From Promethearchaeota archaeon (GTDB lineage: Archaea; Asgardarchaeota; Lokiarchaeia; Sigyniarchaeales; SOKP01), in contig JAHLWS010000077.1 in assembly GCA_019057795.1 (NCBI GenBank), positions 1 to 64,000 on the forward strand: a DNA stretch of 64,000 nt, written 5' to 3'. Of the stretch, positions 1 to 64,000 are shown piece after piece. The stretch's first letter is position 1, and the number at the start of each line of letters is the position of its first letter. A program made the position numbers and the translations under genes. The notes below the pieces were generated by a model that saw nothing but the letters and a program-made list of their open reading frames with translations, had not been told where the DNA came from and did no database searches.

Positions 1-135
1 AAGCTCGGATATTATCCTTTTATGGCTTGTTCTTATTGTAATTTCACTACTTCCGCAAGATGGGCACGCTTTTGGTGCATATTGATCGGCAGAGATCTTC
101 ACGATTTCTTTTTTGACGCATCTACTAAAGTCCAT
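1..135 (-). CDS. 5' part of a probable ISL3-type transposase zinc-finger protein (runs off the window edge)
   Basis: Manual translation from ATG at 135: MDFSRCVKKEIVKISADQYAPKACPSCGSSEITIRTSHKRIISEL. The CPxCG...R-x-I-x-[DE]L pattern resembles zf-ISL3. Not in the ORF track. Confidence 0.45.
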   Translation of the reverse strand, partial: MDFSRCVKKEIVKISADQYAPKACPSCGSSEITIRTSHKRIISEL

Positions 136-295
136 GAATTTAAAAGCGCCAAATTTTGTTATAATATGCTGTAATATCTACGTGATACCATTAAACGAAA
201 ACTTTTTTTTTTGCCCATCCATACACAAAGTATAGGAATTAATCCTTTTTGAATTAAATTATCTTTTTTCAAAATCTCAAAAATCGGTCTTAAAA

Positions 296-562
296 TTGGT
301 AAAAGGAACAGTAAAATGGTTTAATAGCCGAAAAGTCTATGGATTTATAACCTCTGAAGAGGGGGGCGATGTATTTGTTCATTACTCTGCATTGAAAGGA
401 GATAAGGACGAATATAAAACACTAAACGAGAATGATAAGGTTAAGTTCGATATTGTTCAAGGTCAAAAAGGATCACAAGCGAGCAAAGTTGGTATAATCA
501 AAAAAGCGCCTCGACAATATAAACCATATAATAAAGGCGGCAAAAGAAGGTCTCGCTTTTAA
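296..562 (+). CDS. cspA: Cold-shock domain protein
   Basis: GTVKWFN, YGFI (RNP1) and DVFVHYS (RNP2) motifs; basic C-terminal tail; TTG start. Confidence 0.92.
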
Positions 563-591
563 TTTTTAAATTATAAATCTTTGATATTATT

Positions 592-1149
592 GTGAAGGAA
601 ACTTCTATGTGGGTATTTGTTTATGGCTCATTAATGTGGGATGATTGGGCAACAAGATTTCAAGGAATCAATCGAGGTATAGCCAAATTAAAGGGGTATC
701 ATAGGGCCTTTAACAAAAAATCCATAAGTAATTGGGGTACAAGAGATGCTCCTTGTCCAACGTTGGGTCTTGAAGAGTCAAGTAATGAAGAATGCGTTGG
801 TCTTGTTTTTGAATTTAATGAAGATCAGAGGTATTCTGTGGAAGCCAAACTCAAGAAAAGGGAAGGACTTAGTTTCCAACTTAGCGAATTAGAAGTTGAA
901 TTAGAAAATGGTCAGAAAGTAACGGCTCTCACACCAGTAAACCAAACTAATAAATGGACTTATATTAAAGATACAGAATTAAATACACTAATCGATGCAG
1001 TAAAAAGTACAAGTGGAGAGAATGGAAGTTGCTTTGAGTATATTAAGAATCTTTTTATAATGTGCAAAAAATTGGAAATCCAAGATGAATATATTCAGAA
1101 AATGTGGAAATTAATAAATAAGGATGCTCAGAATCCTGAAGAAGTCTAA
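592..1149 (+). CDS. chaC: ChaC-family gamma-glutamylcyclotransferase
   Basis: WVFVYGSLMW N-terminal motif, WGT..PCPTLGL, REG, and SGENGS..EY. Confidence 0.85.
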   Translation: MKETSMWVFVYGSLMWDDWATRFQGINRGIAKLKGYHRAFNKKSISNWGTRDAPCPTLGLEESSNEECVGLVFEFNEDQRYSVEAKLKKREGLSFQLSELEVELENGQKVTALTPVNQTNKWTYIKDTELNTLIDAVKSTSGENGSCFEYIKNLFIMCKKLEIQDEYIQKMWKLINKDAQNPEEV

Positions 1150-1205
1150 GAATAAGAAGTTTTAAAAAATATTATAAAAATATAAAGGTGGACTTATTAC
1201 GCACA

Positions 1206-1379
1206 TCATTCCTCCTTTTTGAATAAGAATAAGCCTTTTTGACCTTCTTTCACATCAAAAATTATGGTTAATTCATCTTTGTGTTTCCAATTTAAACCTT
1301 TAGCCATACTTACGGGAATGGTGACGCTCCCAGACCCTCTTTCTTCATAAAAATAGTATTTCGTCTTTTATCCTTCCAT
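1206..1379 (-). pseudogene. AbrB/MazE-like small DNA-binding protein with an in-frame TAA at codon 4
   Basis: MEG*KTKYYFYEERGSGSVTIPVSMAKGLNWKHKDELTIIFDVKEGQKGLFLFKKEE. GSVTIP...A..L.W...D.L matches the swapped-hairpin AbrB pattern. Confidence 0.6.
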
Positions 1380-1551
1380 CTTTTTTATCCTTTAATGAAT
1401 TCTCTTAATAATACTTATAATAATTCTGATAATATAACTGATAAGAAAATTTTAATTTATATTCTATATAGCCATAACTCGTGCTAATGTCCAATTATAC
1501 CTAATCTTCATTATATTAATTGCCTCTTATTATGCCTCTTTCTAAATTACT

Positions 1552-2568
1552 TTAAAGAAAACCTTGATCAATATTTTTTTTTAGAATTTTTTTAATAAGT
1601 CGTTGAGTTATTGCCTTTTTCTTTTCTCCAGAGTGTAATTCTCTATGACAATTTGGACAAATTGCACATACGTTATTTATTTCATCGACTCCATCTTTAG
1701 CAAGTGGAATTAAATGATGTGTCTCAAGATAAGGTGTTTTATCGGCTCTTTGAAATGGTGCTAATTTATTACAACATTCACAATTACTCTTTGCTCTAAT
1801 TAAAGATAAAGCAGCAATTCTAGGATCTCGAAAATATTGCTTTACAAGTTGATATTTTTTTTTTTTGGAATATTTTTTCTCTTTTATACTCTGTAATAAT
1901 TTATCTTTTTCTAATGGCTGATCTTTTACTCTTTTCTCAAAATATTTTTCTGATTCTTCCAAAGTCTCATAAATTATAAAATCTTCAAAGTATTCTTTAG
2001 ATTTAACTGCAATCTTTCCAAGAAAACAATCTAATGTAGTTAAGTCTGTTCCAAGAAAATCTCTTAACTCGTAAAGTTTTTTATTAATAGCTATATAATC
2101 AGAACCCCAACTTCCAGTAATTACGGGGTTTTTACCCAACAAATATAGCGCTTTTTTAGATCGTTTGTTCCATACTCCATATTCTTTTGGATTATATACA
2201 TGAAGAATAGCGGTGGCTAACCCATTACTTATTCCTCTGACATGATATTTACCATGTAAGTAAACCATGTTATCAAATCTATCTTGAATATTGATCGATT
2301 CATCGAGCAAATATTTTAAGGATTCTTTTAATTTTTCCATGTCAGCTAAATACCATTTCTTTTGTCTTTCAAGTTTATCCCATGATTTATTATTTTTTGC
2401 AAAACTTTCAAAATCTTCTTTAGTTAACGAATCAATATTAACAAACATATCTCTTAGAGAATCATATGCCTCATATCTCTCTTCAACAATCTCTTTAGCA
2501 GTTTTTCCATTCCAAATATCCTTCAAATTCAAAAAATCTTCAAACAACCTTTTAATATCAATTTCCAT
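1552..2568 (-). CDS. McrA-like HNH endonuclease (putative modification-dependent restriction enzyme)
   Basis: C-terminal CECC...YLETHHLIPLAKDGVDEINNVCAICPNCHRELH; separate helical N-terminal domain. Confidence 0.85.
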   Translation of the reverse strand: MEIDIKRLFEDFLNLKDIWNGKTAKEIVEERYEAYDSLRDMFVNIDSLTKEDFESFAKNNKSWDKLERQKKWYLADMEKLKESLKYLLDESINIQDRFDNMVYLHGKYHVRGISNGLATAILHVYNPKEYGVWNKRSKKALYLLGKNPVITGSWGSDYIAINKKLYELRDFLGTDLTTLDCFLGKIAVKSKEYFEDFIIYETLEESEKYFEKRVKDQPLEKDKLLQSIKEKKYSKKKKYQLVKQYFRDPRIAALSLIRAKSNCECCNKLAPFQRADKTPYLETHHLIPLAKDGVDEINNVCAICPNCHRELHSGEKKKAITQRLIKKILKKNIDQGFL

Positions 2569-2771
2569 ATAATTACCTCATATTTTGTCTTGCTATTCCT
2601 TTTTTCAATTAAAGGCTTGGCTTTAAAATAATTTTTCTATAATTTTATTCCATATTCTTAGATCTTTTAAGGGTTAAAGTTTAAAAATAATGATAAAAAT
2701 GTTTCTTGAAACTTCGAAACAAATTATTTTAAATATAAGCTAAACTATATTAAGAGTGTAAACTCAAAAAG

Positions 2772-3203
2772 TTGATCATTATGATTGAAAAAGAAAGTTT
2801 TATATCTAAATCCATTCTACGTGAGAAAATTATTGTTGATTTAGCAAATATTTTATTTAGAGATCGTGATGATAAAGGAAATTTTAAGGTAAAAAATATT
2901 AGAAAAGTGTATAGCACCTTGCTCGAAGAGAATTATGATCCTTACCTAATATTAGATGCTCCGTTAAGACATTCAATGGATTTTAAACAAGAATATGAGG
3001 AACTTGTAGAAGATGGGATTGTCTATCAAGCACCTGCGGGTAGGAAAGCAGATAAATTTTTCTTAAAAATTGCTAAAGCTTTTAAATGCAAGTTCTTAAC
3101 AAATGATCTTTGTAAAGAATATTATGATGATTATGGAAAGGAGTGGATAAGGGAAAATAGAAAGACATTTATGTTTATAAATGGAGAATTAATACTTGAA
3201 TAA
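2772..3203 (+). CDS. Zc3h12a/Regnase-like NYN (PIN-fold) ribonuclease
   Basis: IIVDLANI, ILDAPLRH, APAGRKADKFFL and FLTND give the acidic-residue spacing of this family. Confidence 0.75.
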   Translation: MIIMIEKESFISKSILREKIIVDLANILFRDRDDKGNFKVKNIRKVYSTLLEENYDPYLILDAPLRHSMDFKQEYEELVEDGIVYQAPAGRKADKFFLKIAKAFKCKFLTNDLCKEYYDDYGKEWIRENRKTFMFINGELILE

Positions 3204-3244
3204 ATAGAAACCAAAAAGTAATATATAGAGGGAAGGTAAATAAT

Positions 3245-6200
3245 ATGGAAGGAATTTCTCACAATAAATATGACCCTATTAGACAGATTTTATTTTTTTT
3301 ATTTTCTATAGATGATATCTATAAAGATAAAGAAAAAATTATGGATAACGTCCAAGTATTAATTGATGAGGAAAAATTAGGAGATGAAATTAAAAGACAA
3401 TGGCATTATTTGTTAGGAAATAGTGAGGACTATAATGTTTTAGCTGAAAAATTCATTAAAAAAAGCTATACTACTTGGAGAAGAAAACTTGAAACTTTTC
3501 AAAATATTAAAAATGAAGAAGAGACCAAAAAATTCATAAAAGAAAATTTTCCTCTAAGTATGATGATACGATATGAAACAGGAGCTTTGTCTCGGAACGA
3601 AATTTTAAGATTTTTAGAGTTTAAAGAACCAAAGATTAAAGATTATTTTAACGGTCGTTATGGAAAATATCTAAATTTTCTAATTTATCAAAATAATTTA
3701 CTTCATATCAATTTACATTTAAAAATAAAAGAATATACAACAGGAACTTATGGTCTTCTTATTATTTGTTCATTTTGGATTGATGAGCCTGAATATTTTG
3801 ACACTTTAGATATAAATATTATCAATGAGAATTATAGCAGCTCTATTCTTTGCTATAAAGTTATAACCAAATTAATATCATTAAATTTTAAGAGGCTCTC
3901 CCTTTTTAATGCGCAAGAATATAGGGAAGAAAAATATTCTTCCAATATCAACAATGAATGGGTTAAATTCTTACCTCACTTTTTCATTACAACGGGTATT
4001 GAAATCATTAATGAAAATCCTCTATTTTTATTTGAAGATTTAGTGTCTAAACTTAATCAAGTAGAATTAGTTATAAATAAACATAGTAATACTCCTATAT
4101 TCAATCCTAATGAATGGTATAAAAGTCTTTCTCTTGAGGTCCAAACTTTTATAGAAAAAGGAAAAGAATTATTTTTGAAAATTGAAGAAAAGGAGCTAGA
4201 GCTAGAGAAAGAAAAAATTGAGGAAAAAGTAAAAGTAAATGAATATAAAGAAAATGACCTTATAATTGAAGATGTTGCTCTCCTTTTTAAGGATGCGCTA
4301 CAAAAAGATAGGAAAGATGAGAACATTATTAAAGATAATGAGGGATTTAGAACAATTAATAGCTTTTTTAAAGAGTATAAGAATAAACTAAAAGGAAGAT
4401 CAATACAGACAATTTATAATTATTTTAAGCAATGGGACTTGAATTATTATTTAGAATCAAGGGAAAGCACGCGGCAAGGAGGTGGTAAAGAGTATAGATA
4501 TAGGGAAGGTTTTATGACTCAGAAGATTTCTTCAGATAAACAATTAATTGAATCAACCGAACAAAAAGATGAGATTTTCCAGAAAGAGAAAATACAAATT
4601 CAGCAAGCACTAAATTATTATAATAATCAAAAATACGAAAACGCAAAAGCTCTTTTAATAAAAATTTCTAAAAATCCAAGTAAAGATTTATTTAACGATG
4701 ACCAGCTATATTATGGTGTATGGTATTATATTAGCCGTTGTTACCAAAAGCTAGAAGACTATACAAACGCTACTTCTTATTTTAAAAAAATCTATTCTAA
4801 GAAAAAAGATTTTATTAATGTTAATTTTCACTATATCGAAAGTAGTCTGGAGGCGGGGATGTACAGAGAAACTCTTCAAATTATTAATCATACTCTTAAC
4901 AACTTAAAGGATTTATTAAAAATATTCGATTTAACTAATTATTATATGATTTATGATGATTTAGAATTCATCATACGTTCAATAACATGGAAATATGACT
5001 CCATTAATGATGGTCTGAGACCTTATATAGAATACTTGGAAAACAATGATTTTAAGAAATCTATTATTGGAATCAATAAAACTAAACCAGATTTAAGAAT
5101 TCTCCGCAAACCTTTCGATGAAAAGGATTATACCATAATTTATCATAATCTTATGCTAACCGAGAAATTTTATGAGACTTTAATACGAATATGGTTCTTA
5201 AAGTCTGAGTGTTTTAGGAGATGTATAATTAAGAAATTTCTTAACCAAAATTTTGATAATCTTGACCAAATTTTTAGAGAGGTGATAATCTTTTTTAAAA
5301 AAATCCAACAATTAAATTTAAGGTCTAAATATCCTTTTATAGATATTTTAAGTTTTGTATACTATTATATTGGTCTAACAAAACTGTTTGATTTAATAGA
5401 TATCCAAAAAGAGTTAGAAGAGAATTTTCCAGAAGGGAAAGGTTTCCATTATTCTCCCGAATTTAGAAATCTTAAAAAATACAAAATTATTTATTACTAT
5501 CTTAATGCTGTGAATCAGTCTTTTAATTCTCCAAAAAATGTCTTTCGCTATGAAATTAAGAGTATACGGGAAAAAAAACCAATCTTGGTATCTTCGGAAA
5601 TTAAAGCTGAACTTTATTTCATAAAAATTTCTCTTCTCCAAAAATATGTGCTCGATGAATTACTTAATGAAGAAAGATCATTCCTACAAAGTATAAAGAA
5701 TAGTGACACAGAAGATATCCATGAAATTTATCGAAACTGGGATGATTTTCACTTTCCTTTCCACTCTTTTAGGAACTTGATATATTATAATGAACTTTTT
5801 TCTGAGTTTGAAGAAATATGCCATAAATACAACATTGAAATATATAAATTTTGGGTAAAAAGACTACAAAGCAGTCTTTTTGATAAACTAAAAGAAGTTA
5901 AAGAACTCCGTATAGAAGGTCGCACATATGCTCTAAACTGTATTTTTAAGATCTTATATTCAAAATATACCCAAAAAATTCATGAGTTTGAAGTTTTTAC
6001 TAAGGAGAAACCAGAAGATCTGAGTATAGAATATTTTATCTATGATTCTATAAAAACAGAGATTAATTCCATAAAACAAAAAAAAGTTGGTCAAATTAGA
6101 GCTAAACTTGACGTAGAGAATAAGCATCTTATAAAACATATACTCAGTTATATAAAAAAGCATGGTTTTTTTATTGGAGACAATTTAGATTTAGATTTTA

Positions 6201-6511
6201 GTCTATGGTTAGATTTTGAATTTCAATTTGAGGAGAATGTCGATATCTTAGAATTTTATTATAAAATTAATCTAACATATGAAAGAGTAAGATTTAAAGA
6301 ACATCTTGATATAATTCCACTCGCATTATTTCATGTAATTGATATGAATGCAGATGAATTATATATTCAAATATCGGATAAATTTAAGAAAGAATTCAAA
6401 ACTTATTTTCAAGAACAATTTCCAAAAGAATACCAAAATGAATTTTTTAAATTTACTCCTATGTTCATTCTAAAAAAAAATATGTTTAAAATAAAAATTA
6501 AAAAATTATAA
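3245..6511 (+). CDS. Large hypothetical protein with a central wHTH-like segment and TPR repeats
   Basis: 1088-aa ORF; ALNYYNNQKYENAKALL...YYISRCYQKLEDYTNATSYFKK TPR pattern; SIQTIYNYF...GGGKEYRY wing-like segment. Confidence 0.6.
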   Translation: MEGISHNKYDPIRQILFFLFSIDDIYKDKEKIMDNVQVLIDEEKLGDEIKRQWHYLLGNSEDYNVLAEKFIKKSYTTWRRKLETFQNIKNEEETKKFIKENFPLSMMIRYETGALSRNEILRFLEFKEPKIKDYFNGRYGKYLNFLIYQNNLLHINLHLKIKEYTTGTYGLLIICSFWIDEPEYFDTLDINIINENYSSSILCYKVITKLISLNFKRLSLFNAQEYREEKYSSNINNEWVKFLPHFFITTGIEIINENPLFLFEDLVSKLNQVELVINKHSNTPIFNPNEWYKSLSLEVQTFIEKGKELFLKIEEKELELEKEKIEEKVKVNEYKENDLIIEDVALLFKDALQKDRKDENIIKDNEGFRTINSFFKEYKNKLKGRSIQTIYNYFKQWDLNYYLESRESTRQGGGKEYRYREGFMTQKISSDKQLIESTEQKDEIFQKEKIQIQQALNYYNNQKYENAKALLIKISKNPSKDLFNDDQLYYGVWYYISRCYQKLEDYTNATSYFKKIYSKKKDFINVNFHYIESSLEAGMYRETLQIINHTLNNLKDLLKIFDLTNYYMIYDDLEFIIRSITWKYDSINDGLRPYIEYLENNDFKKSIIGINKTKPDLRILRKPFDEKDYTIIYHNLMLTEKFYETLIRIWFLKSECFRRCIIKKFLNQNFDNLDQIFREVIIFFKKIQQLNLRSKYPFIDILSFVYYYIGLTKLFDLIDIQKELEENFPEGKGFHYSPEFRNLKKYKIIYYYLNAVNQSFNSPKNVFRYEIKSIREKKPILVSSEIKAELYFIKISLLQKYVLDELLNEERSFLQSIKNSDTEDIHEIYRNWDDFHFPFHSFRNLIYYNELFSEFEEICHKYNIEIYKFWVKRLQSSLFDKLKEVKELRIEGRTYALNCIFKILYSKYTQKIHEFEVFTKEKPEDLSIEYFIYDSIKTEINSIKQKKVGQIRAKLDVENKHLIKHILSYIKKHGFFIGDNLDLDFSLWLDFEFQFEENVDILEFYYKINLTYERVRFKEHLDIIPLALFHVIDMNADELYIQISDKFKKEFKTYFQEQFPKEYQNEFFKFTPMFILKKNMFKIKIKKL

Positions 6512-6564
6512 CATTATTCTTGAAGATTTACCGTCTAAATATATATTTTTGCAGTCTGATTGCT

Positions 6565-6774
6565 AAGGTGGCAAGTGAAAATTTAAAAGATAAAGATATT
6601 GGCAAACAATTGATCGAAGATATTGCTAAGTATTCTGCCCATCCAGATTGTGAAACCCTTTATTGATTTATTTATGATCCTAATCATAATCAAATAAATC
6701 CAACGGGACTAATTAAAGATTTAATTAAAGAAGATCAAACTCCTAAGGTAAATATAATTATAAATCCAATATAG
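6565..6774 (+). pseudogene. C-terminal remnant of a DpnII/MboI-like PD-(D/E)XK nuclease
   Basis: KVASENLKDKDIGKQLIEDIAKYSAHPDCETLY*FIYDPNHNQINPTGLIKDL; TGA at 6664-6666 where Cys is typical; no start codon or N-terminal half. Confidence 0.65.
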
Positions 6775-6916
6775 AAATCCTTTAATAGTATTAACAATAT
6801 CCAACTCTATTTTTCCCTATTATATTTGATAAAAATAAATTTTATTGTAACACCATAAAATTCTAATATTTTTATACATAAATCTGACTTATACTAAATT
6901 GTTAGGATGAAAATTT

Positions 6917-8386
6917 ATGGTCTTATCAGAAAAAATTAAGGAAACCTTATTAAAAGCTACAATAGAATCTATTCAGAATAGAAAGATCGAGGAAAATTTA
7001 TTTTCCACAAATACAGGCAAAATTCTGAGGAATGAAATTGAATCTATTAATAATATTTCAAAATATCAATGGAATTATAGGCTAAATCAAATTGATTCTC
7101 CTAGAGATTTATTGGAAGATTTTTTTTTTAAGAATTTTATTTTTAATATGAAAAATTTTGTCTCACAGAATATTAAAAAGAATTTTGAAAAGAATCCCTT
7201 ATTTTTAAATTATTATAATAAACAGTATGATATTTTAGAAGCTGAAATCCTTTTTAGTCCAACTTATGATTACACAATTTTAATTCCAACCTTTAATTTT
7301 ATAATGGATGATAATTTACTTCAACTTGAACTCGATTCTAATCATATAATTACGAATATAACAAGGGAAGAGGATACATATCAAAATAAGTATGGAATCA
7401 TAGATTTTAAAAAAATTCCAAGAAATTGGGAAAAATATTGGAATAATCCTCCATATGCAAGTTTTGAAATAAAATTTTCTCTTCCAAAACGTAAAAATTC
7501 AGAGCCTCCTTATGTTGGATTCATCCCTCCTGCTCCATTTAATTCAATCAGGTTCATTAATCCTGTTTTTGAGAAGGTTAAGAGTATTTTCGACTTTTTC
7601 TATTGTTTTAAAAGAGATCTTTTTAGTAGTTCTATTTTTACTTTTGGAGATAGATATTATGTTTTTCTACCACCTTTTTCTTCGAGTAATTTTGAAGACT
7701 ATTTAAGATCATATACTAATGGTGAATTCCCAGATCCATATAGAATTTTTGTATTAAAGAAACCCGAGGATATAAAATATTGGAAAAATAAATGGAATGC
7801 TAAATATAATAAATTTTATAATAATTATTTTACAGCCACTACTGGTTCAGAAGGATTTCGTATGTTCAAACGTGTTTTGGATGTTCTCCGTGTAATAAAT
7901 AAAATCGAATATATTGATTTAAGAAATTTTTTATTGATTTCCAGTTTTGAGGGTATTTTGTATTCAGAACATATTGCTGCAGATAAACTCAAATACCCCA
8001 AATATAATAAAAAGGGGCCACTCTCAGAAATATTTATTAAATTATCTGAAGAATTAAGAGAATTTTGGCAAAAGATATTCGTTAGCAAATATCCTATGAA
8101 TAAACCTCTAAGTTCATTTGAGACTAAAGATGATTTAAAAAAATTTATAATAAGTGCTTTTAATTATAGAAATAATATTGCTCATCCGGAGAAAGTAAAA
8201 AAAATTAAAATACAACCTTCTTACTTAAAACCTTCTAATCCATTAATTTCTGAGGAGGAAAGATTAGAATTTTTAATCAATCAATATTTTACTTATTTTT
8301 TATTATTTTTAATGAGGATTTGGATTAATAAAGAATTTAAATCGATTACACAATGGCACGATTATTTGAAAAACCTTTTTATTTAA
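6917..8386 (+). CDS. HEPN-domain protein (ApeA-like putative RNase)
   Basis: C-terminal ISSFEGIL helix and YRNNIAH (Rx4H) motif. Confidence 0.7.
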   Translation: MVLSEKIKETLLKATIESIQNRKIEENLFSTNTGKILRNEIESINNISKYQWNYRLNQIDSPRDLLEDFFFKNFIFNMKNFVSQNIKKNFEKNPLFLNYYNKQYDILEAEILFSPTYDYTILIPTFNFIMDDNLLQLELDSNHIITNITREEDTYQNKYGIIDFKKIPRNWEKYWNNPPYASFEIKFSLPKRKNSEPPYVGFIPPAPFNSIRFINPVFEKVKSIFDFFYCFKRDLFSSSIFTFGDRYYVFLPPFSSSNFEDYLRSYTNGEFPDPYRIFVLKKPEDIKYWKNKWNAKYNKFYNNYFTATTGSEGFRMFKRVLDVLRVINKIEYIDLRNFLLISSFEGILYSEHIAADKLKYPKYNKKGPLSEIFIKLSEELREFWQKIFVSKYPMNKPLSSFETKDDLKKFIISAFNYRNNIAHPEKVKKIKIQPSYLKPSNPLISEEERLEFLINQYFTYFLLFLMRIWINKEFKSITQWHDYLKNLFI

Positions 8387-8408
8387 ACATTATTGAGGTT
8401 TTTTTTTA

Positions 8409-9386
8409 TCAAACTCCCTTTTCGGCTTTTATTTCTTCAATTTTATTCCTTATCAATGCCCTAATCAACTCGTCTCCATCAATATACCCTAAATTTGGAT
8501 TATTCTTAACATATTCGTCAATGAACTTGATATTTTCCCTATTTACTTTTAACACCACTTTTTTTTTGGGTTTTAGTAACATTTCTTGAATCATATCGTA
8601 ATAAGAAGAGCAATGATACTTAGTGAGGGTATTAAAGACTTCTTCTATAGAAATATAATTGATAGAAGGGTCTTCAAATCTTTTGACTTCAGGACCGAAA
8701 TAGAACAACAACGAGTTTGACGAGTCATAGATCTTTAATTTTTCGATTTTCTCATCAGTTACTTTAAAAGAAACCTGTGCAAAAACTTTTCTCTCGTTAG
8801 TTCCGATACCTGATACGTCAATTTTCGATTGAGAACCACCAATCTTTAGAATTGGTGCGTGTATGATTTTGTACATCTGCAAGTATTCGGAACATATTAC
8901 TTCTAGTTGTTTATCAACCAAATAACGTAATTCTATAGGTAACCCCTTCTCCTTGTAAATATAATCTAATCCTTCATCAAGTATCCTCCACCTGCAAACC
9001 GTTTGCTTAATGGGTTTAATATTTAATAGTGGATAATCAAAATAGGTTCTTTTTCTTAATTCTATTACTTGAACCGATTTATACTATTTGTCTTTAATTT
9101 TTTCTAGCTCAATTTTGGTACCTGCTTCAATTTTTCCAATATACAAACCTGTTTTGTCGATAGTCGAATAATCCAAAGCGATCAGGGCTCCATTTTGGCA
9201 GAACTCTTGTAAAGTTGTTAACGCTGATTTCCCAAATGTTTCATAATCCTCTGGATTTACGCTTTCTAAATTTTGAAAATGGATATTTTTATCAAATTGA
9301 TATAAAAAAAAGCCCTTGTTAATTTTCTTACTGAAATTTTGAAGGAATGCTCGTTGAACTGTATGATTTCTCTTTGTTTCATTCAT
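8409..9386 (-). pseudogene. PD-(D/E)XK (Mrr-like) nuclease with a C-terminal ribbon-helix-helix, split by one in-frame TAG (9084-9086)
   Basis: Track ORFs 9084..9386 and 8409..8921 are in the same frame and joined by 54 open codons (YKSVQVIELRKRTYFDYP...). IDVSG...FAQVS nuclease motif; KKVVLKV..ENIKFIDEYV...DELIRALIR RHH-like tail. Confidence 0.65.
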
Positions 9387-9718
9387 TATTTTTTACTTCT
9401 ATCTATTTACCCATTTATTGTATTGAATTATTTCCATTCATTTTTATCTTGATTAAATGTAAAAATTATTATTAATTTAATATGAATATTATCTTGTCAA
9501 TTTTTAAATAATAGCAGAGTATTGAAATATCTAATTTTATTATTATTAGTAATAATTAGTTTATTTTTATTAACTTTAGGTATTAACAAACTACATGTAT
9601 AAACTCGTAAAATATTTTCAAGATAATATGATGATCGATAATGAAAAAATAATTCTTGGTCAAAAGCATAATTGGATTATGAAGCTATTACAATAGAAGT
9701 CCAGTTTTATGGTGTATA

Positions 9719-11422
9719 ATGATGAACAATGAAAAATCTTCGCCAATTGAAAATATATATCAGAAGATCGATCAGAATCTCATCAATATTGGATCAAATA
9801 GTCTAGAATGCGAAACTTTTTTTCATAGTTTATGGGAAACAGCTGTTAAGAAAAACTCAGATTCAAAGTTGATTAATGATATTAAAAAGGACTATTATTT
9901 ATTCACATTTCGAGAATCAATACCACTCGAAGATCTGGAGTATTACAAGGAAAGGTTTAAAAATACTGAAAATTCAGTGCTCAAAGTAATGTATTTTAAC
10001 GTTTTAAATAAAGAAAAATTAGATTTTGACTTAATTTTAGAAACTTTCGATTATTTTTTCATTTTATATGAGAATGCTCTTAAATCTGGGAATCCAATTT
10101 CAATTAAACAAAGTATTGATATATTAAATTCAAGCTTAGAATATGCTCTCAAGTTAAAAAATGAAAATATGATCTCAAAATCTCTTTCAAAACATGTGGA
10201 GTTTATAACCGAGCACATTCGGCTTAAAAACTTTAATTGGGCATATTTATTAGTCAAATCATTATTTATTATCGGAAAGAAACATTGGGATAAAGTAGAT
10301 GAATCTTTCATTGAGAATATAATTAAAGAAGTAATGAAAGAAAAGGAAAATGGTCCAAAATATTTCAATGGATGGAAAGACTGGTCTAATTTATTAATCC
10401 AATTATACACATTATTAGGAAAACATGAAAAGAAAAAGGCAACACTTCAAACAGCTGCAGATACGCTAGAACAAGACTTTGATGAAATGGTGAAAAAAGG
10501 TGAATTATCTCACATAAAAGCAGGTTACTATTATAATAAGATTGCTGAATATCGCAAAAAAATGAACCAATCTCATAGAGATATGAATGATTTGATGATA
10601 AAAATCAAGCACCATCAAAAAGAAGGTAAAAAAGATATGGTTGTAATTAAAGGATCGTATGAAATTCCAGAAAAGGAGATTCAAAAGTTTGTTTCTAGAT
10701 TCGAAAAAAAACCTACTCTTGAAATCATCCAGTTAATCAATGAGATCCCCATAATTTCTTTCGAAACTTGTGTTCAAGCACGAAAATCGGGATCGAGTGA
10801 TTCTTTTCTAGAACAAATCCCTCACATTACATATGTCAATGGACTTATAAAAGCTAAGACAGTCGGAAATGAGACTATAGATACCCAAGCTAAATGGTTA
10901 TTTATTGAGGAGATGAAATTAATAATCTTTAAAATTGGAATCCTTTTCCAAAAATTAGGAAGTCAAAATGATAATTTTCTCGATGAGTTAAATGAATTTT
11001 TTGGTAAAAGCAATAATTTTACTAGTACGAATAAGGAATTGATGTCATATGGTATAGAGAAATTTAGAAAAAAAGAGTATATAGCCGCAATACACGTTCT
11101 CATTTTCCAAGTAGAAGTAATCCTAAGAAATAGATTGAAAGACTTTGGGATCAGTGATTACATAGAAAAAAATGGAGTTCAACAATATATCAGCTTGGGA
11201 AATGTATTGACCAAATTACACGAAAACCATGACCTTCAAGAAAATTTTTTGATATTTCTTGATCTTTTCTTATCTGACCAACAATTTGTTAACCTAAGGA
11301 ACAAAATAGCTCACGGTCTAACAAAAATCGAAGAGTTCAATGAAAACAATACGGTTGCCTTGATATTTATTTTAATAAAATTAGTTAATTCAAGTGAAAG
11401 GTATCTAACAACTGGGAAATAA
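9719..11422 (+). CDS. DUF4209 (HEPN-like) domain protein
   Basis: AAIHVLIFQVEVILR...VNLRNKIAHGL C-terminal signature. Confidence 0.8.
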   Translation: MMNNEKSSPIENIYQKIDQNLINIGSNSLECETFFHSLWETAVKKNSDSKLINDIKKDYYLFTFRESIPLEDLEYYKERFKNTENSVLKVMYFNVLNKEKLDFDLILETFDYFFILYENALKSGNPISIKQSIDILNSSLEYALKLKNENMISKSLSKHVEFITEHIRLKNFNWAYLLVKSLFIIGKKHWDKVDESFIENIIKEVMKEKENGPKYFNGWKDWSNLLIQLYTLLGKHEKKKATLQTAADTLEQDFDEMVKKGELSHIKAGYYYNKIAEYRKKMNQSHRDMNDLMIKIKHHQKEGKKDMVVIKGSYEIPEKEIQKFVSRFEKKPTLEIIQLINEIPIISFETCVQARKSGSSDSFLEQIPHITYVNGLIKAKTVGNETIDTQAKWLFIEEMKLIIFKIGILFQKLGSQNDNFLDELNEFFGKSNNFTSTNKELMSYGIEKFRKKEYIAAIHVLIFQVEVILRNRLKDFGISDYIEKNGVQQYISLGNVLTKLHENHDLQENFLIFLDLFLSDQQFVNLRNKIAHGLTKIEEFNENNTVALIFILIKLVNSSERYLTTGK

Positions 11423-11883
11423 AATTTATCCTTAAGATCTTTTTAATATTAGATTTAAAAATAATATTCCTAATATCTAAATATGGATTCTGTTTAGTTT
11501 CTATTGTTTATCATCTCATATTTTTTTAGTTATGCATCTAAAACTTACTTGTTTAACGATTGTTTCAAACTTTTGATGACATTTATGGCATTCAAAAATG
11601 TATTCTTTTTGTTTGGGGTAATTATTAATATAATCAATCAAGTATAATTTTTCTCCACAACTACATTCTATATACTGATCCTCTCTCATTCTTTCTCACT
11701 TCCTTTTGGTTTTTCAATTAAATCTAATTTACATTTTCAACTTTCAAAAATTTTCATGTACATTATAATTCATTTCACATCTGAGTTAGATAGCTCCTTT
11801 TAATTCATTATTACTTTTGTCTCCAAACTTCTGAAAAAAAAAGCTTATCATGTGAAGATCACTTATAGTAGGGGATTATACAT

Positions 11884-13227
11884 TTAGTTGAGGATATCAC
11901 TTCTTTTTTGCTCAATCTGATTTATTTTTAAAACCATTTCGCTAATAACTAAAGTTGGAGGGTCGTAATCATCGCTCCTTGGCTTTCTATCCTTACAATT
12001 ATTACAAAAATCATTTTCGAACTGATTAAACAAATGTCCAAGATTTCCAGATTGGGGAATTACTTTTTTCTTAGTACAAGTAATCTTTTTTACACCTAAA
12101 GAGTAAATTCCTTCAGCTTGTCCTAAAATTGAAGGATAATAACCAACAAGGAGATGTGAACATTTTTTCAAAATTGCAATTGGATTAAGATCATTTAGCG
12201 CTATGTCTAATGATTCTTTTATATGCGGGTCATTTATTGAGCTTAAATCCGAAAACTTAAAGAATTTTAAGGTTTCTATTGTTTTTGATAAGGGTATTTT
12301 AATTACATCATTAATTGTGAATAATTCCGAGGCGATTCCCATATTTTCTAAATTATAATTAAACTTTTTTATATAATACTGATGATTATATTCTTTAGCT
12401 AATTTTAAACCTTTTTGGTAAAACTCCTTTGCTTTATCTAATTTATAAGCCTCATAGTATCCACCTGCTAATAAATAAGTATGAAGTTGAGTATCTTTAG
12501 CTTCAAATTTATCTGATAACTCAACCAAGAGCTCGATAAATAATTCGTTCTTTTCCAATATTTTTGAAAATATGGATTTATCAATATGGTCTTTAAGGAT
12601 AGAGTTCAAAAACACCTCTATTTGCAGTAAATGAAGATTTAATGTATGATACTCAAATAAATCTAGTGATTCTAAAAATTTTTTTAAGATTTCTAACATT
12701 TTTTTGGTGTGCTCTTTTAGGACATTATCTAAGACGATATTCTCAGATTCCCATATGAATTTTATGAAATGATCGATGGTTCTATGTTTTTTTGATGCTT
12801 CTATTCTTTTTAATATATTAGGGATTTGCTGTTTTATTAAAATTTCAAAAGTTGCGTAATAATGGAAGAAAAATGTAAATGTATTAATATATAGTTGATC
12901 TTTTAATTCTTTAGAAAGCCTTAACCCCTCAATTGTTAAATTAATAAAAGTCTCAATTTTTTCTGTAAATATATTACTACTTGTCATTATTGCTAAGATA
13001 GCTTGTAGATGGTGCTTATCTTTCCTTTTGAGTTTATAAATTTTAAAGAACTGCTCTTGCATTTCCCTAATATTATCACTTCTAAAATATAAAATTGATG
13101 TGTGAATTCTTCGCTTAATATTTTCAATTTCTGTTTTACTTATTATTTCTTTCATTCTTTCAGGATTATCTAAAAAACTTTCAAAACCCTCCGACCGATG
13201 TACCTCATCTACGAAATTGTTTTGCAC
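11884..13227 (-). CDS. Hypothetical alpha-helical/TPR-like protein with a Cys-rich C-terminus
   Basis: 447-aa ORF; LLAGGYYEAYKLDKAKEFYQKGLKLA; C..H...C...CNNC near the C-terminus. Confidence 0.55.
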   Translation of the reverse strand: MQNNFVDEVHRSEGFESFLDNPERMKEIISKTEIENIKRRIHTSILYFRSDNIREMQEQFFKIYKLKRKDKHHLQAILAIMTSSNIFTEKIETFINLTIEGLRLSKELKDQLYINTFTFFFHYYATFEILIKQQIPNILKRIEASKKHRTIDHFIKFIWESENIVLDNVLKEHTKKMLEILKKFLESLDLFEYHTLNLHLLQIEVFLNSILKDHIDKSIFSKILEKNELFIELLVELSDKFEAKDTQLHTYLLAGGYYEAYKLDKAKEFYQKGLKLAKEYNHQYYIKKFNYNLENMGIASELFTINDVIKIPLSKTIETLKFFKFSDLSSINDPHIKESLDIALNDLNPIAILKKCSHLLVGYYPSILGQAEGIYSLGVKKITCTKKKVIPQSGNLGHLFNQFENDFCNNCKDRKPRSDDYDPPTLVISEMVLKINQIEQKRSDILN

Positions 13228-13328
13228 GATATAAATTACCTTTTGACCATATTGAACAATCCTTTTTCGATCTGTATCACAAGGTATTATATACCCAAAG
13301 CGAACGTAAACAAAAGTATTTTTTACCT

Positions 13329-13553
13329 TTGGGGAATCCTTGCGGACTTAAGGAAGTTTCAGAATTTATGGGTTATCTAAAATCAGATTTAGAAATATCT
13401 AATGGTATATTTGCTCCAATTGAATATGAAAGATTTTTAAATAATAACAATGAAAACCTTAAAACGAAAATTAAAAGTGATCTGTTACAATATAATAGAG
13501 ATGATCTGAAAAGAACCAAATATATTTATGATTGGTTAAGGAAGTTAAAGTGA
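13329..13553 (+). pseudogene. C-terminal fragment of a YprB/RNase_H_2-like exonuclease domain
   Basis: GLKEVSEFMG...LLQYNRDDLKRT (YNxxD motif); N-terminal part absent. Confidence 0.55.
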
Positions 13554-13665
13554 GATAATCATACATCTTAAAAATAAAGTCTGCACGTCATTGATTTAAA
13601 AATGTCAGATTGTAAGTTTTTTATCAATAAATATTAGAAAAACCAATTAAGTAAAGACAAAGAAA

Positions 13666-14730
13666 ATGATCTATGCTTTAAACGATCAAAATGAAAGAAT
13701 TAATGCTTCTAAAGCGGAAAAAGGTAAAAGTTATAGTTGTCCTAATTTAGATTGTGATAATAAAGAATTAATACTTAAGAAAGGACAAATAAGAATTCCT
13801 CATTTTGCTCACAAATCTCATAAGGATTGTTCTTCGGAACCTGAAAGTGAAGCCCATATTTTGTGTAAGATATTCTTCCAGTCTTTATTAGATCTTGACA
13901 AACAATTTGTTGAATACTATGGAATAAAAGGAGTTCGACCAGATGTTTTATATGACCAATTTGCCCTTGAAATACAGTGTTCCACCATCACTGTAAATGA
14001 AGTAAAAAGGAGAAATAAAATATACGAAAAAAATGGTTATATAGCCATATGGATATTTCTCGAAGATGAATTCAAACCTAAAAAAAAAACTAAAGAACCA
14101 AAAGCCTATTATCGTGTTAAAAAACCAGTCTTACGTGGCTCATTTGAAGATATAGGAAGAAGAAAACTTAAATTTTTTAGTTTCAAATGTGAAAATGAAG
14201 ATATTCACCTTAATTTTAATGATTATGGTGATTTTTTTGATGAATTCACAAAGGAAAATGAATTAGTTATCAAAACTAAGCAGGATTTTGATAGCATTTT
14301 AGAAGAAATTCTAATCCTAATTAAAAATAAAAAAGAGTTATATGATCTCAAGAAAAAATTAAATTCCTTACCTAAAAAAATTCAAGGTAATTTATATGAA
14401 AGCTCAAATCTTAATTATGCTCATATATCAGCTATAGACTTTTTAGATGGTGTTAATAATTTTAATATTGGAATGTTTTTAAATCAAATATTTCGTGAAA
14501 AAGATTGTTCTATGGATACCTTTAAAGATCACATTGAAAAAATGATAATTAAAGCATATAATAAGGATAAAAGTATTAAAGATTGGAGAGATCAAAATAC
14601 TTTCGAGCGAAATGGAAAAAAATATGTTCCTATATGTGGAATCAAAAAAATATATCATGAAACCCCTAAAGCGTATTTAGTTTGGTCTAATCAATACTTC
14701 AACTTCATAAGCACCACTATTCAATTTTAA
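13666..14730 (+). CDS. coiA: CoiA-family nuclease-like protein
   Basis: YSCPN..C...LKKGQIRIPHFAH...C..EPESEAH..CK; RPDV...ALEIQCS PD-(D/E)XK core. Confidence 0.85.
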   Translation: MIYALNDQNERINASKAEKGKSYSCPNLDCDNKELILKKGQIRIPHFAHKSHKDCSSEPESEAHILCKIFFQSLLDLDKQFVEYYGIKGVRPDVLYDQFALEIQCSTITVNEVKRRNKIYEKNGYIAIWIFLEDEFKPKKKTKEPKAYYRVKKPVLRGSFEDIGRRKLKFFSFKCENEDIHLNFNDYGDFFDEFTKENELVIKTKQDFDSILEEILILIKNKKELYDLKKKLNSLPKKIQGNLYESSNLNYAHISAIDFLDGVNNFNIGMFLNQIFREKDCSMDTFKDHIEKMIIKAYNKDKSIKDWRDQNTFERNGKKYVPICGIKKIYHETPKAYLVWSNQYFNFISTTIQF

Positions 14731-15175
14731 CCTACCTGGTCTCCGTTAACATTGAAACCGACGGATTCCATCTCTACATTCGATTCCTCGAGCAAAAGGA
14801 TACGTAAGTTGTACAGCCATAATTTGAGCCTTTAAATTTACATTTTTTCTTTTTTGCTATTTTTTTAGATGTCATATGCTCCCAGATCTTATAATTAAAT
14901 TCATGTAATAGATTTAAATTTCTATTTAAAAGCTTAGATTTTCTTTTTGAAAGACCATTTAAGTTAATTAGTATAAAAATAAATAATCTTATTTATTTTT
15001 TATTTAATTAAAATTGAAATCTTATTTGTATGACTTACGAAAACATCTTAAATTGGTTCAAAAAGCACCCATCATTTAAGCGATGGGAATTCTTTTCTTT
15101 ATTAAGAAAAGAAATTCTAAGAAAAAATAGAAGTAAAAAATATAGCAAAATAACTTGTTAAATAAATGAGAAATA

Positions 15176-18100
15176 ATGACAATTCGAAATGAAAAACATG
15201 TAATGGAAGATGAATCAGTTAATATAATAAATTCTTTTCTATTACCTTGGATTGTATACGATTTAAGGGTTTCTGATTATGCTATTGATCTTTATGTTAG
15301 AATAGCTGAAATAAATAAACCAGTGAGTTCAGACTCATTTCATATTCAATTAAAATCCACAAAAGAAAAAAAATTGAAAGATAATAAAATTACTCTAAAT
15401 AATTTTCCCACAAAAACCTTACTTACCTTTGAAACTTCATATGAACCCGCATATATCGTTTTATGTGATTTAAGCTCAAAAGAGTTATACTGGGTTAATG
15501 TTCATGACGAAATTAACCGTTTAAATAATGCTAATCCAGCTTGGAAAAAACAAAATACAAATACAATTTATTTTAATTTACCTCAAGCGGTATTCACTAA
15601 ATCGAAACTAAAAGAAGATGCACTAAGAATACGGAAAAAATTAATTATAAAATATTCAATTAAACTAAAAGAAGATGAGTCTTTTGAAAAAATATATAGT
15701 CAAATGGAAATAGAATCTATTCAAGAAGATATTTTCTCAGGAAAAATAAAACTTAAAGATGAGAAAGCAAAAAAACTGTTTATAGCAGAGTTAAATTTTG
15801 TTAAAATTTTCAATGTTGAATTTGATGATGTAAGTAAAAGGATTAAGGAAATCATTATTACAATTACTTTTTATGAAAAAATTATTAGGAAAAAATTAAT
15901 CCCATCAAGTATCAATACTGGTCTTATCTTTATGAGATTATCTGATTTATTTTTTATGTTATCTGGAATTAAAGACTTTAAACTAAATATAAACAAATCT
16001 ATAGATTCTAACAAAAAAGCATTAAAATATTATAACAAAAAAGAAGATTTTCTTCAAAATTTCATCATATATCATAATTTAGGGTTAGCCTATAAATTAT
16101 TATATGAGAGTGACCCCAGAGATGATTATTTGTTATATCAGATTACTGCTCTTAATAGCAATTTAAAACTTGCTGAAGAAAAAGGAATTGCACCCATTTT
16201 AGGTCAACTTAACTTATCTATAGCTAATTTATATCTAAAACTAACTGATAAGAAGATTCATTTAATAAAAAACCAATCTAAAATGATCAACCAAATTAGG
16301 TCTTCAATAAGTCATTTTGAAAAAGCTTTAGAATATTCCCAATATTCAGAAGATTCGAAGGAATATGCACTGATCTGTTATTCTATTGGGAATTTATATA
16401 CAATGAATGCAGAATTAGAAAGTCCATATAATAATTTAAAGAGTTCTTTTAAATATCTAACAAAAGGATACGATATTATATTGAAAGTTGGTGATTCAGA
16501 AGAAATTTCAGATTATAAAACTAAATTAGCCGTAGTTTATCGAGGTTTGTATGATTATGAAAATAATAAAAATTGTCTAAAGAAAAGTATTGATTATTTA
16601 AATCAGGCACTTGAATTTTGGAATCTTGAGGATTTTCCATGGGATTATGCAACAGCATTGAAAAATTTGGCAATGGATTATATAATTTTAGGTACTATTG
16701 AAAATACAAAAGAAAATATATTAAAAGCAAAAGAAGCATTGGAGAAAGTCTTAATAGTCTTCTCTAAAGAGATTTATCCTGAAAGATATGCTTCCACTCA
16801 ATTAACTTATTATGAAGCTTATATAACTCTTTATGAGAATAATATAGATATTGAAGATAACTTAAATAGAGCACTTGAATCTTTAAATGAATGCCTACAA
16901 GTATATTCAAAGGAATTTTATCCCTATGGTTTTGCCACAGTAAAATTAAATCTTGGGGCTACTTATATGTATCTCTATCAACATTCAAATAATAAAAAAT
17001 ACATAGAAGAATCGATTAATTCCCTTAAAGAAGCTATTGAATTTTTTATATTAAAAGTTTATCCAGAAGATTATGCAAAATCACAGAATAATATTGGACA
17101 GTCCTATTTAGCATTATCAAAACATAATGATGAAGAAATTAATTTAAAAAAAGCATTAAATTCATTCAGAGAATCTCTTAATGTTCGGAGTTTAAAATCT
17201 CATCCATTTTTATATGCCCAGCTAAACAAATGGTTAGGAATAGTATATTATAAGCTAAATAATATTGATGAGAAAGTGGAATTTCTTGAAGAGGGAATAA
17301 AAGCATACAATAATGCCTTAAAAAAATTTACCCTCAAAGATTATCCTGAAGATTATGCCGAAATATACTTTAATTTAGGGGGATACTACAAAAAATTAGC
17401 GGAATTTAAAGATAAAATTCCTAATTTAAAAAAAGCTATTCATTATTTTAAAGAATCATTAAAAGTTATAACATTTGAATCTGATTCTTTTAAATATGAA
17501 ATAACAAACAACTACATTGGAAATATTTGCTTTGATTTAATAGAGATTGAGGAGAAAGAAGAATTTATCAAAGAAGGATTAATTGCGTATCCCAATATTT
17601 TAAAAAATTTATCGAAGACCGATAATCCTCATAATTATGCAGCAATGAAATGTAATTTGGGAAATTTATATACTCGCTTAGCAAAAAAAGGGAATAGAGA
17701 AACAAACTTAAAACAATCTATAGATGCATTTGATGAGGCAATTGAGATTTATTACACCTTAAAATCCTATGAACAATTAAAGAATGCCATTGCTAATCTA
17801 TCTGAAAGTCTATATTTTTATGGTTTTCTAACAGAAGATAAAACTATATGTGTAGAAGCAATAAATTATTATAAAAAGATACAAAAATCTATTGAGCCCT
17901 TAACTAATGTAGAATTAAACCTTGGATTAATCAATTGTTTAGGAATAATGTATAGAAAACTAAGCAAATTTGGAGAAAAAATAGAAAATATTAAAATATC
18001 AATAAAGTATTATAAAAAGGCCTTAAAAATTGTTGAAAAAGGTTCTGAAGATCATGGAATAACTTTAAACAATTTAGGTTTAGCATATCAAGAACTTTCG

Positions 18101-18253
18101 GATGATATAGATACAAAGGAAAATTTAATTAAATCATTATCAACCTATAATGAATCTTTAGAGTACTTAACTAAAAAAAACTCAGAAACCATCAAAATTG
18201 TTAAGAAGAATATTAAGAAAATAAACCTAAAGTTAAAAGAATTTAATAATTAA
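15176..18253 (+). CDS. DUF4365 PD-(D/E)XK nuclease fused to a long TPR array
   Basis: N-terminal DYAIDLYV...FHIQLKS...LYWVN; many repeats of the type YPEDYA...NNLG.AY......NLKKAI..F.EAL.V. Confidence 0.85.
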   Translation: MTIRNEKHVMEDESVNIINSFLLPWIVYDLRVSDYAIDLYVRIAEINKPVSSDSFHIQLKSTKEKKLKDNKITLNNFPTKTLLTFETSYEPAYIVLCDLSSKELYWVNVHDEINRLNNANPAWKKQNTNTIYFNLPQAVFTKSKLKEDALRIRKKLIIKYSIKLKEDESFEKIYSQMEIESIQEDIFSGKIKLKDEKAKKLFIAELNFVKIFNVEFDDVSKRIKEIIITITFYEKIIRKKLIPSSINTGLIFMRLSDLFFMLSGIKDFKLNINKSIDSNKKALKYYNKKEDFLQNFIIYHNLGLAYKLLYESDPRDDYLLYQITALNSNLKLAEEKGIAPILGQLNLSIANLYLKLTDKKIHLIKNQSKMINQIRSSISHFEKALEYSQYSEDSKEYALICYSIGNLYTMNAELESPYNNLKSSFKYLTKGYDIILKVGDSEEISDYKTKLAVVYRGLYDYENNKNCLKKSIDYLNQALEFWNLEDFPWDYATALKNLAMDYIILGTIENTKENILKAKEALEKVLIVFSKEIYPERYASTQLTYYEAYITLYENNIDIEDNLNRALESLNECLQVYSKEFYPYGFATVKLNLGATYMYLYQHSNNKKYIEESINSLKEAIEFFILKVYPEDYAKSQNNIGQSYLALSKHNDEEINLKKALNSFRESLNVRSLKSHPFLYAQLNKWLGIVYYKLNNIDEKVEFLEEGIKAYNNALKKFTLKDYPEDYAEIYFNLGGYYKKLAEFKDKIPNLKKAIHYFKESLKVITFESDSFKYEITNNYIGNICFDLIEIEEKEEFIKEGLIAYPNILKNLSKTDNPHNYAAMKCNLGNLYTRLAKKGNRETNLKQSIDAFDEAIEIYYTLKSYEQLKNAIANLSESLYFYGFLTEDKTICVEAINYYKKIQKSIEPLTNVELNLGLINCLGIMYRKLSKFGEKIENIKISIKYYKKALKIVEKGSEDHGITLNNLGLAYQELSDDIDTKENLIKSLSTYNESLEYLTKKNSETIKIVKKNIKKINLKLKEFNN

Positions 18254-18269
18254 TATTAAATGAGTACGA

Positions 18270-18815
18270 GATAACACAACCTTATTGATAATATCATACC
18301 ATTTTCTCACATTGTTGAAGGACTCTTTGTTTGTAATGTCAAATACAATGATACCTGCTCGTGAATCTGTTAAATAATCAGGCCACAAACGTTGAAATTG
18401 ATTTTATCCAGCAAGATCCCAAATCATGAATTTTACAGAGGTATCTAATTCATTAAATAAACACTCTCTTTTAGATATAAATGTCCCAATTGTAGCTTTA
18501 TAGTCGGCTTTAAATATACCATGAACATATCTCTGAGCCATACTTGTCTTCCCTACACCACCATCTCCAATTAAACTCAACTTATAAACAAAATCAGGGG
18601 AATGGGATTTTTATTGGTAATAATCCAATTTATGTTTTAATTTTTCCACTTCAGTATCTCTTCTTATTTTGGGAATTACAGGGCTAACCGGTAGTTCTCC
18701 ATCAACTATTCTTGCAACTTTATCAGCAGTTAGATAGGTATAAGGAAATATATCATCAACAAACGTTGCAGGATGAAGAATCGACACTAAAACATGATCC
18801 GAACCAGACTCACAA
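18270..18815 (-). pseudogene. Roadblock/LC7 - Rab-like small GTPase fusion, degraded
   Basis: FCESGSDHVLVSIL...YLTADKVARIVDG (Roadblock C-half), then YKLSLIGDGGVGKTS (G1), YKATIG (G2), IWDLAG* (G3, Gln replaced by TAA at 18404-18406) and IIVFDITNKESF. Second TAA at 18611-18613; G4/G5 missing. Confidence 0.85.
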
Positions 18816-19176
18816 AATTTTTTCTAAATATTCTCCAATATATGCAATAAATTCCTTGACTTTAATTTTGTTAAGAAGATCAGGAGTTTCCTCAAATTTT
18901 ATTGATATGATCAGGAAGGTTATTTGATATTTCCTTCTTTTCTTTCTATTATACTCTGGACAATCATCATTCGTTTTATTTAATTTTGCGGGTAAATCTT
19001 TTACTCTTTCAATATTAAGAGCAAACTTTAAAAAATTTTTAGATTTGGATAATTCTAAAGTTCTTGTAAGCTTTACCTATCTTTTTCGATTTGGTTGTCC
19101 CTTATTTTATATTCGATGAGCAATTTCGTGAGTTCGTTCTCTAACTGTATACTTTATTTTTTTGCTACTAAATGTA

Positions 19177-20013
19177 TCAAATACTTGTATCATGCCCACA
19201 TTTTGTACAAAATTTAGTGTTTGGAATAATCTCCTTCCCACAATTTTGGCAATAATGAGCTTTTTTGGCGAGAATATCTTTAGGTTCTTGCGTAATAAAG
19301 ATTTTTCTTTCTTCTGTCTTTTTTTTATACAATTTATAGATTCCTACAGGCACACCTATACACAAAACAGCTCCAATACCAAATAAAACTACAATACCCA
19401 AGAAATAACCCCCAGAATATTCTGGTTCTGGATAAGTCCAAATTAATTGTGGATAATCCTCACTACTGTAAGCTCCTTCTTTTGAATGTCCCTGAACATA
19501 GCCTGTTTGCAAATTATTTGAAGCGTTAACACAAATAGAAATACTATTTCTTCCTTGTATAAAGTCAGTAATATCAATCTTATAGATTTTTCCTTCAGCT
19601 ACAGTGAAAGTTGTAATTATTTCTTTATGTTCAGGTTTATTCACCCAATTAATTGTGTATTCGTTCCAAGTATCGCTTATCAAACATACCATTACATTAA
19701 AAGTCTCTGAAACGTAATACATATCTATTGAAATTTCTGCTTTTGTCCAACCCGCAGGTTTATCAGAAAAATTAAAGTATAAATATGCTTCAGTCCACCC
19801 AAGACCGCGGTCTCCAAATATTAACCAGTTTTTTCCGCCATAATTTGAAGTTGGATTATACGTATATATGTACGCGTCTTTCTCTGCTACAGTTGATACA
19901 GTTTCATCGCTTGCTATACATCCTATAAGTGTAATGTTAAACGTTAATCCAATTACAATTAGTATCCCTACTATTACAAATAATTTTTTTTTTAACATTT
20001 TTTTCAACTTCAT
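19177..20013 (-). CDS. Membrane protein: DNRLRE/CBM96-like domain, TM helix, double zinc ribbon
   Basis: N-terminal hydrophobic helix; AEKDAYI...NYGG...W.E.TINW.NKP; second TM helix; CQNCG...FCTKCG. Confidence 0.8.
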   Translation of the reverse strand: MKLKKMLKKKLFVIVGILIVIGLTFNITLIGCIASDETVSTVAEKDAYIYTYNPTSNYGGKNWLIFGDRGLGWTEAYLYFNFSDKPAGWTKAEISIDMYYVSETFNVMVCLISDTWNEYTINWVNKPEHKEIITTFTVAEGKIYKIDITDFIQGRNSISICVNASNNLQTGYVQGHSKEGAYSSEDYPQLIWTYPEPEYSGGYFLGIVVLFGIGAVLCIGVPVGIYKLYKKKTEERKIFITQEPKDILAKKAHYCQNCGKEIIPNTKFCTKCGHDTSI

Positions 20014-20524
20014 TCCTGAAAATTGCTTAGATTTTTGATCAAATAACTATCAGAATAAAAAATATTTAACATTTTGGCAAAAATGATTTTTATAATGTTT
20101 TTAATTCCGCTTCCCTTTATCTTAATTGCTTAATCTATTAACTAATTTATAAGCAATAATATTAGTAGTAATAATAAAGATGTAACGTGCTTAATATAAT
20201 TAAAAGTATATGTATCTATGAATAATTTAATTATATTTAGCTCTTCCTTATGCTTTTACAGTTAAAGTTTCACGTAAAGTTAAAATGTTACAGGAATAGT
20301 CTTAACGAAATAAATCTAAAGAAATAAAAGTTAGGTTTAGACCAAAATTCTATCTTGATTAAAAACAAAACTAAAAACCAGAATAAAATAAAAAAAAAAG
20401 AGAGCTAGAGTTAGAGGTTTTTGAAAGACTTGAAGTATTCGCACGCCCCTCCCTTTATTAAGGCGAGGCTCGTAATGCTCGAGTAGGCTGCTTTGTAATT
20501 CTCGTCTTTTAGCATATCTATTAC

Positions 20525-21261
20525 TTGTTCTCTCGAGTCGAACTTAACTATTATAAAAATTTACAAAACATTTGGAATTTTTTTGATAAGTATTCTTACT
20601 GGTTTGATGATACCTTGATACTTTTGTTGGACACCAATGAAAGGAGGGATTCAAAAAAATCCATTATCTTTTTGTTAGAGGAAGATGTGTGGAGCACGGA
20701 TGAGGTCTATGGAAAATATCTCATAGAGGAAAATAAAGCGGGTATAACCATTAGCTATTCCCGAAGGGAGAGAAATATAAATCAAATTACATTAGAAACA
20801 AAAGAGGAGTCTGAAATAAAAGATTGGATTTGTAAAGATGCGATACGACATATCAGAACCAGTTTGAATTCTTATGGGGTAAGTTGGAAACAGAAATACA
20901 GGCGTGCATTGAAGAAATTTTCCATAAATCCCCAAAATTTACTCTCAAACCAAATTATTTACAAAATCAGCTCGATAAAACAATAGAAATTTCCGAACAA
21001 TGGGCAGAGGCGGGATTACTTAACTTAGGAAGGATTGTAGAACACTGGTTACTAAATAAACTGGGAATAAAAAATGCACCACTTTTTTTCGATCTTATTA
21101 GAGAAGCAGAGATTGCTGGTTTAATAGATAAGAATGAGGTAAAACTCTTAAGGTATATTAGAACTAATTATAACGATTTGAAACATAAAACTTGCTATAA
21201 AATTGATATTGAGGATATAAACTTAAAGGTAAAAAGCTTTTCTAATTTATTCAAATCTTAA
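20525..21261 (+). pseudogene. Probable frameshifted HEPN (DUF4145-like) protein
   Basis: ORFs 20525..20986 and 20884..21261 overlap by 103 nt in different frames; the second has GRIVEHWL...LIREA...IRTNYNDLKH (HEPN-like). Confidence 0.45.
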
Positions 21262-21267
21262 TCTTGA

Positions 21268-22548
21268 CTAGAAAAACTCAATCTTTTTATTTTTTCTTGA
21301 GAATAATTTTCTGATAAATTTTTTTAGTCTTTCTTTTTTTTTCACTATATCAATAATTTCATCTAGCTTTTTTAATAAAACATATTGAATAGAATTAGCT
21401 TGTTGAGACAGAAAATGATCATAAGAAAACCTTTCTTCAATTAATTGTCTAAGATTTCTGGTGTATGATATGTAATTATCAAATAAACTATTATCTATAT
21501 TATCTAAAGCAAAATTAACTTCTAATTCTATCCTTATTTCTCTGAAATTGTAGTCTGATAACACTTCAGACAGATAAGTATATTGGGGATGATTAGTAAT
21601 CAAATACAATCCTCCCGTTGTCAATTTAAATAAAATTTTATAATTAAAATATGGATGTTTTAAATTCATTAAAATCTCAGCCTTATTATTGCGAGTTATA
21701 GATATTACAAAATCTTTCGGTACTTTAAAATTAGGAATGCTAATCCAATTTAGATATTTTTTTAAATCAAATTTTATCTCTTCAATGTAGGAGTCTCTAT
21801 TCAAGATAGGAATATCCTCAATTGTTAACCCTCTATATTCTAAATCTTCTAAATTTTCTACACGATGTTGCATATCCTTATTAAGATCATTAATTTTAAT
21901 ATTCCAACCCCTTTGGAAGAAATATGCAATATCTCTTAATAAAAGATATGGAGATATTTCCAATAAGAAAAGATCTATTTTATCTCTATTCTCAAGGAGT
22001 TTTAATTTTGTTTCCTCGGGTAGGTTTGCTAAAAATGAACCATATTGTTGCTTTATTCCTTCTGGTTCATCAAGACGATAATTCATTCTGAGATCTTCAT
22101 TATAAACGATAACCATCCTAAAAATTTGATTAAAATCAAGCTCTTCATTCGGAAATAAATTTTTTAATTGATTATCTGTAACATTAAGTATGAATAAGTT
22201 TGTAATATTATCACTTGGTTCTTCACCACCAATGTTTGATTGCTCGTGGTTTTTCTTAATATTCTCCAATCGGGAAACGGTATACGAATCAGGGTCATCA
22301 TCTATTACTTTATGGTGCAATGGGCACATTAAAAGAAGATTATCAAATCCGTGTCTCTCCTCATCGGATTGTTTAGGATCATATCTTGGAGACCCCTGTT
22401 TTTTACCCTTAATATGACAAATCTCTCCAGTTACAGTTCCGCTCTCCTCATCGACAAGAGGAGTATTACAATTAGGAAAATAACACTGATTATCAGACAC
22501 TGCGAATAATCTTTTTACAGTTTTTTGGCGTGGTGAACTTAAGGTCAT
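21268..22548 (-). CDS. N-terminal HNH endonuclease protein (defence-effector type)
   Basis: VKRLFAVSDNQCYFPNC...GEICHIKG...GSPRYD...NLLLMCPLHHKVID. Confidence 0.85.
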   Translation of the reverse strand: MTLSSPRQKTVKRLFAVSDNQCYFPNCNTPLVDEESGTVTGEICHIKGKKQGSPRYDPKQSDEERHGFDNLLLMCPLHHKVIDDDPDSYTVSRLENIKKNHEQSNIGGEEPSDNITNLFILNVTDNQLKNLFPNEELDFNQIFRMVIVYNEDLRMNYRLDEPEGIKQQYGSFLANLPEETKLKLLENRDKIDLFLLEISPYLLLRDIAYFFQRGWNIKINDLNKDMQHRVENLEDLEYRGLTIEDIPILNRDSYIEEIKFDLKKYLNWISIPNFKVPKDFVISITRNNKAEILMNLKHPYFNYKILFKLTTGGLYLITNHPQYTYLSEVLSDYNFREIRIELEVNFALDNIDNSLFDNYISYTRNLRQLIEERFSYDHFLSQQANSIQYVLLKKLDEIIDIVKKKERLKKFIRKLFSRKNKKIEFF

Positions 22549-22803
22549 AGTTGAATAACTAAAAGGATTTTTTAATTTTATGAATTATTACGCAATTTAG
22601 CTATTTAAATAGAAGAGATTTAAGGTTTAATAAAGTCTTATTATATTAATAAGGAAATATCATTATAGATGGGAAAAAAAAAAAAAAATTATTTTGAATG
22701 AAAATGAATAATCCAAATAGTAAAAATGAGTTTAAAATTAATAAATATGTTACACTAAGGATTATTGGAAAGGAAGTGCATATTTATGTTGGAAGACAAG
22801 AAT

Positions 22804-23148
22804 TTAGACAATGTAAAGGTTATAAAACCGTCCCAAATCATCTACTTTACTAAAAGTATATTGAAAAGTGCACGTTCCGTATTTATCATCAAATTTTGTT
22901 ATCCTTCTTAATAAATGGATTGTTAAACCTTCTGAATGGGGATAATTTTTTGTTTCTATTACGACTTTATTAAACTATTTCAAGCGAGTCTTTATATTTT
23001 TAGTTTGTCCTATTGCTATAATTCCATCCTTATCTTCACCAAGAAATCTCTGGATAGATATAGATTTTCCATTATTATCGACAAGTCGAAATCTATAAAC
23101 GCCCTTACCTTCGTAAACTGGCAGATTTTCGATATTTTCCCAATTCAT
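22804..23148 (-). pseudogene. GIY-YIG-like nuclease with an in-frame TAG (22975-22977)
   Basis: MNWENIENLPVYEGKGVYRFRL...GIIAIGQTKNIKTRLK*FNK...HSEG; lies directly downstream of the DUF1998 gene. Confidence 0.6.
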
Positions 23149-23170
23149 CTCTTATCACATTTCTATAGTT

Positions 23171-24727
23171 TTAATCCTCTAAATAAGGTTTCAATTTTAT
23201 TAATACCTCTTTTTCTATCAAAGTGGGATCTTGTCGGTAGTTCCCATCAATAAAATCTAATTGAATTACAGAAAAACCTTTGGACTCTATTTTATTCCTT
23301 TTTTCTTTATCTTCTTCTTGTACGTGGTCGGAAGCGTGAGGAGGTCCATCAACAAAGACATAAATCTCATTTCTATCTTGTTTATAGTAAAAATCCGCTG
23401 TAGCTATTGGTATATCATTATCAGTAAATAATTTTTGTGCTTCATCTGGTAAGGGTAATTTTTGGCGTAATATTTCGTCCAATACCATTTTTTCTAGTTC
23501 AGAATCACATTTTTCCTTAAGATTTTTTAATTTTTCTCTCAGATTAAGCTTAGAAACTTCTGATATTTCTTCTAATTTACAATTATTTAAGGAATTTATT
23601 AAAGGAAGAATTATTTTACGATTTAAGAGATTATGTTCAAATTGATTACGAAATCTTAATAGACAGTTATAACACGCGGTTATACAGGCATCCATAGTTT
23701 CTTCATAAGGCTCTAGCGATTTAACATGTAATATTCTAAATAAGTTTTCAATAAATTTATCAAATCGGTCTAGTGAGGTATTTAGCAACGATTTTAATAC
23801 TCCCGTGCCTCCTTCTTCTGTTTCAAAAATAACAATCGATTGCTCATTTTTGCCTGGAATTGGGTTGAGAAAACTACTTATTTCTGACTCTTCTAAATTA
23901 TATGTGAGCATTATACTTTGAATTATAGCTTCCTTTAAAGTAGTGTAATAAGAAGTTGGATCGAAATCTCCAATTAAAGAAAAATCAAATACTACTACAT
24001 CGTGAATTCCATCAATAAATAACCAGAAATCTTTTTGGAGATGGCGTTCGCTACCACCCTTCGGACACGCCTCAATATGGGTTCCGGCTTCATTGTCGTG
24101 TAACCATTGACCACAAGCACTGCAAAAGTTAAAACTATGGAGTTCTATTTCATTGGTAGTTTTCGATTTGATCCGAGAACCTTTATTTACCATATAAATA
24201 TTTCCATTATGTTCATACGAGATTTTTGCGATTTGGTTTTGATCACATGTGATTCCATAATTTACAATTTTGGATTTTTTATGCTTATAATTTATTGTTA
24301 TTTCATATCCCTTGATCTGCCTACTTTCTTCGTCGCAGGTAATCCTAGGACCGCTTGTCGAGAACATTTGAGGAAACCTAAGGCTCGATTTAAAACTACT
24401 TAATCTTATTTCGGCATCGCAAATCGGGCACTTTATTAAAGAAGTAGAGGTTGAACTTGCGCTATCGATCAAAATTTCATTACAATTTTCGCAAATATAA
24501 ATGTTATCGATATTTAACTCGCCCCCTTCAGATTTAACCATCGCTCTATTAATATTATACTTATTACCTAAAAAGTAAACTTGATTGTGAGGAGCAAATT
24601 CTCGAATCGCTATAACGGAAGATCGCCAATTATCGTAATATTTAGATTTATCTTGATTAAACATAGTCAACAATGTAGTATCGCTTGGAAACGCGTAATT
24701 TGGTAAAAAACCATAATTTCTTAACAT
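23171..24727 (-). pseudogene. 3' half of an SF2 helicase-DUF1998-DUF559-like nuclease protein; helicase core missing
   Basis: Begins at the GFLPNYAFP motif that normally lies mid-protein; FETEEGGTG and CITACYNCLL..RNQ..H (DUF1998); ADFYY...VFVDGPPH...DKEKR (Vsr/DUF559-like). No Walker A/DEAH motifs; stop codons lie just upstream. Confidence 0.75.
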
Positions 24728-25322
24728 GTCAATATCGCTAATGTTTCAGGCGATTTTAAACCTTTTACTTTTAATAAAACACTCGAAATTAGGTTCAATC
24801 TTTTTATAGACAGGAGGTTTTACAGGAATAATGTTTTAAGTAATAGATATCCATTCTGGGATCAAAATAAATTAAAAGAGTTAAGAACTTTTCACCCCAA
24901 TAAATGGATTGAAATTGGTGAAAATTTAGTTTACAAGTTAAAAGATGATATATTTTCTTTAAATTTGACCCTTATTTAATTATTGGCGACTCTGAGTCTA
25001 AGTCCAGCGTTTTAATTTGTTCTAACAGACGAGATCATTACCCTTTTAAGAAGTTATTCGAAAATTCATTTGTCACTATCTTCAATAGTAACGAGAAGCT
25101 TAATAAAAAGGAAAAAAACTATTTAAAAGGTTTAGAACTAGGTTTCAATTGTTTTGAAAACATTTCACTAAATAGAATATATTCAATGAAAAATACACTT
25201 AAACATTAAGGTGTGAAAAATTAAATTATAAGTTCTTCATTTAATCATTTTATGTGTATTAGTAGAGGAAAGAGTTTAAGAGTATAACATTCATTAATGG
25301 TAGCTTAATAATAACTAATTTA

Positions 25323-25381
25323 TTGTGATAAAGGTAAATTAATATATAATATCACAAAATATATAGTGATAAAGGTAAATT
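25323..25381. promoter_or_regulatory. Putative operator upstream of the SNF2/DUF1156/DUF499 operon
   Basis: GTGATAAAGGTAAATT repeated exactly at 25325-25340 and 25366-25381; inverted pair TTGTGATA (25323) / TATCACAA (25350). Confidence 0.5.
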
Positions 25382-25427
25382 CGTAGACAAAAATGAAAAA
25401 GTTAGTGATATAAATGTTTAAGGATTA

Positions 25428-28400
25428 TTGATTATGGAAGAATTTTACGATATTTTTGAGAGAAATCCTCAAGAGCTTAAAGATCGGCTTATAGTTGGAC
25501 CCTTTAGTAATACTGAGTTATATAAAATAGTTGATATTAATTACATTCCAGGAGATTCAGAAAAGGTTAAATTTTCATTAGTAAATACTAAAACTAATCA
25601 ATTTTTACCATTAATATTAGAAAAGGATGATTTAAAAGAAATTAAATTTGCTTTAGAGTTTAACTTTTCAGGAGATCCATATAGATTTTTTATGCATATG
25701 ATGGGAAATGCTATTCGTTCAAATTTTAATCAAGATCCTCTCTTTGCAGTAGGATCGTCTAAGATAGATCCATTACCTCATCAACTTCTCGCAGTATATA
25801 AATATATTTTACCTCGCCCAAATATTCGATTTATGATTGCTGATGAGCCTGGTGCGGGAAAGACAATAATGGGTGGATTAGTTATAAAGGAATTACTTTC
25901 TAGAGGTGATGTCAAGAGAATTCTTATCGTCGTGCCCGGTTCATTAACAGGACAGTGGCAGGAGGAATTAAAAATCAGGTTTAATGAAGATTTCACTATA
26001 GTTAATTCAGAGATATTACAGGCATTAGGTCCAAGAGCATGGACTCAATTTGATAAAATTATAACTTCAATGGATTTTGCGAAGAATGAAGTGCAAAAAA
26101 AGCGTCAAAAGGGTAAAAGGATCATTAGAAATTCTCTCATTGGTATAAAATGGGATTTAGTAATTGTCGATGAAGCTCATAAAATGAATGCAGAATGGAT
26201 TGCAAAAACAATGCGCCAAAAAATAACACGGAGATATCAATTAGGTCAAGCGTTATCAGACAGCACAGATCATTTTCTATTTCTTACAGCAACACCACAC
26301 AAAGGGAAATCTGATAGTTTCCGTTTATTACTTAAATTATTAGAGCCAGATTCGTTTGATACAGCATATATGGATATCAATTCTGTTTTAAATCAATTTT
26401 TGGATGAGGGTTATCCTATATTCATTCGACGTTTAAAAGAAGAAATGAGAAAAGAGGATAATTCTTATATTTTTCCCCCAAGAGATGCTAAAACTATTAC
26501 TTTCACTCTATCTCCTTTAGAATCTGTATTATACCAACAGGTAACTGATTATGTGAGACATATTTTTAATCTAGCAATTTTTATTGGAGGTCAAAGTAGA
26601 TCTTCAATAGGATTCATGCTTAAATTACTCCAACGTCGTTTAAATTCTTCTGTTCGATCAATCCATCTTACACTTATTCATCGAAAAGAAAAATTAGAAG
26701 AAATACTAAATAATCCTGATTTTGATAAATCTATTAAAGAATTACGTTTACAAATCGAGAAAAGAACTCAGGAAGTCGAAGAAGCTGAACTTAATGATGA
26801 TATTCCTCCAAAAAAAGTTGAAGAACTACATAAAGAAATTTTCTGCTTAAGTATGGCAAGTAATCGGGCTGAATTGGAAACAGAGATTAATACATTAAAA
26901 AAACTCATACATTCTGCTGCTGAAGCTGAAACTGAACAATGTGAATCAAAATTATATAAACTATTAGAATTAATAGAAGAACAATTAGGATCTCAACAAT
27001 TAATCATTTTTACGGAATATAAAGACACTTTAGACTACCTTTTAGAAAGAATTCCAGAGAACTTTTCAAAAGGAATTATTCATGGAGGAATGAATCTCAA
27101 TGAACGTAGAATTGTTCAAGAAAAGTTTTGGAAGAATGATATTCAGATATTACTATGTACTGACGCAGCCAGTGAAGGTATTAACCTTCAATGCTGTTGG
27201 AACTTAATAAATTATGATATTCCATGGAACCCTAACCGACTTGAACAAAGAATGGGTCGAATTCATCGATACCTCCAAGATCATGAGTGTACATTTTTCA
27301 ATTTAGTTGCAATTCAGACATCTGATGGGCAACCAATTGCTGAAGGTCAAGTAGTAGAATTAATTTTTAAAAAATTAGATCTGATGAGGGAAGAATTAGG
27401 AGGAACTGATCGAGTTTTTGATGTTATAGGGAATTTTTTTGAAGAGTGTAAATTTGAAGAGCTTTTAATCCAATCATTAAATAAGGAGCCAATTGATTTA
27501 ACTTCTGAATTAAATAAAAAAAATAGTCAAAAAATAAAAGACCTCTTAGATTTAAAATCAAATATGGATGCTGGTCTTGATTTCTTCATACGACAAAGAC
27601 AAATTTCAGAAGATTCTAGACTTTGGCCAAGATATATTTCTGAATATGTTAGATTGGGTTTCTGGGATGCAGGTGCTCAGATCCATGTTTCCGGCAAGGA
27701 GTCATTCAAGATCCAAGTTCCTCCAAAAATCAATGCTCAAATCAAAAAAAACGAAAAAAAATTCGGTCTAATAGCAAATCGTAATTTAGAGATAACATTT
27801 TATAAACCAATTGAGAAACAACTTTTACTAAATGTCCAACAATATGATTATATTACAGCAGGTCATCCTCTTTTGGAGGCTATAATTGACATTTCGATAA
27901 AAAATGGACAAAAGGACATTCAAAAGGGAACTATTTTTCTGGACCCTTCACATGGTCTTCACGGTTTACTCTGGTTTATTGAAATAATATTCAGTGATGG
28001 TACCGGTGCGAAAGAAGTTTCTCGACAAGTTGTTGTGCTTTTTACATCATATATGGATATCAATAATGGAACTAATGATAAAATAAAATTTCAAGTTTTA
28101 TCACCACAGATATTATGGGATTTGAGACATGCTTTTTCAGCAGCGAGTCGTGTTCAGATGAAACCTTATTTAGATTTCTTCTCACATTATAAAGAATATG
28201 TGGTTGAAGGAATCGGATCAGGGTTATGTAAAAATGAAGAACTTGAATTGATTCAATGGCGACAAAAAGCTAAGAAAATTAAAATGAACGCCCTTGAACA
28301 TAGAGAAATAAGAGAAAGGAGCCGTCTTGAAGCGGAAATAAGTTTATTATTAGATAAAGAAGCAGAGGGCGAAGATGTTGAACAGAAAATTTTAGAAAAG

Positions 28401-28946
28401 GAAGTTCAGAGAGATAATATACGCGAGGAAATTAAGGAGTTAAAAACACATATTGAGAGAGAATGCTCTATTATTAGACAAAGTCCAAGATTAATTTCTG
28501 TTGCTATTATAGTTCCTGCTTATGATGATGGTAAACCCGCAGAAAATATTGAAGAAGCTACACAATTAGCGGATAAACATGCCATTGATATGGCTGCTAT
28601 GAAATCAGTTTTTGAATTTGAAAAGCAACGAGGTTGGGAACCAACGGATAAATCTTTAATTAGATGTGGATATGATATTGAAAGCGTTAATCCAAATAAT
28701 CCATCTGAGATCCGCCATATAGAAGTGAAAGGTCATGCTGGTGAAGCAGATGTCTTTATTTCCAAAAATGAGTGGATGAAAGCGCAAAATGATGTTTCGG
28801 GTAGATATTGGTTATACATTGTTAATAAAGCTTTGGATGGGGCTAAGGTTGTTCCAATTTCTGATCCAGCCAATAAATTCCAACCCGAGAAAATTATTAC
28901 TGAAAGATTCAAAATACCATTAAAACAGATAAAAGAATATTATTAA
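25428..28946 (+). CDS. SNF2-family helicase with a C-terminal DUF3883 nuclease domain
   Basis: PLPHQ, IADEPGAGKT, VDEAH, LTATPH, TDAASEGINLQ, EQRMGRIHR; C-terminal GYDIES...IEVKG...ISKNEW...YWLYIV. Confidence 0.92.
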   Translation: MIMEEFYDIFERNPQELKDRLIVGPFSNTELYKIVDINYIPGDSEKVKFSLVNTKTNQFLPLILEKDDLKEIKFALEFNFSGDPYRFFMHMMGNAIRSNFNQDPLFAVGSSKIDPLPHQLLAVYKYILPRPNIRFMIADEPGAGKTIMGGLVIKELLSRGDVKRILIVVPGSLTGQWQEELKIRFNEDFTIVNSEILQALGPRAWTQFDKIITSMDFAKNEVQKKRQKGKRIIRNSLIGIKWDLVIVDEAHKMNAEWIAKTMRQKITRRYQLGQALSDSTDHFLFLTATPHKGKSDSFRLLLKLLEPDSFDTAYMDINSVLNQFLDEGYPIFIRRLKEEMRKEDNSYIFPPRDAKTITFTLSPLESVLYQQVTDYVRHIFNLAIFIGGQSRSSIGFMLKLLQRRLNSSVRSIHLTLIHRKEKLEEILNNPDFDKSIKELRLQIEKRTQEVEEAELNDDIPPKKVEELHKEIFCLSMASNRAELETEINTLKKLIHSAAEAETEQCESKLYKLLELIEEQLGSQQLIIFTEYKDTLDYLLERIPENFSKGIIHGGMNLNERRIVQEKFWKNDIQILLCTDAASEGINLQCCWNLINYDIPWNPNRLEQRMGRIHRYLQDHECTFFNLVAIQTSDGQPIAEGQVVELIFKKLDLMREELGGTDRVFDVIGNFFEECKFEELLIQSLNKEPIDLTSELNKKNSQKIKDLLDLKSNMDAGLDFFIRQRQISEDSRLWPRYISEYVRLGFWDAGAQIHVSGKESFKIQVPPKINAQIKKNEKKFGLIANRNLEITFYKPIEKQLLLNVQQYDYITAGHPLLEAIIDISIKNGQKDIQKGTIFLDPSHGLHGLLWFIEIIFSDGTGAKEVSRQVVVLFTSYMDINNGTNDKIKFQVLSPQILWDLRHAFSAASRVQMKPYLDFFSHYKEYVVEGIGSGLCKNEELELIQWRQKAKKIKMNALEHREIRERSRLEAEISLLLDKEAEGEDVEQKILEKEVQRDNIREEIKELKTHIERECSIIRQSPRLISVAIIVPAYDDGKPAENIEEATQLADKHAIDMAAMKSVFEFEKQRGWEPTDKSLIRCGYDIESVNPNNPSEIRHIEVKGHAGEADVFISKNEWMKAQNDVSGRYWLYIVNKALDGAKVVPISDPANKFQPEKIITERFKIPLKQIKEYY

Positions 28947-28967
28947 ATTCTTCACGAAAAGGTTAAT

Positions 28968-31697
28968 ATGAAAGATAAATTAATTGAATATTGGTTTCCA
29001 ATCAATACTATCGGAATTGAGGGTCAAAAGGAGAAACAAGTTTCTATTGGAAGAATTCCAGTAATTCATTTGTATTTTGCTAGAAGGCCAACTTGCGCTG
29101 CAAGAGCTATTATTTTATCGAGTTTATTAGATATCCCCAATAGTGATGATCTCTTAAAATTTCAACTAAACCTTGTAGAAAATTACGGATTAAGAAAAAT
29201 TCCTAATCAATTGCTATACAATAAAAAGAATATGAAAATCAATAATGTTATTCAATCAATTCTATTAAAACAAAATACTCATCCTTCTAAAATAAGAGCA
29301 TTTGATCCATTTGCTGGAGGAGGAACATTCCCATTAGAAATGGAAAATCTTGGTATTGATACTTATGCTTCAGATTTGAATCCAGTCGCGGTTTTAATTG
29401 AGAAAGCTACATGTGAATATCCTCAGAAATTTGGATTGAAGTTAATTGAAGAACTTGAAAAATATTTTTTAATAGTTCAAAAAAAATTAGAACAAAGAAT
29501 CTCTCGAAAATATAATAATGACTTACATCCTGATAATCAAATTAATTTATTTTTATGGGCACGACAGATTCCTTGTCCCGAATGTGATCTTAATATTCCA
29601 CTGATAAAGAGATTCCTACTTTCAAAGAAATATAAATGGAGTCTCTTTCCAGAAATACCTAAAAGAGAAGAAAATAATGAAATAAAATTTTCTATTAAGT
29701 GGTCAAATAATTTAAATGGTTACTATTCGAGAGGAGTACTTTCATGTCCACGATGCGGAAAATCAATTCCTCGAGAAGAGGTTATTAATTTTATTTCTCA
29801 AAATAGAGATCATCATCGATTAATTGCTTTATATGAAGATTTTCCTGATAGAGAATCTAGCGCAACTGGAAGTTTTCGAATTCCAACCTCAACTGAAAAA
29901 AAAAATGCAGAAGTTGATAAAAATCAAATAATTGATAATTTCCTAGAAGATTATCCCGAAATAGATCTCAGATTTCCTGAAAAAGTACTACTTTGGAGAG
30001 TTCAAAAATTTGGTATTACATCTATTTTGAAATGTTTTAATTCTCGTCAACTGTTATTTTTAAAAGCACTTCTGGATATTATAAATGATTTAAAATCTGA
30101 GATTTGTAGAAGTTTAAATAATCCTGAATTCGCTAACGCAATAATTTTATATTTATCATTTGGTTTAACTAAGATCGCAGATTTTAATTCAGTTTTAACA
30201 GAATTGAAAACTTCTTCCAGTCCAGCAATTAGAAACACTTTTAAAAGAGCGGGGCTTTTTATGGTTGGTGCTTATATTGAAGGAAATCCAGTGAAAGAAA
30301 ATGCATCTGGAAGCTGGTTAAGATATTTTAATTCACTTAAAAGAGCACTAATTAATCTGATCTCACAACCAAGAATCAATAATAATTTGATTACAATTAA
30401 GCAAATGGATGCAATGGACTTGGAATATGAAGATGAAAGTATGGATTTTTGCTTTACAGATCCACCTTATTATGATAATATGCCTTATGCTTCATCTATG
30501 GATTTTTTTTATCCTTGGTTAAGAGAATTATTAAAAAATTCCTACCCAGAATTATTTTTAACTAGTTCAACACCAAAAGATACAGAATTAATTCAAGATA
30601 GATTTCGTCATGATAATTCTATAAAAAATGCGAAAATCTTTTATGAAAAAGGAATGGGTAAGGCTTTTTCTGAAATTTATCGAGTTCTTAAAAAAAATGG
30701 TTTAGCTGTGATAGTTTTTGCTCATAAGGATATAAACGCTTGGGAAACATTACTTCAAGCGATAAATGATTCAAAATTGGTAATAACAAGTACATGGCCA
30801 TTATTGATGGAGATGTCTCATGGCATGCGAACATTAAATGTTGTATCTTTAGATTCAGTTGTATTACTCGTCTGTAGAAAACTTAGGCGCGAACATCAAC
30901 GTTATTACGATGAAATTTTTAGACAGGAATTAGAACAAGTAATTCTGAAAGAACTTGAACGTCAATGGCGATTGGGATTAAGAGGGGCCGATTTCTTTTT
31001 AAGCTCGTTGGGGCCTGCCATTGAAGCGTTTAGTAAGTATGAAGCTGTACTTGATGTTAAAACGGATAAATCTTTAAACATTCACGAATACCTTAAATTT
31101 GTTGATACCATATTAATTAAATTTACTCTTAGTAAAACTCTAAACAAAGTTTATTCTAGTATTGATGCTGAAACTCAATTTTATTTAGTATGGAGGGCTT
31201 CATATAAGCTATCTTTATTACCTTATGATGAAGTTTGGAAATTTACACACACTTTAGGATTAGATGACTCCAGTTTAGAAGGTAAAATTATAATAAAAGT
31301 ACGGGTTAAATCTAAAACCTTATATAAATGTCTTGAAACATTAGATAAAAAAGAAAAATTCTTAGAAAAAAAATTTACTCCATCATCCCTAATCGAAGCT
31401 CTCCAACATTCTGGATTTTTATGGAGTGAGAATTCTCCCTTTCTTGACGAGATTATTAATACCTATCAAGAAAAATATAGTGATGAGTTCTGGCATGTAG
31501 CTCAAGCATTATCCAACATTCAACCAGAGGCAAATGAAACCAGGTTATTCTTGGGCTTAATGAGAAAATATGGAAAAGGATTGAAATTAAAAATCAAATC
31601 CAATGGAGTAAAAAAGAAATCAAAAATTGTTCAAAAAACATTTAATATTGAAGGAAACAATGTTATCTTAAAGAGAGATAAAGAGGTGGAAAAATAA
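28968..31697 (+). CDS. DUF1156-family adenine DNA methyltransferase
   Basis: IHLYFARRP...AARA N-terminus, DPFAGGG (SAM binding), TDPPYYD (catalytic), CPEC/CPRC zinc ribbon, RGADF. Confidence 0.92.
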   Translation: MKDKLIEYWFPINTIGIEGQKEKQVSIGRIPVIHLYFARRPTCAARAIILSSLLDIPNSDDLLKFQLNLVENYGLRKIPNQLLYNKKNMKINNVIQSILLKQNTHPSKIRAFDPFAGGGTFPLEMENLGIDTYASDLNPVAVLIEKATCEYPQKFGLKLIEELEKYFLIVQKKLEQRISRKYNNDLHPDNQINLFLWARQIPCPECDLNIPLIKRFLLSKKYKWSLFPEIPKREENNEIKFSIKWSNNLNGYYSRGVLSCPRCGKSIPREEVINFISQNRDHHRLIALYEDFPDRESSATGSFRIPTSTEKKNAEVDKNQIIDNFLEDYPEIDLRFPEKVLLWRVQKFGITSILKCFNSRQLLFLKALLDIINDLKSEICRSLNNPEFANAIILYLSFGLTKIADFNSVLTELKTSSSPAIRNTFKRAGLFMVGAYIEGNPVKENASGSWLRYFNSLKRALINLISQPRINNNLITIKQMDAMDLEYEDESMDFCFTDPPYYDNMPYASSMDFFYPWLRELLKNSYPELFLTSSTPKDTELIQDRFRHDNSIKNAKIFYEKGMGKAFSEIYRVLKKNGLAVIVFAHKDINAWETLLQAINDSKLVITSTWPLLMEMSHGMRTLNVVSLDSVVLLVCRKLRREHQRYYDEIFRQELEQVILKELERQWRLGLRGADFFLSSLGPAIEAFSKYEAVLDVKTDKSLNIHEYLKFVDTILIKFTLSKTLNKVYSSIDAETQFYLVWRASYKLSLLPYDEVWKFTHTLGLDDSSLEGKIIIKVRVKSKTLYKCLETLDKKEKFLEKKFTPSSLIEALQHSGFLWSENSPFLDEIINTYQEKYSDEFWHVAQALSNIQPEANETRLFLGLMRKYGKGLKLKIKSNGVKKKSKIVQKTFNIEGNNVILKRDKEVEK

Positions 31698-31699
31698 AT

Positions 31700-34495
31700 A
31701 TGAATTTATGGACGCAAAATATAACCCCCAGAAGTGAAATTGTAAATGAACCTATAAACGAAAGCACCTTTGCAGCAAGGTTAGACGAAGTAGTCTCAGG
31801 AAGAGCTGCTCCTTATTATCGAGATCCCGTTTTGTTTTTTGATAATACACATATTACTAAAGGTATGGAGAAACTATTAAATATAGCTGGTCAGACCTTT
31901 TCTACGAATAAATGCCCAGGCAATAATGTAATTGAACTCCAAACTAGCTTTGGTGGGGGAAAAACGCATTGTCTTGTTGCGTTATATCATTTATCTCAAC
32001 GACCAAATTTATTAAATGAACATCCTAATCTCTCGTCTTTGAAAATAAAAGCGGTCGATTCGAATCTTAAAGTAAAGTGCTGTGTTCTTGTTGGTTTGGA
32101 TTATAACATTAGTGAACCTCGATCTGTTTCTATTGATGGTAAACAAATGCCTTTAAATACTTGGTGGGGTGAGATAGCTTATCAATTAGGAGGTGAAAAA
32201 GCGTATAAAAAAATACAATCGAATGATAAAGATTGGATACCGCCCTCTAAGTCTTCTCTTAATGAAGTATTTAAAACGATTGATAACCCGTGTTTAATTC
32301 TACTTGATGAGATTGTGCATTATTTAATAAATGTACATAAAAAAAACCCAGAATATTACGGGCTTATGATAAACTTTTTCCAAGTTCTAGTTGAGGAAGT
32401 ATCAAATCATCCTAATGTCATTTTAGTTTTTACATTACCTGCTTCTGATTTGGAATTAGTGAATAAATTGGGTCGCCAAGCATTTCATACAATTGATAAA
32501 CACACAAAAAGGCATAAAACAACAATCGATCCTGTTCAATATGAAGAAGTATATCATATTATTCGATGTAGGTTATTTGAACCAGTAAATCAATCTCAAG
32601 ATGATGGAATAAAAAGAGTTTGCAATGATTATCTAAATTATTATATGTCGAAAAAGAAATTTTTTCCAGAAAAAGTAACTAAAAAAGATATTACTAAGAG
32701 ATCTCTTTCTTTCAATGAAAAAATGAATATTGGATATCCTTTTCATCCCGCATTAATCGATGTTTTATATCAAAAATGGGGGCCTCATCCAGATTTTCAA
32801 CGGACGCGTGGTATTTTACGAGTTTTTGCTAAAATTTTAAATGCCGCTTATAGAAATATAAAATCGGATATTATCACAATAGGAGATGTTCCCCTAACGG
32901 ATGCATCCGTAAAAGGTGAACTGCTTGGATATTTAGGTACTAATTTTGAGCCTGTATTAACAACAGATTTGGGGCGAGCTACTGACCTTGAAGAAAGCCT
33001 AGGTGATGATTATTTAACTTTTCATTTAGGACAAGCGATATTTACAGGCTTTTTTTTCCATTCAATGAGATCTACCACAACTAATATTGGTGCAACAAGA
33101 GAAGAACTATGTTTAGCTATATTAAAACCCAGTATCAAATATCCAGCGTTAGTAATTGATATGTTGGAAGAAATGAAAAATCATTTATTTCATCTTTTCG
33201 AGATGGGAGACAGATATTATTTATTAACACAAGCAAATCCAGTTTCCATGATCTTAGCTGAAAAAGAGAATCTATCTCAAGATACAATTAAAATAGAAGC
33301 TTTCATTGAAAAACTCATGGATAAAGCTATTCCTAAAGCACATAGCGTAATAATTTGGCCTGACGATTCAAAAAATATCCCAGATCAATCCAATATCACG
33401 CTAATCGCAATGAATCCTAACTATTTAGTTCCAAAAGGTTTATCGCTTCTGCCAAATGTTTTTGCTTCTAAAATCGAAGATTGGATGACAACTAGAGGAA
33501 CAGTTCCAAGAGAAAATAAAAATGGGTTAGTTTTTATATTTTTTGAGGAAACCGAATATATAAGCTTAAGGGATAATGTTTTAGACCTAATGGCAATAGA
33601 GAATGTCATTAAGCAAGCTAAAAACAGTTCAATTCTTGAAAAGGCTCAAATAAATGATTTAACGATAAAGAAAAAGAATTTAGAGACATACCTTCCTAAA
33701 TTAATTATTTCCTCTTATTCTTATATTGGTAGACCAACCCTTTCTAATATTGATGGGATTTCGAAGGTAACTCTCTCTTTATATAGTATAGATAATTCTA
33801 AGAGAATTTTTGTTCAACGTATTAAAGAAGAAATGAAAACCCGTGATTGGTTGTTAGATCAAATAGGGCGTAAAATAATTCCCTCGAATTTTTCTGATTA
33901 TATCACTACACATGAACTATGGCAGCGTCAATTCAATGTTCCAGGGCTCGAATTGTATGACGATAAGAAGGTTCTCTTATCTGCTATTCAATCTATTATC
34001 AGTACCACGAAAGAAGGACATGAAAAATTTGGTTTTGGTAATCTTAAAGAAGATCAAAATTTCACTGATAATTTAAAACCTGATGATTTTACCTTCTTTG
34101 CAAAACCGGGAACTCAAGTTCAAATGAGAGATTTGAAAGTCTCGGGAACATCATATCTTATGTCTGAATCCTTTTTAAAAAAAATTGAGTCTAACGCATC
34201 ACCTCCTGAACCCCCGATTGATGAACCACCAATTGACGAACCACCAGGATTATCAGATACAGAAACAAATATAAAATTAAATTTGGATGTTTCATGGGAT
34301 CGTATTAATGATTTAAGAAAGTTTGTGACTTTGTGCAATTTTCTTGGTCAAAAAGATCCAAATACCAGAGGTAAATTCACCCTTGAATTCAAATCAGAAT
34401 CTGCTCTTTCAAAATTAGTTTTTAAAAATTTGAAAAAAGCTTTGGAAGATTTAAAAGTTCTTTGGGGGGATGATATCACAATTGAGTTTGAGTAA
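31700..34495 (+). CDS. DUF499 AAA+ ATPase
   Basis: FAARLDEV, LQTSFGGGKTH (Walker A), LILLDEI (Walker B), YPFHP, FQRTRGILR; Pro-rich linker PPEPPIDEPPIDEPP. Confidence 0.92.
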   Translation: MNLWTQNITPRSEIVNEPINESTFAARLDEVVSGRAAPYYRDPVLFFDNTHITKGMEKLLNIAGQTFSTNKCPGNNVIELQTSFGGGKTHCLVALYHLSQRPNLLNEHPNLSSLKIKAVDSNLKVKCCVLVGLDYNISEPRSVSIDGKQMPLNTWWGEIAYQLGGEKAYKKIQSNDKDWIPPSKSSLNEVFKTIDNPCLILLDEIVHYLINVHKKNPEYYGLMINFFQVLVEEVSNHPNVILVFTLPASDLELVNKLGRQAFHTIDKHTKRHKTTIDPVQYEEVYHIIRCRLFEPVNQSQDDGIKRVCNDYLNYYMSKKKFFPEKVTKKDITKRSLSFNEKMNIGYPFHPALIDVLYQKWGPHPDFQRTRGILRVFAKILNAAYRNIKSDIITIGDVPLTDASVKGELLGYLGTNFEPVLTTDLGRATDLEESLGDDYLTFHLGQAIFTGFFFHSMRSTTTNIGATREELCLAILKPSIKYPALVIDMLEEMKNHLFHLFEMGDRYYLLTQANPVSMILAEKENLSQDTIKIEAFIEKLMDKAIPKAHSVIIWPDDSKNIPDQSNITLIAMNPNYLVPKGLSLLPNVFASKIEDWMTTRGTVPRENKNGLVFIFFEETEYISLRDNVLDLMAIENVIKQAKNSSILEKAQINDLTIKKKNLETYLPKLIISSYSYIGRPTLSNIDGISKVTLSLYSIDNSKRIFVQRIKEEMKTRDWLLDQIGRKIIPSNFSDYITTHELWQRQFNVPGLELYDDKKVLLSAIQSIISTTKEGHEKFGFGNLKEDQNFTDNLKPDDFTFFAKPGTQVQMRDLKVSGTSYLMSESFLKKIESNASPPEPPIDEPPIDEPPGLSDTETNIKLNLDVSWDRINDLRKFVTLCNFLGQKDPNTRGKFTLEFKSESALSKLVFKNLKKALEDLKVLWGDDITIEFE

Positions 34496-34506
34496 TCCTC
34501 TTAAAT

Positions 34507-35106
34507 TTAATCCAGAGGAGAGATTATAACAAAATATAATGAATTTTTACAAAGTAATATCTTTTTATTATTTTGAAGAATTGAGATATTTTTTTTAAGA
34601 ATTCTACAAGCTTCACCAAGATGGAGAAAATTATAGTATTTATTATGAAAAAAAACTATGATTTGAGAATTTCTACTTTCAACCAACTCAAGAAATTTAT
34701 CCCTATTAAAATCTAGCCCTTTCAATGAAAAGGAATTAGATATTTTTCTATCTGATAATACTTTTTCAAAAGAATCAAGCGCTCCAAATATCATTGATTT
34801 CTTTTTGTTGACAAATCCAATATTATTTTTTAAAGCAATCCATTCATCTCCTAATTCTTCTACTAAACTTTCATAAGAAACCTCGTTCGATGTATTTTGG
34901 TTGTCTAATTCAGCTTCAGTTTCTTTCTTTTTAGATATTCTATCTAAAGATTTATGTAAAGACTCAATATTTAAGTTTTGATTGTCTGTAGTACTATTAA
35001 GGTTATTAAAAAATCGCTTTAAATTCAATTGAATTATTTTTTTTTCATTCATTATATCTTTTTCTTTTTTACAATCCATTTTACATATATATATACTCAA
35101 AATCAT
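34507..35106 (-). CDS. Hypothetical protein
   Basis: 199-aa ORF convergent with the DUF499 gene; no recognised motif. Confidence 0.45.
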   Translation of the reverse strand: MILSIYICKMDCKKEKDIMNEKKIIQLNLKRFFNNLNSTTDNQNLNIESLHKSLDRISKKKETEAELDNQNTSNEVSYESLVEELGDEWIALKNNIGFVNKKKSMIFGALDSFEKVLSDRKISNSFSLKGLDFNRDKFLELVESRNSQIIVFFHNKYYNFLHLGEACRILKKNISILQNNKKILLCKNSLYFVIISPLD

Positions 35107-35354
35107 TCTCTCTTTTTGTAATAATCTTATTGATCTATTATTCTATTAATAAATCCGCAGATTTTATTAAGAGATAAATAAAATTTATAATGATTTTAAC
35201 TACTATAATTTCTTCTTATTTAAACAAAAAAAAGACCTTGAAAATTTGGGGATAAATATTGGGTTAGCTTATTTTTTTTCAGTTTTTAAAAGATTTAAAT
35301 TTCGCTTGAATCAGTATTTTTTAATTAATAAAAATCATATTTGATTTCTTTACA

Positions 35355-35489
35355 CTAATCTTCATCTTGATCGTCTTTATTTTCCTGATGATTTGGATTC
35401 AATTGATCAGAACGATTATCCATTGAAGCTTGGTATGCTGGATTGTTTGGATTCATGCTATTGGACCTATCATCATTTCTTTTTCCCAT
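35355..35489 (-). CDS. 44-aa microprotein with two NR/DR-S-x-x-[ML]NPN repeats
   Basis: MGKRNDDRSNSMNPNNPAYQASMDNRSDQLNPNHQENKDDQDED; GAGGTGA ribosome-binding site just upstream of the ATG; below the ORF-track size cut-off. Confidence 0.75.
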   Translation of the reverse strand: MGKRNDDRSNSMNPNNPAYQASMDNRSDQLNPNHQENKDDQDED

Positions 35490-35557
35490 TATTTCTCACC
35501 TCTTCTCCTTGTCGATTTTTTTTTCACCCATTAACAAAAAAATAAGATCATTTATAA

Positions 35558-35583
35558 ATATTATTGATTTAGATCAATAATAT
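35558..35583. promoter_or_regulatory. Palindromic operator adjoining a TATA box upstream of the CARF operon
   Basis: ATATTATTGAT-TTAG-ATCAATAATAT (perfect 11-bp arms) directly after TTTATAAA (35551-35558). Confidence 0.65.
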
Positions 35584-35650
35584 AGAGAAAAAACAATATT
35601 TAAATTTGAAAAACTCCAATAATAAATAAAGATGAATAAAGTGATTTCTA

Positions 35651-36316
35651 ATGAAAATACAAATTGCTACTTTTGCAGGGGTTCCGAGTCATATTTATGA
35701 TGCAGAAAAACATTTCCATGCAGAAAAACTATTTTTAATCCTTAGTGATGAAAATAAAGATGATAACTACCAAGAGAATCAAGAATTTATTTCAAATATT
35801 AATGAAGTATCTCAATTTTACGGAAAATTAAATGTTCCCATTATGAAGGTGTATGTGAACTATAAGAACTTTATAGAAATGACATTTAAGTTGGCTAATC
35901 TTCTAAGAGAATTTCAAGAAGGTGATGAGATTTTATTAAATCTAAGCGGTGGTAGAAGATCAATGCCGATCTCATTAATCTATGCGGGAACATTTATTAG
36001 TAATTTCAAAGATATTAATATTAAGTGTGTAGTAATTCCAGAAGATAAAACTTATGAACCATTCAATCTACTTCCAAACTATTTACCAGACAGTATTGAT
36101 GTTAAATTAATGTCTAAATTATCGGAGAAAAAGCCATTAACTGAATTAGAAGAATTTTTAGGAATAAAACAGCCTACAATTTCAATGAGGCTCAAGCGAC
36201 TAGAAAAGTATGAATACATTATCCTTAATGGTAGAGAAAGGAATTTAACAGATTTAGGACACATGGTGGTAGATATTAACGTATCAAGGTTAAATAATAT
36301 AAAGGAGAAAAACTAA
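35651..36316 (+). CDS. Csa3-like CARF-wHTH transcriptional regulator
   Basis: MKIQIATF strand and ILLNLSGGRRSM CARF motif; LTELEEFLGIKQPTISMRLKRLE...LTDLG wHTH. Confidence 0.85.
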   Translation: MKIQIATFAGVPSHIYDAEKHFHAEKLFLILSDENKDDNYQENQEFISNINEVSQFYGKLNVPIMKVYVNYKNFIEMTFKLANLLREFQEGDEILLNLSGGRRSMPISLIYAGTFISNFKDINIKCVVIPEDKTYEPFNLLPNYLPDSIDVKLMSKLSEKKPLTELEEFLGIKQPTISMRLKRLEKYEYIILNGRERNLTDLGHMVVDINVSRLNNIKEKN

Positions 36317-36317
36317 G

Positions 36318-37172
36318 ATGATTACTTGGATAACAACGGTAGGTTGGAGCCCTTTTGCTGTAATCAATCCAGTTTGGGCGTATTGCAAGGAATTTAAGGA
36401 GTGCCCAAGTAAGTTTATATTGGTTCATACTGAAAATGAAAGAATTAAAAAAAACCTCTCTCTTGTTAAATCTTATCTCAAGGAGATCGCTTGGGGGTAT
36501 TCGAATGAAAATTTTTTGGAAAATAATATAATTATCCATCAAATTGATGGTGAAGATATTCAAAATTATGCTAATACTCTAAAAAAAATAATCTCAACAG
36601 AAATAGATAACAGTCCTAAAAAAATCATCTTAGATATGACACCTGGGAGAAAATACATGTCTGCGATTAACGTATATTATGGTCTACAGAGATCCAATAT
36701 TCCAATCCAAGTTTTCTATTTACACCTAGAAGAGAGTAGATATCAAGATGTCCCATATCCTTTAACTCCTATTATTAAAAATGATTTGGTAGATATAATC
36801 GATTCAACGGAGATATTTACTAAAGACATAGGAGAACTCAAAGATAGCAAAGTAGAGATTGGAAATGAGCAATTGGATGATATTGTGAAGCGAATTGGAA
36901 GTGATCAAGAGAGAAGGGAAAAATTGATTTTACTGGCAATTTCAAAGGGATTAAGTTCCAAAAATAAAATAAGCCGATTTCTATATGACGAGGGCGATTC
37001 TATCCAAGGCTCTGAACTTAGAAAACTAATAAAGAAATTAGAAAGTAAAAACCTAATAAAAACTACAAAAATGAGGAATAAAGCAACAGAGTATCTCGGA
37101 TATAAAATAATAGAGAAGGGTTTAGATTTATTAAAAAAAATCCAAAGAGAGAATAGAAATGAAAGAAAATAA
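36318..37172 (+). CDS. CARF-like Rossmann domain plus C-terminal wHTH
   Basis: WITTVGWSPFAVIN and ILDMTPGRKYMS CARF motifs; ELRKLIKKLESKNLI...YKIIEKG wHTH. Confidence 0.8.
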   Translation: MITWITTVGWSPFAVINPVWAYCKEFKECPSKFILVHTENERIKKNLSLVKSYLKEIAWGYSNENFLENNIIIHQIDGEDIQNYANTLKKIISTEIDNSPKKIILDMTPGRKYMSAINVYYGLQRSNIPIQVFYLHLEESRYQDVPYPLTPIIKNDLVDIIDSTEIFTKDIGELKDSKVEIGNEQLDDIVKRIGSDQERREKLILLAISKGLSSKNKISRFLYDEGDSIQGSELRKLIKKLESKNLIKTTKMRNKATEYLGYKIIEKGLDLLKKIQRENRNERK

Positions 37173-38247
37173 TGCAACTCTATCAATTCAACAGTCAATG
37201 CTGCTGTTGAATGAATTATATTTGGATGCTAAAACGAGATTTGTGATAAAAGACTGCTTATATGGATTAGAATTAATGGAAGTCGAGTTATCTGAGAAAG
37301 TTGATATTAATATTTGGGTTAAACCCAAAGACATTGAAGATGCATACAATAAGATAATTCCAAAATACGCCTATGAATTTCCAAACAAATTTGATTATTT
37401 TGATATATTTCTACGCTCTGGATTCTTTTTTAATAATTACTATCAGAAATTTTTTGAAAATAGTATAAATGCAAATGAAGATACAAATTTATTAGAAGGA
37501 GATTTACCTATTGCACTTGCATTTGATACAAATTTATATTACAATCTGTTCTTCGATCAATTAACCGAATTGCTCCGCAAAAGATATGGATCTCCTCCTT
37601 ATTTGATAAATTTTTTATGTTCGACTGGTGTTAAAAAAGAGCTGACGGGGTATGAATGGAAATATAAATCAAACGATATAGAAGATTTTAAGGAAATTTG
37701 TAAAGATCCTGATGTAATTGATAACTTTCTCAATCAAAATAAACTCAGATCAAGATTATGGCATCTAGGACATGTAGATTATTTAGATTCGATTGATTCA
37801 ACTCAGTCAAAAATAGTTGATATGGATAAAACCATAGAAACTGATGATATGGATTCTAAAATTCTTGAGGGTCTTGTCGAATATATTAACCAGCAAAATA
37901 TTAAACTTTACTTGTATAGCCAAGATTCCGACTTCATTTCGAGAGCTAAAGGGAATCGAAACGTCATTCCTATTTATTTGGATAAGATTCCGTTTCATAA
38001 GCTAAATAGTCGATTATCTTGCGAATGGGAGCAATTTGCAAAGTTACTTTATGTAATATTAATTACATTTGGAGCTATTCGACTGGAATTTGAAGATTCT
38101 GCCTTATCCACTTTTGGTATTTGGAAAGGAAAGAAATACCATCATTGGCTCGATAAGAGCATAAAGATTGTATCAAAAGATAATATTATAACTAATATCC
38201 AAAAGGACCTACAAATCCTTGAGAATATAAAATTTAAGGAGGTATAA
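37159..38247 (+). CDS. PIN-domain ribonuclease
   Basis: LAFDTNLYY, VKKEL, MDSKIL and YSQDSDF provide the acidic PIN residues. Confidence 0.8.
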   Translation: MKENNATLSIQQSMLLLNELYLDAKTRFVIKDCLYGLELMEVELSEKVDINIWVKPKDIEDAYNKIIPKYAYEFPNKFDYFDIFLRSGFFFNNYYQKFFENSINANEDTNLLEGDLPIALAFDTNLYYNLFFDQLTELLRKRYGSPPYLINFLCSTGVKKELTGYEWKYKSNDIEDFKEICKDPDVIDNFLNQNKLRSRLWHLGHVDYLDSIDSTQSKIVDMDKTIETDDMDSKILEGLVEYINQQNIKLYLYSQDSDFISRAKGNRNVIPIYLDKIPFHKLNSRLSCEWEQFAKLLYVILITFGAIRLEFEDSALSTFGIWKGKKYHHWLDKSIKIVSKDNIITNIQKDLQILENIKFKEV

Positions 38248-38331
38248 CATACATGCGTAATCACTTCTATTTCTATATCGGAAGATATGAAAAATTGTAT
38301 TCTTTAAATGATAGCAATTATTTAGGGGAGG

Positions 38332-40923
38332 TTGTCTACTATTAGTTATCTTTACTACGAAAATCTACCAGATATTGAGGAAATTGAAAGATTTCGAAAA
38401 GATTGTTTTTATAATTTATCAGATTTTATTAGATTTTTGAATGTTTCTAAATATGCACAACTTAATAGAGTAATTAAACTCTCTTATCGAATTCTATCAA
38501 GTGAGCAAGTTAATAAAATGTTCAAAGATATGCATTTTAAGTTTTGGGAAGTTTATGGATATGAAATGGAAGATATAATTAATGATTACACCGAAGATGG
38601 TATTTTTATTGAAATTTTTGATCCAACGGGAAAAGCTGATAAACATATTTTTGAAGATTTTATTAAATCATCTATTATAACGGATATCGAGCCGAATTTT
38701 AATGATAGAGAAAATTGGATTAATGTGATACAAAGTTATCCTTTATATAATATACTTCAAATTGATCGAGAACCAGAGTCTAAATGGATTTATTTTAAAC
38801 CTAATACCTATGATATACAGCGACAAATTAACGCAATTCATAATCTTCAAAGCAAGCCTAGAAGAGAACATTTACCCTTGTTAAAACTATTTGTAAGTAA
38901 GCAAAGGACCATATGGCCCAATTTTGATCGAGTTAAGATTAAGAATTGGAAGTTATTAAGTGATCCAAATTTTCCTGGAATTACCAATCAAAGAAATTAC
39001 GTTCAAATAGCATTGGGTACTCCGGATTTCGCACTTTTAGAAGGACCACCTGGTTCAGGCAAAACTCATACCATTTGTGAGATAATACTTCAAGCTATAG
39101 AAAGAAATATGAGAATATTATTATGTGCCTCTACTCATGTTGCTGTGGACAATGTTTTAGAGTATTTAATGGATAGAGATGAAGTAATTGCGGTGAGAAT
39201 TGGTAATCAAAATAGTAAATCAATATCTCCTGATGCTAAGAAATATTTATTAAGTAATAGAACAATTACCGAAAGAAAAAGATTAATCAAAAAGTTAACA
39301 GAACTTGGAGAAGACAAAAATAAAGGTCAGAAGTATTTCTTAAATGTATTAAAATCTACTGATGGTGAATCTGAAGTAGAACGTATGATCTTAGATAATG
39401 CAAATTTAGTATGTGGTACGGTAATTGGAATATTGCAACACCCAGACATAAAATCTGAAATAAATACTCCCCAAGCTGTATTCGATGTTCTAATTATTGA
39501 TGAAGCAAGCAAGACAACACTCCAAGAATTTATTGTACCTGCTATGTATTGTAGTAAATGGATATTAGTTGGAGATATAAAGCAACTTTCTCCTTTTGTA
39601 GATGATCTAATAGTAAGAAAAACAATAGATGGATTTCTTAATGATGACGAAAAAAACATCTGTAGAGATGCATTTTGTTCTTGGAAATATCCTAAATTCA
39701 ATACTATTATATCAGAATCAGATCAAAAGATTAGAGACCTATACAAAGAACAGTTTCAATCGTTAGGCCTTGAATTTTTAGATTTAGATGAACAAGTTGA
39801 AGAAAAGATTTCCAATTTCTTAGCTCATCAAATTTTTATTGGAACTCCCGAAATGATCAAAAAATATGAAAAAAATTTACCAATGGATGCTTATTTAAGA
39901 GGAGGAGGTTTTTTCCTTAGATTGAAATATGCACACTCGTATTGGCAAAAAATTTTTGAGAAAGAGAAATATTCAAATAGATTTAAGGGAAATTTTGGGG
40001 AAATATTATCTTGGCGTTTAATTAGTTTATTCAATTTAAGGTTTGCTGAGAGAGATCTTAAAAAACAAGAGTTTTTAGAGGATATTGAGAAAATACTTCC
40101 AAATTGGAAGGATAAATATGAAAAAAACCAATTACGATATGATTTTTTACTTCTAAAAAAAATTGCATTTCCCTCAATACTTGAAATTCTACAAGAGGGT
40201 TTTTATGAATATAAAGCAGAAAATCAGCCTTATTTTAAGCATACCGTATCAAGTCATGGTTTCAATCTTGAGGATAAAGAAAGGCGCTATGAAATTTTAG
40301 AATATCAACATCGTATGCATCCTGAAATTTCAAAATTTCCAAGAGAGAATATATATAAAGGAGAAGCATTAAGGGATAATCCTAATTTATCTGTAGAGAG
40401 AGAATGGAAATATCAAAAATATACATCAAGAACTATTTGGGTTAATGTTCTGGAAAGAAATAAATCTAAAATAAATATTAATCTAAAGGAAGCTCAAAGA
40501 CTACTAGAAGAATTAACTTCCTTTTTAAATTTCTCTAAAGATAATCCTAAAGACGGAAATGATTATTGGGAAATCGCAGTCCTAACATTTTACAGCTATC
40601 AAGAAGATTATTTGCGTACTATCATAAATAGGAAATATAATATAAAGTTAAATTTACAGGAATTTGAATTACCAAATTATAATGCGAGATTAAGTATTTG
40701 TACTGTTGATAGATTTCAAGGTCATGAAGCAGACATTGTTTTCTTATCATTTGTTAAGACAAATAGCGTAGGATTTCTAAACTCGATAAATAGACTTAAT
40801 GTGGCAATAACTAGAGCTAGATATCAATTAGTAATGATTGGTAATAAAAAATTCTTTTTTAATCAAAAAATTTCGTCTACACTTAAGGAATTAGCGGAAA
40901 TTAAAGATGATATAAGTATTTAG
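38332..40923 (+). CDS. UPF1/DNA2-NAM7-like superfamily 1 helicase
   Basis: EGPPGSGKT, ASTHVAVDN, IIDEAS, VGDIKQL, QHRMHP, TVDRFQGHEAD, RLNVAITRAR. Confidence 0.93.
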   Translation: MSTISYLYYENLPDIEEIERFRKDCFYNLSDFIRFLNVSKYAQLNRVIKLSYRILSSEQVNKMFKDMHFKFWEVYGYEMEDIINDYTEDGIFIEIFDPTGKADKHIFEDFIKSSIITDIEPNFNDRENWINVIQSYPLYNILQIDREPESKWIYFKPNTYDIQRQINAIHNLQSKPRREHLPLLKLFVSKQRTIWPNFDRVKIKNWKLLSDPNFPGITNQRNYVQIALGTPDFALLEGPPGSGKTHTICEIILQAIERNMRILLCASTHVAVDNVLEYLMDRDEVIAVRIGNQNSKSISPDAKKYLLSNRTITERKRLIKKLTELGEDKNKGQKYFLNVLKSTDGESEVERMILDNANLVCGTVIGILQHPDIKSEINTPQAVFDVLIIDEASKTTLQEFIVPAMYCSKWILVGDIKQLSPFVDDLIVRKTIDGFLNDDEKNICRDAFCSWKYPKFNTIISESDQKIRDLYKEQFQSLGLEFLDLDEQVEEKISNFLAHQIFIGTPEMIKKYEKNLPMDAYLRGGGFFLRLKYAHSYWQKIFEKEKYSNRFKGNFGEILSWRLISLFNLRFAERDLKKQEFLEDIEKILPNWKDKYEKNQLRYDFLLLKKIAFPSILEILQEGFYEYKAENQPYFKHTVSSHGFNLEDKERRYEILEYQHRMHPEISKFPRENIYKGEALRDNPNLSVEREWKYQKYTSRTIWVNVLERNKSKININLKEAQRLLEELTSFLNFSKDNPKDGNDYWEIAVLTFYSYQEDYLRTIINRKYNIKLNLQEFELPNYNARLSICTVDRFQGHEADIVFLSFVKTNSVGFLNSINRLNVAITRARYQLVMIGNKKFFFNQKISSTLKELAEIKDDISI

Positions 40924-40936
40924 TAGGAGGATTATT

Positions 40937-42055
40937 ATGGAAATTATTTTAAAAAAAAAAATAAAAGTAAAAAAATTTAAAGCTCTCATTGATATAGGCG
41001 TTAAAGAAAAGCGGACAGATATTGTCGCACTTCTAATGATTGCGAAATCTCATGGTGATGTATTATCTGAAAAGATTATTTTTAATGAATTTATTTTTCG
41101 AGAGAATAGAACTATAGCTAAACGTATTCTTCAGAGATGTCAAGATTTAGGCGTAATCGATGAAAATCTTAAAATAACAAAAGATGGTATAAATGCTCGA
41201 GAGGATGGAATGATATATCGCCCATATACAGGGACTTATTATGTATGGGCAACTAAAGATCCATTATTACCCCAAAGAATACTAAACATAGAAATAGTAG
41301 GAGAAAAAATCAATTTTAAAAAAGAAATTTTGGGACCGAGAAACCCAGAGGGAGTTACCATAGAAAAAAATATTGAATCTTTACCAGAGTGGTTAAAAGA
41401 TACTGAAAAAATAAAAAATATTAAACTTCTTGATGAAAAAAAAAGAGATATCAGGATTGAATCTATTCAGGAGAAAATTGAGCCTATATCTGTTTCCGAA
41501 GAATTAAAAGCTCAAATAAAATTAAAAACTCATTCTAAATTGATTAAATTCACGGAACTCTTTGAGGATGAAAGGGAATTATCTATATTTCCTGATATTC
41601 GCTCAGTATGGGAGCAACTAATAGGAAATAGATATGAGCAATGGAATTGGGATGACGAAACTCTAAAAGTAAGTTTAAAAGAATTAAACGAAAAGGAGAT
41701 ATTATCATTTATTAAAAAATTTGAATTTGATTCCCCCAAAATCGAGAATTTCGGTAGTTTTAATGATTTTTCTCTGAATCTTAACATTAGACCGCAATCA
41801 GACGCAGAAGCAGAGTCTTGGGCTAATAAGTTATTAGAGAATCAAATTAAAGAATACATGTTCCCGAATACATTTGAGAATTATAAAGAAGGAATAAATA
41901 AGAAATTTAAGGACTACAAAATCAAATTTCAGGATTTAGATGAATTATCTATGAGATTTATTGATAAAATTTTAGAAGATGAAGTCCCAAATGAGCTTTG
42001 GTTTGTCCAGGCACCATTAGATGTCTTTCCTATAAAAAACGAAGGAGATGATTAA
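40937..42055 (+). CDS. Hypothetical protein with an N-terminal wHTH-like region, partner of the helicase and PLD
   Basis: GGAGG RBS; IAKRILQRCQDLGVID...ITKDG; overlaps the next gene by 8 nt. Confidence 0.6.
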   Translation: MEIILKKKIKVKKFKALIDIGVKEKRTDIVALLMIAKSHGDVLSEKIIFNEFIFRENRTIAKRILQRCQDLGVIDENLKITKDGINAREDGMIYRPYTGTYYVWATKDPLLPQRILNIEIVGEKINFKKEILGPRNPEGVTIEKNIESLPEWLKDTEKIKNIKLLDEKKRDIRIESIQEKIEPISVSEELKAQIKLKTHSKLIKFTELFEDERELSIFPDIRSVWEQLIGNRYEQWNWDDETLKVSLKELNEKEILSFIKKFEFDSPKIENFGSFNDFSLNLNIRPQSDAEAESWANKLLENQIKEYMFPNTFENYKEGINKKFKDYKIKFQDLDELSMRFIDKILEDEVPNELWFVQAPLDVFPIKNEGDD

Positions 42056-43580
42056 AATCGTAGAAAAAATAATACCTATCGAACACCAACAGATATTAAA
42101 AAATAAAACGCTTTTAGAAAATGTTTGGCATCTTAGGGATAGTAGAGATTTTGAAAAAAACCTACTAGAATTTTATGAGCCAGATATATGGTTTACAGGT
42201 AAAGAAAGGGTGTTTGAAACATATATTGCAAATAATATTATTAAGAATGCTAAAGATTCTATTGTTTTATGTTCTTTTTTACTTGAAAAAACAAAAATTA
42301 CTGATGCTATTTTAGAAGCTGTAGAAAATTCCATCAGGGTATATATCATAACTGCGTCTGAAAATCAATTAGATAAAATCTACGATTTAGAAAACGAGCT
42401 TGAAGATGAAAGGGTTGTGGAGCATAAAAATCTCCTAAAAACACTAAGAAAGAAGTGTCTAATTAGAACTGCACCTCATTTTCATGCTAAATATGTATTG
42501 ATTGATCCAAAACAAGAAACTCGATTAGGTTTTATATCAAGCGCAAATTTTACACAACATGCTTTCTCTAAAAATGTTGAGATAGGTCTGCAGTTAAACC
42601 AAGACCAAATAATTGATTTGTTTAATTTATTTTGTTATATTTTTTGGAATGAGAGTAAACACGAATATCTTGTTGAAAAAACATTAAGATCTGTTAAAAA
42701 ACCCACTAAGAATTTTTTTGATACCCCCCAATTGAGTCATATTATATCTCCTGGCATGAATATAGATTTTGAAAAGACACTAAAGGATTACATTGAATCG
42801 TCGAATGGAGATGTTTATTTAAGTACTTATTCAATCGACTCCAAGAATTCCATATTTAAACTCTTATTGGATGAGCTAGAAAAAAATAGAAGAGTTAAAA
42901 TTTATGTTAGACCAAGAAAAAAGGATTTGGAAACTTTAAGCAGTCTCCGACAAGCGGGAGCAGAAATCAAAGGACATCCCTATTTACATTTCAAGTGTTT
43001 ATTGATTGATGATGCTTCATATAAGAAGGGTTTGATTTTCTCTGGAAATATAACTGAAGAAAGTTTTGGAAAAAGCCATGATGTTGGAATCTTTCTAAAT
43101 TCTACACAATATGATTTACTATTAAATATTGTGAAGAAATGGGAAAATGTTATCCCTGGAGTTTTCGTAGCGAAAGAATCTATAAGTAATTTACCAACAG
43201 GAAAGTATTGGAAATGGAATAAAAATAAGTATGAATTTTATATTCAACCATCTGAAATTCATAAGGCTGGAGTGTTTGAAGGAGATAATATTGATACTTA
43301 TGATAATTATAAACCAAATTTTGAAATTCCAGAAGCATTAAAGGAAACTACCAAAGAAATTATATTCAAATGGGTAAACTTACCTCCCCAATTACCTAAA
43401 AAATCAGAACAACTAAAAGAATTACCCGAAAAATTACCTAAAAAAGTTAAAGATTTACTTCAAAAATATAGAATTTACCAGAATGGAAAGGAGTTTTATT
43501 TATTATATCAAGAGGGAGATAATCTTAAGGAATTAAGAAAGTTATCAGAACTAACTAATTATAAGATTGTTATAAATTAG
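42048..43580 (+). CDS. Phospholipase D-family nuclease with two HKD motifs
   Basis: HAKYVLID...SSANFT...N.E and HFKCLLID...SGNIT. Confidence 0.9.
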   Translation: MIKIVEKIIPIEHQQILKNKTLLENVWHLRDSRDFEKNLLEFYEPDIWFTGKERVFETYIANNIIKNAKDSIVLCSFLLEKTKITDAILEAVENSIRVYIITASENQLDKIYDLENELEDERVVEHKNLLKTLRKKCLIRTAPHFHAKYVLIDPKQETRLGFISSANFTQHAFSKNVEIGLQLNQDQIIDLFNLFCYIFWNESKHEYLVEKTLRSVKKPTKNFFDTPQLSHIISPGMNIDFEKTLKDYIESSNGDVYLSTYSIDSKNSIFKLLLDELEKNRRVKIYVRPRKKDLETLSSLRQAGAEIKGHPYLHFKCLLIDDASYKKGLIFSGNITEESFGKSHDVGIFLNSTQYDLLLNIVKKWENVIPGVFVAKESISNLPTGKYWKWNKNKYEFYIQPSEIHKAGVFEGDNIDTYDNYKPNFEIPEALKETTKEIIFKWVNLPPQLPKKSEQLKELPEKLPKKVKDLLQKYRIYQNGKEFYLLYQEGDNLKELRKLSELTNYKIVIN

Positions 43581-43597
43581 GTAATAATTTTAAAGAG

Positions 43598-44698
43598 ATG
43601 AGAAAGTTGTATAAAAAAGAGTTAAAAGAATTCTTTAATTTACATAGTAAGGATAAGATATTTATGGATGTGATAACACCTAAATCTTGCGGTGGTGGAG
43701 AAGGTTTCAAATATTTAGCCCTCCTTGGAGATTATGTCTTAAATCTCACGCTATTTAATTATTTTTCGAAAAAGGGGATTAAAAATTCGGGTGAGCTAAC
43801 TAAAAAAATTCAATCCGTTCACAACGAATGGACACTCTGCCAACTTGGAGAATTTCTTGAAATTACTAACGAGATGAATCCAACGGATCCTAATCATAAG
43901 ATTACGGATAATGAGCTTAAAGAAAGCGTTGAAGCATTAATTGGGGCAAATAATAAAATCCACGGACTTTCGAAAAGTGAATTAGATGTTGAAAAACTAA
44001 TAAAAATCATAGATAAAAATGATTTTTATGATTCAAATCCAGTAGGGGAACTTATAGAATTCTTTCAAGATAATGGGAGAACTTTACTTTTTCCTGACCC
44101 TGTAAGGATTAGTAAAGCTAATGAACCTCCATTATTCCGTTGCACAATAAGAGAAAGTATTATGAGCAAAGATTTTCTCATAATCAGCGAAGAATTTAGT
44201 AGAAAATGTTACGCCAGAAAAGACGCAGCTCAAAAATTTCTATATGATCTTGGATTGACAGATAAAGATGGTATAGGGATTAAATCCAGAAAGAAAGAAG
44301 TTACAACTATTCCCAAACAATCACTATCAAGTGAAGATATAATCTTTTCTAAATCAACTATAGGTGGAGGTTATTTTAAACAAGAACCAATGGAACTTTC
44401 CACTGAAAAGGGAGAAAATATCGCAGAATATACTATGCGAAAAGTAGAAAAAAAACCATTTTTCACTTTAATTTCCTTAAGCGGAAGATTAAATACACTT
44501 TCTGGATCAACATGGCACACATCATTGCCAAATGGCGAATTAATCCTTCTACATCTGAAGTTAGATGAACAAGATTATTTTGATATTGGTCTTGCCGAAT
44601 CTAAAAGTAAAGCTAAAAAAAAAGTTGCTTTAAAAATTATTAAAAATTCAAACTTAATCCAATGGTTAAAAGATAATTATAGAGAAAAAATGATTTAA
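43598..44698 (+). CDS. RNase III-family protein with two dsRNA-binding domains
   Basis: YLALLGDYVL and ESVEALIGA; dsRBD1 NPVGELIEFFQ...PLFRCTI...SRKCYARKDAAQKFL; dsRBD2-like GLAESKSKAKKKVALKII. Confidence 0.8.
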   Translation: MRKLYKKELKEFFNLHSKDKIFMDVITPKSCGGGEGFKYLALLGDYVLNLTLFNYFSKKGIKNSGELTKKIQSVHNEWTLCQLGEFLEITNEMNPTDPNHKITDNELKESVEALIGANNKIHGLSKSELDVEKLIKIIDKNDFYDSNPVGELIEFFQDNGRTLLFPDPVRISKANEPPLFRCTIRESIMSKDFLIISEEFSRKCYARKDAAQKFLYDLGLTDKDGIGIKSRKKEVTTIPKQSLSSEDIIFSKSTIGGGYFKQEPMELSTEKGENIAEYTMRKVEKKPFFTLISLSGRLNTLSGSTWHTSLPNGELILLHLKLDEQDYFDIGLAESKSKAKKKVALKIIKNSNLIQWLKDNYREKMI

Positions 44699-44872
44699 TT
44701 TTAGAGTAATAATTATTGAATTAAGACTCCTTGAAAATTTCGTATGTATAATGAAAACACATTAGAGGTTTAAAAGTTTATTGGTTGAATAAGGTAAATT
44801 GATTAAGGATAAACTTATTTAAATCAGCTTATTAAAGATTGGATCCAGCAATTTAGATTTATTAACTGAATC

Positions 44873-45685
44873 CTAATCTTTATGTTTTTTAACCAAACTA
44901 GCCAATTGCTGCGCGAAATGTTGCTTTCCAAACTCAAATTCTTGAGAGAAACGCTGTATCTTTAATCTCTGGTGCTTCTCAGTAATTTTATCCTTTGCCC
45001 AGCCAAGAAATTCGTGAAAATTTAGAAGGGTGTAATTGTTCACTCTTGAGGGCGTAACATTTTTTTCTTCTAGAAACATCGATCCTAATTTATCTAAGAT
45101 AATTTTTAACTCCCATATTTTAAAGCTTATGATATTGGCACGGAGGAAAAATTCAATAGGAAACGCAGAAGCCATTTGGTCTTGAGAGAAAGGGTAGTAT
45201 ACTAATTCTCCTTCTTTAACGTTCGAATCCACATGGTGCACCATTTCTATTACTCCCGTACACGTTGCTTCAGGGAGAAGGTTCAAACCTTCAAATGCGT
45301 TACATCCTAATGGGTAAGACCTACAAATTACAGGTCTTATAGGATAGATTTTACACTCTCGTTTAGAGAGATCGTAGAACATGCAGTATTTCTTTTTCTT
45401 TACTCCTAATTGATAGGAGTATATGAATCCATAAGGATAATCCTTCATAAAAAAAACCATACCAGGATAAAACCGTGCTTTTAGGTCGTAGTTGAGGAGA
45501 TTTTGTTCTAATTCGTACTTTTCATTATATAAAATAATTAATGAGGTCCTTGGATTTAGTAATAGTTCCCCTTGAAAGTTGTAACCATACTCGCCTGTGT
45601 CTTGTTCTCGTAGAATGTTATAACAGCAATTTCCACACTTAAAACAATTAAATTTTTGATCTGAAATATCTATTGAATGCATCAT
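44873..45685 (-). CDS. YkgJ-family CxxCxxCC Fe-S/Zn cluster protein
   Basis: FNCFKCGNCC...CMFYD...CKIYPIRPVICRSYP. Confidence 0.88.
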   Translation of the reverse strand: MMHSIDISDQKFNCFKCGNCCYNILREQDTGEYGYNFQGELLLNPRTSLIILYNEKYELEQNLLNYDLKARFYPGMVFFMKDYPYGFIYSYQLGVKKKKYCMFYDLSKRECKIYPIRPVICRSYPLGCNAFEGLNLLPEATCTGVIEMVHHVDSNVKEGELVYYPFSQDQMASAFPIEFFLRANIISFKIWELKIILDKLGSMFLEEKNVTPSRVNNYTLLNFHEFLGWAKDKITEKHQRLKIQRFSQEFEFGKQHFAQQLASLVKKHKD

Positions 45686-45840
45686 AGATTACCTTTTGGA
45701 CGAGTGTTTATAAGTAAAAATTTTCAAAGACTTAAATAACGATACTATTTTTGATACATTAATTAACAAAGCAAAAAAAATTCTTTTTTATTTAAAATCA
45801 AAAACAGCTAAGAGAAAAAATAATCTCCTAAAAATTTATT

Positions 45841-46344
45841 CTAACTCTCCCTGAGAAACCACTTATATTTATCACTTTCATTTTGTAAACCAATCCTTAG
45901 AAAAAGACCAAACTTATATTTATAAGGAGGTTCCATGAGTTCTTCTATTTTTTTAATATCAAAATCTTCACCTATATTATTTGAGGTTTTTTTAACCTCA
46001 ATTACTAATAGATTATTATAATGTGAATTTCTTTTATGAATAATAATATCGGGATAAATAGTAAGTGCGTTTTTATCCTCCCATATAAGTTTTTCTATCT
46101 GATATTCTTTGAATTTACTGATATCTAATGATCTATTTTTTATACTTCTTATTCTTTCTGTATCCTTTTCATATCGATTATATTCACAATCTACATCATA
46201 ACTTGGGAATTGATTTTGTAAATACTCAGCTAATTTATGGGTAATTGTCCTCTCATTTACATCTATATCAAGCAAATCTTGATCTTTTTCTCTTAATATT
46301 TGCAAACAATACTCTACTTTTTCTTTAATTCCATCTATATCCAT
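45841..46344 (-). CDS. Stand-alone PD-(D/E)XK nuclease-fold protein
   Basis: NERTITHKLAEYL, VDCEYNR, PDIIIHKR...LVIEVKK. Confidence 0.7.
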   Translation of the reverse strand: MDIDGIKEKVEYCLQILREKDQDLLDIDVNERTITHKLAEYLQNQFPSYDVDCEYNRYEKDTERIRSIKNRSLDISKFKEYQIEKLIWEDKNALTIYPDIIIHKRNSHYNNLLVIEVKKTSNNIGEDFDIKKIEELMEPPYKYKFGLFLRIGLQNESDKYKWFLRES

Positions 46345-46529
46345 ATCTCTCTTCTTCTCCTAAACATTATTTAATAACTATAACACAAATTAAATAAATA
46401 ATTATTAAAAACTATTTATTTGCCAAAATAATTAAAAAAAAATTGAAAATTGTTCCCATATGGGAACATTTATATGTTAAAATTTCTATTACATTATCGT
46501 ACAAAAAATATAAATTTAGGTTTCAATAC

Positions 46530-47909
46530 ATGCCAATAGAAGAAGATCGTACTCGGGAATTACCAAAAAGCCTTCAAGGGATAGAAATTATACTAACCTA
46601 TTTAAACGAGAGAAATACAGAATCTTTAAGCATAAGAAACATAAGCGAAAACACAGGACTTTCGATGCGAGTTACTAAAAACATTTTATTGCAATTAGAG
46701 AAATTTAATCAAATAGAAAGAGTCGTAGAAAAAAATAATATTCTTCCAAAATGGAAAATAACTAAGTTTGGTAGAAAAGTTCTGAAAGAAGCGGAGGGAA
46801 TACAAAAAGAAATTCAATTTCCTAGTAGAGAAGATGAATTATTAAATAATATATTAATTCCAGATAACATTGAGACTCTTAAGGCAAAAATTAAAGAAAA
46901 CATCGAAAATAATATTTCAAAATTAAAATCAATGCAAAATGACTTAAGTAAAATGTTAGGAATTGTGTTGAATTTAAACGATCCCATTTTTGAAGACTTG
47001 ATGGGTGTTATCATTAACCGTATCAAATATATTAGACAACAAATTACAAATTTTCCTTCAGATCCGTTAGCAGTTTATCAATTGAAGAAAATAGAAGAAA
47101 AGCAGAAAAAGGTTCCAAAAGAGGAGATGAAAATTCTGTTGACAGAAATTTTCTTCATTGACTCTATTATGAACAATGAGTTGAATCGTATAAATGATTA
47201 TAATATGAAATTATCTCAATTTTTAGAGAGAGAGGGAATATCTAAAGGTTATTCAACAGCAAAAGATTTACGTGAAGAAATCAGGATTTTTCTAAATTTA
47301 ATTCGTAAAAGAGAGTCCATTAAAATTAATTCTCATGTCCTATCTCCTGAAAATTTAATACTAATTTCTAAAAATAAATTTACTCCAGAAATTTTAAATA
47401 CTATAATCGAAAGTCCTATTACTGAAGAAGAACAAACTGAAAAAATTAAAATTATTGTAATAAGACTTATAACAAAATTAAATAAAGGAGAGAAACAAAT
47501 CGAAGGTTATAGTGTTGATATAACTGAAAATATACCATTATATACTTTTTATCAATTAATACTAGACGAAAATCCAAATTTTGATATTACTATCGAACAA
47601 CTGGAAGAAATTATAAATTCGCTTGCGGAGGAAGGGTATCTGCCAGGTATTAAAATAATTCAAGAAGATGAGGATCACTACCTTAAATTAGTTCAGTTTA
47701 AAGTTAGAGATATTTCTAAAAATGAGTTAGAATTAATTACCAATGCGTTAAGATTTCAGAGCTTTACATTAGCAGATATGGTTGGAGCAACGGGATGGAG
47801 CTCTATTCAAGTGGTAAAAATTTTGAATCATCTTACTGAATTAGGAATTTTAAAATATTTAAAAAATCACCTCCATGGTGATCGTTGGTATATTGTATCT
47901 GAAAAATAA
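46530..47909 (+). CDS. wHTH - coiled coil - EAP30/Vps22/Vps36-like (ESCRT-II) tandem winged-helix protein
   Basis: Likely start ATG 46530 (track start 46443). N-terminal wHTH; C-terminal IPLYTFY...ITIEQLEEIINSL...LVQF...ISKNELELI...FTLADMVGATGWS...ILNHLTELGIL...GDRWY resembles the Vps22/36 WH pair. Confidence 0.7.
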   Translation: MPIEEDRTRELPKSLQGIEIILTYLNERNTESLSIRNISENTGLSMRVTKNILLQLEKFNQIERVVEKNNILPKWKITKFGRKVLKEAEGIQKEIQFPSREDELLNNILIPDNIETLKAKIKENIENNISKLKSMQNDLSKMLGIVLNLNDPIFEDLMGVIINRIKYIRQQITNFPSDPLAVYQLKKIEEKQKKVPKEEMKILLTEIFFIDSIMNNELNRINDYNMKLSQFLEREGISKGYSTAKDLREEIRIFLNLIRKRESIKINSHVLSPENLILISKNKFTPEILNTIIESPITEEEQTEKIKIIVIRLITKLNKGEKQIEGYSVDITENIPLYTFYQLILDENPNFDITIEQLEEIINSLAEEGYLPGIKIIQEDEDHYLKLVQFKVRDISKNELELITNALRFQSFTLADMVGATGWSSIQVVKILNHLTELGILKYLKNHLHGDRWYIVSEK

Positions 47910-47942
47910 AATTTTTTAATATAAAAAATGTAAATAGAGAAA

Positions 47943-48800
47943 GTGAAAAAAATGTTTAAAAAAATTAAAGATAAAAAATTCAAAGACTACGATCCCGAGA
48001 TCATTGCGTGGCAGAGAGAAACGAAGGAAGGATTAGAAACCCCTTTAATGTATTTATTTCCTCAACCAGGAGATAATATTAAAGAAAAGAAATTTTTTGC
48101 GGTAAAAGATTATGAAAAAACACTTTTTTACAATAAAGGAGAGTTGATTGGCGTTCTTGGAGGAGGAGTTTATGAACTTGAAAAGAAAGCACGAATTAAA
48201 GGAACAGAAATTGTTTGGATTGATACGTCCTTTACTGAAATTCCATGGGGTATTCCACAATCGGAGGGCATTCCTACTAAAGATGGATACATAGTTGGAT
48301 TATATGGGGATTTAAAACTTAAAATTAGCGATGTAAAAGTGTTCTATAACGATGTAGTAGCAGGTACGAAAATATGGACCGTTCAAAACCTTAAAGAGTG
48401 GATTGTTAGTCTTATGCATACATCTTTACGAGATATATTTAAAACCTATACAGCTAAAAGTATACTTTTAGAAGATCGCGAGCGTGTAATTAATTTAATA
48501 ACATCTAAAGTTACTGAAGAATTTTTAAGATATGGCTTAGAACTTGAAACTCTTAATGTAATTGGCATTAAAGCTCCAGATGATGCTGAAAAACTTTTTA
48601 AGGAAGATAAAGAGAGAATTGAATATTTTGCTAAACAAAAAAAGAACCTCCAGAAACGCATTGAGGAATTAAAGAATAAATTGAAAGAACAGCAAGATCT
48701 TTTATTGAAAGATAAAATTACTCAACAAGATTACAATAAGAAGAAAAAACAAATTCAAATGTTTATTGATGAAGTTCAAGATGAATTAAAAAAGGATTAG
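47943..48800 (+). CDS. SPFH/band-7 domain protein with a C-terminal coiled coil (SHOCT-like end)
   Basis: FAVKDYEKTLFY.KGE...GGGVY, IPWG, TKDG..VGLYG, LRDIF, YGLELETLNV; ends KITQQDYNKKKKQI. Confidence 0.8.
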   Translation: MKKMFKKIKDKKFKDYDPEIIAWQRETKEGLETPLMYLFPQPGDNIKEKKFFAVKDYEKTLFYNKGELIGVLGGGVYELEKKARIKGTEIVWIDTSFTEIPWGIPQSEGIPTKDGYIVGLYGDLKLKISDVKVFYNDVVAGTKIWTVQNLKEWIVSLMHTSLRDIFKTYTAKSILLEDRERVINLITSKVTEEFLRYGLELETLNVIGIKAPDDAEKLFKEDKERIEYFAKQKKNLQKRIEELKNKLKEQQDLLLKDKITQQDYNKKKKQIQMFIDEVQDELKKD

Positions 48801-48814
48801 TCAAAAAATGTACA

Positions 48815-50590
48815 ATGAAATACAATAAAATCATTATCCAATTTAACTCCCAATCAAAATCAGGAAAAATTTCTGAAGCAATTAAACTTGCTAAAAGCCT
48901 TAAAGCCAAATTTGATGGAAAATATTATGAAGTACTTTTTAATTCTATCAATGATAAAAATCTTCTATTATTAAGCAATTTAATAGGATTTCTGAGCGGT
49001 TCTCGGATTTTTATTGACGATGAAGATTGTGGGCGACCCTATAGATTGGGTGAAAGACTAGATTTTAAAAATAATTGTCCAGATTATGAAGATTTTTGTA
49101 ATGGAAATTGTTCAATTACCATGTTTAGGACTGAGAATGATCTTAAAATTGCGAGGAGGATTTGTAAAAAGTTTAAAGAACCTAAAATACAAAACACAAT
49201 AACAAATGAAAAAAAAGAGAGAAAGAAAATTATTTTTCAATTTAACTCCAAATCTAGAGGAGGGGATGTTCCTGAGGCTATAAAAATTGCAAAATCTCTT
49301 AGATCAGAATTCGATGGGAAAAATTATAAGGTCTATTTCGATTCTGTAAGCAATGAAAATCTGTTATTATTAGATAATCTAGTCGGGAGCCTAAGTGGAA
49401 CTCGATTTTTTGTGAATGGCGAAGAGTTAGAACCTTACATATTGTCTTCCATTTTTAATTGTCCACAAAAATCAAAATGTGATGGAAAATGTGTATATAT
49501 TTACCACGAACCTTCATCTGCTACAGCAAAGAAGTATTGCAAAAAATTTAATGAAACTCTTAGTATAAAAAAACCAATAATCACATACAACGGGCGTGAG
49601 ATCTTATGGATCAACAATGAAGATGATCCTGCATTCCCTAAAAACCCAGATAATAAATATATATTGATTGATAGTCCCAGAGGTTTTGGGCCTAATTCAA
49701 TTATAGGTGTTGAGATGGAAAAAGCAGACTTAATTTTTGATGATATGAAATATAGTATGATGGACGAGGAGGAATCTATACCTGAGGAAAAAGGATTTGT
49801 ATTAAATATACCCTTCGTAGGCATAATAGATATATCAAAGATTGAAGGATTGGAAAAACTTACTGAATTGAAAAGATTGGACCTTTATGGAAATGAGATT
49901 TTTGAAATTAAAGGACTTGAAAGACTTATTAATTTGGAGTACTTGGATTTGAGCGGAAGTGAGATTACGGAGATTAAAGGGCTAGAAAATCTCATTAATC
50001 TAAAGGGCTTAATTTTGAAAGCAAACAACATTAATGAAATTAGGGGATTAGAAAATCTTGTTAATTTAATTTATTTAGATATATCTGAGAATCCAATTTC
50101 TGAAATTAAGGGATTAGAAAACTTGGTAAATTTAAAGCATCTTGTTCTTACTGATATTAAAATTGAAGAAGAATCATTAAATCAAATTGCTGAAGAAAAT
50201 GTTCCAGAAGAATTAAAACAAGTTATTAAAGAAAATACTTTATTTATGTATAATTATTATAGTTTTCCTAATTACGCTCAGAAGTTTGTAGAATATTGTC
50301 AAAGAAAGAAAACTAAGTCTTATCGAGAGGATAAAGAGAAAATCAAAAAGATTGAGGAAATTATGATTGAATCAGATTCCCTTAGTCTTGATACCTTAAG
50401 AGACACTCTAAAAATGGATGCTCATACTTTTAGTAATAAAATTTTAGATTGGGCTATAGAATATGGGTTTGAAATTGATGGAGATTATTTAATTACTAAT
50501 AAAAATACTCTCTCTGACTTTATTGATGAATTAGATAAATATTTTACTTTATGGAAAAAAGAAAGTAGTATACCAAAAAAAAAAGTTTAA
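48815..50590 (+). CDS. Duplicated Cys-containing N-terminal domain + SDS22-like LRRs + C-terminal winged-helix module
   Basis: Two copies of KII.QFNS.S..G...EAIK.AKSL...FDGK.Y.V.F...CP...C.G.C...CKKF; IKGLE.L.NL..L.L repeats; tail DFIDELDKYFTLW. Confidence 0.85.
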   Translation: MKYNKIIIQFNSQSKSGKISEAIKLAKSLKAKFDGKYYEVLFNSINDKNLLLLSNLIGFLSGSRIFIDDEDCGRPYRLGERLDFKNNCPDYEDFCNGNCSITMFRTENDLKIARRICKKFKEPKIQNTITNEKKERKKIIFQFNSKSRGGDVPEAIKIAKSLRSEFDGKNYKVYFDSVSNENLLLLDNLVGSLSGTRFFVNGEELEPYILSSIFNCPQKSKCDGKCVYIYHEPSSATAKKYCKKFNETLSIKKPIITYNGREILWINNEDDPAFPKNPDNKYILIDSPRGFGPNSIIGVEMEKADLIFDDMKYSMMDEEESIPEEKGFVLNIPFVGIIDISKIEGLEKLTELKRLDLYGNEIFEIKGLERLINLEYLDLSGSEITEIKGLENLINLKGLILKANNINEIRGLENLVNLIYLDISENPISEIKGLENLVNLKHLVLTDIKIEEESLNQIAEENVPEELKQVIKENTLFMYNYYSFPNYAQKFVEYCQRKKTKSYREDKEKIKKIEEIMIESDSLSLDTLRDTLKMDAHTFSNKILDWAIEYGFEIDGDYLITNKNTLSDFIDELDKYFTLWKKESSIPKKKV

Positions 50591-50597
50591 TTCTAAG

Positions 50598-51734
50598 ATG
50601 TCATTTAACGATCAAGCTTTATCAGCGATAAAAAATAATTGGTGGTTAAGACGATTTTCTAGACGCTTTTGGATTCTTAATACCACAAATTTTATTTTTA
50701 TCTTACACGATAATATCGCAAATTGGATGGGTAAGGCAGTCCCGTTATATTTGCCAAAGGAAATGATACTATTATATTATAATAGAAGAACAAAGAAATT
50801 TCGACTATATGTAAAAAATAAAATTACAATTAAAATGCTTAACGCTTTATGTAATGCTCTTAAATGTACGAGCCCTTCCTTTAAGACTCATGGAATATAT
50901 TTAGATTCATTTGACGATCCTGATCTCACTAAATTTAAAAAAACTCCAGAAGGAGAAATATATTTTCAAGAATTACAATGCGGAGAAAATTGCGTTATTT
51001 ATAACGGAGAGTATTATTTGATTAAAATGGTAAATTTTTATTCTCATAATTTTGGAATGTTAGATTTGAGTAAAAAAGGAATTCGAGATACTTCTGAAAT
51101 AAAGGGATTAGATACTCTTCAAATTTTAGGTGAATTAGATTTAAGCAATAATAAAATTACTGAAATAAAGTGTCTTGAGAATCTTAATAATTTATATAAA
51201 TTAGATCTTAACAATAATAGAATTACTGAAATAAAAGGAATAGAATCTCTTAAACGATTGCGATATTTATATCTAAAAACTAATCTGATCAAGGAGATCA
51301 AGGGGCTTGAGAACTTTGCAATTGATCGAACTGGAGGAGATATGGAGTTAAATTTGGGAGATAATCCAATACCCTTAACTCTATTAAATAAATTAGGAGG
51401 ACTAAATAAAGATGGTTTCGCTAACAATCTTGAAGAACTTGTGGATTACTGCATTAAGAAAAACATAGAAATCGAAAAATTAGATAGAAGTTCTATTGTG
51501 AAATTAAAAAAGATCTTAAGAATTTCTAATCGTTTCAGGCTAGATATGCTGATGGATATACTTGATATAGATAAAAAAACTCTTATTAAAATCGTTGAAA
51601 AATGGTCTGCTGATTTCGGTCTTGAAATAAATGGAAATTATTTAATAATTAAAAAAGATACGGTTTTGGAATTCATTGACGCTTTAGATAAGCAATTTAA
51701 TGAATGGGAAAAAACAGATATGAAAAATAATTAA
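50598..51734 (+). CDS. SDS22-like LRR protein + C-terminal winged-helix module
   Basis: LDLSNNKITEIKCLENL repeats; tail EFIDALDKQFNEWE homologous to that of 48815..50590. Confidence 0.85.
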   Translation: MSFNDQALSAIKNNWWLRRFSRRFWILNTTNFIFILHDNIANWMGKAVPLYLPKEMILLYYNRRTKKFRLYVKNKITIKMLNALCNALKCTSPSFKTHGIYLDSFDDPDLTKFKKTPEGEIYFQELQCGENCVIYNGEYYLIKMVNFYSHNFGMLDLSKKGIRDTSEIKGLDTLQILGELDLSNNKITEIKCLENLNNLYKLDLNNNRITEIKGIESLKRLRYLYLKTNLIKEIKGLENFAIDRTGGDMELNLGDNPIPLTLLNKLGGLNKDGFANNLEELVDYCIKKNIEIEKLDRSSIVKLKKILRISNRFRLDMLMDILDIDKKTLIKIVEKWSADFGLEINGNYLIIKKDTVLEFIDALDKQFNEWEKTDMKNN

Positions 51735-51772
51735 AATCTCATAATTTAATTTTTTTAAGAACAGAACTCAAT

Positions 51773-51895
51773 ATGCGAACCTATAAATTGATTCAACAGT
51801 TTCGAGAAAATTGCATTATTCAAGGTAGAAAAGAGGATTTATTAAAATTTAAAGTAGGAGATACTATTTTTTTATTTTTGTTTAAGCAAAAATAA
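51773..51895 (+). pseudogene. Truncated paralogous copy of the 5' end of the Cdc48-N-like gene
   Basis: MRTYKLIQQFRENCIIQGRKEDLLKFKVGDTIFL versus MNTYKLIPQLRNGLIIQAKKEWLSDFKIGDTIFL at 53447. Confidence 0.75.
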
Positions 51896-51929
51896 TCGAT
51901 AATAATGGGTGAGGTGATATTTTTTTAAT

Positions 51930-53411
51930 ATAAAAAAAGGAAAATTCGATAATGCAGAATGGCTAAGAGAAGAATTTATAAATAAGGAGAAATCAGTTTA
52001 TCAGATAGCAAAAGAATGTAAAGTACCTACTCAGGTGATATACAAAAGATTAAATGATTTTGGGATAAAATTAGAAAATCCTTGGACGGAAATTAGAAGA
52101 ATGGGAGCCCAAAGTGCTAGAAAAGAAAGAGAAAAATTGAAAAAAAAATATAGCACAAAGAAATTATTCGAAATGGCGCTATCTTATACATTAAAGAATA
52201 AATTAGATGATGCGATTAAATTTTTTGAATTAATGACTGAAAAAGATCCTAATCATTTTCTTGCTTGGGTAAATATGGGTGTGCTTTTTACATACTACGA
52301 TTTATCATATACTACGGCTTATTCTGCAAGACATTATGATAAAGGTGTTGAAAGCTTTACAAAGGCACTTGAACAAAGACCAAATGATATCACCAGTTTG
52401 ATTGGTTTAGGAGATGCTTATAGTGGAAAGAAAGAATTTTCTAAATCAATTGAATCTTTTCAAGAAATTTCAAATAAAACGCCTAATAATTCTGAAGATT
52501 TGAGTGGGATTGGATTTACATTTTTAAATGCAAACAGTATCGATTATCAAATGAGGGATGTAGCTAACGATGGATACGTCCCTATTAATAAGGATTATCA
52601 ATTATTGAGCCATTTAAACTCTCATCTTAAAAAAGAAAAGAAAGAAAAGTACAATAGCGCATTGAGAAGTATGTCGAAAGTTTTAAAATTCCAAAAAATG
52701 CAAAATATACCAAATAAATATCTAATTAGTCGAGAAGTTTACAGCAACAAATTAGAATCTATAATAAAAATAATAAGAGCCATCGAATATGAAAAGGAGA
52801 AAGCAGAATGGAAAGAAACTAAAGAGTATAGAGATCTGGAAGATAAAAAGATAATAGAATTCGTTAAACCCTATAAAGAAATTGCCATTCATGATATTGT
52901 AGAACATTTTCTTTCAAAAAGTAAAATTGATAATACAGAAAAATTTTATCAGCCGGCTAAAGAGAGGATAGAACAAAAATTAAGATATTTAATCGATAGA
53001 AATATGATTCAAGGTTCTATTCAATATCTACCCAATAAAACGGGTTTATATTTTATAAACGAAGAAAAAATTAAGGATATTAAAAAAGACATTGTCTATC
53101 AAACGTTATTAGAATTTTTAGAAAACTATTCGAGATTATCCTTACTTGAGTTAGTTGAAAAAGTTAATCATCAAGTTGAAAAACAATTCGGCAACTCTGG
53201 TAAAATGTTGCCTACAAAAGTGAAGGAATTAGCTATGAATTTTATAAATAAAGGGTTAATTCCAGCAAACTATGACGAAGCTTCAGAAGGTATAGATTCT
53301 ACCATTATGGAACAAAAAATTGACGAATTATCCACTACAATTGAAGGGTGGGGTAAAGGAGACAACGAAAAGGTTGATTCTTCTTTAAAAAAAAAAAATA
53401 AAAAAATATGA
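51930..53411 (+). CDS. HTH - TPR - tandem PCI/winged-helix protein
   Basis: Frame is open from 51918, so it extends 5' of the track start (52035) and adds WLREEFINKEKSVYQIAKECKV (HTH). TPRs; YSRLSLLEL...FINKGLIPANYD PCI-like segment; QKIDELSTTIEGW tail. Start uncertain (ATA 51930 after GAGGTGA). Confidence 0.7.
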   Translation: MKKGKFDNAEWLREEFINKEKSVYQIAKECKVPTQVIYKRLNDFGIKLENPWTEIRRMGAQSARKEREKLKKKYSTKKLFEMALSYTLKNKLDDAIKFFELMTEKDPNHFLAWVNMGVLFTYYDLSYTTAYSARHYDKGVESFTKALEQRPNDITSLIGLGDAYSGKKEFSKSIESFQEISNKTPNNSEDLSGIGFTFLNANSIDYQMRDVANDGYVPINKDYQLLSHLNSHLKKEKKEKYNSALRSMSKVLKFQKMQNIPNKYLISREVYSNKLESIIKIIRAIEYEKEKAEWKETKEYRDLEDKKIIEFVKPYKEIAIHDIVEHFLSKSKIDNTEKFYQPAKERIEQKLRYLIDRNMIQGSIQYLPNKTGLYFINEEKIKDIKKDIVYQTLLEFLENYSRLSLLELVEKVNHQVEKQFGNSGKMLPTKVKELAMNFINKGLIPANYDEASEGIDSTIMEQKIDELSTTIEGWGKGDNEKVDSSLKKKNKKI

Positions 53412-53446
53412 AGAGATCAAAAAATTAAAGTCGGAAATTAAGAAGA

Positions 53447-54529
53447 ATGAATACTTACAAATTAATTCCACAGCTTAGAAATGGCTTAATTATTCAGGCG
53501 AAAAAAGAGTGGCTATCAGATTTTAAGATTGGGGATACAATTTTTTTGATTTCTGATTTACCCACTAAAAAATACTCAATAATATCTAAAATTGAAGCAA
53601 TTGAATACGCTGAAGAATCAAAAATTTTTATAGATAATAGGAATTTGGGCAATTTTGGAGAGGGAGAGGAGGTTTATATCATTAAATACAACCCTGCCGA
53701 AGCTTTAGAGGTTCACATAAATGTTTCAAACGAACACGCCATAATTACTAAAGGTGATTGGACATCTAATATAAAACCTTCGTTAATTAACAGACTTATA
53801 GATTACGGACAAGAAGTTGCTTTCTTAATTCCATGGGAAGGTGGTGCGCCTATAGTTGCTACGGGAATTATAAATTCAACGCTTCCAAATCCACCTGTAT
53901 ATATTGGGGATAAAACCAAGATTTTCATAGATAAAAGTTCAAATGAAGAACTCTCAGAAATCAAGAGAGAAAAATTGTTGATCCAAGAGGATCGCGTTGA
54001 TATTTTAGAAAGACAAATAAAACAGAAAACTATTAAGCTAATCAGAGAGATAAAACAGAATAATTATCCAAATAAAGGTCAAAAATACAAGTTTAAAGCA
54101 ATAAATCCAAGACAATTATTTAAATCCATTCTCAGCGTTTTTAGAGGGTTAGATTCTATTGAAGATCCTATAGAAGAATCGTTTGATGAGAAGGAACAAG
54201 ATTATCTTGCTTCAGCTGTATTTTTGACTAAGCAAAAGTCAGATTCATTCCAATTAATAGATATACAAATAATGGCATCTGGGCATTCGGGAACTTTAAC
54301 GTTATGGGTTACAGGAGAAAACGAATCAATAATTTCTGAAACTTTAAAAAATTACGATTCAAGAATTTCGCAATTACAACAAGGATTAGAACAAAAGATT
54401 GAAGTTTTAAGCACTCAATGTCCAGAATGTGGAGGGCATCTCCCTATTAAAAATATAGATATAAATGGTGTAGTTGAATGTATATATTGTAATAAAATTT
54501 CAAAAATACCAAAAGCTTTAAGATATTAA
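53447..54529 (+). CDS. Cdc48/p97 N-domain-like protein with a C-terminal zinc ribbon, no AAA domain
   Basis: IFIDN.NLGN.GEGEEVYI..YNPAEALEV...GIINSTLPNPPVYIGDKTKIFI resembles CDC48_N/CDC48_2; CPECGG...CIYC. Confidence 0.6.
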   Translation: MNTYKLIPQLRNGLIIQAKKEWLSDFKIGDTIFLISDLPTKKYSIISKIEAIEYAEESKIFIDNRNLGNFGEGEEVYIIKYNPAEALEVHINVSNEHAIITKGDWTSNIKPSLINRLIDYGQEVAFLIPWEGGAPIVATGIINSTLPNPPVYIGDKTKIFIDKSSNEELSEIKREKLLIQEDRVDILERQIKQKTIKLIREIKQNNYPNKGQKYKFKAINPRQLFKSILSVFRGLDSIEDPIEESFDEKEQDYLASAVFLTKQKSDSFQLIDIQIMASGHSGTLTLWVTGENESIISETLKNYDSRISQLQQGLEQKIEVLSTQCPECGGHLPIKNIDINGVVECIYCNKISKIPKALRY

Positions 54530-54535
54530 ATAATC

Positions 54536-55363
54536 ATGACTAAAAATAGATATACAAGATTGAACGCTATAAAAGAATTTGGTTACGATATTACTTGGGA
54601 CGATCTTAAACGCTATCACATAGGAATAGTTGGAGTTGGGGGACTTGGTTGCGTTTCTGCGGAAATGGCAGCTAGATGTGGCATTGGAAAATTATCATTG
54701 TTTGATTTTGATACGGTAGATATTGTTAATTTAAATCGTAGTATGTTTAAGGAAAAGCATATAGGACAATCAAAAGTAAAAATCGCTTCTAAAATATTAA
54801 AAAAAATCAATCCTGATGTTGAAGTTTACAATTTTGAAAACGATATTATGAACCCAAATTTTGAATCCGATTTTGAAAAAGAAATTTCACACATGGATAT
54901 AGTTTTAAATGGGCTCGATAACATTCCTGCTAGAGAATATTTGAATGCTAAATGTGTTCGTTTAAGAGTGCCCTACATTGATGCTGGAGCCTCAAGGAGT
55001 GGATTATCTGGATATGTGCATCCCGTTATTCCTTATAAAACAGCATGTGCAAAATGTATGAGTATTATTGCAATTGACATTCCAGATGAAAGGGGTGATC
55101 CATGTGTTGCATCCTTACCTTCTACAATGGCAATACTAGCAAGTATACAAATTCAAGAAATGTTAAAATACCTTCTAAAGTTTGGAGAAATGATTGACTA
55201 TCTCATGTATGACATGATAACGGGGAAATTTTTAAATTATGAAACTAAAAGAGACAAGAATTGTCCTATTTGCGGTATAAAATCTCAAAATAATAAAAAA
55301 TTAATGAAACCTAAAATTTCACGAGGAGAAATAGACGATTTAATTGATAAACTCAAAGAATAA
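54536..55363 (+). CDS. uba5: UBA5-like E1 activating enzyme (ThiF family)
   Basis: YTRL.AIK..G, IVGVGGLG..SAEM.ARCGIGKL.LFD.D.V...NLNR, CAKC/CPIC zinc ligands, catalytic PCVASLPSTM...LKYLL.FG (human UBA5 recalled as VCAASLPTTM...LKFLLNFG); C-terminal EIDDLIDKLKE. Confidence 0.88.
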   Translation: MTKNRYTRLNAIKEFGYDITWDDLKRYHIGIVGVGGLGCVSAEMAARCGIGKLSLFDFDTVDIVNLNRSMFKEKHIGQSKVKIASKILKKINPDVEVYNFENDIMNPNFESDFEKEISHMDIVLNGLDNIPAREYLNAKCVRLRVPYIDAGASRSGLSGYVHPVIPYKTACAKCMSIIAIDIPDERGDPCVASLPSTMAILASIQIQEMLKYLLKFGEMIDYLMYDMITGKFLNYETKRDKNCPICGIKSQNNKKLMKPKISRGEIDDLIDKLKE

Positions 55364-55537
55364 AAGGTGAAAGTCAAAAAAAACATTACAATTAATAAAT
55401 AATAAATAAACAGAGATAGAATATTATATTCGAATGAGAACATCTTATTCCAATGAAAAGTAAATGTCTAGAATATCTTAAAATTCACACCCTCTCTGGA
55501 AAAAATTGCGACAATAACAAAAAGGAATAAAATAAAA

Positions 55538-57004
55538 ATGGAAAAAATAAAGTCTGATCAAGAGAAAGTTTTAGAGGAAATATTAGGGAAAAAATGGAAA
55601 AATATTCCTCAAGTGGATAAAATTGAATGGAACACATTCGGAGTTAGAATTAAGGATGGTGACATTATTGGTTTAGGATTATCTAGGAATCAATTAACAA
55701 CTCTCCCAGAGTCAATAGGCAACCTAACATCGCTCCAAACACTAAAGTTGTGGAAAAATCAGTTGACAACCCTCCCGGAGTCAATAGTAAACCTTTCCTT
55801 CCTTAAAGAATTAGATTTACATTATAATAGTTTAACGACTCTCCCGGAGTCAATAGGAGATCTTACATCTCTCAAAACACTAGGTTTATCACACAATAGG
55901 TTAATAACCCTCCCGGAGTCAATAGGTGATCTAAAATCGCTCCAAAACCTAGATTTGTTTGATAATAAGTTAACGACCCTTCTGGAGTCTATAAGTGACC
56001 TAAAATCGCTCCAAACACTAGATCTGAGTGATAATAAGTTAACCACTCTCCCGGAGTCAATAGTAAACCTTTCCTCCCTTAAAGAATTAGATTTACAGGA
56101 TAATAGTTTAACGACTCTCCCGGAGTCAATAGGAGATCTTACATCACTCCAAACACTAGGTTTATCGCACAATAGGTTAATAACTCTCCCAGAGTCGATA
56201 GGCAATCTAGCATCGCTCCAAACACTATATTTAGGCGAAAATAAGTTTACGACTCTCCCAGAGTCAATAGTAAACCTTTCCTCCCTTAAATGGTTTGATT
56301 TAGGGGGTAATAGTTTAGCAACTCTCCCAGAGTCGATAGGCAATCTAGCATCGCTCCAAGCACTATTATTACATGAAAATAAGTTAATGACTCTCCCGGA
56401 GTCAATAGTAAACCTTTCCTCCCTTAAACGGTTTTATTTAGAGGGTAATCCGTTAAATCAGGAATTCAAAGGAATAATTAAAATGGCTGGAGATACTCAA
56501 TTTATACTAAGAAAACTAAGAGAAATTTTTGAAAAAGAAAGGTTAGAAAAAGAAAAGTTAAAAAAAGAAAGGTTAGAAAAAAGGTATAAAAGAGAGAGAC
56601 CAATTATTAAAAAGTTAATACAAGAAATGAAATTTTCAGACGCTGTTTTGAAGTTAAAAGATTTTAAAAATACTGCCAAAAGATATAATTTAAGCGAAAT
56701 TATTAATTGGACAGAGAAAAATTTAACACTTTGTAATATACAAATAATTAAAAAAACTGTTTTAGAGTTAGGAATTAAATTTGCCCGATTGCAAATTGCA
56801 GAAATTTCGGAAGTATCCGATCTAGATAACTTCCAATTAATTGTAGACACTGTAAACAATATGATTGATAATAAAGAAATATACGCCCAATATTTTTCTA
56901 GCACTAAATCTGTTGCGTTTGACCAGCAAGCAAATATTGATGAGATCGATAAACTAATGAGCGCATATAAAGATTGGGAAGATAAAGAGGTCGGAAAGAA
57001 ATAA
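55538..57004 (+). CDS. LRR protein (11 x 23-aa repeats) + C-terminal PCI/winged-helix module
   Basis: LTTLPESIGNL.SL..L.L..N repeats; tail VLELGIKFARLQIAEI...MIDNKEIYAQYFSSTKSVAFDQQANIDEIDKLM..Y..WE. Confidence 0.92.
   Translation: MEKIKSDQEKVLEEILGKKWKNIPQVDKIEWNTFGVRIKDGDIIGLGLSRNQLTTLPESIGNLTSLQTLKLWKNQLTTLPESIVNLSFLKELDLHYNSLTTLPESIGDLTSLKTLGLSHNRLITLPESIGDLKSLQNLDLFDNKLTTLLESISDLKSLQTLDLSDNKLTTLPESIVNLSSLKELDLQDNSLTTLPESIGDLTSLQTLGLSHNRLITLPESIGNLASLQTLYLGENKFTTLPESIVNLSSLKWFDLGGNSLATLPESIGNLASLQALLLHENKLMTLPESIVNLSSLKRFYLEGNPLNQEFKGIIKMAGDTQFILRKLREIFEKERLEKEKLKKERLEKRYKRERPIIKKLIQEMKFSDAVLKLKDFKNTAKRYNLSEIINWTEKNLTLCNIQIIKKTVLELGIKFARLQIAEISEVSDLDNFQLIVDTVNNMIDNKEIYAQYFSSTKSVAFDQQANIDEIDKLMSAYKDWEDKEVGKK
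55690..56450 (+). repeat. About 11 near-identical 69-bp tandem units encoding LRRs
   Basis: Recurring ACTCTCCC(G/A)GAGTC(A/G)ATAG every 69 nt; multi-unit blocks are duplicated. Confidence 0.9.
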
Positions 57005-57062
57005 AAATTTTATAATCCAGTAAAATATTAAAAGAAATTCAGAAAATAAAGGGTGACAACCT

Positions 57063-58247
57063 ATAGAAACTTTTCATATCTCTGAAACACTCGTTAAGAT
57101 AATTAAAAATCAAGCGTTATTAAGCGAAAATGAGATATATGGGTGGTTAATCGGGTATCTAGAAGATAAAACTCCAAAAGTTTTAGCTATTATTGAATGT
57201 AAACGATTTGAGCAACAAACACTTATAAGTGCAATTCCACACGCCCAAGAATTTCAGGAAATAAGTTCTGTGATGCCGCAAGGAATAGGTCCTATTGGGA
57301 TATATCATTCACACCCGTTTTCTAGCGAAATTTTTCACAGTCATACTGACGATTCTACTTTGTTAAGTCTAAGTAATCAGTTTTCTAATTGCGTTTCGAT
57401 CGTAACAAATGGAAAAGATATTAATTATTACCAAATGGGAAAGGAGAGTAAAACTATAGAAATTAACGTTAAATATATCGAACCAGAGATTCCAAAGTTT
57501 TTATTAATTTTGTTTGATGAAACTCTTTTAATCAAGATAAATAAAAGTATTTTAAATAATGTAGAGAATGTCAGCAACTTAAAAATAAGAATTTTGAACG
57601 AAGTAAATAATTTTTTAGAGAATATCTGGAGCGATTTAGAGTTATTTGCGAACTATTCGAAGATATCTGAGAACGATGTTGTTACTAAATATTTAGTAAA
57701 TAATTTAAAAGCGCGTCCAATTCAACTAAAGATTTCAGCAGAAACGAAGAATAAAGGTAAAATCCAAATAGTAATAGACAACGATAATGAATCAAATATT
57801 ATAACTGATTCTATTGATAACGATTACAAGTATTATAGATTAGATTTAAATGCCAAAGTTCCAATTTATGTCAGCAACGATAATAAGATTTTCAAAGATA
57901 TAAATAACGCAATTAAGACAGAATTATTGAGCAATAATATTCTCCAAAAGATTTATAATTGTGTTATCGATTACGATAAAAAAATTATTATAACTCCCGA
58001 TGATTTTTATCTTAATTTCTTCGGATTTTATATAAGAGTTTTGTACTTCAATAAAAACGAATTAAACGAATTCGAATTTTCCCATAGAACTTTTGATTTG
58101 ATATATAAATTTATATCTCTATTTAATTCTCTTCTAAATAAAGAATTATCAAATAAATTCAAAAGCCAAATTAAAACGTTTTTTAATGATATAAAAAAAA
58201 TCTCTAAAAAATTTAGCTGGCATTATGAAATTAATAAAAACTATTAG
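57063..58247 (+). CDS. JAB1/MPN+ (JAMM) metalloprotease
   Basis: Frame is open 69 codons upstream of the track start (57270) and supplies ENEIYGWLIG (catalytic Glu at 57132), followed by GIYHSHP...HSHTD. Likely start ATA 57063 after GGGTGA. Confidence 0.85.
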   Translation: METFHISETLVKIIKNQALLSENEIYGWLIGYLEDKTPKVLAIIECKRFEQQTLISAIPHAQEFQEISSVMPQGIGPIGIYHSHPFSSEIFHSHTDDSTLLSLSNQFSNCVSIVTNGKDINYYQMGKESKTIEINVKYIEPEIPKFLLILFDETLLIKINKSILNNVENVSNLKIRILNEVNNFLENIWSDLELFANYSKISENDVVTKYLVNNLKARPIQLKISAETKNKGKIQIVIDNDNESNIITDSIDNDYKYYRLDLNAKVPIYVSNDNKIFKDINNAIKTELLSNNILQKIYNCVIDYDKKIIITPDDFYLNFFGFYIRVLYFNKNELNEFEFSHRTFDLIYKFISLFNSLLNKELSNKFKSQIKTFFNDIKKISKKFSWHYEINKNY

Positions 58248-58286
58248 AAAATAATTAAAAATAGAAAGTATTTGAGATAAACAAAA

Positions 58287-59333
58287 ATGTCAAGATGGAC
58301 CGATTTTAAAATCTCTTTTGGAAAACCTGGTATCTTATCCAAGGATATGAAATTTCTAAAATTTCATGATGACTTTTTTACTATTGAATCATTAAAGTGG
58401 AACAATATAAATGATCTTAAATCAGATGAGATTTTAACTATAATAGAATTTTACGAAGAATTCCTCTTAAAATTCGATGAAATCTACCCAGAGTTTAAAT
58501 CGAAGAAATCTATCCAGAGTCTATATAAATTAGAAAATAAATATAAATTTCTTCGTTATTTATTTCCATTTCACTATATATTGGAAGATAGATTAAATTT
58601 CTTTAAAAACTTAAAAATTGGAATTGATTTTTGGAATCAAAAAAAATTTGATGGTGTTTTAAAACATTTTAAAATTATATATGATTCAATTTTAGAAATA
58701 GAAAAGGAAAAAACCTATGGGCAACGGTATAGGAAGTATAAAACAATGTACAGTTCTCCCACTCGTCCAGTCAATGACTATGTAGGAGGATTTAGTCGTG
58801 ATGATCTAAAGAATGGGAATTTTAATGAATTAATAAATGTAGTAAAAAATAGAACAGAGGATTTGAATCAGTTTTTCCAGTATAGAGAAATCATTGAATT
58901 ATTTAATGAAAATTACAAAATAAAGTCGTATAATAGAGCTTTTGACAATTATCTCAAAGCGGAGTATTATAGAAACAAGATCCAGCGTTCAAATTTAGCA
59001 TATTTTGGAATATTGGAAAAAGAAGAGAAATTTAAAGAAAAATTTGCGGTTGTATTACTAAATCTAACAAATAAAATTAGAAGAGTTGTATTGGATTTAG
59101 GTACTAAATTTACTAGATTAGAAATAAGAGAAATTAAAGAAAAATGTTATGTGGAATCCAAAGACCTCATAGTTAATGTCATTAAAAATATGATTAAAAA
59201 TCATGAAATCTATGCTGAATACTTTTCAAGTTCGAGTGCCATAGCATTTAATCAACAAGCAAATATTGAGGAAATAGATAATTTAATGAAAAAATATGAG
59301 CAGTGGGAAAAAGGAGAAAAAAGAAAAATTTAG
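58287..59333 (+). CDS. Unknown helical N-terminus + C-terminal PCI/winged-helix module
   Basis: Tail VLDLGTKFTRLEIREI...MIKNHEIYAEYFSSSSAIAFNQQANIEEIDNLMKKYEQWE. Confidence 0.8.
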   Translation: MSRWTDFKISFGKPGILSKDMKFLKFHDDFFTIESLKWNNINDLKSDEILTIIEFYEEFLLKFDEIYPEFKSKKSIQSLYKLENKYKFLRYLFPFHYILEDRLNFFKNLKIGIDFWNQKKFDGVLKHFKIIYDSILEIEKEKTYGQRYRKYKTMYSSPTRPVNDYVGGFSRDDLKNGNFNELINVVKNRTEDLNQFFQYREIIELFNENYKIKSYNRAFDNYLKAEYYRNKIQRSNLAYFGILEKEEKFKEKFAVVLLNLTNKIRRVVLDLGTKFTRLEIREIKEKCYVESKDLIVNVIKNMIKNHEIYAEYFSSSSAIAFNQQANIEEIDNLMKKYEQWEKGEKRKI

Positions 59334-59451
59334 ATAAATCGAATATAAACATAGAGTTTTTAATAATTAAAATATCCCCGAATTAACAAAAAATTAAAAA
59401 AAATAATTTATGATATTAATTTAAGGTAAAAAGTTTAAGGTTAAGAATAAA

Positions 59452-59718
59452 ATGGCATCAGAATTAAATACGATATATTTTGTTAACAAATTTGGCTCAG
59501 AAAAAAAGCAAATCCCTTTTCCAATTGCTCCGAATATAAAATTAATGGATGTTATACCAGAGATTTCAAAAAAATTTGGAATATCATCTCAAAATATATG
59601 TATTGCTAATATGGGAGGGCAGGTTTTAACTTCTACAGATTTACTAAGCCCTGTTAGAGAATTAGTAGAAAAATTTGGCAACACATTCGATATTATAGAT
59701 CGAGGTATTGTTGGTTGA
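59452..59718 (+). CDS. ufm1: UFM1-like ubiquitin-fold modifier
   Basis: 88 aa ending KFGNTFDIIDRGIVG* with a single terminal Gly (mature UFM1 recalled as KHGSELRIIPRDRVG); its stop overlaps the E2 start (TTGA). Confidence 0.8.
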   Translation: MASELNTIYFVNKFGSEKKQIPFPIAPNIKLMDVIPEISKKFGISSQNICIANMGGQVLTSTDLLSPVRELVEKFGNTFDIIDRGIVG

Positions 59719-60257
59719 GTACTACAAATTCTCGCTGGCAAAGGTCTATTTTAGACGAAATTATCCAAGAATTTCCTGAAAAATGGGTATCTGTGGGACC
59801 AAAACACCCTGCTTGGAAAGATCGTGTTAAATTAGAGATCGAAAAAATTATGCAATACATAAATTTTCTTAGAAATACAAAAAATAGACCTTGGTTTAAA
59901 TTATATCCCGAAAAAAATCCTCGTTATAACTATCTAATCTGGACTGGAAACTTACTCGTTCCAGACTATCCCGAAATTAATTTTGTTATTAAAGTACTCT
60001 TAACTTCTGAATATCCAAAAGTATGTCCACGATGTTTTGCTGAAGAAAAAATTGTGGAATATTGTGGAAAAATCTTTTTGAAAAATATCTGGGAACAAGA
60101 AGGTAAGAAATATGTAATGATATGCCATGAACACATGTCAAATACTCACGCTTGGAGAGAGAATCTCGGAATTGCTCACTTTTTTATACGACAAGTTTGG
60201 GTTTGGTGGGCTGCCCAACAAAATGTAATTATTAAAGAATATGATAAGAAAAAGTAA
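59715..60257 (+). CDS. ufc1: UFC1-like E2 conjugating enzyme
   Basis: VGPK...WKDRVKLEI..I.QYI...WFKL...WTG...YP...P, CGK at the UFC1 TAK position, MICHEH (catalytic Cys), LGIAH...VWW. Matches the UFC1 pattern rather than the canonical HPN E2 pattern. Confidence 0.88.
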   Translation: MSTTNSRWQRSILDEIIQEFPEKWVSVGPKHPAWKDRVKLEIEKIMQYINFLRNTKNRPWFKLYPEKNPRYNYLIWTGNLLVPDYPEINFVIKVLLTSEYPKVCPRCFAEEKIVEYCGKIFLKNIWEQEGKKYVMICHEHMSNTHAWRENLGIAHFFIRQVWVWWAAQQNVIIKEYDKKK

Positions 60258-60327
60258 AAATGTTAAGTATTTAATAGAGCGATTAAAATATTAAAAGAAT
60301 TAAATAATGAAATTTAATTGATCTAAT

Positions 60328-64000: not shown

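Follow-up and report, generated by a model that had tools for sequence, protein, structure and literature searches.

What is encoded by a run of seven genes in an Asgard archaeon that combines CARF genes, a PIN-domain nuclease, a UPF1-like helicase, a phospholipase-D-family (PLD) nuclease and an RNase III-like protein, and do these genes constitute one system or several? The genes lie in a stretch of 64,000 nt (the window) corresponding to positions 1 to 64,000, forward strand, of contig JAHLWS010000077.1 of Promethearchaeota archaeon GCA_019057795.1. We compared them with sequence and structure databases, and took a census of the trio formed by the helicase, a gene here called X, and the PLD gene in 400 Asgard genomes. 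Six of the genes most likely form the operon of an unnamed antiviral system that is a relative of Mokosh and is switched by alarm molecules. The general features of the locus are as follows.

35551-35558, + strand: TATA-box-like element TTTATAAA, putative promoter of the operon, read from sequence
35558-35583, no strand: perfect palindrome ATATTATTGAT-N4-ATCAATAATAT adjoining the TATA box, candidate operator of g1, read from sequence
35651-36316, + strand: g1, Csa3-like regulator with CARF domain and winged helix, 221 aa, from PADLOC, Pfam and NCBIfam profiles
36318-37172, + strand: g2, sensor half (CARF domain) of a CARF-PIN protein divided over two genes, plus an added C-terminal winged helix, 284 aa
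37159-38247, + strand: g3, nuclease half (PIN domain) of the same divided protein, 362 aa
38332-40923, + strand: g4, UPF1-like SF1 helicase leading the conserved trio, 863 aa
40937-42055, + strand: g5 (X), unnamed winged-helix adaptor and marker of the trio, 372 aa
42048-43580, + strand: g6, double-HKD phospholipase-D-family nuclease, 510 aa
43598-44698, + strand: g7, lineage-specific neighbour resembling RNase III, with regions similar to dsRBD, 366 aa

Gene organization and a candidate operator

All seven genes named in a preliminary description of the locus were recovered as + strand open reading frames in their places (7/7). They had been described as mostly overlapping or separated by fewer than 20 nt; because the intergenic distances from g1 to g7 are 1, -14, 84, 13, -8 and 17 nt, this holds for every junction save the 84-nt gap preceding the helicase gene. 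That gap contains a TATA-like CTTTAAAT, and the trio could therefore have a promoter of its own. The conserved unit consists of the six genes g1-g6, 35651-43580.

We infer that TTTATAAA acts as the promoter of the operon; its position is taken by TATATAAA in locus L031 (genome G186) and by TATTTAAA in locus L032 (genome G249). The adjoining palindrome at 35558-35583 is a candidate operator for the g1 regulator. Identical arms precede the orthologue of g1 in L031, and L032 has a variant whose spacing is 8 nt; within the window the arm occurs only here and at one chance site. From the position of the operator we would guess that g1 is a repressor rather than an activator.

The helicase-X-PLD core and its relationship to Mokosh

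Helicase, X and PLD are the invariant core of the unit. A helicase homologue is present in 20/20 related Asgard loci, all of which keep the helicase-X-PLD order with start/stop overlaps, and in each locus examined, Asgard or bacterial, the helicase gene is separated from the PLD gene by X. The g4 protein matches Pfam AAA_11 (1.1e-35) and AAA_12 (4.7e-38), has intact GPPGSGKT, DEAS and QGHEAD motifs, and matches the PADLOC MkoA profiles PDLC03920 (5.9e-84) and PDLC03921 (3.6e-54) in the helicase core only (positions 551-857). In g6 there are two stretches of similarity to Pfam PLDc_2 (3e-25) and two HxK(x)4D motifs, and H146, K148, D153, N167, H314, K316 and N334 are invariant across 19 archaeal and bacterial homologues. 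Its match to the MkoB profile PDLC03922 is weak and confined to the core (1.5e-5, 22 bits; positions 319-593 of 610), and it was not recovered in an MkoB profile search of the genome at E≤1e-10. The best-scoring PADLOC PLD profile is DrmC of DISARM (3.6e-25), although the operon has no other DISARM gene and DrmC is matched only through the PLD domain that it has in common with g6.

X could be assigned to no Pfam, NCBIfam or PADLOC family and shows no similarity to MkoA or MkoB, including their N-terminal regions (hhalign probability 0.1%). The X family comprises 972 clusters at 50% identity and has Vibrio among its carriers. In the AF2 model of X (pLDDT 87) a known fold is matched by residues 25-92 only, which form a MarR-type winged helix-turn-helix (wHTH; Z 8.4, rmsd 1.7-1.9, 64-65 residues aligned). 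Fold modelling places the X tail (residues 342-368) on the PLD protein with an ipSAE of 0.80, versus 0.00 for the best control; this mark is attained by 58 of 80 complexes of known structure and by 2 of 110 mismatched pairs, albeit as a calibration that is only roughly valid here because our own alignments were used. The model runs have at least 84% of contacts in common and partner pLDDT of at least 81, and the predicted contact brings together W355, P360 and D362, the most conserved residues of X, and the near-invariant Y99 of PLD. According to these models, X appears to tether PLD via its conserved C-terminal tail.

As outlined in PMC11291487, which cites Millman et al. 2022, Mokosh type I consists of the helicase MkoA and the PLD nuclease MkoB, and viral transcripts are reportedly degraded (PMC11291487). 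The trio likewise combines, in one operon, a PLD-family nuclease with an SF1 helicase from the clade of MkoA, and is located in defence islands. However, g4 aligns only from MkoA profile position 551 and, at 863 aa, lacks the long N-terminal kinase-like region, whereas Mokosh I of Asgard archaea has two adjacent genes encoding an MkoA of 1129-1147 aa with that region (profile positions 8-1099, E down to 4.8e-182) and an MkoB of ~700 aa. The trio also differs in the conserved gene X between helicase and PLD, and in being regularly partnered by CARF genes. Its two enzymes recall those of Mokosh type I, but its architecture is its own. The earlier view that the set is undescribed agrees with our searches, in that PADLOC 2.0, Pfam and NCBIfam contain no named system covering X, and we found no paper describing the helicase-X-PLD trio.

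The CARF/PIN block and the possible source of its signal

Csa3 transcription factors consist of a CARF domain and a wHTH, and bind cA4 (PMC8699464, PMC8844856). The g1 protein has this two-domain build, CARF then wHTH, and the putative promoter of its gene is accompanied by a palindrome that is kept in L031. It matches the PADLOC profiles CARF1 (3.8e-18), CARF3 (4.3e-17) and Csa3 (1.6e-11), but unlike Csa3 it falls below the curated cut-offs, both for Csa3_N and MarR/HTH_5 in Pfam and for NCBIfam TIGR01884 (1.4e-7; 31 bits versus a cut-off of 60), and its putative target is a nuclease operon in place of cas genes.

The g2 protein matches the PADLOC CARF_m1 CARF_PIN profile (PDLC01973, 1.8e-26, profile positions 1-152) and also PDLC01972 (2.2e-25), and its residues 187-277 are weakly similar to a PadR/Rio2_N-type wHTH. 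Its gene overlaps g3 by 14 nt, and the g3 protein matches the C-terminal half of the CARF_PIN profile (positions 255-456, 3.2e-23), with D123, E161, D232 and D256 invariant in 17 homologues. The best solved match to the g3 AF2 model (pLDDT 90.8) is SiRe_0806 of Sulfolobus islandicus (PDB 9jxw; Z 15.8, rmsd 3.9, 248 residues aligned), with the alignment spanning residues 1-359 of the model and 150-420 of the chain; PIN domains are the next matches at Z 6-10. We found no paper on SiRe_0806, whose structures (PDB 9jxw and 9jxx) both contain cA4 and whose activity is taken from the PDB entry title alone. In the CARF_PIN profile g2 corresponds to the CARF end and g3 to the remainder, and the pair is a split form of this cA4-binding CARF-PIN protein. 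It differs from SiRe_0806 and CARF_PIN in being divided between two overlapping genes, in the winged helix gained by g2, and in sharing an operon with helicase-X-PLD, not a cas locus. In each of the six Asgard loci that have a CARF/PIN pair, sensor and nuclease are encoded separately; no cas locus stands beside the pair in the window, and in genome G312 it adjoins a Cmr operon.

The reading that we prefer, with a probability of about 0.58, is that g1-g6 (35651-43580) are one inducible antiviral operon of an unnamed kind, in which a helicase-X-PLD core is combined with a CARF control and effector block. A g1 dimer on the palindrome abutting the TATA box would keep the operon low, and upon infection a nucleotide-type alarm bound by the g1 CARF would release transcription. 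The alarm would also be bound by g2, switching on the g3 PIN RNase; the helicase would translocate on foreign single-stranded nucleic acid, and PLD, held by the X tail, would degrade the substrate, which may be RNA, as proposed earlier, or DNA. Most simply, the alarm would be a cyclic oligoadenylate made by the type III complex of contig C29, which has the GGDD motif.

The window had been described as having no recognized cas genes, CRISPR array or nucleotide cyclase; we found neither a CRISPR-like array nor a Cas10 palm match within it. A search of the whole genome for Cas10 or a CD-NTase, as suggested in the preliminary description, succeeded in its first part, contig C29 having a type III locus (with GGDD in its Cas10) and C83 one of type III-D, and gave no CD-NTase above cut-off. 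Against a cyclic-oligoadenylate circuit, the signal source is inconsistent among the trio genomes and the bacterial regulator is RtcR-type. An alternative, which we regard as possible but rather unlikely, is that the same operon and parts form a CRISPR-independent circuit whose CARFs do not sense Cas10 cyclic oligoadenylates, and in which the PIN RNase could make the signal in a feed-forward manner. Cas10 palm matches are present in 8/23 trio-bearing genomes versus 61/377 others, and the 15 trio genomes where none was found include the six-gene carriers G249 (100% complete) and G186 (97%). G249, one of the closest relatives with the six-gene operon, yielded no Cas10, CD-NTase or SMODS, although these searches used one Cas10 and one CD-NTase profile and the genomes are mostly incomplete metagenome assemblies.

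The bacterial trios also favor such a circuit. Both loci examined, one of them from Vibrio, have an RtcR_PspF1 CARF-AAA-HTH gene (4.7e-167 and 1.5e-159), and there is an analogy to the RtcR-headed CoCoNuT superoperons, which have a CARF-type regulator, a UPF1-like helicase and predicted RNA-acting nucleases (Bell et al., eLife 2024, PMC11090510). As in CoCoNuT, the operon is led by a CARF-type regulator and defence would be staged by transcription; unlike CoCoNuT, the trio lacks a McrBC-type GTPase as well as HEPN and coiled-coil components, and its regulator is Csa3-like in archaea and RtcR-like in bacteria only. On the other hand, cA4 has been co-crystallized with the closest solved relative of g3, and both g1 (SGGRR following strand 4) and g2 (TPGRK) have retained the basic post-strand-4 residue that is a mark of nucleotide-binding CARFs and is mostly missing from RtcR-type CARFs (PMC4012209). 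Moreover, one trio locus is joined to a Cmr operon: in G312 the type III-B genes Cmr1-Cas10-Cmr3-Cmr4-Cmr5-Cmr6 run with overlaps straight into helicase-X-PLD, and downstream of the trio there are CARF and PIN genes in convergent orientation. In another genome (G386), Cas6 and a CARF-wHTH gene lie upstream of the trio.

Distribution and neighbours of the unit

The trio is patchily distributed, occurring in 23 of the 400 Asgard genomes and in 19 of 85 genera. Viperin is beside it in nine Asgard loci, mostly directly upstream and on the same strand, BREX adjoins the Vibrio copy, and a SNF2/DUF1156 methylase/DUF499 system lies directly upstream of the window operon. The earlier proposal of a ligand-regulated multi-nuclease module is supported to the extent that the module is linked to a ligand sensor and located in a defence island. 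Several other defence systems are present within the window.

Could the two blocks be chance neighbours in such an island, where a CARF/PIN effector ancillary to type III systems acts, together with its regulator, independently of a separate Mokosh-like trio? We consider this improbable, although defence genes do gather in islands, other systems share the window, and the blocks are parted by the 84-nt gap with its TATA-like element. Their closest relatives differ as well: g1 is closest to G186 and G249 (81% and 68% identity), as are g2-g3, whereas helicase, X and PLD are closest to those of G142/G143/G082 (54-56%, 41% and 43-45% identity) and share 37%, 29% and 29% identity with those of G186. 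These differing relatives, with the sole sizeable gap at the seam, bear out the earlier suggestion that a CARF/PIN block was merged with a helicase-X-PLD block. However, at least one CARF gene is found beside the trio in all 16 Asgard loci with readable flanks, in varied orientation and from the families CARF3, window type and CARF_m5, and also in 2/2 bacterial loci; such presence at every readable locus, with four families in several arrangements, is not predicted by island clustering alone. Furthermore, the order g1-g6 is seen again in no fewer than five further genomes or contigs (G186, G249 and three contigs from marine sediment), and in G186 and G249 the PIN gene runs into the helicase gene or stops just short of it. 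Co-occurrence of the sub-modules elsewhere, on which the preliminary description had made its proposal depend, is therefore clear.

A broader idea, which we judge decidedly improbable, is that the trio and its obligatory CARF represent an ancient CRISPR-independent immune circuit extending from Vibrio to Asgard archaea, with CARFs that would read an RNA-damage or infection signal in place of any Cas10 product. The Asgard trio joins a UPF1-like helicase, a SMG6-like PIN RNase and often viperin; if this idea is true, the circuit could therefore be a prokaryotic forerunner of eukaryotic antiviral UPF1/PIN RNA surveillance. That the operon serves non-immune, housekeeping RNA surveillance as in nonsense-mediated decay is very improbable indeed, since, despite a helicase of the UPF1-like AAA_11/AAA_12 group, a g3 PIN fold matching SMG6, EST1A and Nmd4 PIN domains (Z 8.3-8.8, 127-128 residues aligned) and an Asgard host, PIN folds are alike in general, the CRISPR-type CARF protein is a far better match (Z 15.8), the trio is in so few Asgard genomes (and in 1/41 other genomes of the same genus), the surroundings are restriction-type genes, and the partners are viperin, Cmr and CARF genes.

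The RNase III-like gene g7 had been counted as a member of the system, but we reject it as a conserved member: none of the 20 further trio loci of Asgard archaea has it, nor do the closest relatives with the six genes, and elsewhere its homologues occur singly, without neighbours in common. It is probably a local addition, at a position whose occupant differs from lineage to lineage. The g7 protein scores below cut-off for PF00636 Ribonuclease_3 (1.3e-5; 26.4 bits versus 27) and for TIGR02191 (4.1e-8; 33 bits versus 166), and a dsRBD is also present. Its signature (FKYLALLGD and KESVEALIG) retains two acidic positions, with others altered. A TATA-like TTATAAAT lies ~23 nt before the g7 ATG, inside the end of g6.

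A six-gene CARF, PIN and helicase-X-PLD operon

Seven forward-strand reading frames had been proposed at 35651-44698, and all seven were found at these coordinates; the labels given to them were likewise borne out by profile searches against Pfam, NCBIfam and PADLOC. The genes are, in order:

35651-43580, forward strand, the proposed operon, g1 to g6:
g1, Csa3-like CARF with a winged helix (profile searches)
g2, CARF; CARF end of the PADLOC CARF_m1 CARF_PIN profile (1.8e-26)
g3, PIN; opposite end of the CARF_m1 CARF_PIN profile (3.2e-23)
g4, SF1 helicase (AAA_11/AAA_12); top defence match MkoA (5.9e-84)
g5, protein X (372 aa), not assigned to any family of Pfam, NCBIfam or PADLOC
g6, PLD protein carrying a pair of HxK(x)4D motifs
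43598-44698, forward strand: g7, weak RNase III match (26.4 bits against a cut-off of 27) with dsRBD-like regions

The intergenic gaps from g1 through g7 are 1, -14, 84, 13, -8 and 17 nt. The source organisms of close homologues are Promethearchaeia and Lokiarchaeota, in keeping with a Loki-type Asgard host. Genes g1 to g6 probably constitute one inducible antiviral system.

The operon is divided by its relatives into a CARF/PIN block (g1-g3) and a helicase-X-PLD trio (g4-g6). The product of g1 is closest to those of the Asgard genomes G186 and G249 (81% and 68% identity), to which g2 and g3 show 47-52% identity, whereas the helicase, X and PLD are closest to those of genomes G142, G143 and G082 (54-56%, 41% and 43-45% identity, respectively) and share 37%, 29% and 29% with G186. 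The 84 nt at the seam of the two blocks is the sole sizeable gap in the operon, and relatives of the same mosaic type have 97 nt (locus L085) or 178 nt (loci L086 and L087) there. The merger of a CARF-PIN unit with a helicase-X-PLD unit, as put forward in the preliminary description, is thus supported by the different closest relatives of the two blocks together with the gap at the seam; judging from these identities, the CARF/PIN block is combined with two divergent trio lineages.

That interpretation stood for the two blocks but not for g7, which had been counted as part of the system. No other trio locus carries a g7. Full-length homologues are present in six other Asgard genomes, three of which have the trio elsewhere, and they are solitary, with no common neighbours. 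Since it is missing at the other trio loci and its homologues stand alone, we reject membership and regard g7 as a local neighbour. The closest six-gene relatives, on marine-sediment contigs (X identity 71-73%), have an unrelated 269-aa gene after the PLD gene, in the place of g7. In the window g7 lies only 17 nt after g6, with a TATA-like TTATAAAT ~23 nt before its ATG. The g7 family is patchy in Asgard archaea, with a long form of ~366 aa in 7 genomes and a shorter form of ~230-260 aa in many, the latter matching just the first 220 residues of g7.

The AlphaFold model of g3 (pLDDT 90.8; alignment of 17 homologues) has as its top solved match SiRe_0806 of Sulfolobus islandicus (9jxw/9jxx), which was crystallised with cA4. 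Residues 1-359 of the model correspond to 150-420 of the chain, with 248 residues aligned (Z 15.8, rmsd 3.9; Foldseek, 5.3e-6). Classical PIN domains come next at Z 6-10 (AF0591, SMG6/EST1A, Nmd4, Rrp44, Utp24, Nob1 and VapC), and residues D123, E161, D232 and D256 are invariant in the homologue alignment. SiRe_0806 was found by structure comparison only, there being no sequence-level matches in the PDB for g2 or g3, and we found no paper on it. Because g3 spans SiRe_0806 past its first 150 residues, and g2 matches the fused profile at its CARF end, we read the two as a split CARF-PIN protein. The pair falls among the CARF-PIN proteins ancillary to type III systems, although here it is divided between two genes. 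A weak C-terminal winged helix is present on g2 in the window's clade.

Distribution and neighbours of the trio

A search with X places it in 23 of 400 Asgard genomes and 19 of 85 genera, and in the same genus as the window just one of 41 other genomes has it. Comparison of 20 fetched X-bearing Asgard loci confirmed that the neighbourhood is conserved: the order helicase, X, PLD is kept wherever the contig permits, with the genes mostly overlapping. Overall, at least one CARF gene is present at all 16 loci with readable flanks, the 5 remaining loci being cut by contig ends and left out of this count. Neighbour clustering shows a CARF-wHTH that is Csa3-like and falls in the CARF3 group at 11 loci, usually divergent from the operon (1.2e-51 to 3.4e-55 on the three members tested), the window-type CARF-wHTH at three, and a CARF_m5 protein at one. 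A CARF and PIN pair occurs at six loci in varying positions and orientations.

Prokaryotic viperin (1e-76 to 1e-85) is encoded at nine loci, mostly on the same strand and directly upstream of the helicase, with a nucleotide-kinase-family gene in between at two of the nine. None was counted in the window's genome, where the top match to the prokaryotic viperin (pVip) profile is partial and scores 68 bits versus 254-285 bits for the true neighbours; the control of this search was positive in all 14 genomes. CRISPR genes lie beside the trio in two cases. In genome G312 (locus L036, contig C1, 122-13772) helicase-X-PLD follows on, by direct overlap, from a complete type III-B operon (Cmr1-Cas10-Cmr3-Cmr4-Cmr5-Cmr6), with convergent CARF and PIN genes downstream of the trio, and in G386 Cas6 and a CARF-wHTH gene lie upstream of it.

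Further genes were observed beside some trios. In G142 (locus L027, contig C122, 2082-7247) the trio is adjoined by a second, convergent set consisting of a helicase (818 aa), a 329-aa gene and a PLD gene (510 aa); the middle gene falls outside the X cluster and has no PADLOC match, and the set is possibly a diverged paralogous trio. A protein of 350-366 aa, with no match in PADLOC or Pfam, is encoded close to the trio in two genomes (locus L035, 12620-13720; locus L044, 2845-3891). At L035 it comes directly after a stand-alone CARF gene, in the slot taken elsewhere by the PIN gene, and it may be an alternative effector.

Source of the signal and control of transcription

The window contains no Cas10, and an array search found no CRISPR array in it. 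In the rest of the genome, where a search for Cas10 or CD-NTase had been suggested, Cas10 was found and no CD-NTase scored above cut-off. A type III locus on contig C29 encodes an 854-aa Cas10 (GGDD at residue 598) together with a CARF_m5 protein and subunits of the Csm3 type, and contig C83 carries a type III-D locus whose Cas10 is without a canonical GGDD. Cyclic oligoadenylate (cOA) could therefore reach the operon in trans, and we estimate the probability that it is the signal at roughly 55-60%. Both g1 and g2 retain a basic residue after strand 4 that is common to nucleotide-binding CARFs and mostly missing from RtcR-type CARFs (PMC4012209). That the signal is something other than cOA is a distinctly smaller, albeit sizeable, chance. 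A Cas10 palm match is present in only 8 of the 23 trio genomes (versus 61 of 377 others), and neither Cas10 nor SMODS was found in G249, a 100% complete genome of the same genus with the same six genes. The CARFs of the bacterial trios are of the RtcR type, and the ligands proposed for such CARFs are RNA ends bearing a cyclic phosphate (PMC11090510).

A perfect palindrome, ATATTATTGAT-N4-ATCAATAATAT, at 35558-35583 abuts a TTTATAAA box ~93 nt before g1. At the corresponding position before the g1 orthologue, G186 has identical arms and G249 a wider-spaced variant. Because the palindrome is just downstream of the TATA box, we infer from the DNA sequence that g1 may be an autoregulated repressor. 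A sigma-70 promoter scan showed no enrichment, and the sigma-70 model is irrelevant to an archaeon. Small divergent ORFs lie just upstream of the candidate operator in three genomes:

Window, 35355-35489, reverse strand: 44 aa, begins MGKRNDD, Asn/Pro/Asp-rich
L031 (G186), 3804-3941: small divergent ORF
L032 (G249), 3621-3749: small divergent ORF

Those of G186 and G249 (~42-45 aa, MGKxKM..RIQSHAD..GKNQGF) are alike, and unlike that of the window.

Protein X and related systems

The model of X (pLDDT 87) matches a known fold only at residues 25-92, a winged helix of the MarR type inserted in a long beta hairpin, for which VIA-align returns wHTH regulators only (Z up to 8.4, rmsd 1.7-2.3, 63-65 residues aligned). 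Beyond these residues the whole-model search gave no stronger structural match; Foldseek with the whole model against the PDB gave nothing at E<=0.001, and the X profile against PDB sequences nothing meaningful. Complex prediction covered one pair, X with PLD, which passed with a score of 0.80 (best control 0.00). Among solved complexes 58 of 80 attain that mark, and among mismatched pairs 2 of 110; these counts are only rough here, as our own alignments were used. At least 84% of contacts are common to the runs, with partner pLDDT of at least 81. The predicted interface is the C-terminal tail of X (residues 342-368), which holds its most conserved residues (W355, P360 and D362) and contacts PLD residues 70-71, 92-99, 135-138, 154-155 and 189-230, including the near-invariant Y99; this surface adjoins, but is off, the first HKD motif (H146, K148, D153). 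The prediction supports binding of the X tail to PLD, where it may either anchor or gate the nuclease.

With a profile of 25 X sequences, 972 clusters (50% identity) are recovered, and 306 of these reach E<=1e-30. Proteins of ~370 aa make up almost the whole family, and one cluster comprises Vibrio splendidus and V. atlanticus. In Vibrio and on an unrelated metagenome contig, helicase-X-PLD is followed by an RtcR_PspF1 CARF-AAA-HTH protein (4.7e-167 and 1.5e-159), so the association of the trio with a CARF regulator holds across domains; the regulator type differs, being RtcR-type in bacterial trios and Csa3-like in Asgard. The V. splendidus cassette (L049, GCA_041439805.1, 6194-13894) has an NYN/OST-HTH RNase after the RtcR_PspF1 protein and is flanked by BREX genes on one side and a WYL-domain gene on the other. 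As a cultivable bacterial host with the four-gene form, Vibrio provides a testable handle, as do the candidate operator sequence and the predicted contact of the X tail with PLD.

We found no paper describing helicase-X-PLD, although it may be mentioned in the 2020 CARF census of Makarova et al., which reportedly defined CARF_m1 and RtcR_PspF1; nor did we find one on a system of CARF, viperin, helicase and PLD. The two enzymes of Mokosh type I resemble the g4 helicase and g6 PLD, but the long MkoA N-terminus is missing in g4, g6 matches MkoB at core level only, and the trio has three genes where Mokosh has two. The idea that X is an N-terminus separated from MkoB or MkoA was rejected, since hhalign of its profile against those of Asgard MkoB and MkoA gave a probability of 0.1%; true Asgard MkoA is ~1147 aa with a kinase-like N-terminus, and MkoB ~700 aa. 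RtcR-headed CoCoNuT superoperons follow a parallel logic, in which a helicase-nuclease operon is headed by a CARF regulator (PMC11090510). Should the operon function in the proposed way, it would add a widespread defence module, overlooked by current catalogues because its marker protein, X, is not modelled in PADLOC 2.0, Pfam or NCBIfam. It would also represent a second mode of CARF signalling, in which the signal does more than switch on a fused nuclease and induces the genes for an entire helicase-nuclease machine, in some cases with viperin.

Other defence-type genes lie upstream in the window, the last three being large, co-directional and directly before the operon:

15176-18253: DUF4365 and TPR protein (1025 aa)
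23171-24727: MrfA-type zinc-binding (MZB) domain protein
25428-34495: SNF2-type helicase with NOV_C (1172 aa), DUF1156 methyltransferase (909 aa) and DUF499 ATPase (931 aa)

The SNF2/DUF1156/DUF499 set is a restriction-like defence system.
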